Shown: positions 1-64,000 of the stretch, one piece after another
Position numbering within the stretch: the first letter of the stretch is position 1
How the letters are laid out: each line of letters opens with the position of its first letter
Assembly (NCBI GenBank): GCA_000004695.1
Contig: CM000154.2
Location: 2,080,001 to 2,144,000 of the forward strand
DNA: 64,000 nt
Reading direction: 5' to 3'
Source: Dictyostelium discoideum
Taxonomy: Eukaryota
Made by a program: the position numbers and the translations under genes
The notes under the pieces: generated by a model
What the model was told of the DNA's origin: nothing
The model's input: only the letters and a program-made list of their open reading frames with translations
The model's database searches: none

Positions 1-1
1 T

Positions 2-22
2 AACAATAACAATAACACTAAC

Positions 23-121
<99 letters not shown>

Positions 122-523
122 TCAAATATTTTATATTCACCAACTTCAAGCGGAAGTGAAACACAACAAAATCAACAATCACCACAAACAACATTACCTA
201 TACTAGCTTCTCCATCTTCTTCTTCCCCCTCAGTAAATAATAATAATAATTTATTATCATCTTCTCAACAATTACTCCCTTCTCCTCCACCTTCTTCACA
301 ATTCCAACAAAATGTAAAAAATCAACAAAGTCAATTCAATTTTCAATCACAACAAAATCAACAACAAAATCAACAACAACAACAACAACAAAATCAACAA
401 CATCATTTTCATCATCACCATCATCATGGTCAAAATGACCAACATCACCATCATTATCATCATCACTACCATCAACAAGGTAGTTTCGATTCTCAAGTTG
501 ACTATAACCATGGGGAGATATAA
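2..523 (+). CDS. 3' end of a gene that starts upstream of the window; C-terminal low-complexity region rich in N, Q, S and H, ending ...HHYHQQGSFDSQVDYNHGEI*
   Basis: Open frame from position 2 (frame 2 mod 3) to TAA at 521-523. (AAT)n encodes poly-Asn, followed by S/P/Q and poly-His stretches, with Dictyostelium-like codon use. Partial, and no domain recognised. Confidence 0.5.
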
Positions 524-788
524 GATTCAAACAAATCTATTGATAAAATAAATTAAAAAAAGGATTAGAATGAGTAGTCACTCATTTTTTCACTTTATTT
601 TTAGTTTATTAAATTTTTCTTCTTTTTTTTTTTTTCTTCTTCCTTTTTCTTCTTTTTATAAGGTTTTTTTTTTTTCTTTTTTTAAAATTATTCTATAATA
701 AAGTCTGCAATACAAGACTCAATTTTACCAAATAAACCCAATAAATGACTAATTTTTTTTTTTTTTTTTACAATGTTTTTTTAATTTT

Positions 789-2234
789 TTATTTTAACTT
801 TTTTTCACTCATACTATTCAAAATTGATTTTAAATCGAAATCATCAGCATCCATATGTTCTTGTTGTTGTTGTTGTTGTTGCTGTTGTTGCTGCTGCTGT
901 TGTTGTAATAGCTGTTGTTGTTGTTTTAGTTGTTGTTGTTGTTGATTTTTTGCTATAATATCACCAAAACTCATTACCTTTTCTTTAATATTTGAATTTG
1001 ATTGTGGTTGTGGTTTTTGTTGATATTGATATTGATATTGTGGTTGTTGTTGTTTTTCTTCTTCTTGTTGCTTAGTTTCAATTTCAGCTTTTTCAAAAAG
1101 AAGTCTATCTTTTTCTTTACTAGCTTCAATTGATTTTGTAGTTGTGTAAAATATTTCTCTAACTTGTTTTGGAATATTATCAACATCACTTCCTACCAAA
1201 GTTTTAACTAATTTATCATATTCATTTTCTTCAAAGTATTCACCTTCATCATCTTCATCTTCGCTATAAAGGTGAGCATAATCTTTGTGTTGTTTCAATT
1301 GATCTAAAGTTAAACCTGTTTCCTTTTGAAGTTCAATATCATCCTCATCAATTTCTTTTTGCATATCTCTAGTGATTCTTTTAAATTCCTTTGCAACGGC
1401 TTCTCCAACACGTTTTGAGTGCTTTCTTCTGATAGAGTCAACCAGTTTAATCCTTTTAACGTTCCAATATTGTGTGACTCTTTTACTGTCAGGGCCTTTA
1501 TATGAAACCTCTTCCAACTCTAATTTCTCTACCTCTCTTAGTACTTCGTTGTTATAGTCTTGCCATTCTGGTAATTTTACAATTATTGCATGTGCTATAT
1601 CTTCTCTACGATTCTTATTTTGGTATTGTTCAATGAGTAAACGAGTTATATATTCAGATGCTAAATTATCTGGACTAAATAGTTTGAGTGGATCTCTCTG
1701 ATTTTCTTTTAGTTCTTCTTCTTCTTCTTTTTTAATATCTTCTAAACTTTCATTAAAAAAAAATTGTTGACCAAGTCTTAGAACCTCTTTTTTATCACCC
1801 CTGTTTGATGCTTCCAATAACATATTAATTTTAGAATCTGCTTCCTCATCTTCCTCTTCATTTCCATTAAAAAATCCATCAAGTCCAAGTAAATGTAATT
1901 GAGGTTTTTTATTATTATTGTTGTTATTAATATCAATATTATTACTATTGTTTTGTTGTGTTAATTCTTTCATTTTTTCAAATTCTAATCTTTTATTTTC
2001 TAATAACATTTCAATTTTTTCATCTTCTTCTCTTTGTTGTTCCCTTTTATAATTGATTGAATCTTTTTTATCATCTCCAGAATTTGATTTTGTAGTTGGT
2101 CTCAATTCTTGAGCTTTTTCAAAAATTTGTCTTTTTGAAAGAATTGTCATATTTCTAATTATGATCTTTGAATTATTATTTTGAATTATTTCATTTTTAA
2201 ATATTTTATTTACAATTTTATTACACCTAAACAT
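789..2234 (-). CDS. Hypothetical acidic, Lys/Glu-rich coiled-coil protein of 481 aa with a poly-Q tail
   Basis: Single long ORF on the minus strand, ATG at 2234 and stop at 789. The AAA before the ATG is typical start context. Charged low-complexity protein (EEEDEE, KEKDR, QQQQ). I could not assign a family. Confidence 0.55.
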   Translation of the reverse strand: MFRCNKIVNKIFKNEIIQNNNSKIIIRNMTILSKRQIFEKAQELRPTTKSNSGDDKKDSINYKREQQREEDEKIEMLLENKRLEFEKMKELTQQNNSNNIDINNNNNNKKPQLHLLGLDGFFNGNEEEDEEADSKINMLLEASNRGDKKEVLRLGQQFFFNESLEDIKKEEEEELKENQRDPLKLFSPDNLASEYITRLLIEQYQNKNRREDIAHAIIVKLPEWQDYNNEVLREVEKLELEEVSYKGPDSKRVTQYWNVKRIKLVDSIRRKHSKRVGEAVAKEFKRITRDMQKEIDEDDIELQKETGLTLDQLKQHKDYAHLYSEDEDDEGEYFEENEYDKLVKTLVGSDVDNIPKQVREIFYTTTKSIEASKEKDRLLFEKAEIETKQQEEEKQQQPQYQYQYQQKPQPQSNSNIKEKVMSFGDIIAKNQQQQQLKQQQQLLQQQQQQQQQQQQQQQEHMDADDFDLKSILNSMSEKKLK

Positions 2235-2649
2235 TTTTTTATTTATATGGTTGAAACAAAAAAAAATATGTGAATGAAATTAATTTTGGAAAAAAAAAAA
2301 AAAAAACGAATTGAATTTTTTTTGGGAATTTATTCAATAGCTCAGGTTAAAAAAAAAAAAAAAATAAAAGAAAAATAAAAAATAAAAAAAATAAAAAAAA
2401 AAAGTTTAAAAAAATATTTAAGTTAAAATAAAAAAAACAATTTGATCAAAAATTTTTTTTTTTAATCTGAGTGACACATTTGTTTATTTTTATTATAATA
2501 ATAATATTAATATTTTATAGGTAGATCATAAAAGAACATTTTTATTTATTGAACAATTAATTTTAAAACATAATGCACATTCATAAACATTGAATAATAA
2601 AGAGAAACCATATCTGGTATAGATTTCTTTTTTTCCAATAGAAATCATG

Positions 2650-3123
2650 TAATGAAATTTGTAGATTTTATTTCAGCAATTACCACCAGTTAAAACCAAG
2701 AAATCAGAACAATTGATTTCTTCAGATGGGGGGCTTTCGAAACTGAAATTAATTTGAAAAAAAAAGTTTTACAAAACAATACATCCAACTATAAATATAC
2801 GTTCTCTATAGAGATTGTACCTTTGTACAAAGGATGATATCTTATGTTTACCACCAAAGATAGCACATCAATTTGGGGTAATATGGGTCCATTGGTTGTT
2901 GTCACTAAAGTATCAAATCTTATTCATTTCATGGATCCAAATACATTACAAACCGGTGAAATTAGTGCTCTCACTTTTGGAATTCCCCATTCAGAGCATT
3001 ATCTTCATACAAACAATTGATTGAATTCACTGCTTTAGATGTAAATTTAACCGGTGAAACTAGAGGTCGTCATGCTTTGGCTGACATTCAATTGATGAAA
3101 AAATACAAAAAAAAAACAATTAA
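2650..3123 (+). pseudogene. Possible degraded DEDDh-type 3'-5' exonuclease remnant (multi-frame fragments)
   Basis: Three overlapping frames give exonuclease-like fragments. FETE(I) resembles an Exo I motif, and ...NLTGETRGRHALADIQLMKKY has the H-x4-D signature of an Exo III motif. All frames are interrupted by stops within about 100 codons and I could not place canonical introns that restore a frame. Confidence 0.15.
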
Positions 3124-3220
3124 TTTAAAATAACCATTTTTATTTTTTATTATTATTATTCTAAATTTTGTACTTGTCTGTTTGATAATTGGGTTTCAAT
3201 TGAATTTTATTAAAACTTTG

Positions 3221-3670
3221 TTATAATTTAGTAAATGTTATTTCAATGTAATTGTTTGAAATATAGAATGGATTCATACTGACTAAAACTGAAAAAACAT
3301 TTTCTCTAAATTTTGATTTGATAGATACACCAATTGAAGTTTGTTTACATAACTCATGGTAAGATGCACTTAATTGACTAAAGACAGTTTTATAACTAAT
3401 ATAAAGTTTTTCACCACCATAATGAACATTATAATCATCCCAAAATGAATAATTATTACCTTTTGAAATTACTATATCCATTGAGTTACCTGCACCAACT
3501 TGTCTAATGAGTTTAACATTCATTTTGAAATCACCATTATTACCTGCATCATTAGTTTGATTAGCCATTTGCAATTTACATGGTATTGAAGTATATTGTG
3601 TTGATGCATTGTTAACACTAAACATTGAAACTAAAATTAAAATAGTTGTTAAAATTATTAATTTATTCAT
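3221..3670 (-). CDS. Small secreted protein of 149 aa with an N-terminal signal peptide
   Basis: ORF MNKLIILTTILILVSMFSVNNA... with a hydrophobic N-terminus followed by a polar mature part. ATG at 3670 in A-rich context. No family assigned. Confidence 0.45.
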   Translation of the reverse strand: MNKLIILTTILILVSMFSVNNASTQYTSIPCKLQMANQTNDAGNNGDFKMNVKLIRQVGAGNSMDIVISKGNNYSFWDDYNVHYGGEKLYISYKTVFSQLSASYHELCKQTSIGVSIKSKFRENVFSVLVSMNPFYISNNYIEITFTKL

Positions 3671-3974
3671 TTTTTTTAATTATATTTAGATATATATATT
3701 ACTTAATTAATAATAATAAAAAATAATTTGTTTGTTTTATATACTTTTTTTTAAAACTTAAAAATTAATTATTTCTTTTTTAAGTTGAAATAATTGCTTT
3801 TTATGGATAATATTTTAACCCACAAAAACCGTTTTTTATAGTTTACTGGAGTTTAATAAAAAAATCACCAATAAATGAAGGTGGTTTATTTTATTTGGTC
3901 TAAAAATAATAACAATTATAACCACATTTTCTCAAAATCTATATTGTTAGAATAACATGTTCTTCATCTTTTAA

Positions 3975-5222
3975 ATGATAAATTTAGGAAGAAAAATGGA
4001 TATTTTTATCAATGCATTACCACCATTAGGTGAAAGATCAGCTTCTCAATCATATCCAAACGTTGGCAAAAACCATTCACCAGCAACTTTGAATGTTGGA
4101 AATTTTGAAATTTTAAAAGACATAAAACCACTAAAAAATTTCAATTTATTATGGGCAACTCTTAGAGGTGAAAAATGTCTTCCATATTCAACTGAATATG
4201 ATATAGTTAACTATGTTAGTATTGCAATATCTGATATTATACAATCATGTGGAATTCAAGTATCATGTTCAAGCGATTTTGGTGTTAGTGGTTTAAAAGC
4301 TGATATTATGGTACTTGCAAATTCAAACAATGGTTTACCTATCGGTATTGCTCAAGTTAAAAAACCAAGTAGTACTATTATGGTGAATGAAAAACTTCAT
4401 GGACAAACTTATAATTACATGTTAAGTATTGCTGAAATGTATGGCCAAGAAGATGTTTTTGCTATTTCTACAACCTATGATATGTTGGTTACCAAAAAGT
4501 GATAATTCTGCAAACGCAACTGAATTGGACATTGCAGTTGGACCACCAACTATACTACAAAAACCATATTCATTAACATCAACATCAAATTTAGAATTCT
4601 CAACAACAACAACAACAACAAATGATATTTTACCACCAACTCCTGATAAACGTTTAGTTTATGGTTCAAAAGTTTATAAACATTCAGATATTCAATTACC
4701 AAAGGTTTTATACTGTATTGATGAAGATGTTTTATTCTAAAAGAAGAAGAGAAATTCCTTTACTTGATGTAAAAAGAATGTATATTCAAGTAATTAAATC
4801 ATCATGGTATTGGGTTAATATAAACATCAAAAAATTAAACTACTTTATCGATACACCTTTACATTTGATTAATGCATGCGTTTTATTATATGTTTTAAAA
4901 GGAGGTGAACATGGTAGAGTATGGTTATGCTGCGCATCAAGTGGTGTTTTAGAAGGACAAGTTGTTGTTTTCAAAAAGTAAAACTTCACCTCAAACAGAT
5001 TTAGAAAATGAAAGTGAAAGTGGAGAGAACTTTGGGGTGTAAATACACTTGTAAGTATATATGAAATAATTGTACACATTAACCACCTTATTTTTTATTT
5101 TAGGTTGGAACATGGAATTCCAAACCTGCTTTAATGATGCCTTATGTATCACCAGCCTCAGATGAAGCCTGGGAAAATAATAACTTCAATTAGTAACAGA
5201 TGCAATTGATAGACTCTCCAAA
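3975..5222 (+). pseudogene. Series of ORFs in shifting frames (3975-4502, 4429-4740, 4661-4981, then a GTAAGT...AG intron 5051-5103 and a further open stretch); likely a frameshifted pseudogene or an unresolved gene
   Basis: Coding-like composition continues across three overlapping frames without intervening GT...AG introns at the frame switches. One clean intron (gtaagtatat...ttttag) lies at 5051-5103. Product unknown. Confidence 0.3.
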
Positions 5223-6136
5223 ATAAAATTTTACCGCAAAGATTTAAAAAAAGATGCCATATTGGTAAATATTTAGATTGCAATGGTGGTATTAAAATTT
5301 TAATCTTTGATCTTGTTTTATACGAAATCCATGAAAATGTTCAATTTATTAAGGAATCAATGTTAAAACAAATTTTTCCAATTAATAATAGAATTTAGTT
5401 TAGAAATTTGTGTCATTTATTTAAATCATATTTTATATTTTATATATATATATTATATTTTACAACAAATTATGAAAACAATAATATAATATGACTTTTT
5501 TGTAAAGGTTTTAATAGAAATAGTAATCATTATAATACTTTACAATCATGTGTTCATCAAAATTATATAACTTTATTTCTATATCTTTTAATCTTAGCAA
5601 TTACACATATTATAATATTGTTAAATTATTTAGTGGAACTGAGTTGTATAAACTTATCATACTATTAAAATTAAATAAAAGATAAAACAAAAATAGTTTT
5701 TTATTATTTATCAAAAAAAAAAATGGTCAAATTATTAATAAAGATATGCTAATAAAGAGCCTTACAACTATGTTATGCAATATTTTTACAGTTATAGTAG
5801 CCACCACTAACATGTTCCTATAAAATGATTTTTTTGACAGAAATTAAAAAGACTATTACCACCTTAAATTTATGGTCAAATAATAAAATAGTACCCCCAT
5901 TAATATAATCATTGCAAAATAAAAAATAAACTATGATTGGTTTCGAAATATGAACAAAGAGGATTATTATTTTTTTTAAAAAATTATTATATATTTATTA
6001 AACACTCATAATTTAAGCAGTTTTAGTGTGATGACTTATTTGATGAGGCCTTGGTGTTTGATAATAATTCCTATAATATTATAAAAAAAGTATAAATTAG
6101 TATTGAGATGTGAAAATAATTTGGTGATTCTATTAA

Positions 6137-6265
6137 AAACTTACCCTGATGGCTCTAAGGGCTATTGAACCATTGCACTTGAAATAAAAAGTGCAAATTA
6201 ATTAGAAAAAGTTGGTTTTGCTTGGGTTGAAGTATTTTGACTAGATTTAAAGGCTTTATTTTTAA
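6137..6265 (+). ncRNA. Candidate U1-like snRNA
   Basis: 5' AAACUUACC matches the U1 5' splice-site recognition sequence (AUACUUACCUG). CAUUGCAC matches the SL2 U1A-binding loop heptamer (AUUGCAC) but here sits in a UUGCACUU/AAGUGCAA hairpin stem. An Sm-site-like AUUUUGA at 6232-6238 is followed by a 3' stem. No upstream DUSE (ACCCAYAA) box was found, so this remains tentative. Confidence 0.3.
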
Positions 6266-6749
6266 AAAAAAATAAAAAAATGAAAAAAATAAAATTAGTA
6301 AGTTTGGTTAATAATTTTTAAAATTAAAAACTATGTCTTACCAGGAGCGGAGTTTAATTGGTAATTGTTTCTATTTGAACCACCACCTATTTTACGGAAT
6401 TCATAACTAAAAATATACATTTTTTTGTTTTATTTATTTGTATTAATTTGAAAATGATTTTTTTTTTTATTTTTTTTTTTTTATTAAATAAAAAAAAAAA
6501 AAAAAAGTAAAAAAAAAAAAAGAGTAAAAAAAATAAAAAAAAAAAATTCTTTGATTATTAAAAAGAATCTATAAAAATCCAAAAAAATATCCATATCTCT
6601 GGATATTTTTTTTATTTTTTTTTTATATTTCTAAAAAATATTTTCTTTTTTTTTTCTTTTTTTTATTTTAAGCAAAGATTTAATTTTATTAATTTTTAAT
6701 ATGGATACCCAAAATGGTATAAAATATAAAAAAAATGAATGTTAACAGT

Positions 6750-6795
<46 letters not shown>

Positions 6796-6807
6796 TTAAA
6801 AAGATTT

Positions 6808-8244
6808 TTATAATAACAATAATTTTTCAATAAATTCTTTTGATAGGAATCTTGTCTCACCAAGTGGGAATCTATATTTAATAACTAAACTATTGAAACT
6901 ATTTATTGGAGTAATTAAAAGTTTACTTAATAAATCAAGTGTTTCAATTGAATGTATACTACTAAAGAATATTGATGGATTACTATTACCAGAAATTGTT
7001 AATTTAATAAATTTCCATTGATTATAAATTATTGAATTTAGTAATGGATTCAATTGAATAGCAGTATAAGAGATATCAATTTTTGATAATGATTTATGAG
7101 TTTTTAAAATTGCTGCCAATTTATTTTCCTTATCAATGAAATTATTATAACTAATTGATAATCTTTTTAAATTTTGATTTTCATTCAAGTAATTTAAAAG
7201 ATAATTGAATGAATCTTCACTATTATCACTACCACCACCATCGCCATCATGAAAACAATTAACTAATTTCAATTTTGTGATATTATCTCTTGATAACGAT
7301 GAAAAAAAATTCAATGATGATCCATTGAAATTAATATCTTTAAAATAGATTTTACTAATATTTTGAAATGGTGATTTTAAAATATTTGGTATAGTTTTTG
7401 AACAAAAACTTTTATAATTATTATCATAGTTTAGTTTTGAATGATTTTGTTCAATTTCAATTGAAAATGATTTTAATGAATTTTTTAAATTATTATCAAC
7501 TAAATGAGAAGAAGAAGAAGATAGTAAAGATTCAAGTTTTTTGAATTTTCTCTCATGTTCTAAAGTATTATAAAATTGATTACCTCCAAAAAATTGAAAA
7601 TTCATAGCTGGGTTAAAGTATAATATAATTTCTAAAGATTCTAAATGAATTGAATTATTTAAAATTGTATTTAGTGTATCGATATCAATTGAAAAACTTT
7701 TTAATTTAATTTTCTTTAAAACATTAAAACAATTGCTTGTATTGAAATGATTTTTAAAATAGTAATAATCATTTGTAGTATATGAAATTTTAAATTTATT
7801 TGATTTTAATAAATTATTTGAAACTTGTTCAATTGATTCGCATTCAATTCTATTTGGAATTTGTTTATGTTTAATACCAATTGTATATGTTAATTTCCAT
7901 TCTTTTAAATTTTTAAAATTTAAATAAGTTTCCATATTAAATGATTTTATTAATTGATCTTTAATTTCAATTTTTTCAATTTCTTCTAATAGTTGTTTAC
8001 TTTTACTATTATCATTATTATTTGAAAATGATTTTAATGATTTTAAATTATCAAAACCAAAAAAAATAATTTGATTAATTATAAATGTTTGTAAATTTTT
8101 TGAAATAAAAAATAACTTTTTTATATAATTATAATCTTTATAAATTAAATAATTTAGAATTTTTTTAATTACTATAATTGGTAAATTTTTTTCATTATTA
8201 TTATTACTATTTATATTACAATTATTATTATTATTATTGTTCAT
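6808..8244 (-). CDS. F-box-like / leucine-rich-repeat protein of 478 aa
   Basis: Single ORF. An N-terminal poly-N is followed by LPIIVIKKILNYL (F-box-like LPxxIxxxIL) and then degenerate LRR-like LxxLxLxxN(F) repeats. Confidence 0.55.
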   Translation of the reverse strand: MNNNNNNNCNINSNNNNEKNLPIIVIKKILNYLIYKDYNYIKKLFFISKNLQTFIINQIIFFGFDNLKSLKSFSNNNDNSKSKQLLEEIEKIEIKDQLIKSFNMETYLNFKNLKEWKLTYTIGIKHKQIPNRIECESIEQVSNNLLKSNKFKISYTTNDYYYFKNHFNTSNCFNVLKKIKLKSFSIDIDTLNTILNNSIHLESLEIILYFNPAMNFQFFGGNQFYNTLEHERKFKKLESLLSSSSSHLVDNNLKNSLKSFSIEIEQNHSKLNYDNNYKSFCSKTIPNILKSPFQNISKIYFKDINFNGSSLNFFSSLSRDNITKLKLVNCFHDGDGGGSDNSEDSFNYLLNYLNENQNLKRLSISYNNFIDKENKLAAILKTHKSLSKIDISYTAIQLNPLLNSIIYNQWKFIKLTISGNSNPSIFFSSIHSIETLDLLSKLLITPINSFNSLVIKYRFPLGETRFLSKEFIEKLLLL

Positions 8245-8483
8245 TATTTATTTGATTTTTTTTTTGTTTTCCCAATTTAAATTAATTTTTTATAATAAAA
8301 AAGTGATTTTAATAAAAAAGTGTTTTTAATTGTTTTTTTTTTAAAAAAAAAAAAAAATAAAACAAAAAAAAAAAATAAAAAAAATTAAAATAAAATTTCC
8401 AAGGTTACATATAAACGTTTATTTTTATTTTTTATTTTTTTATTTTATTTTATTTATTTATTTTTTATTATTTTTATTATTAT

Positions 8484-9755
8484 TTAAAGTTTAAGAGCTT
8501 GAATTGGATTTGAAATTGTTCTACAAAAAGTTGAATCATCTTTACAACCAGGACATTTTAAATGATATTGATTAGAATGAATTGTTTTATTTGATTTTAA
8601 ATGAGTATTAACTAAATCAGCCATAGCAGAGATAATTAAAGGATCATCATTTAAAGATTCAGAACGTACTAATAATTTCATACCACATTTTTTAGCGAGA
8701 TGTTGTAATTCAATATCAATTTCTGATAAAGTTTCAATATGATCAGAAGTGAATGCAATTGGGATCACAATTGCATTACGACCTTTCTTTGCCAATTGTT
8801 CAATTACAAAACTTGTTTTTGGTGATAACCAAGGCAAGGGTCCAACTTTACTTTGCCATGCTAAAATATATTCCAATGGTTTACCAGTCTCTTCATCCCT
8901 AATGCCCAAACCATCCATAACTCTACAAACTGTCTCTGCGACTTCCTGTGGATATGGATCACCTTTTTCAACAGTCGACATTGGTAATGAGTGTGCTGAA
9001 AATACTAGTACTGGCTTATTATTATTATTATTATTATTAGCATCAACATCATCAATATCCAATTCCCTTAATTTACTATTAAATTGATTATATGCTTTTT
9101 TAATTTTATGAATAGTTGCATCAATGAAACCTTTATGATCTTGCCATCTGTCAATGACTGACCATTTAAATTTAGATTGCATTTGTTTTTCTTCCAAGGT
9201 TTTCCAAAGATTATTTAAACTTGACCCGGTGGTAGTGCAAGAGTATTGTGGGTATTGTGAGAATGCAACTACACGTTCGACATTATCGTTCTCCATTTGG
9301 TCTAATGTATCTGCTATTAATGGATCAGAATAACGAAATCCTATATAATGTTTATGGGGTGCTGTCTCTGGTGATATCTTATCCATCATCGATGAGAGCA
9401 ATTCACCTTGTTTCTCTGTCCATTTTCTAATTGGTGATCCGCCACCAATGGCTTCATATAACTTCATAACTGCATTACTTCTTCTCTTTGCAATTAATGT
9501 ACCAGTATACTTTTGAAATGGTAATTTAAATATCTCTTTATCTGTAAATAATCTTGTTAAAAATGGTTCAACTTCTTCTAATTTACTTGGTCCTCCTAAA
9601 TTTAACATTAAAATACCTGTTTTTATTTTAGGTTTTTCATTATTATTATTTATATTTATTGTTGTATTTTTATTATTATTAACAGTACAATATGATAATG
9701 ATTTATTATAAAATGTTTTTGAATTTATAGTTGAAATAATCTTTCTTGATATCAT
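8484..9755 (-). CDS. hemH: Ferrochelatase (protoheme ferro-lyase), 423 aa
   Basis: Diagnostic motifs LMLNLGGP, SQYPQYSCTTTGSS, FSAHSLP and AFTSDHIETL, plus a C-terminal CxxC...C cluster. Same length as human FECH. N-terminal presequence-like region with an N-rich insert. Single exon. Confidence 0.9.
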   Translation of the reverse strand: MISRKIISTINSKTFYNKSLSYCTVNNNKNTTININNNNEKPKIKTGILMLNLGGPSKLEEVEPFLTRLFTDKEIFKLPFQKYTGTLIAKRRSNAVMKLYEAIGGGSPIRKWTEKQGELLSSMMDKISPETAPHKHYIGFRYSDPLIADTLDQMENDNVERVVAFSQYPQYSCTTTGSSLNNLWKTLEEKQMQSKFKWSVIDRWQDHKGFIDATIHKIKKAYNQFNSKLRELDIDDVDANNNNNNNKPVLVFSAHSLPMSTVEKGDPYPQEVAETVCRVMDGLGIRDEETGKPLEYILAWQSKVGPLPWLSPKTSFVIEQLAKKGRNAIVIPIAFTSDHIETLSEIDIELQHLAKKCGMKLLVRSESLNDDPLIISAMADLVNTHLKSNKTIHSNQYHLKCPGCKDDSTFCRTISNPIQALKL

Positions 9756-10426
9756 AATTTTTAATAATTTTTTTTTTTTTTTTTTCCCACTATGTTGACT
9801 TTTTTTTATTTTTTTTATTTTTTTTTTTTTTTTTTTTTTTTGAATCCAGACTGAATAGTCGAGTATGAAATTTTTTTTTTTATTTTTTATTTTTTTTTTT
9901 TTATTTTTTTTTTTTTTTTTGAATTTTAAATTATTTTTTTCGTGTCTAATTTAAAAAAATCTTTTTTTATTTTATTTTTTTTATTTTGTAAGGTTAAGAT
10001 GTCACGCAATGATTCGTTTTTTTTTTTTTTTTTTTTTTGAAAAAAATAAATGTTAAAGAAATTTTTTTTTTTTTTATTTTATTTTTATTTTTATTTATTT
10101 TTTTTTTATTGATATTTGTAAGTGAATTTTCAATTGATTCTAACTTTCACAGATTGAACAAAAATAAAAAAAAAATTTATTTTTTGAAATTTTTTTTTTT
10201 TCTTTTTTTTTTTTTTTTACAATCAACTTTTAAAAATAAAAGTAAAAAATTCATTTTTAATTTTTTTCATTTTTTATTTTATTTTATTTAAAAAATATAT
10301 AACATCATCAAAAAATATATTTTTAATTAATTTTTAATTAATTTTTTTTAATTTTTTCAATTTTTTATTTTTTTAAAGGAAAATATAACGTAATCAATTT
10401 TATTTTTCAATTAATTTTTTAAAAAA
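9756..10426. promoter_or_regulatory. Shared divergent intergenic region between ferrochelatase and coproporphyrinogen oxidase
   Basis: A 670-bp AT-rich spacer between two head-to-head start codons. It holds a few GC-containing islands (cccactatgttgac near 9790; gaatccagactgaatagtcgagtatg at 9841-9866; gtcacgcaatgattcg at 9994-10009) that could be cis elements. Confidence 0.35.
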
Positions 10427-11425
10427 ATGACATCAACAAATGAACCAATTCCAACTGAAGAAGAAATTAAAAATGGATTTAAATTTATTCAAGATGAAAT
10501 TTGTAAATTTTTAATTACAACAACAGGTGGTCATCAACAATATAGTGAAGATAAATGGGATTATACTAAAGGTAGTGGTGGTGGTATTAGTAGAGTTTGG
10601 GAAGGAAAAGAAGAGGAAGGATTTTATTTAAACCAAGATTACCAATCACAAAACAACAAATGTGACAAAATTGAAAAAGGTGGTGTTAATTTCTCTTATA
10701 TCGTTGGTAGTAATTTACCATCAGCAGCAGCAACTCAATTTAAAATAGCACCAGATACCAAATACATTGCCACTGGTGTAAGTCTAGTCATCCACCCATA
10801 CAACCCAAATGTGCCAACCATTCATATGAATGTAAGATACTTTGAAGCTGGTGATGTTTGGTGGTTTGGTGGTGGTGTTGATTTGACACCAGTCTACCCA
10901 AAATTAGATCAAGTCGTTGAATTTCATTCAACATTGAAAAAAGTATGCGACCAATATGGCCAAGAGGAGAACAAAACCTCATACGCATTGGGTAAGGCAG
11001 AATGTGACAGTTATTTCTTCCTTCCACATAGAGGTGAAACCCGTGGCGTTGGTGGTTTATTTTTCGATCATCTTAAATCCGATAAAGCAAAGACTTGGAA
11101 GTTCATCTACCAATTAGGTTTATCATTCATCGATCTCTATAAACCATTCCTTGTTAATAATAGTTCAATCTCTTATGATAAAGTTCAAAGAGAATATCAA
11201 CTATATCGTCGTTCTCGTTATGTTGAATTCAATCTCCTCTTTGATCGTGGTACTAAATTTGGTATTCTCTCTGAAGGTCGTACTGAATCAATCCTTATGT
11301 CATTACCTGCAGTTTGTAAATGGAAATATAATTATAAACCAGAAGAAAATACTCCTGAAGCAAATTTATTAACTTTTTTGAGACCAAGAGATTGGTTAAA
11401 CGAAAATCAAGAAAATAAAAATTAA
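10427..11425 (+). CDS. hemF: Coproporphyrinogen III oxidase (aerobic), 332 aa
   Basis: Motifs WWFGGGVDLTPVYP, HRGETRGVGG and RRSRYVEFNLLFDRGTKFG are hallmarks of the HemF/CPOX family. Single exon. Confidence 0.9.
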   Translation: MTSTNEPIPTEEEIKNGFKFIQDEICKFLITTTGGHQQYSEDKWDYTKGSGGGISRVWEGKEEEGFYLNQDYQSQNNKCDKIEKGGVNFSYIVGSNLPSAAATQFKIAPDTKYIATGVSLVIHPYNPNVPTIHMNVRYFEAGDVWWFGGGVDLTPVYPKLDQVVEFHSTLKKVCDQYGQEENKTSYALGKAECDSYFFLPHRGETRGVGGLFFDHLKSDKAKTWKFIYQLGLSFIDLYKPFLVNNSSISYDKVQREYQLYRRSRYVEFNLLFDRGTKFGILSEGRTESILMSLPAVCKWKYNYKPEENTPEANLLTFLRPRDWLNENQENKN

Positions 11426-11594
11426 TTTAAAAAATATATATAAAGAAATAAAATAAAATAATAATAAAAATTGTAATTTTAATTAAAAAATTTTAAAATT
11501 AAAATAAATAAATATTTAAACAAAATATTTTATTAATATATTTATATATATATATTTTATTTTAATTATATATATATTAATAATAACTATATAT

Positions 11595-11633
<39 letters not shown>

Positions 11634-11690
11634 ATAAAGTTAAAAAGAGTGAATGTTGATAATTATTTTTTTTTTTTTATTTTTTTTTTC

Positions 11691-13291
11691 CTAACCACTT
11701 GTATGATTACATGGAACTAAACCTTTAACACCATTAAGTTCAGCATCATACCATTCACCATTTTGTTTGAAAACTGTAATCATATCACCTTTTTTAAATG
11801 ATAATTCAGTTGAATCTTGACCTTGGAAATCATAAAGTGCTTGAACACGTTTAGTTGTTGGTGCTGGTGCTGGTGTTGGTAATGGACGACCACTAGCCAT
11901 GGTTGTTGATCTAGGTTTGTTGAGAATAACACCTGAATTTGTAGCAGGTGTTGGTAATGGACGACCTGATCCACCATTGACTGGTGATGTATTAACTGTT
12001 GGTTTATGTAAATTGATAGATGGTTGTGGTTGAACGTGTGGTGAAGAGTAAGGAACTTCATCTTGTTGTTGTGGCGATGATTGATATTGTTGTGGTGGAT
12101 AATGTTGTTGTTGTGGTGATGGTACTCCATAACTTGGTTTCGATAAATTAACAGAGTTATTTGTAGTGGTTGTAGTGGTGGTAGTGGTTGAATAAGGTGA
12201 AGAGTCATATGATGATGATGAAGATGGTGAAGGAGTTGCAATAGTTGAAGCTCTTGGTCTTTGAGTTGGTGTGCTACCATTACTACTAAATTCCTTTGGA
12301 CTTGTAAAAACACTTGATGATCTAACATTTCTACTCATTGAACTTGATTCGACTGGTGTGATAGCTTGAGGGTGAGTTGTTGCTTCAAACTCATTAATAT
12401 GTTGCACTGATGCTAATGCACCTTGATATTCTGCTGCTGCTCTTGCAAAATATTCATTATTTCTATTTATAAAACATGCAAATGATGGATCGAATGCTAA
12501 TTTTCTATCATCAAATAATGCATACATATCTTTCATAATTTCATCACTTAATTCTTGATATGCTTCTTTTGTTTTTGTATGTTTATTTTCAGTCTAAATA
12601 AATAAATAAACCAACCAATAAATTAAAATAAAATTCATTTTATATGTAAATCAAATTTAAAAAAATCAAATAAAATCAAATAAAAAAATCAAACACACAT
12701 ACCTTTTGTAAACTTGATGCATCTTTACCTTTATTTGCTTTAATATTGTAATCTCTATAATATCTATCCATATCTAATCTTCTAAGATCCAATTCTTCAA
12801 GACGAGATCTAATATCTCTGAATTGTGATAAATAAACTCTTAATGGATCATGGTAGTAATTTTCTAAAATTTCTTCAATTCTAATTCTTTCTTGTTCAAG
12901 TGATGTTGATACCTCTTGATAAGCTTTAATTGCTGGGTCATTCTCATTAAGTGCTAATAAATCATGTGAAATTTCATTTTGTAAAATATTGATTTCTATT
13001 AATTTTTTAAAAAAATAAAAAAAAAAATAAAAAAAAAAAAATTAGTATTTCGTTTAAATTTTTTATATATTATGTGTATATTAAACACAAACCTTTTAAA
13101 GTTGCTTCATATTTATCAACATTTTTATTTAATCTTTTCATTAATTTAAAAAGGGTGAATAATTTTTCTTTTTCTGCAACAATTTTACTATCGACAGTAG
13201 TTTCTGCAGCACCAAATGATGCTAAAACCTTATGTTTAGTTCTTGCAAAATTTGTTTTTATTGAACCCCAAGATGTTTTTTCTTTTGACAT
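11691..13291 (-). CDS. BAR-domain plus C-terminal SH3 protein (amphiphysin/Rvs167-like), about 464 aa, 3 exons
   Basis: Exons on the minus strand: 13291..13093, 12995..12703, 12593..11691. Donors are gtttgtg and gtatgtg; acceptors are atag and ttag. Phases are consistent. The N-terminal BAR-like helix (...DPLRVYLSQFRDIRSRLEELDLRRLDMDRYYRDY) is followed by a P/S/Q-rich linker and the SH3 ALYDFQGQDSTELSFKKGDMITV...WYDAELNGVKGLVPCNH. Confidence 0.75.
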
Positions 13292-13654
13292 TTTTTTTTT
13301 TTCTTTTTTTTTTTATAAATTAATAGTTATTCTATTTACTATTATTTTATTATTGTTATTATTATTACTATTACAATATTATTTATTTGTTTTTTTTTAT
13401 TTTTTTTTTATTGTTATGTGGTTATAAGAATGTGAAAAGGTTATAAAAATTTAAATTAAAAAAAAAATTAAAAAAAATTAAAAAAAAAAAAAATTAAAAA
13501 AAATTAAATAAAAAAAAAAAAAAAAAATATTAATTCAAAAAAAATAAAATTAAAATAAAAAATAAAAAACAATATCTGAAATCTAAAACTGACATCGCCA
13601 TCTGAAACTCACTTTTTTCTTTTTTCTTGAAAATATTTTTTTTTTATTATTTTA

Positions 13655-13755
13655 TTACTTGAGGAGTCCTCCAATATTTGACAGGAAATCCTTTAAATTA
13701 TCTTCTTTATTTTGAATATTTTTACTTCCTGCTTGGGTGATTTTAACTTTTTTAC

Positions 13756-13831
<76 letters not shown>

Positions 13832-14704
13832 TGATTTAGAGGGAGTTGTAGATTTATTATTATTATTATTTTTATTATTGGAAATTGAATTATTATTATT
13901 ATTGGAAATTGAATTATTATTTTTATTTTTGGAAATTGAATTATTTTTATTGGAAATTGAATTATTTTCTTCATTTAAATTTTTCATATTATTTTGTCCA
14001 TTAATAGAATTGTTTTTTATATTATTTAAATTGTTTATATTACTATTATTATTATTATTTATTATTATTTCTTTTTCTTTTTTTATAAATTGTTTTCTTG
14101 AATTTCTTTTTGATAATGGTTCACCTTTAATTGGGTTTAATTTACAACATTGTAAACAAAATTGAATTAAAGCATTTGTGGGTTTCTTTGATTGATTTTG
14201 TTTTAATGAAGATTGTTGTTTAAGTTTTGAAGAGAGTGAATTAATTTCTAAATTTGTTGTAGAGATTAATGATTTTGATCTAATTGATAGGTCTGAACGT
14301 TTTACGATTCTAACTCTACAATTTACACCTGGTATTAAGAAAGTACCACAATTTTTACAATTTCTAGTTTCAATTTGATCTGGTACACCATTCATTTCAG
14401 CAATATTTGCAATCTCTCTAAATTTATACATATAATAACCACCTAATGATGGATTAATTGGTTGAGAACAATGTGATAATGACCAAAGATAATTTAAATT
14501 CTTTTCTTCAATTAATTCATCTTCTTCAACTTCTTTACTAACACTATTTACAAATTTTAATTTTTTACCACCATCTTTGACTTCAACTGCTTCTTGAAAT
14601 ATATTTTCATTATCATATAATTTTCTTTTTAATGAATTATTTTTATTATTGTTATAGTTATTATTATTTTGCATTATTACATTGTGGTTGTTGCTGTTAT
14701 TCAT
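13655..14704 (-). CDS. RNase P/MRP subunit Rpp21/Rpr2-like zinc-ribbon protein, 349 aa
   Basis: RNCKNCGTFLIPGVNCRVRIVKR ... IQFCLQCCKLNP gives the CxxC...CxxC arrangement typical of Rpr2/Rpp21. The C-terminal half is poly-N/S low complexity with (ATT)n at 13777-13830. Family call is moderate. Confidence 0.5.
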
Positions 14705-14857
14705 TGTAAAAAAATTTTTACGACTATGTTTTTAATTTTTTTTTTTTTTTTAATTTTTTTTTTTTTTTTCGCCAATGGGGTTTTTATTTTTATTTTTTTT
14801 CAATTTTTAATTTTTTAATTTTAATTAATTTCAAGTCATCAATACCATAGACACACA

Positions 14858-15286
14858 ATGACAAGAGTTAAGACAGTGATGACTAATGAAAACAATAAAT
14901 ATGATTTCATATTTAAAGGGATTAATTTAACAAAATCAATATTTATAGTTGGTTTAGTAATTAGATTAGTTTTAATTGTTTTCGCTGAATGGCAAGATGC
15001 AAATAGTAAGATATTTACCTTTAAGAAAATTAGATTCTTATCAATAAATAATAATAATTTAAAATTTTATTAATTTTTTTATTTTTTTTTTTTCAAAAAT
15101 TAAAGTGTTAGTAAAATATACAGATATTGATTATGTAGTATATACAGATGCATCAAGAGCTGTTGTAAATGGTTTATCACCATATGATAGATCAACATAT
15201 AGATATACACCATTATTGTAGGTTTTCAAATTATAATAGTAATAGGCAACAACAACAACAACAACAACCACAACAACAACAACAAC

Positions 15287-15352
<66 letters not shown>

Positions 15353-16650
15353 TATCATAAATTTAGATTATTAATATTGAAAAATTATGATTTATTATTT
15401 TTTTATAGGGCTTATTTATTAGTTCCAAATATTTTAATTCATCCAGCATTTGGTAAATTATTATTTGTAATTTGTGATATGATCATTGCATATCTTTTAA
15501 AAGGTATTCTTTTAGAAAGATTTCCAAAGATCACATCAAGAACATTATTGATTTGTTTAGCATCATGGTTATTAAATCCATTCTCAATCAATGTATCAAC
15601 AAGAGGTAATGCTGAATCTGTTATTGGTGCAATGGTTTTAGCATCTTTTTATTTCTTAACAAAAAAGAATTTAACTTTAGCTTCAATTTTGTATGTATAC
15701 CAAACCACTACCTCCTCCTCCTTTTAATTTATTTTTCATATATATAATACTAATGATAGTTTTTAAAAATAGTTATGGACTTTCAGTACATTTTAAAATT
15801 TATCCAATCATTTATTCAATTCCAATGTATTTATACATTGATGAAAACTTTTTCTCAAGAAAACCATCAGAATATACATCACTCAATAATAACTTTAAAA
15901 ATATTTTCAAAAACTTTTTTAATAAGAATAGATTAAAATTTTTCTTAATTTCTGCATTTACATTTATTTCATTAACTTTTATAATGTATTTAATGTATGT
16001 ATTATATTATAAACAACAATAATAATAATATTTGATAGTTATATTAATATATATTTTATTTATTTATTTATTTATTTAATTTTAGATATGGTTATATATT
16101 TTTATTTGAAACTTATTTATATCATGTAATTAGGGCAGATAATAGACATAATTTTTCAGTTTATTTTTATCAAATTTATTTGAATACGCCAATTGTTGAA
16201 ACAGTAGGTGATTTAGTTGGTAAGGTTAATGGAAGTAATATGATTGTTGCATTGGCATCATTTTTACCACAAGTTATATTATTATTAGCAATTACATTGG
16301 TTTATTTCAATGATTTAGAATTTTGTTTATTATTAGAGACAATTACATTTGTGGCTTTCAATAAAGTTTGTACCGTTCAATATTTCATTTGGTATTATTC
16401 AATCTTACCATTAGTTATACCAAGTAGTAGTTTAGGATTAGTTCAATACATTATTCTATTTGCAGTTTGGATGGGTTCACAAGGTTTATGGTTTTATTCT
16501 GCTTTTAATTTAGAATTTTTAGGTTTACAAACTTTTTGGAATATTTGGGTAGCTGGTTTATTATTTTTCATTGCAAATATTTATATTTTAGTAAAATTAA
16601 TTTTAAATCATAATCCAATTAAAGTTAATCAATATTTAAAATCAAAATAA
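14858..16650 (+). CDS. pigM: GPI mannosyltransferase I (PIG-M), about 442 aa, 5 exons
   Basis: Exons 14858..15005, 15106..15217, 15409..15690, 15773..15994, 16086..16650. Donors are gtaaga, gtaggt, gtatgt, gtatgt. The spliced product aligns with human PIGM throughout ([80 protein letters not shown]). Confidence 0.85.
15246..15349. repeat. (CAA)n followed by (AAT)n microsatellite inside PIG-M intron 2
   Basis: A pure trinucleotide run visible in the sequence. The (ATT/AAT)n encodes poly-I in the minus-strand ORF track and is not a real gene. Confidence 0.9.
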
Positions 16651-16746
16651 AATTAAATTAATAATAATAATAAAAATATTTTTTTAAAAAATTTGAATAA
16701 ATAAATTGTTTTTTATTTTTTTTTTTAATTTGTTTTATTATTATTA

Positions 16747-17280
16747 TTATTGTGGTGTTATAGTTGGTGGTGATGGTGTTGAAATTGATTCAATTATTGT
16801 TGTTGTTATTGGTGGTGGTGGTGGTATTATTGTTGATTCAAAATCAGTTGACTGTTTTTGGTTATTTAATTTTTTTAAATTCTTTTTTCTAATAATATAC
16901 CAAGATAAAGAGATAGCGGTAAATAATGCTAATAGACCAACTAAAAATCCAACAGCTGAAAGTATTAATTTATTATTATTTGTTGGTTCAGGTGGTACAA
17001 CACAAGTTAAATTTGTATTTATATATGGTTGATCATTTGAAATGATTTTATAATCAGTTGGATTGAATGAAATTGATTGATTAAAGTATGGAATTCTTAA
17101 AATTACATTCACTGTGCTATTTCCATGAGTTACTGATTTCTTTAAAATTTTAATTGTTCTAATATTATTATCAATTTTAATCTTATTAATAAATTGAACA
17201 TATAATGAAACATAATCATTTGTAGTTAAATACCAAATAATTTCGGTTGAATTTAATTTTTTTGAATTTAAATAATTATA

Positions 17281-17340
<60 letters not shown>

Positions 17341-20300
17341 TGAATTTGTATTTGAATTGTTATTGTTATTATTATCTTTTTCAAAAACCCAAGGAGTTTG
17401 ACTAAATCTAGTGAATGAAGTTGTACGACATAATGGTCTTGATTTATCTTTAATAATATTTGTACTTTCCATAACAATATCTAAGTAATTTGTACGTTCT
17501 TGGAATGGCCAGTCATTAATATTTATTAATAATCTTATACTACCATATTCTAATGGTAAATATTTTGAATTATAATTTTTAAAATTTTCATTATTGCTTT
17601 GATTTCTCAATGACAATGGTTCAACAAATACTAAGGTAATCTTTGCATAATTGAATAAGATACTAGTATAGTTTTTAATTATACCGAAATCCGGATCAAT
17701 AATAGTTTCACCGACTTTCCAATCAGCTTGAATTGATAAATCTACCTTTTCAACTATTTCACCATCAAATGTATATTCAATTAAATTCTTTATACCAAAT
17801 AAGAAGATTGTACCATTATCAGTTTTAATTTTTTGTAATGGATCATTTGTATTGAAATCTTGAATTAATGGTTTCTTTGGCTCACTTGATACATTATCAT
17901 TGGGAGAGTTTAATAAAACTGGAACATTACAATTTGGACCTGACCAACCTTGATTACAAACACATTGACCAAATTGACATTGACCATGATTTGAACAAGT
18001 TGTTAATGCATCACAATTATAGTATTTATCATCTAAATCATAATAAAAAAATATTAAATCTTTTGATGTTAAATTATTTACTGTAACCCAAATTAATTTT
18101 TCAATATCAATTTCATCAATATCAATCATATCGTTTGAATTTGTTGTTGTTGTTGTTGAAGAAGAAGAAGAAGATGATGATGATGATGATATTGAACTGT
18201 TATTATTATTATTATTATTAATTACAGATGGCGGTAATAAACATTTAATTGTTGTATCAAATTTTAATAATTGTAAATTTAAACATTGAATTGGTTTTTT
18301 ATCTTGTTTATCTTTTAATATTACTGAAATTAGTGATGTATCATTACCAAAGTTATTACCATATATTGTGATATAACCACCCATTTTAAAACCAACGGTT
18401 GTATAATTTTCAATGAATGGTTCTTGATATTGAAATACTAGTGAATCTGTTGACAATTCGTCATTAACAATTAATGAAAGAGGTAAATTTGAACCTGATC
18501 CTCTTTCAATATCAATTGAAAATATATTTCTTTTAATTGATTTAATTGGTACGATTTTATTATTAATTGATATGATTACACTATCGGATTGAGTGAAATT
18601 CTTATAATAGTTTACATTCAATTTAATAATTCCACCCAAAGTTGGAGATTTTTCAATTGATTTTATAAATGGTATTGATAATTTATCAACAATCTTTTTA
18701 ATACTATTATCATATAATTGAATAGATAATGATAAACCATTATAATTTATTCCACTTTCTAAAATACAACTAATCATACTATTACCATTGGTTTGGTTAA
18801 ATTCCATTGTCATATTATTACATTTCAAATAGTCACTACCACTACCACTACCACCACCACCAACTACTACTGATTTAAATATATTTGTAAAATCTAAATT
18901 TGAGGTTTCAACTCTCATTGATAATAATCCTTTAATTGTTGAACTTAATTTTATATTTGAAAATGTTGGGGATTTAATACAACTATCATTATAATAAATA
19001 TAATCAATTTCACATTTACATCTATAAGATCCATATAAATTCTCACAAATACTATTAAGTGGACATTGTATTGATGTTGTTGTTGCATCTTCTGTTGGTG
19101 GCTTCATTAATAAACATTCATCTATATCAACACAATTTGAATTTAAATATTTAAAACCATCTTTACAATCACAAGCACCTGTTTCTTTATTACAAATAAA
19201 AGTTTCATTTTGTTGATTTATTGATGTACTAGTAATATTTAAACATGTTGCTGAATTCACTGATTGATATTTCATAAAACCTTGATTACAGTTACATTTA
19301 AATGAACCAATTGAATTAACACATGTTGAGAATTTTGAATCACATGGTTTCTTTGTTAAACATTCATTCTCGTCAATACAAATACCAGTATTATTATCAA
19401 TAAAACCTTCTTTACATTTACAAATATTATTTGAACAAAAATTATTTGGTAATTCTGAACAATCATTATCAATTTCACATGCTATAAAAAATTAAATTAA
19501 AATTAGATTATGCATGTATATTTTTTTTTTTTTTTTTTCCTTTTTTTTTTAAAAATAAATAAATTATAATTACATTTTAAATTACAATTTTCACCATTCC
19601 AATTTGAATGACATTCGCATTTTGAATTAATACAATCACCATGTTGACAAATTATTGAACAAGTATCAGGAAATGTAATTTTTGAACCTAAATCAATCGA
19701 TTGATCATATATTTCAGTTGATGGACATTTACTATTTGGTGTTAATGATAATATATTGGTGAAATCTTCTAGATCATGTTCTGGACACATATAATTATAC
19801 AATTTTGAAATTGGTGGATAATAATAATCATATGAAATATATTGACATGGTGATTGATTTTCTAAATAGAAATATTCATATTTTATAATATCATTATCAC
19901 ATAAGTACCTTTTTTGAGTTTCAAATAAATCAATAGTTTGTGTTTTAAAAATTGATAAATATTTCATATCACCACCATTAATTATTAGATTCTTACATGT
20001 TTCTTCATCACTCTCTGGATATCTTGGTAAAAAATTTAAAAATGTACTTTGATCACCTTCATTTATTTTTGGAAATGTAATATTTGAAAAATCTTCAATT
20101 GGATTCTTTAAAACACTTAAAATTGATTTTTTGTTTGTTGATGTATTTTTAAAATTACACTTAAAAAAAAAAGGTGAAAAAAAAAAAAGGTAAAAAAAAA
20201 AGGTAAAAAAATAAAAAAATTAATGAGTTGTTTCTTTTTTTTTTACCACACCGATTTAATTTTTTGAATCTTTTTTTTTTAAAAAAAAAATAAAAATAAA

Positions 20301-20450
20301 AAAACATACATAAATAATTTTTAATGATGAAAGCCCTTTTTCGGTACTAGTACAATTACCATCATTTTTATAATAATTTAATGGACATATTGCGATAATG
20401 TTTTTTATATAAAATATAAAAATAAATATTATTATAATGCACCTAAACAT
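16747..20450 (-). CDS. Large type I membrane protein with Ca-binding EGF-like and IPT/TIG domains (Tgr/LagC-like adhesion family), about 1153 aa, 3 exons
   Basis: Exons on the minus strand: 20450..20310 (signal peptide MFRCIIIIFIFIF..., donor gtatgt), 20159..19574, 19481..16747. Features are EGF-like C6 repeats (DENECLTKKPCDS...CNCNQGF; CDCKDGFKYLNSNCVDIDEC), an IPT/TIG-like block (PFIENYTTVGFKMGGYITIYGNNFG...ISVIL), poly-N/S linkers, a TM segment (LILSAVGFLVGLLALFTAISL) and a short basic tail. Confidence 0.7.
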
Positions 20451-20611
20451 TTTTTTAAAGAATTTTTTTTTTTTTTTAAATCTTTGCCTATATAAATTAA
20501 ATTGAGTTTAATTTATAATTTTTTTTTCAAATGTACAAACATGTATTTGTATGTTCTAATTTCCTTTTATATTTTTAAAATAAATAAATATAATAATTTT
20601 AAATGTTTAAT

Positions 20612-20645
<34 letters not shown>

Positions 20646-21451
20646 TTTTTTATTTTATTATCTGATTTTAAAAATAATAATAATAATTATTATTATTATT
20701 ATTTTTTTAAAAAAAAATACTTTTTTATTATAATAATTTAAAAAAATAAAAATAAAAATAAAAATAATAATAATAATTTAAAAAATATAATTTTAAAACA
20801 AAAAAAAAAAAGGAAAATGGGTTAGTGTTTAAGAGTGAAAGTTTTGGAATGTGTGGGGTAGATAGTATTTGTGCAATTGTATTTTTTTTTGTTTCCTTAA
20901 AATACAAAGTTACTTGCAATATGAACAAAAAAAAAGAATTTAATTACAATTTAAATTTAAATAATTTTATTTATGTGGGAAAGTTAAGTATTATAAATTT
21001 AAAAAACTACTACTTACTAAAAAATATAATCAATCTTTTAGATGGAAAAAAAAAAAAAAATTAAAATAAAAAATAAAAAATAACCCCTCTTTCAGTATTC
21101 CATATATGGAATTGTATTAAAAACAGTTTCTTCTTATAATAACAAGATTAAATAAAGATAAATCAATAGTAATGAAAAAAAAAATAAAAAAAAAATAAAA
21201 ATAATACTAAAAATATAAAATAATAAAAAAAAAAAAAAAGGTAAATACTTTTTATTTATTAACTATTGTACAAATATATATACAAACGTAAATATATTTA
21301 TTAACCATATAAACATATTTATATTTAATGATATTTTTGAGATAATATACGTTTATGTTTTTGTTAATTGTGGGGGAGAGAGTGAGAGAGAGTGAGAGAG
21401 AGAAAATGGAGATGATTGATTCTATATTTACAATAATGACAATTTAATTTA

Positions 21452-22432
21452 CTATTCATCGGGATCAGTTTCTTCATTAACACTAACACCAAATAACTCT
21501 ACAGACTTTTCTAAAATCATATCTACATTCAAATCTTTAATCTAGATTATAATAAAAATAAAAATGATAGAACCCAATGAAAGGTTAATAAAAAATAATT
21601 TAGTATTATTATTATTATTATTATTATTTTAATAATAAATATAAATTATTGTTATTTTTTTTTTTAAACAACCTTTCTATAATAAAAAAATAATAATAAA
21701 AATAATATAACTTACATTCAATAAATAATTTAAAATGTCGGTTTTATTTGTTTTATCCAAAATTAAAGGTTTTTTTGATTGAAGTATCGCTAAAGAAATA
21801 TAAGCCATGTAATCCAAAGAAACACCAATAATTCTATCCCATATTCTATCCATTGAATTTGTTGGGAAACAACATGTAAAAAAGCTCTTAAACCAAACTG
21901 TACTAAACATGTCAACATGTATTTTATGATGTTTAAAATGAAAACTTAATCCCCTATCATGAATTTCTAATAATCTAGTTAAACTATTAATTTGATGACA
22001 AAGTCCTATATCCTAAAAATAATAAATAAAATAATAAAAATAATTAATAAAATAAAATAAAATAAAATAAAATATATATAATACAGTGAGTGATTAATTG
22101 TTATATTAAAATTTAGTGTGAGAAAGTAAAAAAAAAAAATATATATATATATATATTTATAAATAATAAATAAATAATAAATAATAATAATTTACCTTAT
22201 GACCATATTGTTTTAAAGGTAAATTTAAAAAATTATTTAAACACCAATATGCATCAACTTCAGATTCACAAACGTAACAAAAAACCTCTGCCATTGATCT
22301 TAATGTTTCATCAACTTGAAATTCTTGTAAATTTGATTTATTATTATTATTTACATTCATTTGGGTTGTATATCTTTTTATTAAATCATCTAAATCATGT
22401 TTACTAATACCACTATTATGATTAAAATTATT

Positions 22433-22463
<31 letters not shown>

Positions 22464-23285
22464 TTATTATTATTCTTATTATCGTTACTATTCGCTTTTT
22501 GAAGATCAAATATAGAAAATGATAAATCCATTTGAGGTTTCTTTTGAAATGATGTTGAGTTTTGATTATGTTGATTATGTTGATTATTGTGATGGGTATT
22601 ATTATGTTGATAGTGATTATTGCTATTATTATTATTATTATGATTACTAATTTGATTATTAGTATTATTATTAGTATTAGTATTATGGTTTTGATTATTA
22701 TTTTGGTTATTTTGTATATTATTATTTGCTTGATTAAGATTAGCAGCAGTTGCAATATAATATAATGAATTTTGATAATTAAAGTATTGTTCTTTTGTAG
22801 TGTATATAATTGTTAAACCAGTTGAAGCTAATTGTATTGCATTTTTAATAACTTGTTCATCAGTACTTTGAGAGTTTTCTTTCCAACTTGAATAAAATGA
22901 ATTCAATGGTACTGTTAAATTTCTTTTTACACTTAAAACTGCATCTTTAATATCCTCATATTCAATCGTACGTTGTTCTAATACTAAATCCCATGATTCT
23001 TGATATGATGATGTTACTCCTAATAATATCCTCCAAACCTTTGATCTATATTGATTTGGTATATCAAATAAATTACAAATTTTCTTTAATTTACCTAAAT
23101 CTATTAAAAACAATATTAATATAATCCATAGGGGTGGGTGTATGTGTGTGTAGTGTAATTAATATAAACATGAAAAATTTACCTATTACTCTATGTTCAA
23201 AAATTGCTTCTAATGATGTTTTTAATTGAGATCCACCTTTAAATCCTAATGCATTTAAATAAGCTGTTCTAAAATCTCTTCTCAT
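21452..23285 (-). CDS. TBC-domain Rab GTPase-activating protein, about 464 aa, 4 exons
   Basis: Exons on the minus strand: 23285..23183, 23100..22196, 22012..21716, 21541..21452. Donors are gtaaat, gtaaat, gtaagt. The IPNQYRSKVWRILLG (RxxxW) TBC signature lies in exon 2 and the TBC C-terminal half in exon 3. Long N/Q/H insert in exon 2. Confidence 0.7.
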
Positions 23286-23494
23286 ATTAAAATATTTAAA
23301 AATTGTGTCAACATATATAAAAACACAGAGAAAAAAAATAAAAAAAAATAAAAACTAATTGGCAAATAAAATAAAAAAAAAATAAAAAATACTGAAAAAA
23401 AAAGATTTTTTTTAAAAAAAAAAAAAAAAAAAAATAAAAAAAAAAAACTATTAAAGCAAAATTCTTCATAATAAAAATAAAAATAAAAATAAAA

Positions 23495-25057
23495 ATGAAT
23501 AATGACAAATTATTTTTTAAAATTTGGAGAAATCAATATTTAAGATTTATAATTACTAAATTTAGAATATTATATGAAAAGAATAAAAAAGTGAAATTCC
23601 TAGATTATAGAGATTTTAAAAGATATAAAGAAAAGGAATTCGTTTTAGAAATTGATTACCAAGGTAATCAATTATTAAAGGATGGTGATTTAAGCGAGTA
23701 TCCAATGGTTAGGATTATAAATTTAAAGGATGGAATTTTTAATAATGTTTCATCAAGTATCTTTGAAAATACATTAATTGAAAAAATTAAATTTCCACCA
23801 TATAGATATAATGCTCCTCCACTATTAACCGATATCAATAAATTACCAAATACTGTGAATTCAATTAAACAATTCCCATATGATTTAAAAATACCAATAC
23901 CAAAATCAATTAAAAAAATTACAATTTCAAGTAATTATTATTTTATAAGAGATTTCTCTTTAGTAAATTATTTAAAATTTTCAGAGAATGAAAATATTAC
24001 CAATTTAAAAATAATTCCAACGTGGAGGGCAAATAGTGATTCAATTTTAATTCAAAATTTATTTCCAAAGAATCTTAAAACTTTGGATTTAGGTAGTTAT
24101 AGTCAAATTTTAAATGAAAATGTTTTACCAACTTCATTAGAGAAATTAGTATTCTCAAGTGGTTATTCAATGACATTTTACTCTAATAAGCTATTATCAT
24201 TAATTAATTTAACTCATTTATCACTTTCACATCAAAATGTTTTACTTGAACCAAATTCAATACCACCTAATGTCACTTTTCTTTCAATTGCAAATCTTGG
24301 TAACCCAGTAGTTGATAATTCAATAATACCAAGAAATTTAAAAACTTTAATAATCAACCCAGCTTTTAGACCTGACTATAAAGGTGTTTCAATCTTATAT
24401 GATACATTTCCAAATTCATTAACAGAGTTAAAATGTGAAGGTTTTAAATTAGCTTCAATACCAAAAATATTTAAAAATGATGATAATTGCTTTTTTCCAA
24501 AATCAATTAAATCATTATCAATTGGTTCAAATTTTAGTGATGGTTTTAAACCTGGTTTTTTTTTTCCTTTAAAACCACCAGCATCATCATCATCATCATC
24601 ATTATGTAATATTACATCAATTACATTTGGATATTATTTCAATGAAATTATATTACCAAATATTTTACCTAAATCATTAACATTTTTAAAATTTGGTACA
24701 AACTATAATCAACCTTTTTTAAAAGATTCAATTCCACCAGGTTGTGAATTAAAGGAATTAATATTTGGTGATTATTTTAATCGATTAGTTGATCATACAA
24801 CAATTCCAATTAAAAGTTTACAAGTTTTAAGATTTGGTTCAAATTTTAAAGTCCCATTAGAATCAATTGGTTTTAATAAATTTGAATCTTTGAAAACCTT
24901 TGAATTGGACTCTAAAAAATATCCATATCATATTGATTTAAAATCACTTGAATTTCCAAAATCATTTGAAACTTTAATTTTAAATAGAATTTTTAAATTT
25001 AGTTCTAATATTATTTTAAATCAAGATTGTATTAAAAATATAATTTATAAAAAATAA
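23495..25057 (+). CDS. FNIP-repeat-containing protein, 520 aa
   Basis: Tandem repeats of about 22 aa of the form IPxxVTxLxFGxxFNQPL (IPPNVTFLSIANLGNPV, IPRNLKTLIINPAFRPD, LPKSLTFLKFGTNYNQPF). This is the Dictyostelium FNIP repeat family pattern. Confidence 0.7.
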   Translation: MNNDKLFFKIWRNQYLRFIITKFRILYEKNKKVKFLDYRDFKRYKEKEFVLEIDYQGNQLLKDGDLSEYPMVRIINLKDGIFNNVSSSIFENTLIEKIKFPPYRYNAPPLLTDINKLPNTVNSIKQFPYDLKIPIPKSIKKITISSNYYFIRDFSLVNYLKFSENENITNLKIIPTWRANSDSILIQNLFPKNLKTLDLGSYSQILNENVLPTSLEKLVFSSGYSMTFYSNKLLSLINLTHLSLSHQNVLLEPNSIPPNVTFLSIANLGNPVVDNSIIPRNLKTLIINPAFRPDYKGVSILYDTFPNSLTELKCEGFKLASIPKIFKNDDNCFFPKSIKSLSIGSNFSDGFKPGFFFPLKPPASSSSSSLCNITSITFGYYFNEIILPNILPKSLTFLKFGTNYNQPFLKDSIPPGCELKELIFGDYFNRLVDHTTIPIKSLQVLRFGSNFKVPLESIGFNKFESLKTFELDSKKYPYHIDLKSLEFPKSFETLILNRIFKFSSNIILNQDCIKNIIYKK

Positions 25058-25411
25058 ATAAATAAAAATTAAAAAATTATAAAAGAAAAGGTGAAAGATC
25101 ATAGTCTGATCAAAAAATAAATAAATAAATAAATAAATAAATAGTAAAAATTAACAAAGTCTAAAAATAAATAATTATTTATTATTTTTTTTTTTTTTAT
25201 TATTATAAATTTTATTTTAAAAAAAGATTTGTTTTTTAATTTTTTACCAAAGCACCAGTAATTGTTTTGATCGCGTCAAAAAAAAAAAAATTAAAAAATT
25301 AAAAATAAAAAATAAAATAAAAAATAAAAAAAAAAATTAAAAAAAAAAAAAATGAAAAAATTTATGATTCGTTTATTTACATTTAATATATCACACCAAG
25401 CACAATAAATA

Positions 25412-25816
25412 ATGCAATTCGCTCATAACTCAAGTATTCAGAAACCAACACCACCAGATAAGGGAAGTTTTCCTCTTGATCATGATAGTGAATGTTCTAA
25501 ACCAATGTTGGCATATGTAAATTGTTTAAGTGAAAATAATGGTTTATCAAGATTTTGTATGGAATTTTCAAAAGAATATTTAAAATGTAGAATGGATAAG
25601 TATGTATTATATATTATCTACATATATAATTTTTAAAAAAATGATCAAACATTTTCTAATATCATAAAAATAAAAATAAAAAGTAATTTAATGGCAAAAG
25701 AAGATATGGATAATTTTGGATTTGAAGAAGTTAAAAAAGCAAAAATTGTACCAGCACCACATTACAATCCAAATGAACCAATTGTAGCAGGTTTATCAAG
25801 AAGAAAAAGAGATTAA
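25412..25816 (+). CDS. cox19: Cytochrome c oxidase assembly protein COX19 (twin CX9C/CHCH), about 106 aa, 2 exons
   Basis: Exons 25412..25599 and 25684..25816 (donor gtatgt, acceptor aaaag). PPDKGSFPLDHDSEC...YVNCL...FCMEFSKEYLKCRMDNNLM aligns with human COX19 (PPDKGSFPLDHLGEC...YLECRMERKLM). The second exon continues ...FGFEEV as human ...LGFGDL. Confidence 0.8.
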
Positions 25817-25905
25817 AAATAGTGATAATAAATACACCCCGTATTTTTCATACCTAAAAAAAAGAAAAAAAAAAAAAAAAAAAAAAAGTTGACAAGCCGA
25901 TTACA

Positions 25906-25937
<32 letters not shown>

Positions 25938-26065
25938 GTATGAAAACCAACTTCCAACTTTCAACGCTTTTAAAACCCAAAAATACAGGGTGAATAAAAA
26001 AAAATAAAAATAATATATTGTAAATAAAGAATAATAATAATAATAATTTAGATTAAAACTTTTAT

Positions 26066-27862
26066 TTATTTACAATTTGTTCTTATTATTAAATTATTAA
26101 TTGTTAAATTATCAATTTCAATTATTGACATTGGTTTACCCCATGGATCACCCAATATTAAATCAATATTTGTTAAATTTTCATTAATATCTATTGACTG
26201 AATTGGGGAATCTGGAAATAAATCACAATAAACTTTTAAATGTACAATTGATTTTGGTAATGATCTAAATAATAGTGTGAATGAATCTTCATATTCTTCA
26301 TTTAATAATGTTAATTCTAAATTTTTTAAACTTGGACAATCAATTAATTTTAAAATCTCTAATTTATAATCACCTTTAATAACTAAACTTTTAAATTTAT
26401 TATTAATTGGTAAATTATTTAAATCAATTTCATTTAATAAATTATTAATTGTATAATTTTCAATGTTATTATTATCATTATCTTCATATGAATCATTATC
26501 ATCATTATCATTATCATTTACAATTAAAAAACCATTTAATTGTTTTAAATTTTTAAAATGATTTTTTAATAATTTTTTTGAAATTGGATAAAATTGATTT
26601 TGATTATTATTTTTTAAAATTTCCAATGATGATGGTAATAATGATAGATTGAATGATGATGAATCCATTAGATTTGGATTAAAATATAATTCTTTTAAAT
26701 TTGGTAATTTTGAAGGTACTTTGATTTGAATACCTAAATCTAATATTTTAATAGTATCTGGTAAATCATTTGATAATAATTTTGAATTAAAAAATCTTGT
26801 TGAAAGGAATTCTCTACTAAAAAATATCAATTTTTCAATTGTTTGAGGAATTTTACCATTAATACCATTTGAAATTTCATTAATAATTGTTAACTCTTTT
26901 ATTGATTTTGGCCAAATTGTTGGTAAATTTTCAATTTTACTTGCAATTATTAATTTATTAATTTCATTTAAATTTTCAATATTAATTTCATTTTCTTCTT
27001 CATCTTCATCTTCTTTATTATTATTATTTTCCAAATCTTTAAAATATGAAAATATATTTTTTGATTTTATTAATTCTGTACCAATATAAATTAAAGAATT
27101 TGAATTTATATTTTTAAATAAATTTATATTTTTATGAATATTATCTAAATGATACCAAGGTAAATGAATCAATTCTAATGAGTTTGGGATTGGACCATTA
27201 ATTGTACCATTATAATTTGAACCTAATATTAAAGTTTTTAAACCCATTGGTAAATTATAATTAAATTCTAAATATTTATTCCATTTACTACCAAATTGAA
27301 TATGTAAAAGTGTTGATGGTAAAACGAATGGTTTTATCTCTTGATCAAATGAATAACAAAATTTTAAATATTTTATAGTTGGTACAATAAACCCAATTGG
27401 TATAACTTGATTAAATCTACCACCAAATACTAATCTAACAACTGATTTTGGAATTATTAATTTCGATTTATTATTACCACTATTTGTTGGTAATTTATCC
27501 ATTATAGTTAAATTATTAATTGTATCTGGTAATGATTGATCACCATCATCATTATTATTTGAATATTCTCTTAATGTTAATCTTGTTATGTATGGTGGCA
27601 ATATCTTTTTTAAAGGATAATTAAATTCACCAACTAATGCAATCACTGTAATATAAGACCAATATGGATAATTCAAAAGAGAATCTTGTTCAAAATAAAT
27701 ATATTTTGTTAAATAATAAACATTACCAAATAATCTAGCATGTTTCCAAATGTTTTTTAATAAATATTTATTTTTATAAACTTTCCAAAATAATTTTTCA
27801 TTATTTTCATCATAATTATTATTATCAATAAAATGATTAATTTTTAATTTTTTATTTAACAT
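26066..27862 (-). CDS. FNIP-repeat-containing protein, 598 aa
   Basis: Repeats LPPYITRLTL, IPKSVVRLVFGGRFNQVI, LPSTLLHIQFGSKWNKYL, LPMGLKTLILGSNYNGTI. Acidic (DEDEEENE) and poly-N inserts. Confidence 0.7.
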   Translation of the reverse strand: MLNKKLKINHFIDNNNYDENNEKLFWKVYKNKYLLKNIWKHARLFGNVYYLTKYIYFEQDSLLNYPYWSYITVIALVGEFNYPLKKILPPYITRLTLREYSNNNDDGDQSLPDTINNLTIMDKLPTNSGNNKSKLIIPKSVVRLVFGGRFNQVIPIGFIVPTIKYLKFCYSFDQEIKPFVLPSTLLHIQFGSKWNKYLEFNYNLPMGLKTLILGSNYNGTINGPIPNSLELIHLPWYHLDNIHKNINLFKNINSNSLIYIGTELIKSKNIFSYFKDLENNNNKEDEDEEENEINIENLNEINKLIIASKIENLPTIWPKSIKELTIINEISNGINGKIPQTIEKLIFFSREFLSTRFFNSKLLSNDLPDTIKILDLGIQIKVPSKLPNLKELYFNPNLMDSSSFNLSLLPSSLEILKNNNQNQFYPISKKLLKNHFKNLKQLNGFLIVNDNDNDDNDSYEDNDNNNIENYTINNLLNEIDLNNLPINNKFKSLVIKGDYKLEILKLIDCPSLKNLELTLLNEEYEDSFTLLFRSLPKSIVHLKVYCDLFPDSPIQSIDINENLTNIDLILGDPWGKPMSIIEIDNLTINNLIIRTNCK

Positions 27863-28409
27863 TTTAATTATTTTTTCATTTTTTTTTTTAAATTTTAAAT
27901 TTTGATTAAAAAAAAAAAAAGAAAAAAAAAAAAAATCTATTTTAAAAAATTCATCAAAAGAGATGAATAAAGAAAAAAAAAAAAAAATAATAACCTATTT
28001 TTAAAAATTCATCAAAAGAGATATAAAAAAAAAAAAAAATAATTAAAAATAAAAAAAAATGTAGAGGAGATATAAAAAAAAAAAAAAAAAAAAAAAAATG
28101 GTTCTACCAATGCCCAAAAAGCAATGATATTTTCTATTGCCTAATTTTTCACTTTTTTTTATTTTTATTTTCTTTTATTTTTTTTTTTTTTAAAAAAGCA
28201 ACTTCCCTTTATAAAAAGCCACATGATCACTTTTTTTTTTTTATTTTATTTTTTTTTTTTTTATTATTTTTTTTTTTTCACTCATAAAAAAAAATCAAAA
28301 TCTATCTCGGCTTTTTTTTTTTTTTTTTTGGTGGGTTTTGTAATTAGGTGAATAGCGAGAGTTGATTTTCAGATATTTTACTTTTTAAATAAATAATTTT
28401 TTTGAATTA

Positions 28410-28440
<31 letters not shown>

Positions 28441-28748
28441 TGAAGACGAGCGTAAAATTTTTTGTTTAAATTCAAAAAAAAATTTTTTTCATTTTTTTTT
28501 TTCTATCATTCTTAATACAGTCAATCAATTCGAAAGTTATAATCCAACATAACAAATAATTATTAAAATTACAATTAAATTTTATTTTCATAATAATCAA
28601 TAAAAAAGATTTCGAGATAAATTTAATTTCAACCAATAATTATTTATATAATAAATTAAAACTTTTCAGCTAATAATCGATTAACCAATTAAAATAAAAA
28701 AAGAATAAATATCAATTTTTTTCTATAAAAAAAAAAAAAAACTCAAAA

Positions 28749-29813
28749 ATGAATACTCAACAACGTGCTATGGAAGGTGATCTTTCCAGAATTGTTGCCA
28801 TCTCTCGTAAAGAAAAAGATGCCGTCTCTCGTAACGATAAAGTCGATGATACTTTAAATGGTTACAAAGAACTCTTCAAAGGTAACGATGACAAAGCCAT
28901 CCAAGCCCGTAAGAACAATTACACCCATATGGTCAACACTTTCTACGATTTAGCCACTGATTTCTATGAATTTGGTTGGGGTCAATCTTTCCATTTTGCC
29001 ACTCGTCATAAGTATGAATCATTCGAAGCCTCAATTGCTCGTCACGAAATGTACATGGCCCATCAACTTGGTCTCTTCCCAGGTATGAAAGTCATCGATA
29101 TCGGTTGTGGTGTTGGTGGTCCAATGAGAACCATTGCCCGTTTCTCTGGTGCCAACGTTGTCGGTCTCAACAACAACGAATACCAAATCCAACGTGGTAA
29201 ACGTTTAAATGAAAGTGCTGGTCTCTCCCACTTATGTTCATTCATCAAAGCCGATTTCATGCACGTCCCAGTCGAAGATAACACCTACGATTGTGCCTAC
29301 CAAATCGAAGCCACTTGTCACGCCCCAGATCTCGTTGGTCTCTACAAGGAAGTCTTCCGTATCGTTAAACCAGGCGGTTTATTCGGTGGTTATGAATGGA
29401 TTATGACCAACAAATTCAACCCAGAAGACCCAGTTGAAGTCAACATCAAAAAACAAATTGAATTAGGTAATGGTCTCCCAGATCTTGTCAAACCAGCTGA
29501 AATCATCAATGCTGCCAAAGCTGCTGGTTTCGAAGTTATCACTGCTTTCGATGTTGCTGAAACCTCTGAACTCCCATGGTACTTACCATTATCAAGTGGT
29601 GTCTCTATCACTGGTTTCCTCCACACTGGTGTCGGTCGTTACTTAACTGGTAAATTCACTCAACTCTTGGAAATTGTCAAATTAGCTCCAGCTGGTTCAT
29701 ACAACACCAACGTTTGGTTACAAAATGCTGCTACCTTCTTAGTCCAAGGTGGTGAAAAACAAATTTTCTCCCCAATGTTCTTCTTATTATGTCGTAAACC
29801 AAGCACTGATTAA
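28749..29813 (+). CDS. smt1: Sterol 24-C-methyltransferase (ERG6/SMT1 family), 354 aa
   Basis: [18 protein letters not shown], the SAM-binding [11 protein letters not shown], and YEWIMT motifs. Codon usage is markedly GC-richer than its neighbours, consistent with high expression. Single exon. Confidence 0.9.
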
Positions 29814-30037
29814 ATAAAACTTTAATTCACCCATTTTTTTTTTAAAAAAAAATAAAAAATCTTTTTTTTAAATTATTTGTATTCATTTTTTTTATTTTTT
29901 ATGGATTCCATTTTCATTAAATCTTTCATAAATTTAAAAATAAAAAAAAAGATTATTTTTGCATTATTTTTTTCTATTTTTTTCATTTCGTTTTTTAATT
30001 TTTTTTATTTTTTTTTTTATTTTTCTTTTAGTGAAGG

Positions 30038-31010
30038 ATGGAAAAAGAAACAATTAACTCTTCCCCAAAAAAAACGACAACAACAACAACACAAAAATTA
30101 AATGATAAAGAATATTTATCAACATTATCAAAAGATGAATTAATAAATTTAATTGTTCAAGAGAATGAAAAGAAACAACAACAATCAAAAAATATTTTTA
30201 AAAATAATGGTGTAGAGAATACAGAAGGTAAAAAGAAAAAAAAAAATAGAAATAAACAATCAAATATTAATTTCGATAAATGTTATAAAAGACATGTTGC
30301 ATTTAAATTATCATATGTTGGTTGGCCATTTTTTGGTTTTGCAGCACAAGATTGTTCTGAAGAAACAATTGAAAATTATTTAATTAAAGCATTTTTAAAA
30401 ACAAGTTTAATACCAGATATTAAAACTGCAAATTATTTTAAGTATGCAAAATTTTTTTTTTTTTTTTTTAAAAAATAGATAAAATTTTATTAATATCTTT
30501 ATTTGTGTGTGTGTGTTTTATTTTTATTTTTATTTTTATTTTTAGATCAGGTAGAACTGATAAAGGTGTATCAGCATATGGTCAAGTTATTTCACTTTAT
30601 GTTAGATCAAATTTAAAAGAAGGTGAAGGTATAATTCCCCCAAAAGATCAATCAGGTGGGCCAATTTCAAATAGAACTAAATCAAATAAAACAGAATTAA
30701 CAAAGAATAATGATAATGAGAAAGCTAGAAAAGGTAATAAAAAATCAATTGAAGATGATGAAGAATTACCATACATTAAAATGTTAAATGGTGTATTACC
30801 ACCAGAAATTAGAATTTTGGCATGGGCACCTGTTCCATTTCATTTCAATGCTAGATTTAGTACATTATCAAGAACTTATAAATATTTCTTTAATCCAAAT
30901 GGTTTAGATTTAAATGTAATATTTAATAATTATTATTATTAATTATTTATTTATTTTTTTTTTAAAAAAAAATAGATGGAATAATATTAATATTAGCATT
31001 TATTTTATTA

Positions 31011-31090
<80 letters not shown>

Positions 31091-31458
31091 TTAGTTAATG
31101 AAAGAAGCAAGTAAATTATATTTAGGTGAACATAATTATATAAACTTTTGTAAGATTGATGTAAATGTTAAATCATTTATGAGAGTTATATTACAATTTG
31201 ATATTGAAAAAGTTGAAAATAGTGAATTATACGTTGCAACAATTAAAGGATTTGCATTCTTATGGCATCAAATACGTTGTATGATGGCAGTTTTATTTTT
31301 AATTGGTCAAAAGAAAGCAAATATATCATTAATCACTCAATTATTAGATACAAATAAAACTATTACAAAACCACCTTATGAAATGGCCTCTGAGGTACCT
31401 TTAGTATTATTTGATTGTGGTTATGATGACATTGATTTCATTTATGAATCTTGTAAGT

Positions 31459-31495
<37 letters not shown>

Positions 31496-31898
31496 ATAAT
31501 AATAATTTTTTTTATTTTATTTATTAATATATTGAAATTTAAATATTTATATAGCTGTACAAGAAAAAACAGTAGAATCAATGTTTGGTGTATATAATGA
31601 CTATTTAATTAAAACAGAAGTTAATAGATTAATTAGATCAACTTTAAAAAATACTGAACCAACAACTACTTCAAAAATTCCACAACCAATCACAAATATT
31701 ACAAATCCAATAACATCACCAACATTATCGACAACATCAACATCAACATCAACATCAACAACAACAACTACAACTACAGAAACAAATGAAATAAATTCAA
31801 TTAATATTGGAGAAAAAAGAAAACATTCAATTGCTGAATCAGAGAAAGAATTAGAGGAGGAAGGAAATGAACATAAACATAAACATAATAAAAACTAA
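30038..31898 (+). CDS. pus3: tRNA pseudouridine(38/39) synthase, TruA family (Pus3/Deg1-like), about 491 aa, 4 exons
   Basis: Exons 30038..30441, 30546..30915, 31095..31452, 31555..31898. Donors are gtatgc, gtaata, gtaagt. RHVAFKLSYVGWPFFGFAAQ (exon 1), catalytic SGRTDKGVSAYGQVISL (exon 2) and FLWHQIRCMMAVLFLIGQ...VPLVLFDCGY (exon 3) align with human PUS3. A T/S/N-rich, HKHKH C-terminal tail follows. Intron 2 carries a long (ATT)n. Confidence 0.8.
31012..31095. repeat. (ATT)n microsatellite in pus3 intron 2
   Basis: A pure trinucleotide tract of about 28 units. Confidence 0.9.
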
Positions 31899-32806
31899 AT
31901 TGATTTCTAATTTCTAATTTTTTCAAAATTAAAATTAATGTATGATTATTCAATTTTTATTATTATTATTTTTATCTACTTATTCATTATAAAATATTTT
32001 TTGTTTATTTTAAAAAAAAAAAAAATTTATTTTTAAAACTTTCCACTCAAAAATAAATTTAATATAATATAAAATAAAAAAAAGACATATTTATATATTT
32101 ATATTATATTATATATATATAAATATTGATTGTGGCAGTTATTTTTAATTATTTTTATGTAAACTTTTTTTGATATTTCAAGATTTTATATATAGGGTAT
32201 ATTAAGTAACCTTTTTTAAATATTAATTTTGAAATTACACAAAATAAATAATTCATTGAGGAAAAACAGTATTAGTGTGTGTTTAGTGGTTAAATTTGTA
32301 AACCAAAATAGTTTTGGGTGTGTTACATAAATCATCCCAAAAAAAAAAAAAAAAATTAAAAAAATTATTATTTTATTTAATTGGAAGAAGAGTATGATAC
32401 AAATAATAAAAACAATAATAATGGTAAAAAAATCTTTTTATATAAAGGGGTTGTGTCAGTTTCCCAAAAAACATGAAAAATTCGAAAAATTAAAATAATA
32501 GATCAAATTACAACTTTTTTTAAATAAAAAAAAAAAAAAAAATTAAGAAATAATAATAAAATAAAGAAAATAATAATCGTGGGCATTAATAATAATAATT
32601 TATAATAAAAAAAATTATAATTCCTTATCAACATATTTTATTATTTAAATATTTTTTTATTATAATTTTATTTTTTTATTTAATTTTAATTTTTTTATTT
32701 TATTTTATTTTTAAATGTATAAATAAAATTTAAATATAAACTATTATAATTTTTTATTTTTTAATACACTTTTAAATTTAGATTAAAAAAGAGTTTTTTT
32801 TAAAAA

Positions 32807-33412
<606 letters not shown>

Positions 33413-33859
33413 AACTTATTTTTAATAGTTAGTCATATAAAATATAAATAAAAGTTTAATCACTTATAAAGTTTTTTTTTTTTTTTATATCTTTTTATGT
33501 ATTTTTGAGTGTATATTTTAATATACTAAATTCATATTGAAATTAAATAAAAATAAATTTTAAAATTAAAAAAAAATGAAATATTTTTTAATTGTCAAGA
33601 TGACACAATATGAAGATTAGAGAATGTAAAAGTAGGTCTTGATTGTTATTGATAAACTATTGATGATTTTACACACCACCTATAGGTAAATAGTTATAAA
33701 ATTACCACTTTTTTAGGAACAATATAAATGCAACAAATTATTCTTGGAATTTTTTATTTTTTTACTTTTTATTTTTTTTTTATTTTTTTTATTTATTTTT
33801 TTATTTTTATTTTTTTTTTGCCATTTCACAAAAAAAGAAAAACAAAACAAGTTATAAAT

Positions 33860-34407
33860 ATGTCAAATAAAATTATAGAACATTCAAAAATTGTAATGAT
33901 AGATGAGATAATGAATAATAGTAAAGAGTTCTCATTAAAAGAAAGGTCATCAATAAAGACGATAGGGATTTTGAAATTGATAGATTTAGATAATAATTTA
34001 GCATTATTAGAATATAAACAAACTTTTTTATATTGCACAATTGATCAATTCATTTCTCATTTACCTTCAAAATTAAATACATATTACCAAATAATAGGTG
34101 AATTAGAGAAACCAAATGTATGTATATATTTAAAAAACTATAACATAAAATTCTAAAAAAATATATAAAATAATCACAAACTAAACTTTAATATTATATT
34201 TATATATATAATGTTAATAATAATACATTTTAGTTAAAACAGCAAAAAGAAATTGAAAAAAGAGAAAATTTAGGTAATAATATTAATAAAGATTGGATAT
34301 TAAATTCTAGAGTTTATAGATTAATTGATGGTATTGATATTGATTTATATAAAGAGTCTTTGATTGTCCGAAGAAATTTTGAACAACAGAATGCTTCTTT
34401 TAATTAA
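33860..34407 (+). CDS. Hypothetical small protein, about 143 aa, 2 exons; possible OB-fold or RPA14/Ten1-like, unassigned
   Basis: Exons 33860..34117 (donor gtatgt) and 34234..34407 (acceptor ttttag). The ATG has good context and both exons are clean phase-0 and open. No family recognised. Confidence 0.4.
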
Positions 34408-34787
34408 TAATTTTTAAAATACCAAAATAAACAATTGTAAATAATAAAATAAAATAAAATTATTTTTAAAGACTAGTGGTTGTTGTAATGGAGACAATTG
34501 CTTGTGTGCTAAAATCAACTACCAACTACAACTTTAGTGCCAATCTCTTCTTGTGATCCAAATGTCAAATCAAATTTATTTTTGATAATTAAAATTATTT
34601 ATTATAATATCTTGGATATTTTAATTGTCTAAAAATAATAATATCTAATATCTAATTTTTTATTTAAAAAGATAACTAAAATTAATAAAAGTAAAAAAAT
34701 ATCAAATTATACAATTTTATAAATAGTATTGTTAATTGTATTTATTTTTTTTTTAAAAAAAAAAAAAAAAAAAAAATGTATTTATTT

Positions 34788-37700
34788 TTATTTAACTGTA
34801 ACTCCTGTTGGTGAAGATTCTTTATTGTTATTTGATTTCTTTTCAACTCTTAATTCAATATCTTCACTTCCAATTGAGGAAGAAGATGATTTATCTTTAT
34901 CTTGTTCGATTAATCTTTCAATATCATCTTTTCTACCAGGTTTTGGACTTGTGGTCTTGGTTATAATTTTATTTGGTGGTGATAATAGACTATTGGTAGT
35001 GGTTGAAGTTGATGCTGGTGGGGATGTTTTTGTTGCGATTGTGGCAGTTGATGTTGAAACAAAACGTGGTGATACTGGATTAGTGGTGGTAGTAGGGGTT
35101 GACTTTGCCATAGTTGTTGCAGTTGATGTATAACGTGGTGATGAAGGATTAACTGATTTTGGATCATTTGATGAAGTTGGTGATATTGGAGTTGGTGATG
35201 TTGTTGTTGGTGATGTTGTTGTTGTTGGAGATAATTTTGAAATTGTAACTGGTGGTTTATTTACAGATGATGTTGTTGTTGAGGTTGTTGAAGTAACTGT
35301 TGGAGCAGTTTTATTGATTGTATTCGTTTCAGGTTTAGAAACTGTGGTTGATGTAGGTTTTGAGGCTGTTGCTGTTGAAATAGTTGCTGATGATTTCAAA
35401 GTTGGAGATATAGAAGGCTTAGCTGTAACTGTTGATGTTGGTGATAATGATGATGATGTTGGTGATTTTGGTGAAACTACTGATGTCGTTGTTTTATTTT
35501 CAGTTGGTGATGCTGATGGTTTAGCGACAGCTGTAGTTGTAGTAGTGGTGGTGGTTGGTGAAATTGGTGATTTTGGTGAAACTACTGATGTCGTTTTATT
35601 TTCAGTTGGTGATGTAGTTGGTGTTGTTGAGAGTGGTTTATTTACAGTTGCTGTAGATTTACTTGTTGCAATGGTTGAAGTTGTTGTTGTTGTTGCTGCT
35701 GCAGCAGGCTTATTAAATGTTGCAGCTATTTTACTAATATTAACGGGTGGTACAACTGTAGTGGTGGGTTTGTTAATTGTTGATGTGGTAGTAGTTGTTG
35801 TACCAACAGTAGCAGCAGCAGGTTTATTGGTTACAGTAGTAGCAGCAGGTTTATTGGTTACAGTAGTAGCAGCAGGTTTATTGGTCACAGTAGTAGTGGC
35901 AGGTTTATTGATTATATTAGTATTAGCAGCAGCAGGTTTGTTGGTTACAGTAGCAGCAGGCTTATTAGTTACAATAGTATCAGCCGGTTTACTGATAGAA
36001 GTCGTATTTGTAATTGGAGTAGTGGCAGCAGGCTTATTAAATGCTGCAGCAAGTTTATTTATATTAGAAGAGGGAGTAGATGGTGCAGTTGATGGTATAG
36101 TTGGTTTATTAATAGTGGTTGATACTGGTTTTGGTGAAATTGTTGTTTTATTTACATTGGTTGTTGATGGTGGTGATGATGATGATGATGATGATACATT
36201 CTCTACTGGTTTGTTGCTATCAGAAGTTGAAATTTTTTCAACTATTGGCGGCGAAGTTTTAATACTTTCTGATGATTTAACTAAAGTGGATGGTTTAATA
36301 ACACTATTTTCATTTTCAACTTTTGGAGTTGGAGGTCTATGAACAGGTGCTTTAGTACCCTCTGATGATTTATTCAAATTACTAATTGGTGTTGATGAAG
36401 TTAAACTTATTGGTGAGGTAATTGGACTTACAGAGTTTGTAGTTGTATTGGAACCACTAATTAATGGAGAGGTGGTAGTTGTAGTAGTGGTTGTGGTTGT
36501 GGTAGTTGTAGTAGTAGTGACTAAAGATGCTATTGTTGATGGTGAAGATAGTGATAGAGATGGAGATGAAGATGGTGGTTGTGATTTCTCATCAGTTTGA
36601 GAGATAACAATTGGTAAGACAATTTTTTCTTCAGTCGTAGTGGTTGTTGAAGAAGAGGATGATGATGATGATGTTGAAACTGGTTGTGATAATTCAGGTG
36701 ATACAATTAATTCTTTTACCTTTTCTTTTTCTTTTTCTTTTTCTTTTTCAGTCTCTTTTTCTTTTACAGTCTCTATTTCTTCTTTTTCTTTTTCAGTCTC
36801 TATTTCTTTTTCTAATTTTTCTTCCTCTTTTTCTACATTCTTTTCTCTCTTTATCACTACCTTTTCTTGGTTTACCTTTTCTACAAACTCTTTTTCAGAT
36901 TCTTTTTCCTTTTCTTTTTCAATTTCTTTGTTATCTTTCTTTTCATGTTGTTCTGATTCTTTTGATGGTGTTATTTGTATTGGTGGTGATGATTCTGGTT
37001 GTGATTGTGATGTCTCTGTTATAATTATTGGAGTTGGTAATGAGGTAATTGATCTTTCTTTTACAACCAATCCCTCATCTTCTTCTTTTGGTTTTTCTTC
37101 TTTTTGTTGTTGTTGTTGTTGTTGTTTTAGTTGATCCATTCTATTATTTGTACCAATGAATTCTTCATCCAATTTACTTTGATCAGAGAAATCGATTGGA
37201 GTTGAATGGGCAATTGTCATTCTTCTTGAAGGTGGTTTAACACTTAACCTCTTTGCCCTGTCTCTTGTTGGGTGTGATAATAATGATGAATTTGCTTTTG
37301 CTTCTTCCTCAGTGACTGGTTGTATTGGTTTAACAGGACTATTATTATTACTATTTGAACCTTGTACAATCATACTACCTCCACCTCTTGCGAATCCTGG
37401 ATTACCACCCATACCAATCAAACCCTCTAATTTTGATGCAAATTCAGAATTCTTTTTAATTGGACTTGAACCACTAACTTTATTATTTGGTATGGCTATT
37501 GAATTTCTGTATGTTATTTTATTAGGTGATCCTGATAAACCACCAATATTATTATTACTATTATTATTATTATTATTATTATTACTAACACCCATATTAT
37601 GTTGAGTTGGTGGAATAATTGGAACAAATGAATGTCTTTTATTTGGTGAAGGTTTATTTGAAGTTGGTGTTATTAAATTTTTAACTGGGGTTGTAGTTGA

Positions 37701-38314
37701 ATTTGGTTTTGGTTCTTCTGGTGATATTAAAATTGGTGGAGTTACTACTTTTTCTTTTTGTTGTTGATCAGGTGATACTGATTTAGGTAATGTCTCTGTA
37801 TTTGATTTTGGTGGTAAAATTGGAGCTTCTTTTTGAATTTCTTTTTCAACCTCTTTTACTTTTTCAATTTCTTTTTTAGTATGTTTTTCACTCTCTTTTT
37901 CCTCCTCTTTCTCTTTTTCCTCATTTTCAATTTTATTTATTTCATCTACTTTTGTTGTTGTTGTTGAAGTGGTTTTTGGAGATAAATCTTCTTTTTCAGT
38001 ATCAGAGGGTGATTTTGTTGTTGAAACTGATGTTGGTTTAGAATCAGCTATGATTGGTATTGGTGGTGATGTTAAATCTACATCAGATGGTGATGATGAT
38101 AAGATTGATTCAGAATTTTTATTATCATTAACTGTTGGTGGTGGTGGTTGTTCAATTTCTTTAACATCATTTGTTTCTTTTGTATCTTTCTTTTTATCTT
38201 TATCTTTTATATCTTTATCCTTTGTTTTATCTTTTTTTGGTTCTTTTGTTGATTTTTCTTTATCATCTTTATTTTTTCTATCAATAAAAATTAAATAAAT
38301 TAATTTAAAACAAT

Positions 38315-38355
<41 letters not shown>

Positions 38356-38427
38356 CTTTGATAAACCTAATTTGTCAAACAAACTTTTTTTCTTTTTTTG
38401 TTTTTTGTCTAAATCTTGTTGCTCCAT
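34788..38427 (-). CDS. Very large Ser/Thr/Pro-rich low-complexity protein, about 1186 aa, 2 exons
   Basis: Exon 1 38427..38357 (MEQQDLDKKQKKKKSLFDKLGLS, donor gtaagt) and exon 2 38277..34788. It has KD/KE-rich and EKEKE charged blocks, long poly-T/S/P stretches, a 27-nt tandem repeat encoding KPAATTVTN (about 35805..35990), and a C-terminal ...DIERLIEQDKDK... The ATG at 37595 in the ORF track is internal. Confidence 0.65.
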
Positions 38428-39307
38428 TTTGGCTATTAAATTGAGGTAACTTTAAATTATCTGTAATGAAAATTAAAAATATAAAAAAAAAAAGATTTTT
38501 TTATTTTTTTTTTTTTTTTTTTTTTTTATTTTATGTTTTGTTTTCTAAGTTGTTTTTTTTTTTTTAAAGTTTTAAATAAATAAATAATAAATAAATAAAA
38601 TAAATGTAAAAGAAAAATAAAAATAATAAAAAAAAAACAAAATTAAAATTAAAATAAAGTGTGGAGGTTTTTAAAAAAAAAAAAAATGAAAAAATAAAAT
38701 AAAAAAATAAAAAAAAATAACAATTAGTGGGTTAACTATGGAATAAACAAAAAATATATATAAATTTTAAAAAATAAAAAAAAAAATAAAAAATAAAAAA
38801 AAGTTAATTTATGTAAAAATTATTATAATGTGTGGTTTAAATGAATGAATTCAAATAAAATTTCTTAATTTGAACTATTTTTTTATAATTTTTTTTTTAA
38901 TTTTTTCAATATTTTTTTTATTTTTTAATTTTTAATTTTTTTTTTTTTATTTGAAATCTGATCAAAAAAATATCTTTTTTTTTTTTTTTTTTTTTTCAGT
39001 TTTTTTTTTTTATGAAATTGTTTTATTAAGGTTTAAAGATTAATGAAGAATATGAGCATTAGTAAAAAAAAAAAAGATAGTTGGAAAATCCAAAAAACCA
39101 GTGTGGCAAAAAAATTTGGTGTTGCCATTACTGTTCGGCAATTGAAAGTTTTGGTGTTTAAGAACTATAATTAGTTTAAATAATGTTTTTGAAAAAAAAA
39201 AAAAAAAAAAAATAAAATATCTTTTTTTTTTTTTTTTATTTTTTTTTATTTTTTTTTTTTTAATTTTAAAAAGATTCGAGTTTAGAAAAATTACAATTTC
39301 GATAAAA

Positions 39308-40353
39308 ATGGGATTAGATGAAAATGAAATAATTAATAATGATTGTAACATTGGAAATGACAATAATAATAATAGTAATATTATATTGAATAGACAATTA
39401 GTTGTAATAGTAACAGGTAGTAGTGATGGTTTAGGTAAAGTTGTTTCTGGAATGCTTGCCAAAACCAATTATTTTGTAATTTTAGCAAATAGAGATTTAA
39501 TTAAAGCTAAATTAGTATTGGATGAAATTTTATCAACAACACCAAATAACAAAAATGTAATTTCAATGAAATTGGATTTATCATCATTTGATTCAATTAA
39601 AGAATTTGTAAATCAATTTGAAAAATTAAATTTACAATTAGATGTTTTAATTAATAATGCTGGAATTTACACACCACCATTTTCATTGCCAGAAGGTTTT
39701 GAAAGTCAATTAATGGTAAATCATCTTGGTCCATTTTTATTAACAAATTTATTAATTAATAAATTTACAGAGTAAATATAAAATATAATAATTTTTCAAT
39801 AATATTTATTATTAATTATTAATTATTAATTATTTTTTTACTTTTTTAAAAAAAATTATATAGGAATGCAAGAATTATAAATTTATCAAGTATTGCACAT
39901 AAAAATTCAGAAATATTCAATGTTGAAGATTTATCATGTAAATCAATTGATAGTTATAATGCAATAAAGAGATATTCAAATTCAAAATTATATGCAATTT
40001 TATTTACAAAAGAGTTGAATAGAATTTTCAAGAAAAACAATTCAAAAATCATTGCATTATCATTACATCCAGGTGTTATTAGTACGACAAATTTATTTAA
40101 AAATATACCAAATTATATAAAACTATTATTAACTATATCAAAACCATTCACAACGACAATTAATACAGCTTCAACTGCAATCTATCGTTTAGCAGTTGGT
40201 GCTGATCCAGAATTACCATTATTAACTGGTGGTGAATATTTTAATATTAATGTACTTGTTGATCCAATACCTCAAGCTTTATCACAAGAGAATTGGAGAT
40301 TATTATGGGCAAAAAGTTGTGAATATTGTAAAATTGATGACATTGGAAAATAA
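39308..40353 (+). CDS. Short-chain dehydrogenase/reductase of the retinol-dehydrogenase (RDH11/12/WWOX) type, about 317 aa, 2 exons
   Basis: Exons 39308..39771 (donor gtaaat) and 39864..40353. TGSSDGLGK (Rossmann TGxxxGxG), NNAG, and the catalytic YSNSK (YxxxK) after INLSSIAH. The junction ...KFTE|NARIINLSS is conserved in RDH-type SDRs. Confidence 0.8.
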
Positions 40354-40576
40354 AAATTTTAAAATCTGATATTTAATTTTTATTTTATTTTATTTATACA
40401 TAAAAATAAAAATAAAAATAAAATAAAAATAAAAATAAAAAAAAGAATTATTAATTCTTTAAATTGATTAAATTAAATAGTTTTTTTTATTTTTATAAAT
40501 AATAAAAGATTTGAAAAGTAAAAATTTTTAAATAGAAATTATATAAGATTTTGAAAGAGAGAGTAAAAATTTAAAA

Positions 40577-42433
40577 CTATTGAGGTGCTTCAAAGAGAGC
40601 ATTTTCACCACCATTATTTGATTGTTGATACAATGGATTTGCATTACTACTTGCAAATACTTGTCCTTGATTCGCTTTCCAATGATCATATCCTTTTTTA
40701 CCAGCAAACTAAAAAAAAAAAAAAAATTAGTTAATTATTATTAAAAATTTTGGAATAAAAATTAAAAAAAAAAAATATTTACAATTGCAGCACCTAAAAC
40801 AACAGCACCTACTACAACAACAGAAGCAACAACAGCAGTTGAAACTATTGCACCAGTTTGGCAAATAAATGGTTTAGGATCATAATCTACAGATTTACAT
40901 TTACCAGGTTCAGTTGCAGTTGCATTAACACAAACACCACTTTGACACTTTGAATTATCAGGTGAGCAACGTTTTTCAAAAGTTATACAACCAATAGCTT
41001 CATCACATTGGGAAACTAAACAGAAAGCAGTTGAATTACAAACACGTGGTACAAGTGTACAACCTTTAACACTATCACAAACACCAACTTGACAATTACC
41101 ACTATTTGGACATACCACTGGTTTTGAAACACAACCTTTATTAGTATCACAAGTATATACTAAACATTTATCAGTGGTTGGACATGAAACTGTCTTATTT
41201 GAACATTCACCTTGATTTATATTTGTAGCTGCAGCAACACAAATATTATCAGTACATTCATTACCATCTTGACATTCATTATTTGTTGGTGAACATGAGC
41301 CAGTGGTTGTATTGCATTTCATACAACCTGTACATTTTGTAGTTATATTATGGGTTATTAAACCAGTGGTTTCATCACAATGGTCATCGGTACATGGATT
41401 ACCATCATCAATTTCATCTAATGGAAGTGGTGAACATACTGATGTACCATTTGAAGCGGTAACACAATTATTCTTTTGACATTTATTTAATACACAACCA
41501 CATGAACAAACTGATGGATCTAATTTCTTTATTGTACATACACCAGCATTACAAACATTTTGTTCACATGAATCTGGACCTTGTTTACATAATGGTTGAG
41601 AAACACAGCCACTATTAATATCACAATAATAGACTTTGCATGGATCATTACCCAATTCAGCTGCACAAGTACTATTTGATTTGGTTTGACATTGGCCATT
41701 TGAACAAGCACCTGTATTACATGGATTATGAGCTGAAGTACATGATGAAGTATACAAACATCCACTTGATGGGTCACATGGTTTTAATGTTAAACATTGA
41801 GATGATTTATCATCACATTTAATTGATGTTGGTGTACATTGACCACTTTTAGAATCACATGTATTATTTGTACACATATCAATTGATGGACATGATACTG
41901 GTGCATGTTGACAAAGATCTGAAATTGAAAACCCTGCTGGAATAATTGTATCACGTGGTGGGCATGAATCAATTGTACATAAATCACCATCATTACAATT
42001 TACTACTGGATCACAACAAGTTGAACCATCACCATAACAAACACCACAATAATCATAAAACTATATTTTAAAAATTAAAAAAATTAAAATTTAAAATTAA
42101 AATTATTGTTATTATTTTAAAATATTATATACATATAATCAATTTTTTTTACTTACTGGACAATATGCTTGAATTGAAGTTTCAATTCTAATTGTTGATT
42201 TGGTTGTATGTCTTTCACAATAAAAGAAATCAAATGTATAATCTTTATTTTTTGTTAAACCCAATGTTGTTAAATCAATATTCTTACCTGCAGCTTCATG
42301 AAGACCACCCAAATCAATAACTAATTGATCATTGATAAATACCCATACATCATCATCACCAACAAAATAAAATACTTCATTACCAGTATATGTAAAACGT
42401 GTATTTATCTAAAAATTTTAATTATATTAGATT

Positions 42434-42471
<38 letters not shown>

Positions 42472-42979
42472 GAAATCAATAATTACTTTTAAACAAAAAT
42501 GGAAATTATGATAATCAGTTCCATCTGTATAATTACGATAAAATGGATTTGTATCAAAACCTTGATAATCAACTAAAATTATTATTTATTTTAAAATAGA
42601 AAAATAAAATAAAATAAAAATTAATAATTAATTTAATTATATAATAAAATTTTTTAAAAAGTTTTAAATTTACTTACTTGGGAAAAAGAATTGATTATCA
42701 TAAACATAAGTACCAGTTGATGGATTCAAAGTTAAATTTACAGTCATTGGGATTGGGAAATTTGCACCAGAATTATTTGTTAATGGAGCATTTTTATTTG
42801 GTTGATAGAAATATTGGAATAAACTTGGAGTTACCATTCTTCCCATTACATTTGTTGTTGTAAATGGCAATAATGTATTTAATGTTGGAGTTCTTGTAGT
42901 TGTATTGATTGCATTTTGGACAAGTCTAGTTGTTAATGAACCTGCAATTGGTTCAAAATTATTATCATAATCTATATTT

Positions 42980-43021
<42 letters not shown>

Positions 43022-43203
43022 TTATAATTAATTTATTTTTTTAATAATTGTAAATTTAAAAAATATAAAAATATTATTTACTTACATGGATATTGATCAT
43101 ATATAGTTCCCTCTAATTTTAAAGTTGTGGCTTGTGTTGTTGATTGGGAATTTATAAAATTAACCAAACTAAATAATATTAGTAAATTGAATATTATTTT
43201 CAT
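40577..43203 (-). CDS. PA14-domain, cysteine-rich type I membrane protein (Psi-family-like) with an NPxY cytoplasmic tail, about 719 aa, 6 exons
   Basis: Exons on the minus strand: 43203..43086 (signal peptide [19 protein letters not shown]), 42971..42678, 42572..42487, 42408..42157 (PA14 core: [25 protein letters not shown]), 42060..40783 (many Cys-rich repeats plus [25 protein letters not shown]), and 40708..40577 (tail [29 protein letters not shown]...). All donors are gtaagt or gtaaat and the total length is in frame. Confidence 0.75.
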
Positions 43204-44170
43204 TTTTTTATTTTTTAAAAAATAATAAAAATTTTAATAAATTTAGGATTTTATTATAACCCAAATCCAATATATGTAATATATTATAAATAAATTTAAA
43301 AATTATAAAGGATTTTTTTTTTTTTTTTTGGTTTTTTTTTTTTTTTTTTTTTAGAAAATAATTTTTTAATTATTAATAAAATTTTTTAATTGATTTTATT
43401 TTAAAATGATCAATTTATTTTTAATTTATTGGAGGAAAAAAAATAAAAGAAAAAATAAAAAAATAAAAAAATAATCAAATTAAAAAAAAAAAAAAAAAAA
43501 AAGAAAAGGAAAAAAAAAAAAAAAAAGGAAAAAAAATAATAAAAAAAATAAAAAAATCTGAACTGTGTAAATAAATTTATTTTTGATGTTATTAACAAAC
43601 TTATTATGATAAAAAAAACAAATCAAAAATTGACCATATGTATTAAATTTTTTGTACAATACTATTATTTATATTGGTATCAAAATTTCTTTAACTCTGA
43701 AATTCTACATGTTTTTTTGTGTTACCCCAATATATATAAATAAATAAAAAAAAAAAATAAAAAAAAAACTTACTAAAAATTTACCTTTATAACATCAATG
43801 GAATCATTAATTGTGTTCTGAAAATCCAACATATCAAAAGTTAATTTAACCCCATCCAATTTATTATTTAATAAAAAAAAGGAAAAAAAAAAAAAAATGA
43901 AAATATTTTTTTTTTTTTTTTTATCAAAACTCCATAGAGTTAAAAATAGAATTTGTGGTTAAAAAAAAGACTTAATGTTTGAAATTTTTTTTTTTTTTTT
44001 ATTATTTTTTTTATTAAAAAACAAATTGTATTTTAATCATCGAGATTTACAAAACGATAAATATCTCAGATTCAAAATTAGTGATAATAAAAAAAAAAAA
44101 AAAAAAATAATAAAATTGGTAAATGATTTTAATTTTTATGTGTTATGTTTAATTAAATTAATTTAAATAA

Positions 44171-44203
<33 letters not shown>

Positions 44204-44371
44204 CTAAAAAAGACATGTTAAAATTTACTTCAAAGAACTTAATATAATTTTTAAATCTATTCTTTTAGATTTTTTTTTTTTTTTGAATTTTTTTTTTTTT
44301 TTTTTAATATATAAAAATAAAATTAAAAATAAATTCCCACTAAATCTCAAATGAAAATAAGATTTTATTAC

Positions 44372-44405
<34 letters not shown>

Positions 44406-44477
44406 CTTATTTATATATTTATTTACGATTGTTTATAATATTTATTTTTTTCAATAATAAATTAATAAATTATTAAA

Positions 44478-45149
44478 TTATTGAACATTAATTGTTGTTG
44501 ATTTAACATAACTATTTTTTGGAATACTAATTTCTAAAATACCATTATTCATAATAGCTTTAATTAAAGAAACATCAATATCTTCAGGTAATTTAATTGA
44601 TTTTTTAAATTCCATTAATGATTGATGTTGTGATTCTACTTGTTGATTATTTGATGATGGTTGTTGAATGGTTGTATTTTTATTTAAAGCATCAATATTT
44701 AATAAACCATTTGAAAAATCAATTTTAACATTTTCTTTTGAAAAACCTGGTAATTCTACTCTAATTTCAATTCCTTTATCAGATTCATTAATAAAGGTTT
44801 TTGGTGATCTAAATCCGCGAGTTTTTGAAAATTCATGTTCCCAATTATCAAAAATACTCTCAAATTTATCCATATATTGTTGACCACCATGACTATAATA
44901 GAAATGTCTAAAACATTCATTAAACTTATCGATTTTCTTTGAGAAACGATCTTCAAATTTAACTTGGAAAAAATATGGTTTGTTTGAATAATCATTAGTT
45001 TCACAAATACCTGATGATTGGGATGTTGATAATGTTGATGCTGTTGGTCTACCAAAATTACTTAAATTTGATTCTGGATAACCTCCTCTTCTACCACAGA
45101 GAAAAGCACGACGAAAGAAAAATGGTGTAGTTTTTGAAAGTTTATACAT
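44478..45149 (-). CDS. Small heat-shock protein of the HSP20/alpha-crystallin family, about 223 aa
   Basis: C-terminal alpha-crystallin domain (IEIRVELPGFSKENVKIDFSNGLLNI...IKLPEDIDVSLIKAIMNNGILEISIPK). The true start is MYKLSKTTPFFF at 45149. The upstream part of the listed ORF is poly-K and poly-A junk. Confidence 0.8.
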   Translation of the reverse strand: MYKLSKTTPFFFRRAFLCGRRGGYPESNLSNFGRPTASTLSTSQSSGICETNDYSNKPYFFQVKFEDRFSKKIDKFNECFRHFYYSHGGQQYMDKFESIFDNWEHEFSKTRGFRSPKTFINESDKGIEIRVELPGFSKENVKIDFSNGLLNIDALNKNTTIQQPSSNNQQVESQHQSLMEFKKSIKLPEDIDVSLIKAIMNNGILEISIPKNSYVKSTTINVQ

Positions 45150-45264
45150 TTTTTTGTTTTGTTTTTTTTTTAAAAAAAAAAATATTGAAAAATAATTATT
45201 ATTATTATTATTTGAATGATGGAAATAAAATATGAATATAAAAAATAAAAAAAAATATTTATAT

Positions 45265-45303
<39 letters not shown>

Positions 45304-45602
45304 TAAAAATAAAAAAAAAACATATAAATGTAATTATTATGTTTAATTTTTCATTTAATTGATGATATTATTATTACATATTAATATAATATTTTAAAAT
45401 AATATGAAAATACAATAAAAAAATAAAATTAAAAATTCATAAAAATAAAAATTCAAAAAAAAAAAACAACAAATTTTGATGTGTTTATTTTAACACCCAA
45501 ATTTGTAAATTTTAAATACTGCGACATTTATTTTCTTTTTTTTGTATAGGGTCTCAAAAACTATTTTTAGATATTATATCAATACAAAATAATTATGTAT
45601 AT

Positions 45603-45635
<33 letters not shown>

Positions 45636-46333
45636 CGCCAATCTCTGATTTTTTTTTATAATTTTTATATTTTATATTCCCAAAAGTATAAAAAAAAGTA
45701 ATCCCCAAACCTCCCAAATTAACCACCTTACTTTTTTTTTCAAAAAAAAAAAAAAAAAATTATTTTTTAATTACCCAAATTTTGATTATAGTTTTCTAAA
45801 ATTGGAGAATTACACTAAATCTTCAAGAAAGGAAGAAAATTACAGTTGTGATGCTAAATAATCTGTTGTTACTGTTATTGTTGCTATTGCTGTTGTTGGT
45901 GTTCTTATTCTTAATGAAAGCATTGTTAATTATTAAATATGTTGATTGTGAAATGTGAAAACAGTTGATAGTGAAATGTGAAAATTGTTAAATTGATGAT
46001 GTTGGTGAATATATGAATTGAAAGTAATAAATCCTTTTGATAAATACAAAAGTTCTTGTATTTTTGATTGTTGTTCTCTCTCTTTCTCTTGTTTCTTCGT
46101 AAAAAATTTGTTTTGTTTGCCTCTTGATCCATCTTTGGCAAAATATTAAATTGATTAATTGTACTACCAGAAGAAAAGAATAAAAAAAAAAAAAAATAAA
46201 AAAAAATATTAATAAAACAAATATTTCTAGTCTCTTTTATATAGAAACCAAAAGTATATCAAAAACTTATTGACAATCTGGAATATTAGTCAAGGAATTA
46301 ATTACTTCATCAATACAAACCGATTTTACATGA

Positions 46334-46522
46334 ACATTATGGAAATCAAAAAATCAAAAAATAAAATTATGGTTGTTTTGCGATGTTTCTTTTGAAAATC
46401 AAAAAAAAAGAAAAAACTTTGTGGATGTAATTGGTCAATATGCCAAGGAAAATGGTCTTCTAAGAAAAAGTCTCGTGGAAAAAGAAAAGCCATCAAGCCA
46501 CATCCCTTATGAAAATTTTTTT
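46334..46522 (+). other. Short open stretch with coding-like composition (...FVDVIGQYAKENGLLRKSLVEKEKPSSHIPYENFF); possible exon or small ORF, with no in-frame ATG
   Basis: Locally raised GC and non-repetitive codons inside a 2-kb AT-rich intergenic region. The ORF track begins it at TTG. The gene model is unresolved. Confidence 0.2.
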
Positions 46523-47042
46523 TTAATGATTTCAATAAAAAAAAAAAAAAAATCAATAAAAATACATTTAAATAAAATATTTAATCTTTTTTAATTAACT
46601 CTAGAAATTGCATACCTTTATTTAATTTGTTTTATTCATTTATATTTTTATTTTTACTTTTATAATTATTTACTTAAAGTAGTTAATTTTATATTTTTTA
46701 AAAAAATGAATTCCTTTAAATGGATTTAATTAAATATTTTTGTCAAAATCATAATTTATCCATAAAAGGAATATTTAAAAATGTTGGGTTTTTATCAAAA
46801 AATCCCACCAGGGGATATGAAAATATGAAAAAAAAAAAAAAAATAGGCAAATAAATAAATAAATAAATAAAAAAAAAAAAAAAAAAAATTCGTAATAATA
46901 TTTTTATTTTTATAAATCTTAATTAATATAGTTTTGATTTGATTAATTAATTAATTAATTAAAATAAATAAAAAAAAAAAAATAAAAACATTAAACTTTT
47001 TTGCGAATAAAATCATAACTATGAACACCGTTAAAATTTGGG

Positions 47043-47074
<32 letters not shown>

Positions 47075-47209
47075 ATTCCTTTTTTTTTTTTTTATTTTTT
47101 TTTTTTTTTTTTAAAAAATTTTGATTTTTTTCATTTTTCTACTATTATTTTTTTTTTTTTTTTTTTTTAAACATACAATAATATATATCATTTTACAAAA
47201 AAAAGAAAA

Positions 47210-49497
47210 ATGATGAATTTAGGTAATCGTGTTAAATCGGTTATTAAATTAACTTCAACAACAGGTTTAACAGGCAAAGATTTTCAAGCAACCAAAGTTG
47301 CAACATTTTCAACAGCACAAGTTCAACAAGCACAAGAAAATGTTAGATCATATGGTGGTTTGAAGGATAAAGATCGTATTTTCACAAATTTATATGGTGA
47401 ACATGACGTTTATTTAAAGGGTGCTATTGCACGTGGAGATTGGTATAAAACTAAAAATATTATTGATAAAGGTAAAGATTGGATATTAAAAGAAATGATG
47501 GCCTCTGGTTTAAGAGGTAGAGGTGGTGCTGGTTTCCCATCAGGTTTGAAATGGAGTTTCATGCCAAAAACAACTTCAAAAGATAGACCACAATACCTTG
47601 TCATCAATGCTGATGAGGGTGAACCTGGAACATGCAAAGATAGAGAAATTATGAGACACGATCCTCATAAATTAATTGAAGGTTGTTTACTTGCTGGTTT
47701 TGCAATGAGAGCATGTGCAGGTATGTTTTTTTTTTAAAAAAAATTAAAAAAATAGATATTTTATAGAAAAAAAAAAAATATATATATATATATATATATT
47801 TTACCAAATAAAGAAAAAAAAAATCTATTTTTCATTTTTACCAAAAAAAAGTAAAGATAACTAATACCTATTTCATTTTAAAATAAAAATAAAATAAAAT
47901 AAAATTAAAATTATAATTACTATTATTATTATTATTTTATTAAAATATAAAAAAAATAATATATATGTATATATGTTATTATTATTTTTTAAAAAAAAAA
48001 AAAAAAAAATATAGCATACATTTATATTCGTGGTGAATTTCATTATGAAGCAAAAGTATTAGAACAAGCAATCGATGAAGCATATAAAGCAGGTTTAATT
48101 GGTGAAAATGCATGCGGTACAGGCTATAAATTTGATGTATATGTTCACAGAGGTGCTGGTGCATACATTTGTGGTGAAGAGACAGCTCTCATTGAAAGTA
48201 TTGAAGGTAAACAAGGTAAACCACGTTTAAAGCCACCTTTCCCAGCTATGGCTGGTCTTTATGGTTGTCCAACAACTGTAACAAATGTTGAAACAGTAGC
48301 TGTTGCTCCAACTATTTTAAGACGGTAAGATTTATCTACATAGATTCATACTATATACAGATAATGAATATATATATATATATATATATATTTAATGAGT
48401 CACAATACCTCTACAATCAAAAAAGCAATGAAAAACAAATCAACAATATAACAATGGTGTCACATAACTTCAATCTATTTTATCACTTGTCATTCATTAT
48501 AACATACAATCATCATGATATTATTACATTATCAAAAAACAAAATAATATGCAAAAAAAAAAAAAAAAGATACTAATAATATTACTTTTTTTTAAAAAAT
48601 ATGTAGTGGCGGTGCTTGGTTTGCAAGTTTTGGTAGACCAAAGAATGCAGGTACTAAATTATTTTGTATTTCCGGTCATGTCAATAATCCATGTACTGTT
48701 GAAGAAGAGATGAGTATTCCATTAAGAGAATTAATTGATAAACATTGTGGTGGTGTCATTGGAGGTTGGGATAACGTTAGTATTATTATTATTATTATTA
48801 TAATTTTTTTTTATTATTTACTAATAATTGTTTTTTTTTTATTTTGAAAAAAATAGTTAAAAGGTGTTATTCCAGGTGGTTCATCAGTACCAGTCCTTCC
48901 AAAAAATATTTGTGATAATGTTTTGTAAGTTGACAAAGAAAATCATGATGATAATGGTGATGATGACGATGATTTTATTAATATTAAAATAATAAATACT
49001 AATTATATAAAATTTATTTAAATAGAATGGATTTCGATGATCTTAGACAACACAGATCTGGTTTAGGTACAGCTGCAGTTATAGTTATGAACAAAGAAAC
49101 TGATATGATTGCAGCAATTGCAAGATTATCTAAATTCTATAAACACGAATCATGTGGTCAATGTACCCCATGTCGTGAAGGTGTTGGATGTATGTATCGA
49201 ATTGCTTTTTTCAATTGTTATCTGTAATGTGGCCTATACTAATTTATCTTTAATTATTTTTTTTTCCAATATAATTTAGGGCTCTATGATATCACCGATC
49301 GTTTAGTCACTGGTAATGCCAAACCCGATGAAATTGATTCACTTGAAGAAATTAGTAGACAAATTGAAGGTCACACCATTTGTGCTTTAGGTGATGCTGC
49401 TGCTTGGCCAGTACAAGGTTTAATTAGACATTTTAGACCAGAAATTGAAGATAGAATTAAACAATTCCAACTCAATAAGAAACAATCACCATTTTAA
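47210..49497 (+). CDS. ndufv1: NADH dehydrogenase (ubiquinone) flavoprotein 1, 51 kDa subunit of complex I, about 479 aa, 6 exons
   Basis: Exons 47210..47720, 48015..48324, 48607..48775, 48857..48924, 49026..49189, 49280..49497. Donors are gtatgt, gtaaga, gttagt, gtaagt, gtatgt. Near-identical blocks to human NDUFV1: [111 protein letters not shown]. Confidence 0.9.
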
Positions 49498-49653
49498 ATT
49501 GTTTATTAATATTATTTATAATAGTATTATTAAAATAATAATAATAATAATAACAACCAAAAACGAAATAAGAAATTAATTAATATTAATTTTTCCCCAC
49601 TGCATCATAAACCTCATAATATATAATAAAAAAAAAAAAAAAAATTAATAAAA

Positions 49654-49693
<40 letters not shown>

Positions 49694-50047
49694 TTCCCAA
49701 CACTAATATAGGTTGGTTAGTTGCAGTAATCGCAAAATTATCTATCAATTTATTTTAATATTTTAATATTTTAATATTTTATTTTATTTTTTTTATTTTA
49801 TTTTTTTTTATTTTTTTTTTCTTTTTTTGAAAATTTTCATTTTTTTTTTTTAGTTTTTTTTTTTTTTTCTTCTTCTTCCAACAGTCAATATCAAATAATT
49901 ATTAATGTAACCATAATAATAATAATAAAAAAACAACACACAAACTATCAAATAAATACTTAAAGAGATAAAAAAAAAAATAATAAAAAAAAAATAATAA
50001 AAAAAATAAAAAAAAAAACATTTTTTGGAATAGTATTTATATATTAG

Positions 50048-53000
50048 ATGTATGGTTTTAATATTGGTAAAGCAGAAAATGCTGGCTTACATTTAGATAA
50101 TAAAAAAAGCGAAAATAATAATAGTAGCAACAATGAATTACATAAAGTTATTAATACGATTAATAATGGTTTTCAATTCAAAGATGACGATGATGAAGAT
50201 AATGAAAACAATTTAAATAATGAATCAAGTTCAGATGAAGAAAATCAACAACAACAAAATAATAATAATAATAATAATAAAAACCAATTCGAAGATGATG
50301 ATGAAGATCAAGAAGAAGAGGAATATATTAGTGGCGATGATTTAAATAATAATGGTCAAGAATCAGACGATTATGAAGAAGAAGAGGAAGATGATGATGA
50401 AGATGAGGAAGAAGAGGATGAAGAAAGTAAAAAATTAAACTATGATTCATTCTTTGGTGCAAATATGTCTCATAATATGGACTTTTTAAATTCTCAAAAT
50501 ATTAATTCTCAAATTGGTTTAATGGATCCACATTTACATAGTTCTCAATTAAACTTTGAAGAACCACAAGAAGAAATTGAATTACCTGCTCATGCCTGCG
50601 CGTAAGTATATTTATTTTATATTTTAATTAAAATATTTTCTCTAACTCTTTTTCTTTTATTTATTTAATTAAAGATATTGTGCAACACATGAATTATCAA
50701 CAGTTGTTAAATGTATGCATCCATCATGTGGTAAATGGTTTTGTAATGGTAAGGGTAAAACTAAATCATCACATATTATAACACATTTAGTTAAATCCAA
50801 ACATAAGGAAGTAGCATTACATCCAGAGAGTTCATTTGGTGATACAACATTGGAATGTTTTAATTGTGGTTGTAAGAATATATTTTTATTGGGTTTCATT
50901 ACAGCTAGAACCGAATCAGTTGTTGTTTTATTATGTAGAGATCCATGTGCATCTGGTCCATCGAAAGAGGTCAATTGGGATATGAGTAGTTGGCAACCTT
51001 TGATCAATGGTGGTGAAAAAGCATTTTGCAGTTGGTTAGTTAAAACACCATCACAAGTCGATAGTGAACGTTCAAGACAAATTACAATTCAACAAATTCT
51101 TAGACTTGAAGAGTTTTGGAAAATGGATCCAGAGGCCACACTACTCGATATTGAAGCACCAAGATCCGATGATGAAAAGCCAGCAAGCACCCAATTGGCC
51201 TATAAAGATGCCTATGAATATCGTGAGATCATTTCACCCCTAATTGAATTGGAAGCAAAACACGAGAAGGAATTAAGAGAATCCCTCTCTCAAAGTGGTA
51301 TTTCAATAGAGTGGAGTCAAGGTATTAATAAACGTTACACTGCAACATTTCCATTTAGTAGAAGTGATTTAGAATTTAAAGTTGTACCAGGTGATGAATT
51401 AAAACTTCAATTCATTTCATCCACTGGAGGCGTTATTGAATGGGAGGATACTGGTAGAGTAATTCATATCGATGATGAAAATCTATTATCATTGGAAACT
51501 AAGTCAAGGTGTAGCTTTGATTCAGGTCCAAAGGGTTCCTATAGAATGGAGATGGTTTGGCGTTCAACTTCATCTGAACGTATTTTAAGTGCAATGAAAT
51601 CATTTGCAATTAAAGAGCAAGCATTATCATCTTATTTATACCATGCATTATTAGGTCATCCAGATATACCACCAGCCCCATTGGATATTCAATTACCTAC
51701 AAATTTCCATTTAAAGAATTTACCACGTTTGAATGAATCACAAATTAGTGCAGTAAATAAAGTATTAACAGCACCATTATCATTGATTCAAGGTCCACCA
51801 GGTACTGGTAAAACTGTTATCTCTTCATTTATTATCCATCATTTGGTGAAATATGTCAAAGGTAATGATAAAGTTTTAGTTTGTACACCATCAAATGTTG
51901 CAATCGATCAACTCACTGGTAAACTTCATGAAATTGGTTTAAAGGTTGTTAGATTAAGTAGTAAACTTAGAGAGGAGGTCGCATCACCTGTTGAACATCT
52001 TACACTTCACAAACAAGTTTATAAATTGGATCAAATGGGTGATGGTGAACTTGGTAAACTTAGAAAGTTAAAAGAAGCATTTGGTTCACTCAGTAATGAA
52101 GATGAAAAACGTTATATCTACTTACGTCGTATGATGGAAATGGCGATCCTAAGAAAAGCAGATGTAATTTGTGCAACTTGTGTGGGTGCTGGTGATCCAC
52201 GTCTATCACAATTCCGTTTCCCTCATATTCTTATCGATGAATCAACTCAAGCCTCTGAACCAGAATGTTTGATTCCATTAATGATGGGTGCTAAGCAAGT
52301 CATTCTCGTTGGTGATCATCGTCAATTGGGTCCTGTATTACTTTGTAAAAAAGTAGTTGATGCTGGTCTTTCTCAATCACTCTTTGAACGTTTAATCTCT
52401 TTAGGCCATCATCCTGAACGTTTAACAATTCAATATCGTATGCATCCATCGCTCACAGAGTTCCCTTCAAATACCTCTTACGAAGGTCAATTGGTTAGTG
52501 AACTATCACATACTGATCGTGATTCTCAATCGAAATTCCCATGGCCACAACCAAAAGATCCAATGTTTTTCTTTAATTGTACTGGTAGTGAAGAAATTTC
52601 TTCATCTGGTACCTCTTTTATTAATACTACCGAGGCTTCAATTTGTGAGAAAATCGTTACAAAATTCTTAGAGTTGGGTTCATTACCTGGTCAAATTGGT
52701 ATCATTACACCTTATGAAGGTCAACGTGCTTACATTACTAGTCATATGCAAAAATCTGGTAAATTAAATCTAGAACTCTATAAATCCATTGAGGTTGCAA
52801 GTGTAGATTCTTTTCAAGGTAGAGAAAAAGATTATATTATCCTCTCTTGTGTACGTTCAAATGATTATCAAGGTATTGGTTTCCTTCAAGATCCAAGACG
52901 TTTAAATGTAGCTCTTACTCGTGCTAGATTTGGTTTAATAATTTTAGGTAATGCAAAGGTACTCTCAAAAGATCCACTCTGGAATTCTTTAATCTCTCAC

Positions 53001-53583
53001 TTTAAAAATAAAAATGTTTTGGTAGAGGGTTCTCTTGCAAATTTAAAACAAAGTCCTGTAATTTTACAAAAACCAAAAAAACTCTATGGTCAAGGTAAAC
53101 TTCCAATTCCAGGTCAAAATTCAAATAGTTTTAATTATGATCGTGAACATATTGATCCAAATATTGGTATGAATATGGTTTATGGTATTTCAAATAATAA
53201 TATTAATAATAATAGTAATAATATTAATAATAATAATAATAATAATATTAACAATAATATTAACAATAATAATAATCAAAGATTTAACACCCAAGATGGT
53301 AGATATTCAAATTCACAAACTTCTTCATCAAGTCAAACTTATTATGGTTCAACAAATTCAAGTGGTAATACTATTAATAGTAATCAAAATCAATTCTTTA
53401 ATACACCATCTTCTTATTCTGCAAATACTGGTTCATCTTATCAATATAGATTCCAACAATATCAACAATTACAACAACCACAACCACAACAACAACAACA
53501 ACCACAACAACAACAACAACCACAACAACAACAACAACCACAACAACCACAACAACAACAACCACAACAACAAAAACAATACC

Positions 53584-53645
<62 letters not shown>

Positions 53646-53807
53646 AAGCAACAACCACACCAACAATACCAATCACAAAAGCAGCAACAACAACAACAAT
53701 ACCAACAACCTCAACAATATCAACAACAAAACCAACAATACCACCAATCACAACTTCCACCAAAACAATACCACAATCAACGATTTAATAATAATAATAA
53801 TAACAAT

Positions 53808-53877
<70 letters not shown>

Positions 53878-54089
53878 TTAACAACAATAATTCTAAAAAC
53901 CAAAACCAAAACCAATCACCACGTCGTTCTCCTGTGGTTGGAACTCTCCAGCTACATTGCAAGTTTGATTCACAACCAAATAATAACAAACATATTAGTG
54001 ATCCAAATCAGCCACAAATCTCAAATCCTAATATGTCCATTCCTCTTAGCCAATCTTTAAGCTTTAATGATTTATCTCAAGTAAGTACA

Positions 54090-54136
<47 letters not shown>

Positions 54137-54208
54137 ATAATAATAATAATTCTAACCAAAATTTTATTATAGGAACAATTTAACAAATCAAATTCAAGAA
54201 AAGATTAA
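50048..54208 (+). CDS. upf1: UPF1 (regulator of nonsense transcripts 1) superfamily-1 RNA helicase, about 1331 aa, 3 exons
   Basis: Exons 50048..50601 (acidic N-terminus, donor gtaagt), 50675..54080, 54173..54208 (short terminal exon, less certain). CH zinc-knuckle region (CGKWFCNGKGKTKSSHIITHLVKSKHKEV...LECFNCGCKNIFLLGF), helicase motifs GPPGTGKT, DESTQ, VILVGDHRQLGP, QYRMHP, VDSFQGREKDYIIL. The C-terminus carries long poly-N and (CAA)n poly-Q tracts (about 53440-53900). Confidence 0.85.
53440..53760 (+). repeat. (CAA)n with interruptions, encoding poly-Q, inside the UPF1 coding exon
   Basis: Hundreds of nt of CAA/CAG-like codons. This explains the poly-L and poly-V ORFs called on other frames and strands there. 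Confidence 0.9.
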
Positions 54209-54488
54209 ACCTTTATTTAACTATTCTATTTCCTCAACCTCCCTTTACTGTTGGAACCTTGATATTTAAATTTTAGATTTTTAAAAACAAGACTACCCAA
54301 TTCAAATTTAAAAAATTGGTTAGATGTGAATTCTTCAAGTACTTAATTCATCCTCTTTCAAGTTTTTTTTTTTTTTGGTATTCCAAAACAAAACAAACAA
54401 AAAAAAAATAAATAAAATAAAAAGTTTGATCTTTTAGCCTTTTTTTTTATCCAGCTTATTAAAAACAATAAAATCGATCTTGGGGAAA

Positions 54489-54525
<37 letters not shown>

Positions 54526-54649
54526 CACCTATATATTTCTTTTTCTTTTTTTTATTTATTTTAATTTTACCTTTTTTTATTTATTATTTATTTATTTATT
54601 TATTTTGATTTTATTACTTTTACTATTAAATTGATTTATTATTTTTTTT

Positions 54650-55356
<707 letters not shown>

Positions 55357-55463
55357 TTTTTTTTTTTTATATATATTAAATAGTTATGTTTGACTTTTTG
55401 AAAAAAAAAAAAAAAGAAAAAAAGTGATTGTGCAATCACGAATTGAAAAAATTTTAAAATTTT

Positions 55464-55500
<37 letters not shown>

Positions 55501-55645
55501 TTTTGCCATATTTTTTCATTTATTTTTATTATTATTATTATTTTTTTTTTTGTTTGTTTTTCAAAAAAAAAAAAGATATATTAAAAAATAAACGGGTGTA
55601 ATAATAGTCAAAGTTCAGTAGAATAATTTTTTTTTTTTTAGAAAA

Positions 55646-55693
<48 letters not shown>

Positions 55694-55700
55694 ATTCAAT

Positions 55701-56728
55701 ATGTCTTTAACAAAAAAAATCAAAAATGAAAAATCATTAAAACAAGAAAAACAAACTGATCAATTAAAATCAAACCTTCGAAATAATAATAATAATATTA
55801 ATAATAAATCGAAACCAAAAGATCAAAACTTAAATACATTACATTATATTAAAACTCACTTAAAAGAAGAATTATTTTTCATATTTTGTGTTGGTGGAAT
55901 TTATATATTTTATTTACTATATGGTTTAGTTCAAGAACAATTGTAATATTTTTTACAAAAAGATAAAAAAAATAAAAAAATAAAAAAATAAAAAATAAAA
56001 TTTAATAAATTACTAACACTTTTTTTTATTTTTTCATTTTTTCATTTTTTTTTATCTATTTCGTTGAGAATATTATAGAAATGTAACAAAATTTGGAACA
56101 GAGAAAAAAGTTTTTGGATTCACAGCATTTTTATTAGCCTTACAATGTTTTTTTAATATGGTATCAGCATGGTTAGTAAGTTTAGTAAATAAAGAACAAA
56201 AAGATAATACACCATTTATGAAGTATGGTTTTGTTTCAATGTTATTAGTTATTTCAACATTTTTAAGTAATCAATCAATTCGTTATATTAGTTATCCAAC
56301 ACAGGTATTGGCAAAATCATGTAAACCAATTCCAGTAATATTTATGGGTTTACTTTTATTTAAAAAGAAATATCCATTCTTAAAATATATTGTTGTAATT
56401 GTAATTTCATTAGGTATTTCTTTATTTATGGTAAGTGTGTTTTTTTTTAAATTTATTTTATTTTTAAAATTTAATATTTTATTTCTAATAATAATAATAA
56501 TTATTATTATTATAATTATCAAAAAGTTACCAAAAGCAACGTCAAAGAAAAATATTCAATTTGAAGGACATGATCATTTATTTGGTAATTTTATTTTATT
56601 TGTTTCATTAATGATGGATGGTGTAATGGGTCCATTTCAAGATAATTTAGTTAGACAATATAAACCATCTGCAACTTCAATGATGTTAAATACAAATATT
56701 TGGAATTTAGGTTTATTTTCAATAAGTA

Positions 56729-56768
<40 letters not shown>

Positions 56769-57186
56769 AAATTATTAATATAATTAAATTTAAATTATAG
56801 TGGCATTTGCTAGAGGTGAAGTTAGTCAAGCAATTGATTTCATTTTAGAATATCCAGAAGTAATTAAATTAATATTAGCATTTTGTATTACTAGTGCTAT
56901 TGGTCAACAATTTATATTTTTAACAACAAATAAATTTGGATCATTAAATTGTAGTACTATTACCACAACAAGAAAATTCTTTTCAATTTTAGTCTCAATT
57001 TTCTATTTTGGTCATTCACTCGATAATTTACAATGGGCAGCAATTTGTATGGTGTTTGGTGGTTTAATTTTAGATTTATACATTAGTTACTCAAATAAAA
57101 AGAAAGGTGTTGTTCTTTCACCCATAGCAGCACCAGTAAAGCATCCAACTGCTACTACTCCTCTCGAAAATAAAAAATCATTATAG
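55701..57186 (+). CDS. Solute carrier 35 family B1-like nucleotide-sugar / ATP:ADP transporter, about 392 aa, 4 exons
   Basis: Exons 55701..55942, 56079..56430, 56527..56725, 56801..57186. Donors are gtaata, gtaagt, gtaagt. YPTQVLAKSCKPIPVIFMGLLLFKKKYPFLKY and ITTTRKFFSILVSIFYF align with human SLC35B1. Multiple TM helices. Confidence 0.8.
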
Positions 57187-57476
57187 ATTTTAAAATCCCT
57201 TAAGGGGAATTAAACGATACTGAAAAAAAAAAAAAAAAAAAAAAAATATCCAAAATATTATGATTTGTTAATAAAGATCAAATTACATTTCCAAATGACG
57301 TGTAGAACTACTTTTTTTTTTTATTACGAATTTTCTTTTTTTTTTAGATTTTTTTTTTTTTTTTAGATTTTTTTTTTTTTTTTTAATCAACTTTTTATTT
57401 TTTTATTTTTATTTTTATTTTTTTTATTTCATATCAAATAAAATTTGTGGTGCAAGTTAACAAACAATTTTATAAA

Positions 57477-58023
57477 ATGAAAATTATTTTAACATTATTA
57501 TTATTAGCATTGGTTTGTGTTAATTCTCAATTGATTAATTATACCCCTTATAACGAAGATTGTACTTCAATTGTAGATGGTGTTGGTTTTGGTTTATTAC
57601 CATTTACTTGTTTATTAAACACTACTACCGAATCAATTTATTCATTTGATTTATATGATCAACCTTATGTAAATATTTCAAGTTCTCATACAGGATATTG
57701 GTAAATATTAATTATATATTCTATTATTTCTTTATATTTAATTTATTAAAAAAACAAATTTAATTAAAAAAAAAAAAAAAATTAATTAAAAAAAAAAAAA
57801 AATAAAGTGATGATCCAGTTTCGACCCAAATTTTTAAACTTGATTCATGTGGATATTATAAATACTCAAAAACAAATTACTATGTTTACCAATCAAATCA
57901 ACCAGAAGTTCCAGCTAATTCATATATATATGAACAATATGACTCTACTTGCGAAACTCGTCAAAGTTATTGGTATGCTACAAATGGTAAGTTAAATATT
58001 ATTATCATTATTATTATTATTAA

Positions 58024-58122
<99 letters not shown>

Positions 58123-58366
58123 TTTTAATTATTATTAATAATTATTTTTTTATTTAATTTTTTTTTTATTTAATTTTTTTTTTTTTTTTTTTTTCAAAAA
58201 AATAGGAACTGTTGTTGTTGATTATAAACAAAATTTTTCAACAACTTATCTTTGCATATCTAATCAACCATTCACTAATGTATGCACAGATGGTAAATGT
58301 GTCCTTACACCAGTGAAGACATCTTGCGAAAATTCAAATGGAATTATTATTACATGTACCGTTTAA
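57477..58366 (+). CDS. Small secreted cysteine-rich protein, about 187 aa, 3 exons
   Basis: Exons 57477..57700 (signal peptide MKIILTLLLLALVCVNS, donor gtaaat), 57808..57986 (donor gtaagt), 58206..58366. Ten cysteines. Intron 2 is filled by (ATT)n at 58004..58121. Confidence 0.55.
58004..58121. repeat. (ATT)n microsatellite in intron 2 of the small secreted protein gene
   Basis: A pure trinucleotide tract. Confidence 0.9.
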
Positions 58367-59258
58367 ATAAAATGATATTTTTTTAAAAAAAAAAAAAAAA
58401 ACAATTAAAAAAAATTAAAAATTAACAAAAATAATAATGATAATTAATTTATGATTTTATAAAAAATATTTTATTTGTAATTAAAGTAAAAATTTAAACG
58501 ACACAAAAAATACAATGATATAAATTGTGGTATTAATATATTATTTTTTTTTTTTTTTCTTTGTATTGCAAGATCACTAAATTTTTTATGGAATTATAAT
58601 TTCAATCAAGTAAAAAAAAAAAAAAATAAAATAATATAAACATTAATTTACCTTTTTGTTTTTTTCTTTTTTTTTTCATAAAATCTTATTTTATTGGATT
58701 AAAAAAGATAATATTTTTATTTTTTTTTTCTCACCAAAAAAAAAAAAATCAAAAGATATTTTTTAAAAAAAAAAAGATATTTAAAAAAAAAAATATCTTC
58801 TTTTTAATTTTTTATTGGTTGAAATAATTGAAAATAAAAAAAAGAAATTTAAATATAAGCTAATAATAAAACAAATTTATTGAATGTAATGATTCAATTG
58901 TTTAATTTTTTTTTTTTTTTTTTTTCTTTGTACTCTTTTTTTATAATTAATCCTAGTTATAATAAAATTTTTTAACTGAGTGCCAAAAAAATACACATCA
59001 AAGAATTTTGATTTTCAAATAATAGGGTATTATTTTTAGGAACTTGAATATTTTATGAGAATAATTGGAGGGTGTTGGTAAAAAAAAAAAAAAAAATTTA
59101 AAATAAATAATTTTTTTAATTTTTTTAATTTTTTTTTTTACTAATATCCATTTTTTTTTTTTTATCATTTTTTTTTTTTTTTGATTATTTTTATTTTTAA
59201 TCATTTTTGTTTTTGATATTTTTTTTTTTTTTTTATAAATAATTTCAAACTTCTTTCC

Positions 59259-59484
59259 ATGGATAAAATATTATTGGTTATTTTATTTTTATTTTCAGCC
59301 ATTTCCATAAATGCACAAGATGATTTTGAATGTATTGATAGATTTCTTAAAGGAATAAATCAAGTGTCTATGTTCCCTTCACCTGCAATCTCTATGTATT
59401 GCTATTCTACTCAAAACATAAAATGTGACAGTGAAAATAAAGTTACACTTATTAGGTAATTATTATTATTATTATTATTATTGT

Positions 59485-59525
<41 letters not shown>

Positions 59526-59942
59526 CCCAAAACACCTTCTAACTCTAATTTTCTTAAAAAAATAATAAATAATAAATAATATATAATAAAAAAAGTATTC
59601 GTTCAAATAATTCAAGTTTTGTTTTAAATAGAAGTTATTTAAATTGTTTTAGAAAATTGGAAAATTTTGAATTATCAAATTTTATTTTAAATGATAATAT
59701 TTTTTATTCACCAATAACTAGTCAATCATTAAATACATTCTCTGTTATCTCTCCAAAAATAAATTTATTTTCTTTATCACAACAAATTAAATTAAATATG
59801 TCAATTTTAAAATTAGCTTTTACTGATTTAACTTCAATTTCTCCAATTACACTTCAATATTTACAAAATGTTAAAAAATCAAGGGAATTTTTATTATTAA
59901 AATTTATTATTATTATTACCATTATTAATATTTATAATATTG

Positions 59943-59992
<50 letters not shown>

Positions 59993-62900
59993 ATTTTTTT
60001 TTTTTTAAAAAACCCAAAATTTTTTTTTCATTTTTTTTAATTAATTATTAAAATAGACCATTTAGTAAAAATTCAGGATATATTGATTTTTTAAACAAGG
60101 GTAATCAAATTAAATTACCTTCAATTAATATTTCATCTTTATCAGTTCCAGATTTAACAAATATTGAAATTGAATTTTTGTAAGTTTTCCAAATTAAAAA
60201 AAAAAATAAAAAACAAAAAAAAAAAAAGAATAATACTAAAAATATTAATATTATTTTAGACAATTAACAGTTCCAGGAGTGGCAGGTGGAGGTTTTAATA
60301 CTAGTTCATTTGAAAATTTTAAATCATTTGGAAACGTTAAAAACTTTGTATATCAATCAGGTCCAAATAGATATCCAATTGAATTACATTCATTAACAAC
60401 AAATATAATGGAATCTTTAGAAATGTCATTAATAATTGGTACTGCATTATCAAATACTTTAGATTTTTCAATGTTTACATCTTTAAAAAAATTAAAATTT
60501 AGTAAATCATTAAATTTATTATATAATTCAAATCTTCCAATAGGACTATACCCACAATCTTTACAAGAATTGTATGTATATTAATTTATCATAAACACAT
60601 AAAAAAAAAAAAAAAAAAATTATTAATATTTTATTTTATATTATTATTAGTGATTTTATTGAAAATTCATTAATAAATTTCCCAGATTTATCAATAATTA
60701 AATCACCATTTGTTAATTTAACTGGTAATAATTTTACATCAATTACAATTCAATTTAATTCAAATTTTATTAAAACATTAGATTTATCAAATAATCCAAC
60801 TATTGAAAATACAATTGATGATAGTTTTTGTAAAACAATTACAATTTTAAAAAATAATTTAATGAATGGAATTTTACCAGATTGTATTAAATGTCATCTT
60901 AGTGATAGTACTATTTCATCTTGGTATTCTGGTAATAATTTTGATTTAACACCATTAATTGAATGTTCAAGTATAATTCCAAAAATGAAAATTTTAAATG
61001 GTAATACTTATTTATATGGTTCAAATTTAGGTTTTTTATCAAGCTCAATTAAATCAATACCATCAATTAATTTTCAAATTGATACTCCAAGTACAAGTTT
61101 TTATTCAACACCACAATATAAAACAAGTACACTTTTTAATATAAGTTTTACAAGTTCAGGTAGTAATAAACAATTTACAGTTAGTAATGATCCATATTAT
61201 CCAACACCGAAATCAATTACATTTAAATCAAATTCATTGGTTGAATTTATTGGTGAATATTTTACATATGATAAATCAATAGTAACAATTTTATTTGATT
61301 CAACAGTTAATTGTAGTCCAATTGAAGTTGATTTTTATAGAATTTTATGTAACTTAACTACAACACCATTACAAAGTAATTCAAATATTCCAGTTACAAT
61401 TAAAATTGATAATCTTTCAAGTTCATTAAAATTAAATTCAAATTCAATTGGTGTTATTAATCCAATTGAAAATTGTAAAGATAGTTGTAATAGAGGTGGT
61501 TCATGTAATTTTGAAACATTAAAATGTCAATGTGACCAATTACATTTTGGAGAATATTGTGAGAATAAAGCAATTCAATGCAAAGATCCAACATGTGGTG
61601 GTATTGGTATTTGTGATAAAACAATTGGTCAATGTGATTGTGGTTTATTTAATACTGGTGAAAGTTGTGAATTACCTGCTCATTGGGTAAGTTCAATTGA
61701 ACCACCTTTAGAATCTGGTGGTATTGTAATATTAAATGGTTATTTCGGTAATCAACATTCAAATCTATCTGTAACGATTGGTGGTAACCAACCATGCACA
61801 ATTAGTAATACTTCCCCACCAACTATATCAACTATAACTTGTTCAATCGGTCCTGGTGTTGGTATTAAAAATATAACAGTTATTCAAAATACTGTAACAT
61901 GGTTTAGTAATTCAATGTTTCAATATTTTAATGAAAATTATCATTGTCCAAATGATTGTTCAAATCATGGTACTTGTAATTCAAGTAGTGGAATTTGTAG
62001 TTGTACAAGTGATTGGTCAGGTTTTGATTGTAGTTCAAAATCAAATCATCAAACAAATACAACCATTGATAATGGTTCTGTTACACTTTCAAATCAAGAT
62101 ACTATTTATTCAATTTCAATTTATAAATTAATTGAAATCGATTTAAATGGTAATATAATAAAAGAATTTAATTTTACAAATAATTTATCATGGGATAAGT
62201 CAGTTATAATTGATCAAATTACAAATTCAAAAATTATTAAATATAATAAACAAATCATTTATGATTCTACAAATTTAAAATCAACAAATATAACAACAAC
62301 ATTTGAAGAAGTTACTAAAACTTCTGAAAGATCATTTGCTGGTGTTAATTTTCAATTGGAAAGGGGTTCTGTTAAATTATCAATTTCAATTACAAATTAT
62401 CCTTATAAAAATTATTTAAATTCATTACAACTTTTATTAAAATCAGATTCAACAAATGATAATAATTGTGATGATGATGATAATCAAACAAATTTAGAAA
62501 AAGCTCAAAGTCAAAATTCTCAATTAGATTATATTACAATTAAAAAACAAGATAAAGTTTTAAAAGGTCGTTTCATTAATCGTGTAATTTCTGATGATAG
62601 ATCTACATTTATAACAAATTCAATTAATCAATCAGAGTCATCACCTGATCAAATTATTATAACTTTTAATTTACCTCATTGTACAAAAGAATGTCTTTTA
62701 GATCCTGGTATGTAAATTAATATTTATAAATTATAAATAATAATAGTAGACTAAAATTTGAAAAAAATTATTAATACTTTTTTTTTTAAAAAATAATAAT
62801 TTTAGATTTCTCAGTTTTAGTTGATCCAGATTTTTCAACCTCTTGTGATTCAAAATCTCGTAAATGGGTTGTTCCAGTTGCTGTTGTTGTTAGTGTAGTT

Positions 62901-62993
62901 GGTTTTGTAGCATTAATTGTTGTTTCAGTTCTCCTTTATAAGAAAAATAGAATCAATATTCAAATTAGATTAAAAACATTAAGAAATAGATAG
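59259..62993 (+). CDS. Large type I membrane protein with N-terminal LRR-like repeats, EGF-like modules and an IPT/TIG domain, about 6 exons; the internal E2/E3 junction is unresolved
   Basis: Exons: 59259..59455 (signal peptide MDKILLVILFLFSAISINA, donor gtaatt); about 59653..59869 (open in one frame only, donor unclear); about 60057..60179 (donor gtaagt); 60260..60571 (donor gtatgt); 60651..62707 (EGF-like CNRGGSCNFETLKCQCD..., IPT block GGIVILNGYFGN...ITVIQN, donor gtatgt); 62806..62993 (TM VVPVAVVVSVVGFVALIVVSVLL plus basic tail). Similar architecture to the gene at 16747-20450. Confidence 0.6.
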
Positions 62994-63008
62994 TCTATAT
63001 GTATTTGT

Positions 63009-63060
<52 letters not shown>

Positions 63061-63282
63061 CCATTTACTTATTTAAAAAAAAAAAAAAAAAATTAAATTA
63101 TTTATTTATTCTGTATTTATAAAAAAAATTAAATTATTTATTTATTTATTTATTCTGTATTTATAAAAAAAACTAAATAAAAAAAAAAAAAAAAGATTTA
63201 TACAAATTTACACACATAATCATCTTATTGATTATAGTATTATTTTTTTTGAAAAAAAAAAAAGAAAAAAAAAAAAGGGAAA

Positions 63283-63658
63283 CTATTTTTTAAAATATAA
63301 ACTAATTCCACCATTATTTGTTGCCATTGTTGATTTTGATTTTGGTTTTAATTTAGATTTTGATTGTTTTCTTGATGATGTGGATGTTGATGTGGTTGTT
63401 GTTGTGGTTGTCTTTTTTACATTTGGCGATTTTTGTTTAGATTTTGATAGTTGTGATTCAGTATCAGGTAAATTAAATTCATCAAAATCATCACTATCAT
63501 CAGCGTCTTTATCTTCATTAGCCACATGAAATTGTGATATTAATGTTGTAGCACCAGCCACTTTTATTTGAGTTTCAACTATCATTGTATGACCAGTTAC
63601 ATACAATCCTTTATACATACCACCTTGATATGGTAGTTCTTCATCTTCTTCTTCTCCT

Positions 63659-63720
<62 letters not shown>

Positions 63721-64000
63721 TTGATTTTGATTTTGATTTTGATTTTTATCATTATCATTATCATCTTTAATAAATATAACATCATCATCTTCATATTCTT
63801 GTGTTGCTGCCAAAGCTATAGCCCTATCATTTAAAATATCAATATCCTCCTCTTTTTCTTCTTTTTCTTTTTCTTTTTCTTTTTCTTTTTCTCTTTCTTT
63901 TTCTTCTTTATCGAATCTTGTTTCTATAACTTCAACATTGTCATCTATTATATTTGTTGGTGATGATGTTGGAATTGTGGTGGTGGTGGTAGTAGTGATT
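63283..64000 (-). CDS. 3' part of a gene that continues beyond the window end; acidic, poly-N, T/S/K-rich protein
   Basis: The minus-strand ORF stays open through the window edge (...EKEKEKEKEEKEEDIDILNDRAIALAATQEYEDDDVIFIKDD...). The start codon in the ORF track is TTG and is internal. No domain recognised. Confidence 0.5.

What the first reader, a model, noticed from the sequence alone, without database searches (positions are those of the whole stretch)
8484..11425. Two heme-biosynthesis enzymes (ferrochelatase and coproporphyrinogen oxidase) are arranged head-to-head on one 670-bp intergenic region
The ferrochelatase CDS starts at 9755 on the minus strand and the coproporphyrinogen III oxidase CDS starts at 10427 on the plus strand. 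These are the terminal step and the third-from-last step of the same pathway, and they are divergently transcribed from one short AT-rich spacer. The spacer holds a few conspicuous GC-containing islands (gaatccagactgaatagtcgagtatg at 9841-9866; gtcacgcaatgattcg at 9994-10009). For a eukaryote this is a compact, operon-like pairing of pathway genes, and it suggests a bidirectional co-regulated promoter.
Basis: partly seen in the sequence, partly recalled or inferred. Interest (0 to 1): 0.5.

Follow-up and report, generated by a model that had tools for sequence, protein, structure and literature searches.

The report
Conserved head-to-head heme gene pair
In the social amoeba Dictyostelium discoideum, two heme-synthesis genes (coproporphyrinogen oxidase and ferrochelatase) sit back-to-back on one 671-bp spacer, and this arrangement is kept in every social-amoeba genome examined while the surrounding genes are reshuffled, which argues that the pairing is under selection, probably through shared or interleaved promoters, although co-regulation itself has not been tested.

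Summary
Window 8484-9755(-) encodes a full-length ferrochelatase of the mitochondrial [2Fe-2S] type. Window 10427-11425(+) encodes an oxygen-dependent coproporphyrinogen III oxidase. The start codons are 671 bp apart and the spacer is 10.4% GC. The source is D. discoideum AX4 (hemH = DDB_G0288891).

The head-to-head pair is present in all 10 dictyostelid genomes inspected, covering groups 1-4 and the P. violaceum complex. An eleventh species, Synstelium, has consecutive gene numbers for the two genes. CPOX's outer neighbour takes 5 different states and FECH's takes 7. The amoebozoan outgroup Balamuthia has no FECH within 10 kb of CPOX.

Spacer sequence is not alignable between groups. Within the D. 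discoideum species complex, two blocks of 27 and 32 nt are perfectly conserved (P about 0.0008 under a neutral model), and four neighbouring intergenic regions show almost nothing comparable.

The spacer is not short for this genome. The arrangement is not operon-like. GC islands are ordinary in Dictyostelium promoters. Co-expression, TSS positions and shared elements could not be tested.

Verdict: a real, selectively maintained divergent pathway-gene pair. It is a new member of a known kind and of moderate interest.

The parts
8484..9755 (-). Ferrochelatase CDS (hemH, DDB_G0288891), 423 aa, single exon. It has an N-terminal extension of about 44 aa (presumed mitochondrial presequence), a poly-Asn insertion, and C-terminal Cys residues aligned to the human [2Fe-2S] ligands.
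   Evidence: PF00762, E=7e-107; human FECH, E=2.5e-105, with alignment; named DDB_G0288891.
10427..11425 (+). Oxygen-dependent coproporphyrinogen III oxidase CDS (hemF/cpox; XP_636472.1, UniProt Q54IA7), 332 aa, single exon, with no N-terminal extension.
   Evidence: (PF01218, E=4.5e-104).
9756..10426 (.). Divergent intergenic spacer of 671 bp at 10.4% GC. The + strand is T-rich throughout. It must hold both promoters and both 5'UTRs. No gene, tRNA or known RNA family is detected inside it.
   Evidence: (no gene called).
9786..9798 (.). Block 'a', CCCACTATGTTGA, 30 nt upstream of the FECH ATG. It is conserved in D. discoideum and D. dimigraforme and matches 11/13 in D. cf. discoideum. It probably lies in the FECH 5'UTR or core promoter. 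It resembles the DUSE element but is an inexact match.
9842..9867 (.). It has the highest local GC in the spacer (11/26) but is only weakly conserved, matching 14/26 in the closest species.
9990..10016 (.). It is 27 nt, identical in D. discoideum, D. cf. discoideum and D. citrinum, and is followed by a T-run of about 23 nt. It is a candidate central cis-element, 234 nt from the FECH ATG and 410 nt from the CPOX ATG.
10110..10158 (.). Block B2/B2b, TGATATTTGTAAGTGAATTTTCAATTGATTCT(AACTTTCACAGATTGAA). The first 32 nt are identical in three species and largely kept in D. dimigraforme. It contains a CAATTG palindrome and a GTAAGT...CTAAC...CAG string. It is a candidate cis-element, and no splicing evidence was found.
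10298..10315 (+). Block B1, TATAACATCATCAAAAAA, 111 nt upstream of the CPOX ATG and identical in four species of the D. discoideum complex. ATAACATCATCA recurs in P. violaceum 102 nt upstream of its CPOX ATG in the same orientation. It is a candidate CPOX-proximal promoter element.
10381..10407 (+). Block 'f', AAATATAACGTAATCAATTTTATTTTT, 19 nt upstream of the CPOX ATG and conserved only in D. cf. discoideum. It probably lies in the CPOX 5'UTR.

Best explanation
CPOX (hemF) and FECH (hemH) form a selectively maintained head-to-head gene pair. It arose no later than the last common ancestor of the sampled Dictyostelia. The two genes are transcribed separately in opposite directions from one promoter-bearing spacer. 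The regulatory regions of the two genes overlap or share elements, so any rearrangement breakpoint or insertion between them would damage the expression of at least one essential heme gene. Keeping both on one control region probably also couples the output of the O2-requiring antepenultimate step to that of the iron-inserting terminal step. What is shown: the enzyme identities, the arrangement, its phylogenetic persistence against reshuffled flanks, and purifying selection on discrete spacer blocks in the D. discoideum complex. What is inferred: that the blocks are transcription-factor or core-promoter sites, that they serve both genes, and that the two mRNAs are co-regulated.
For: (1) Both enzyme identities are secure. 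(2) The divergent adjacency was confirmed by tblastn/blastp in D. discoideum (two assemblies), D. cf. discoideum, D. citrinum, D. dimigraforme, D. purpureum, P. violaceum, T. lacteum, H. album, A. subglobosum and C. fasciculata. In Synstelium polycarpum the two genes carry consecutive gene numbers, 3737 and 3738. (3) Internal control: CPOX's outer neighbour has 5 different states and FECH's has 7. That implies at least 10 events in the two flanking intergenic regions and none in the central one, which is the longest of the three in D. discoideum (665 against 260 and 238 bp). The probability is (2/3)^10 = 0.017 with equal weights and lower if weighted by length. (4) In T. lacteum only 185 bp separate the two ATGs, and in H. 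album and A. subglobosum about 370 bp, so the promoter regions must physically overlap there. (5) Within the D. discoideum complex the spacer carries perfect blocks of 27 and 32 nt, and 96 nt in blocks overall among three species. Four neighbouring intergenic regions have none, or a single 11-nt block. Three-way identity at 4-fold degenerate sites is 0.736, which gives P = 0.0008 for two or more such runs. (6) The blocks are unique in the 64-kb window and have no RNA-structure or Rfam signal, which fits DNA-level elements. (7) Balamuthia has no FECH within 10 kb of CPOX, so the pairing is not a general amoebozoan feature. (8) Two genes of one 8-step pathway being head-to-head neighbours by chance has a probability of roughly 28 x 2/12,500 x 1/4, about 0.001 (my calculation, using a gene number recalled from the published genome).
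Against: No expression, TSS or reporter data could be obtained. No k-mer is shared by 5 or more of 7 lineages, and no pairwise spacer alignment between groups exceeds non-orthologous controls, so there is no deep motif to point to. In D. discoideum, divergent neighbours are not generally co-expressed: the median correlation is about 0.03-0.08 in the lncRNA study PMC5295588. Divergent pairs are preferentially conserved in eukaryotes in general (PMC2871058), so persistence alone does not prove shared elements. PPOX, the step between the two enzymes, is not in the 64-kb window, which weakens a simple flux-coupling argument. The flank-versus-centre statistic is modest, and some flank changes may be gene gains rather than breakpoints.
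Confidence: 0.6

Rival explanations
1. The promoters are independent but interleaved. The two genes are regulated separately. The pair persists only because any break inside a compact divergent spacer would detach one essential gene from its own upstream elements. The shared pathway is a coincidence that drew the reader's attention.
For: Divergent pairs are generally better conserved than convergent ones (PMC2871058). Neighbour co-expression is weak in D. discoideum (PMC5295588). The conserved blocks are spread along the spacer, with B1 and 'f' close to CPOX and block 'a' close to FECH, as expected for gene-specific elements. No deep shared motif was found.
Against: This reading needs a chance coincidence of about 0.1% that the neighbour belongs to the same 8-gene pathway. 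In D. discoideum, D. purpureum, P. violaceum and C. fasciculata the spacer is 665-794 bp, long enough for a break that leaves both proximal promoters intact, yet none has occurred. The strongest blocks, B2 and B3, lie centrally, 234-410 nt from either ATG.
Confidence: 0.25
2. Neutral persistence. The adjacency has simply not yet been hit by a rearrangement, and the conserved blocks in close relatives reflect low divergence.
For: The spacer is under 1 kb, so it is a small target. The flank-versus-centre test gives only P of about 0.02 with equal weights. Perfect blocks were scored only among closely related species whose 4-fold site identity is 0.75-0.87.
Against: Both immediately adjacent intergenic regions, which are shorter in D. 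discoideum, were hit repeatedly, at least 10 times. The arrangement is retained across all major dictyostelid groups, between which almost no other gene in the 20-kb loci is shared. Two perfect runs of 27 nt or more have P = 0.0008 under the measured neutral identity, and four control intergenic regions lack them.
Confidence: 0.08
3. A hidden functional element in the spacer is what is conserved, and it incidentally glues the two genes together. Candidates are a small ncRNA, a uORF, or a 5'UTR exon and intron. Examples are the DUSE-like TCCCACTA at 9785-9792 lying about 55 nt before island 1, the ATG in B3 that opens MSRNDS(F)n, and the GTAAGT...CTAAC...CAG string in B2.
For: There are conserved non-homopolymer blocks with T-runs after them. 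The DUSE-like and splice-like strings can be read directly in the sequence. DUSE sits about 60 nt upstream of ncRNA genes in dictyostelids (PMC7919456).
Against: No Rfam hit has an E-value below 5 and there is no tRNA. There is no exact DUSE in the spacer. No fold is better than shuffles, with z from -0.95 to +1.45. The Logan contigs are colinear with the genome, so they give no evidence of splicing. Island 1 is poorly conserved even in the nearest species. The blocks are absent outside the D. discoideum complex, although the adjacency is universal.
Confidence: 0.05

Closest known systems
Evolutionarily conserved divergent ('bidirectional-promoter') gene pairs with related function, such as HSPD1/HSPE1 (Hsp60/Hsp10) and ribosomal protein L13/S16 (PMC2871058). 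Histone H2A-H2B and yeast GAL1-GAL10 are further examples from general knowledge.
   Same: Head-to-head orientation, less than 1 kb between the genes, products that act in one process, and an arrangement retained across deep phylogenetic distances while the surroundings change.
   Different: Here co-expression and shared elements have not been demonstrated. The partners are non-consecutive steps of a metabolic pathway (steps 6 and 8 of 8) that probably act in different compartments, with CPOX lacking a presequence and FECH carrying one. The pairing appears restricted to Dictyostelia.
Ferrochelatase sharing a bidirectional promoter with an unrelated gene in Trichoderma reesei (tku70/ferrochelatase/dmm2 cluster, PMC8966179).
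   Same: A eukaryotic ferrochelatase gene sits in a divergent pair with a short shared promoter region.
   Different: The partner there is a DNA-repair gene, not a heme enzyme. I saw this paper only as a search hit and did not read it in detail.
Bacterial hem operons, and the hemF/hemG/hemH set that trypanosomatids acquired by horizontal transfer (PMC4413820).
   Same: The late heme-pathway genes are treated as a functional unit in evolution.
   Different: Operons are co-directional and polycistronic, whereas this pair is divergent and monocistronic. Dictyostelid FECH is of the eukaryotic [2Fe-2S] type, and its closest relatives are eukaryotes and Myxococcales. Joint transfer of the pair from one bacterium is therefore not supported.
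Eukaryotic metabolic gene clusters in fungi and plants.
   Same: Non-homologous genes of one pathway are physically linked.
   Different: There are only two genes and they belong to primary metabolism. No further heme genes occur among the ORFs of 220 aa or more in the 64-kb window.

Membership tests
Ferrochelatase (PF00762), eukaryotic mitochondrial [2Fe-2S] class | Full-length match to the ferrochelatase profile | tested here: met
   E=7e-107, profile positions 1-316 of 317. E=2.5e-105 to human FECH over residues 42-411.
Ferrochelatase (PF00762), eukaryotic mitochondrial [2Fe-2S] class | Catalytic His motif (human H263, 'SAHSLP') and the four cluster cysteines (human C196, C403, C406, C411; numbering from general knowledge) | tested here: met
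   The alignment shows query 'fsAHSLPms' opposite human 'fsAHSLPms', 'QYPQYSCtTTGSS' opposite 'QYPQYSCsTTGSS', and C-terminal 'lkCpgCkddstfC' opposite 'lsCplCvnp--vC'.
Ferrochelatase (PF00762), eukaryotic mitochondrial [2Fe-2S] class | N-terminal mitochondrial presequence | tested here: inconclusive
   There is an extension of about 44 aa rich in S, T, N and K before the domain. No targeting predictor was available.
Oxygen-dependent coproporphyrinogen III oxidase HemF/CPOX (PF01218) | Full-length match to the profile and to solved CPOX structures | tested here: met
   E=4.5e-104, profile positions 2-295 of 295. E=1e-72 to 4e-67 against Leishmania, bacterial and human CPOX.
Conserved bidirectional-promoter gene pair | Head-to-head orientation with less than 1 kb between the genes and nothing in between | tested here: met
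   671 bp separate the ATGs. No gene is called in the NCBI annotation of the locus. There is no tRNA or Rfam family. The only ORF in the spacer is low-complexity.
Conserved bidirectional-promoter gene pair | Arrangement conserved across species beyond the local synteny | tested here: met
   Ten dictyostelid genomes keep the pair, and both flanks vary. The pair is absent in Balamuthia.
   The Logan contigs end in homopolymer runs and carry no TSS information. The ATG-to-ATG distance bounds the TSS distance to less than 671 bp in D. discoideum and less than 185 bp in T. lacteum.
Conserved bidirectional-promoter gene pair | Correlated expression of the two genes | not testable with these tools
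   No expression table was retrievable.
Conserved bidirectional-promoter gene pair | Cis-elements required by both genes | tested here: inconclusive
   Selected blocks exist in the D. discoideum complex. They are not detectable across groups, and their function is untested.
Operon / polycistronic unit ('operon-like') | Genes on the same strand, co-transcribed | tested here: not met
   The genes are on opposite strands and diverge from each other.
Metabolic gene cluster | Three or more pathway genes linked | tested here: not met
   Only two heme genes are present. The other ORFs of 220 aa or more in the 64-kb window are unrelated. Smaller or multi-exon genes were not exhaustively scanned.

The most novel reading that the evidence does not exclude
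The CPOX-FECH spacer is an ancient, dictyostelid-wide bidirectional control module, several hundred million years old. It would couple the O2-dependent and the Fe-dependent late steps of heme synthesis to one signal such as oxygen, iron or heme status, through rapidly turning-over binding sites. In the D. discoideum complex these sites would be the B2 (CAATTG-containing) and B3 (TCACGCAAT, bZIP/C-EBP-like) elements. If so, it would be a rare example of a conserved two-gene primary-metabolism 'regulon on one promoter' in a eukaryote, and a handle on the still unknown regulation of heme synthesis in Amoebozoa.
Probability: 0.3. Interest if true: 0.6.

Novelty: new member of a known kind. Interest (0 to 1): 0.42.

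Why it matters
Gene order in dictyostelids is heavily scrambled between groups, so an adjacency that survives in every sampled lineage and joins two enzymes of one pathway is a strong pointer to functional linkage. It gives a concrete and small experimental target. The spacer ranges from 185 to 794 bp, and in D. discoideum it holds three or four defined conserved blocks. This can be used to find out how heme synthesis is regulated in Amoebozoa, which is essentially unknown. It can also be used to study how bidirectional promoters are maintained while their sequence turns over completely. It does not change any general concept, because conserved divergent pairs of related genes are a known phenomenon.

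Tried and rejected
(1) ncRNA in the spacer. Rfam in E-value mode over 9600-10600 gave only two chance-level hits at E of about 5.5. There are no tRNAs. No exact DUSE occurs in the spacer, and the six matches elsewhere in the window are below chance expectation. Folding the three blocks on both strands gave nothing better than shuffles. Rejected as the main explanation.

(2) 5'UTR intron suggested by GTAAGT...CTAAC...CAG in block B2. Five Logan contigs carrying CPOX are all colinear with the genome and end in homopolymers, so there is no support. They may be DNA-derived, so the idea is not excluded.

(3) TSS from the Logan contigs for FECH. These were uninformative.

(4) Deep motif conservation. 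Sharing of 7-, 8- and 9-mers among 7 lineages was compared with non-orthologous intergenic controls. Only a microsatellite-like ACATCATCA reached 4 of 7 lineages, with P of about 0.013 before multiple-testing correction and inconsistent orientation. GC-weighted local alignments of all 21 spacer pairs did not exceed controls. A by-eye D. discoideum/P. violaceum similarity (CATTGCGT...ATCTTAACC) was therefore dropped.

(5) Expression data. A search for DDB_G0288891 found nothing. The supplements of PMC5097433, PMC13011474 and PMC2864575 held nothing usable.

(6) A published synteny baseline. Heidel et al. 2011 is not held in the library.

(7) A larger heme cluster. Pfam scans of the other large ORFs found none.

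(8) Joint horizontal transfer of the pair. The best non-dictyostelid CPOX hits are bacterial (Hydrogenedentes, about 55% identity), but the best FECH hits are eukaryotes and Myxococcales. This is not supported, and no phylogeny was built.

(9) A second outgroup such as Physarum or Acanthamoeba. The context look-ups were exhausted.
Full report
OBSERVATION. Pfam assigns the first to Ferrochelatase (PF00762, E=7e-107, profile 1-316 of 317). It assigns the second to Coproporphyrinogen III oxidase (PF01218, E=4.5e-104, profile 2-295 of 295). Against solved structures, the first protein matches human mitochondrial ferrochelatase (E=2.5e-105). That alignment covers the AHSLP catalytic motif, the QYSC cysteine and the C-terminal cysteines that bind the [2Fe-2S] cluster in the human enzyme. 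The second protein matches Leishmania, bacterial, human and yeast CPOX (E=1e-72 to 1e-52).

FECH has an N-terminal extension of about 44 aa before the domain. CPOX has none. I infer that FECH is mitochondrial and that CPOX is probably cytosolic, as in yeast.

The spacer is 9756-10426, which is 671 bp at 10.4% GC. G/C bases are clustered well beyond a shuffle expectation, with 4 islands against 0.37 expected. The density of 6 per kb is nevertheless ordinary for D. discoideum intergenic DNA. The spacer is also not short for this genome. The two other divergent spacers in the same 21-kb locus are 153 and 325 bp.

SOURCE. An exact-sequence look-up places both proteins on D. discoideum chromosome record CM142511.1 and names them DDB_G0288891 (hemH) and XP_636472.1/Q54IA7 (CPOX).

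THE KEY TEST: CONSERVATION OF THE ARRANGEMENT. I retrieved the genomic context of the FECH orthologue in nine further genomes. These were D. cf. discoideum, D. citrinum, D. dimigraforme, D. purpureum, Polysphondylium violaceum, Tieghemostelium lacteum, Heterostelium album, Acytostelium subglobosum and Cavenderia fasciculata. Together they represent all four classical dictyostelid groups plus the violaceum complex.

In every genome a CPOX gene lies immediately upstream on the opposite strand. This was confirmed by tblastn. For C. fasciculata no Pfam record existed, so I confirmed it by BLASTP (61% identity, E=4e-150). ATG-to-ATG distances are 604-713 bp in the D. discoideum complex, 769 bp in D. 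purpureum, 794 bp in P. violaceum, 185 bp in T. lacteum, 372 bp in H. album, 366 bp in A. subglobosum and 665 bp in C. fasciculata.

In the EukProt proteome of Synstelium polycarpum the two orthologues are proteins P003737 and P003738 (genes 3737 and 3738). They are therefore consecutive, although their orientation is unknown. In the amoebozoan outgroup Balamuthia mandrillaris, no FECH lies within 10 kb either side of CPOX.

INTERNAL CONTROL. An all-against-all ORF comparison of the loci shows that CPOX-FECH is the only adjacency common to all of them. CPOX's other neighbour differs as follows:
- a BAR-SH3 gene in the D. discoideum complex and P. violaceum
- a metallophosphatase in D. purpureum
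- an unrelated 396-aa gene in T. lacteum
- CTU2 in H. album and A. subglobosum
- a 740-aa gene in C. fasciculata

FECH's other neighbour differs in essentially every lineage, with 7 states. That makes at least 10 events in the two flanking intergenic regions and none in the central one. In D. discoideum the central spacer is the longest of the three. With equal weights the probability is (2/3)^10 = 0.017, and it is smaller if weighted by length. This is my own rough calculation, and some flank events may be gene gains. A published genome-wide baseline could not be retrieved. A paper on dictyostelid ncRNAs reports no strong inter-group shared synteny around its loci (PMC7919456).

WHAT IS IN THE SPACER. 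There is no gene call, tRNA or Rfam family. Between dictyostelid groups the spacer sequences are not alignable above non-orthologous controls, and no k-mer is shared by 5 or more of 7 lineages.

Within the D. discoideum species complex, discrete blocks are conserved:
- B2 (10110-10141), 32 nt, identical in three species and largely kept in a fourth
- B1 (10298-10315), identical in four species
- block a (9786-9798)

The core of B1, ATAACATCATCA, recurs in P. violaceum in the same orientation and about 100 nt from the CPOX ATG.

Four neighbouring intergenic regions of the same species have none, or a single 11-nt block. Three-way identity at 4-fold degenerate sites of the two CDSs is 0.736. Two or more perfect runs of 27 nt or longer in 665 neutral sites then have P = 0.0008, which is conservative because indels are ignored.

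The blocks are unique in the window and show no RNA-folding signal on either strand. They are best read as DNA-level promoter or factor-binding elements.

MECHANISM. The best-supported reading is a selectively maintained divergent pair whose regulatory regions overlap or are shared. In T. lacteum the two ATGs are only 185 bp apart, so overlap is physically unavoidable there. I estimate that two genes of one eight-step pathway are head-to-head neighbours by chance with a probability of about 0.001, using a recalled figure of about 12,500 genes. Universal retention against scrambled flanks comes on top of that. Together these favour selection on the linkage, and the obvious benefit is co-ordinated transcription.

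This last step is an inference. No expression, TSS or reporter evidence could be obtained. Divergent neighbours are not generally co-expressed in D. discoideum (PMC5295588). Divergent pairs are also conserved preferentially in eukaryotes for generic reasons (PMC2871058). The main rival is therefore 'independent but interleaved promoters'. Neutral persistence and a hidden transcript in the spacer are minor rivals.

COMPARISON WITH WHAT IS KNOWN. The closest known kind is the conserved bidirectional pair of functionally related genes, such as Hsp60/Hsp10 and L13/S16 (PMC2871058). Of the defining features, orientation, distance, absence of an intervening gene and cross-species conservation were tested and met. 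Co-expression, TSS spacing and shared elements were not testable or were inconclusive. The arrangement is not an operon, because the genes are on opposite strands. It is not a metabolic gene cluster, because there are only two genes and no other heme enzyme among the large ORFs of the window. Full-text searches found no paper describing a CPOX/FECH divergent pair in any organism. The adjacency itself is visible in the public D. discoideum annotation.

VERDICT. This is a new member of a known kind and of moderate interest.

Noticed in passing
window 10427-11425 (CPOX) versus 8484-9755 (FECH): CPOX has no N-terminal extension, since the Pfam domain starts at residue 14. FECH has about 44 extra N-terminal residues. 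The two paired enzymes therefore probably act in different compartments, with CPOX cytosolic as in yeast and FECH mitochondrial.
   Followed up: partly
window 10427-11425; The best non-dictyostelid matches of the CPOX are bacterial, from Candidatus Hydrogenedentes and metagenomes (about 55% identity, about 300 aa). They rank above the amoebozoan Balamuthia CPOX at 51%. The FECH's best matches are eukaryotes and Myxococcales. This may point to different evolutionary origins for the two partners. No phylogeny was built.
   Followed up: no
window about 9015-9059 (-), FECH residues about 233-247: A poly-Asn/Asp insertion (DIDDVDANNNNNNNKP) sits in a surface loop relative to human ferrochelatase. 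This is a typical Dictyostelium homopolymer tract inside a conserved enzyme.
   Followed up: no
window about 11691-16700 and loci L005, L010-L012: A five-gene block (mannosyltransferase/PIG-U-like, Rpr2 RNase P subunit, BAR-SH3, CPOX, FECH) is syntenic between the D. discoideum complex and P. violaceum. It is not syntenic in D. purpureum, which is nominally closer to D. discoideum. This indicates a lineage-specific rearrangement at the 3' end of CPOX in D. purpureum.
   Followed up: partly
window about 13292-13654 (L001 6113-6475): The only conserved block in the control intergenic regions is TAACCACATAA, upstream of the BAR-SH3 gene. It is identical in four species of the D. discoideum complex.
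   Followed up: no
L007 (Heterostelium album) about 9910-9987: The stretch just upstream of the H. album FECH ATG reads ...AGCA|GTAAGT...TTTGTTTATAG|AATCAATCATATA-ATG. This looks like a 5'UTR intron of about 75 nt. There is also a TTCAATTGAT string resembling D. discoideum block B2.
   Followed up: no
window 9756-10400: The + strand is T-rich across almost the whole spacer, with AT skew running from -0.55 to -0.20. There is no switch of skew in the middle, as two mirror-image promoters might be expected to produce.
   Followed up: no
window 9990-10040: Block B3 contains an ATG (AAGATGTCACGCAATGATTCG) that runs into the following T-run. It would encode MSRNDS followed by poly-Phe if it were transcribed in the CPOX direction, so it is a possible uORF. 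Its core TCACGCAAT resembles a bZIP (C/EBP-CRE-like) half-site pair.
   Followed up: partly
window 23495-25057(+), 26066-27862(-), 28749-29813(+), 44478-45323(-), 16747-19275(-), 60862-62715(+): Other genes in the window are two FNIP-repeat proteins, a sterol C-methyltransferase, an Hsp20-family protein and two EGF/ComC-type proteins. None is related to heme synthesis.
   Followed up: partly
L013 (Balamuthia mandrillaris) 9260-9607(-): In Balamuthia, CPOX is also in a head-to-head pair with 393 bp between the genes, but the partner is an uncharacterised 115-aa protein with no Pfam hit.
   Followed up: no
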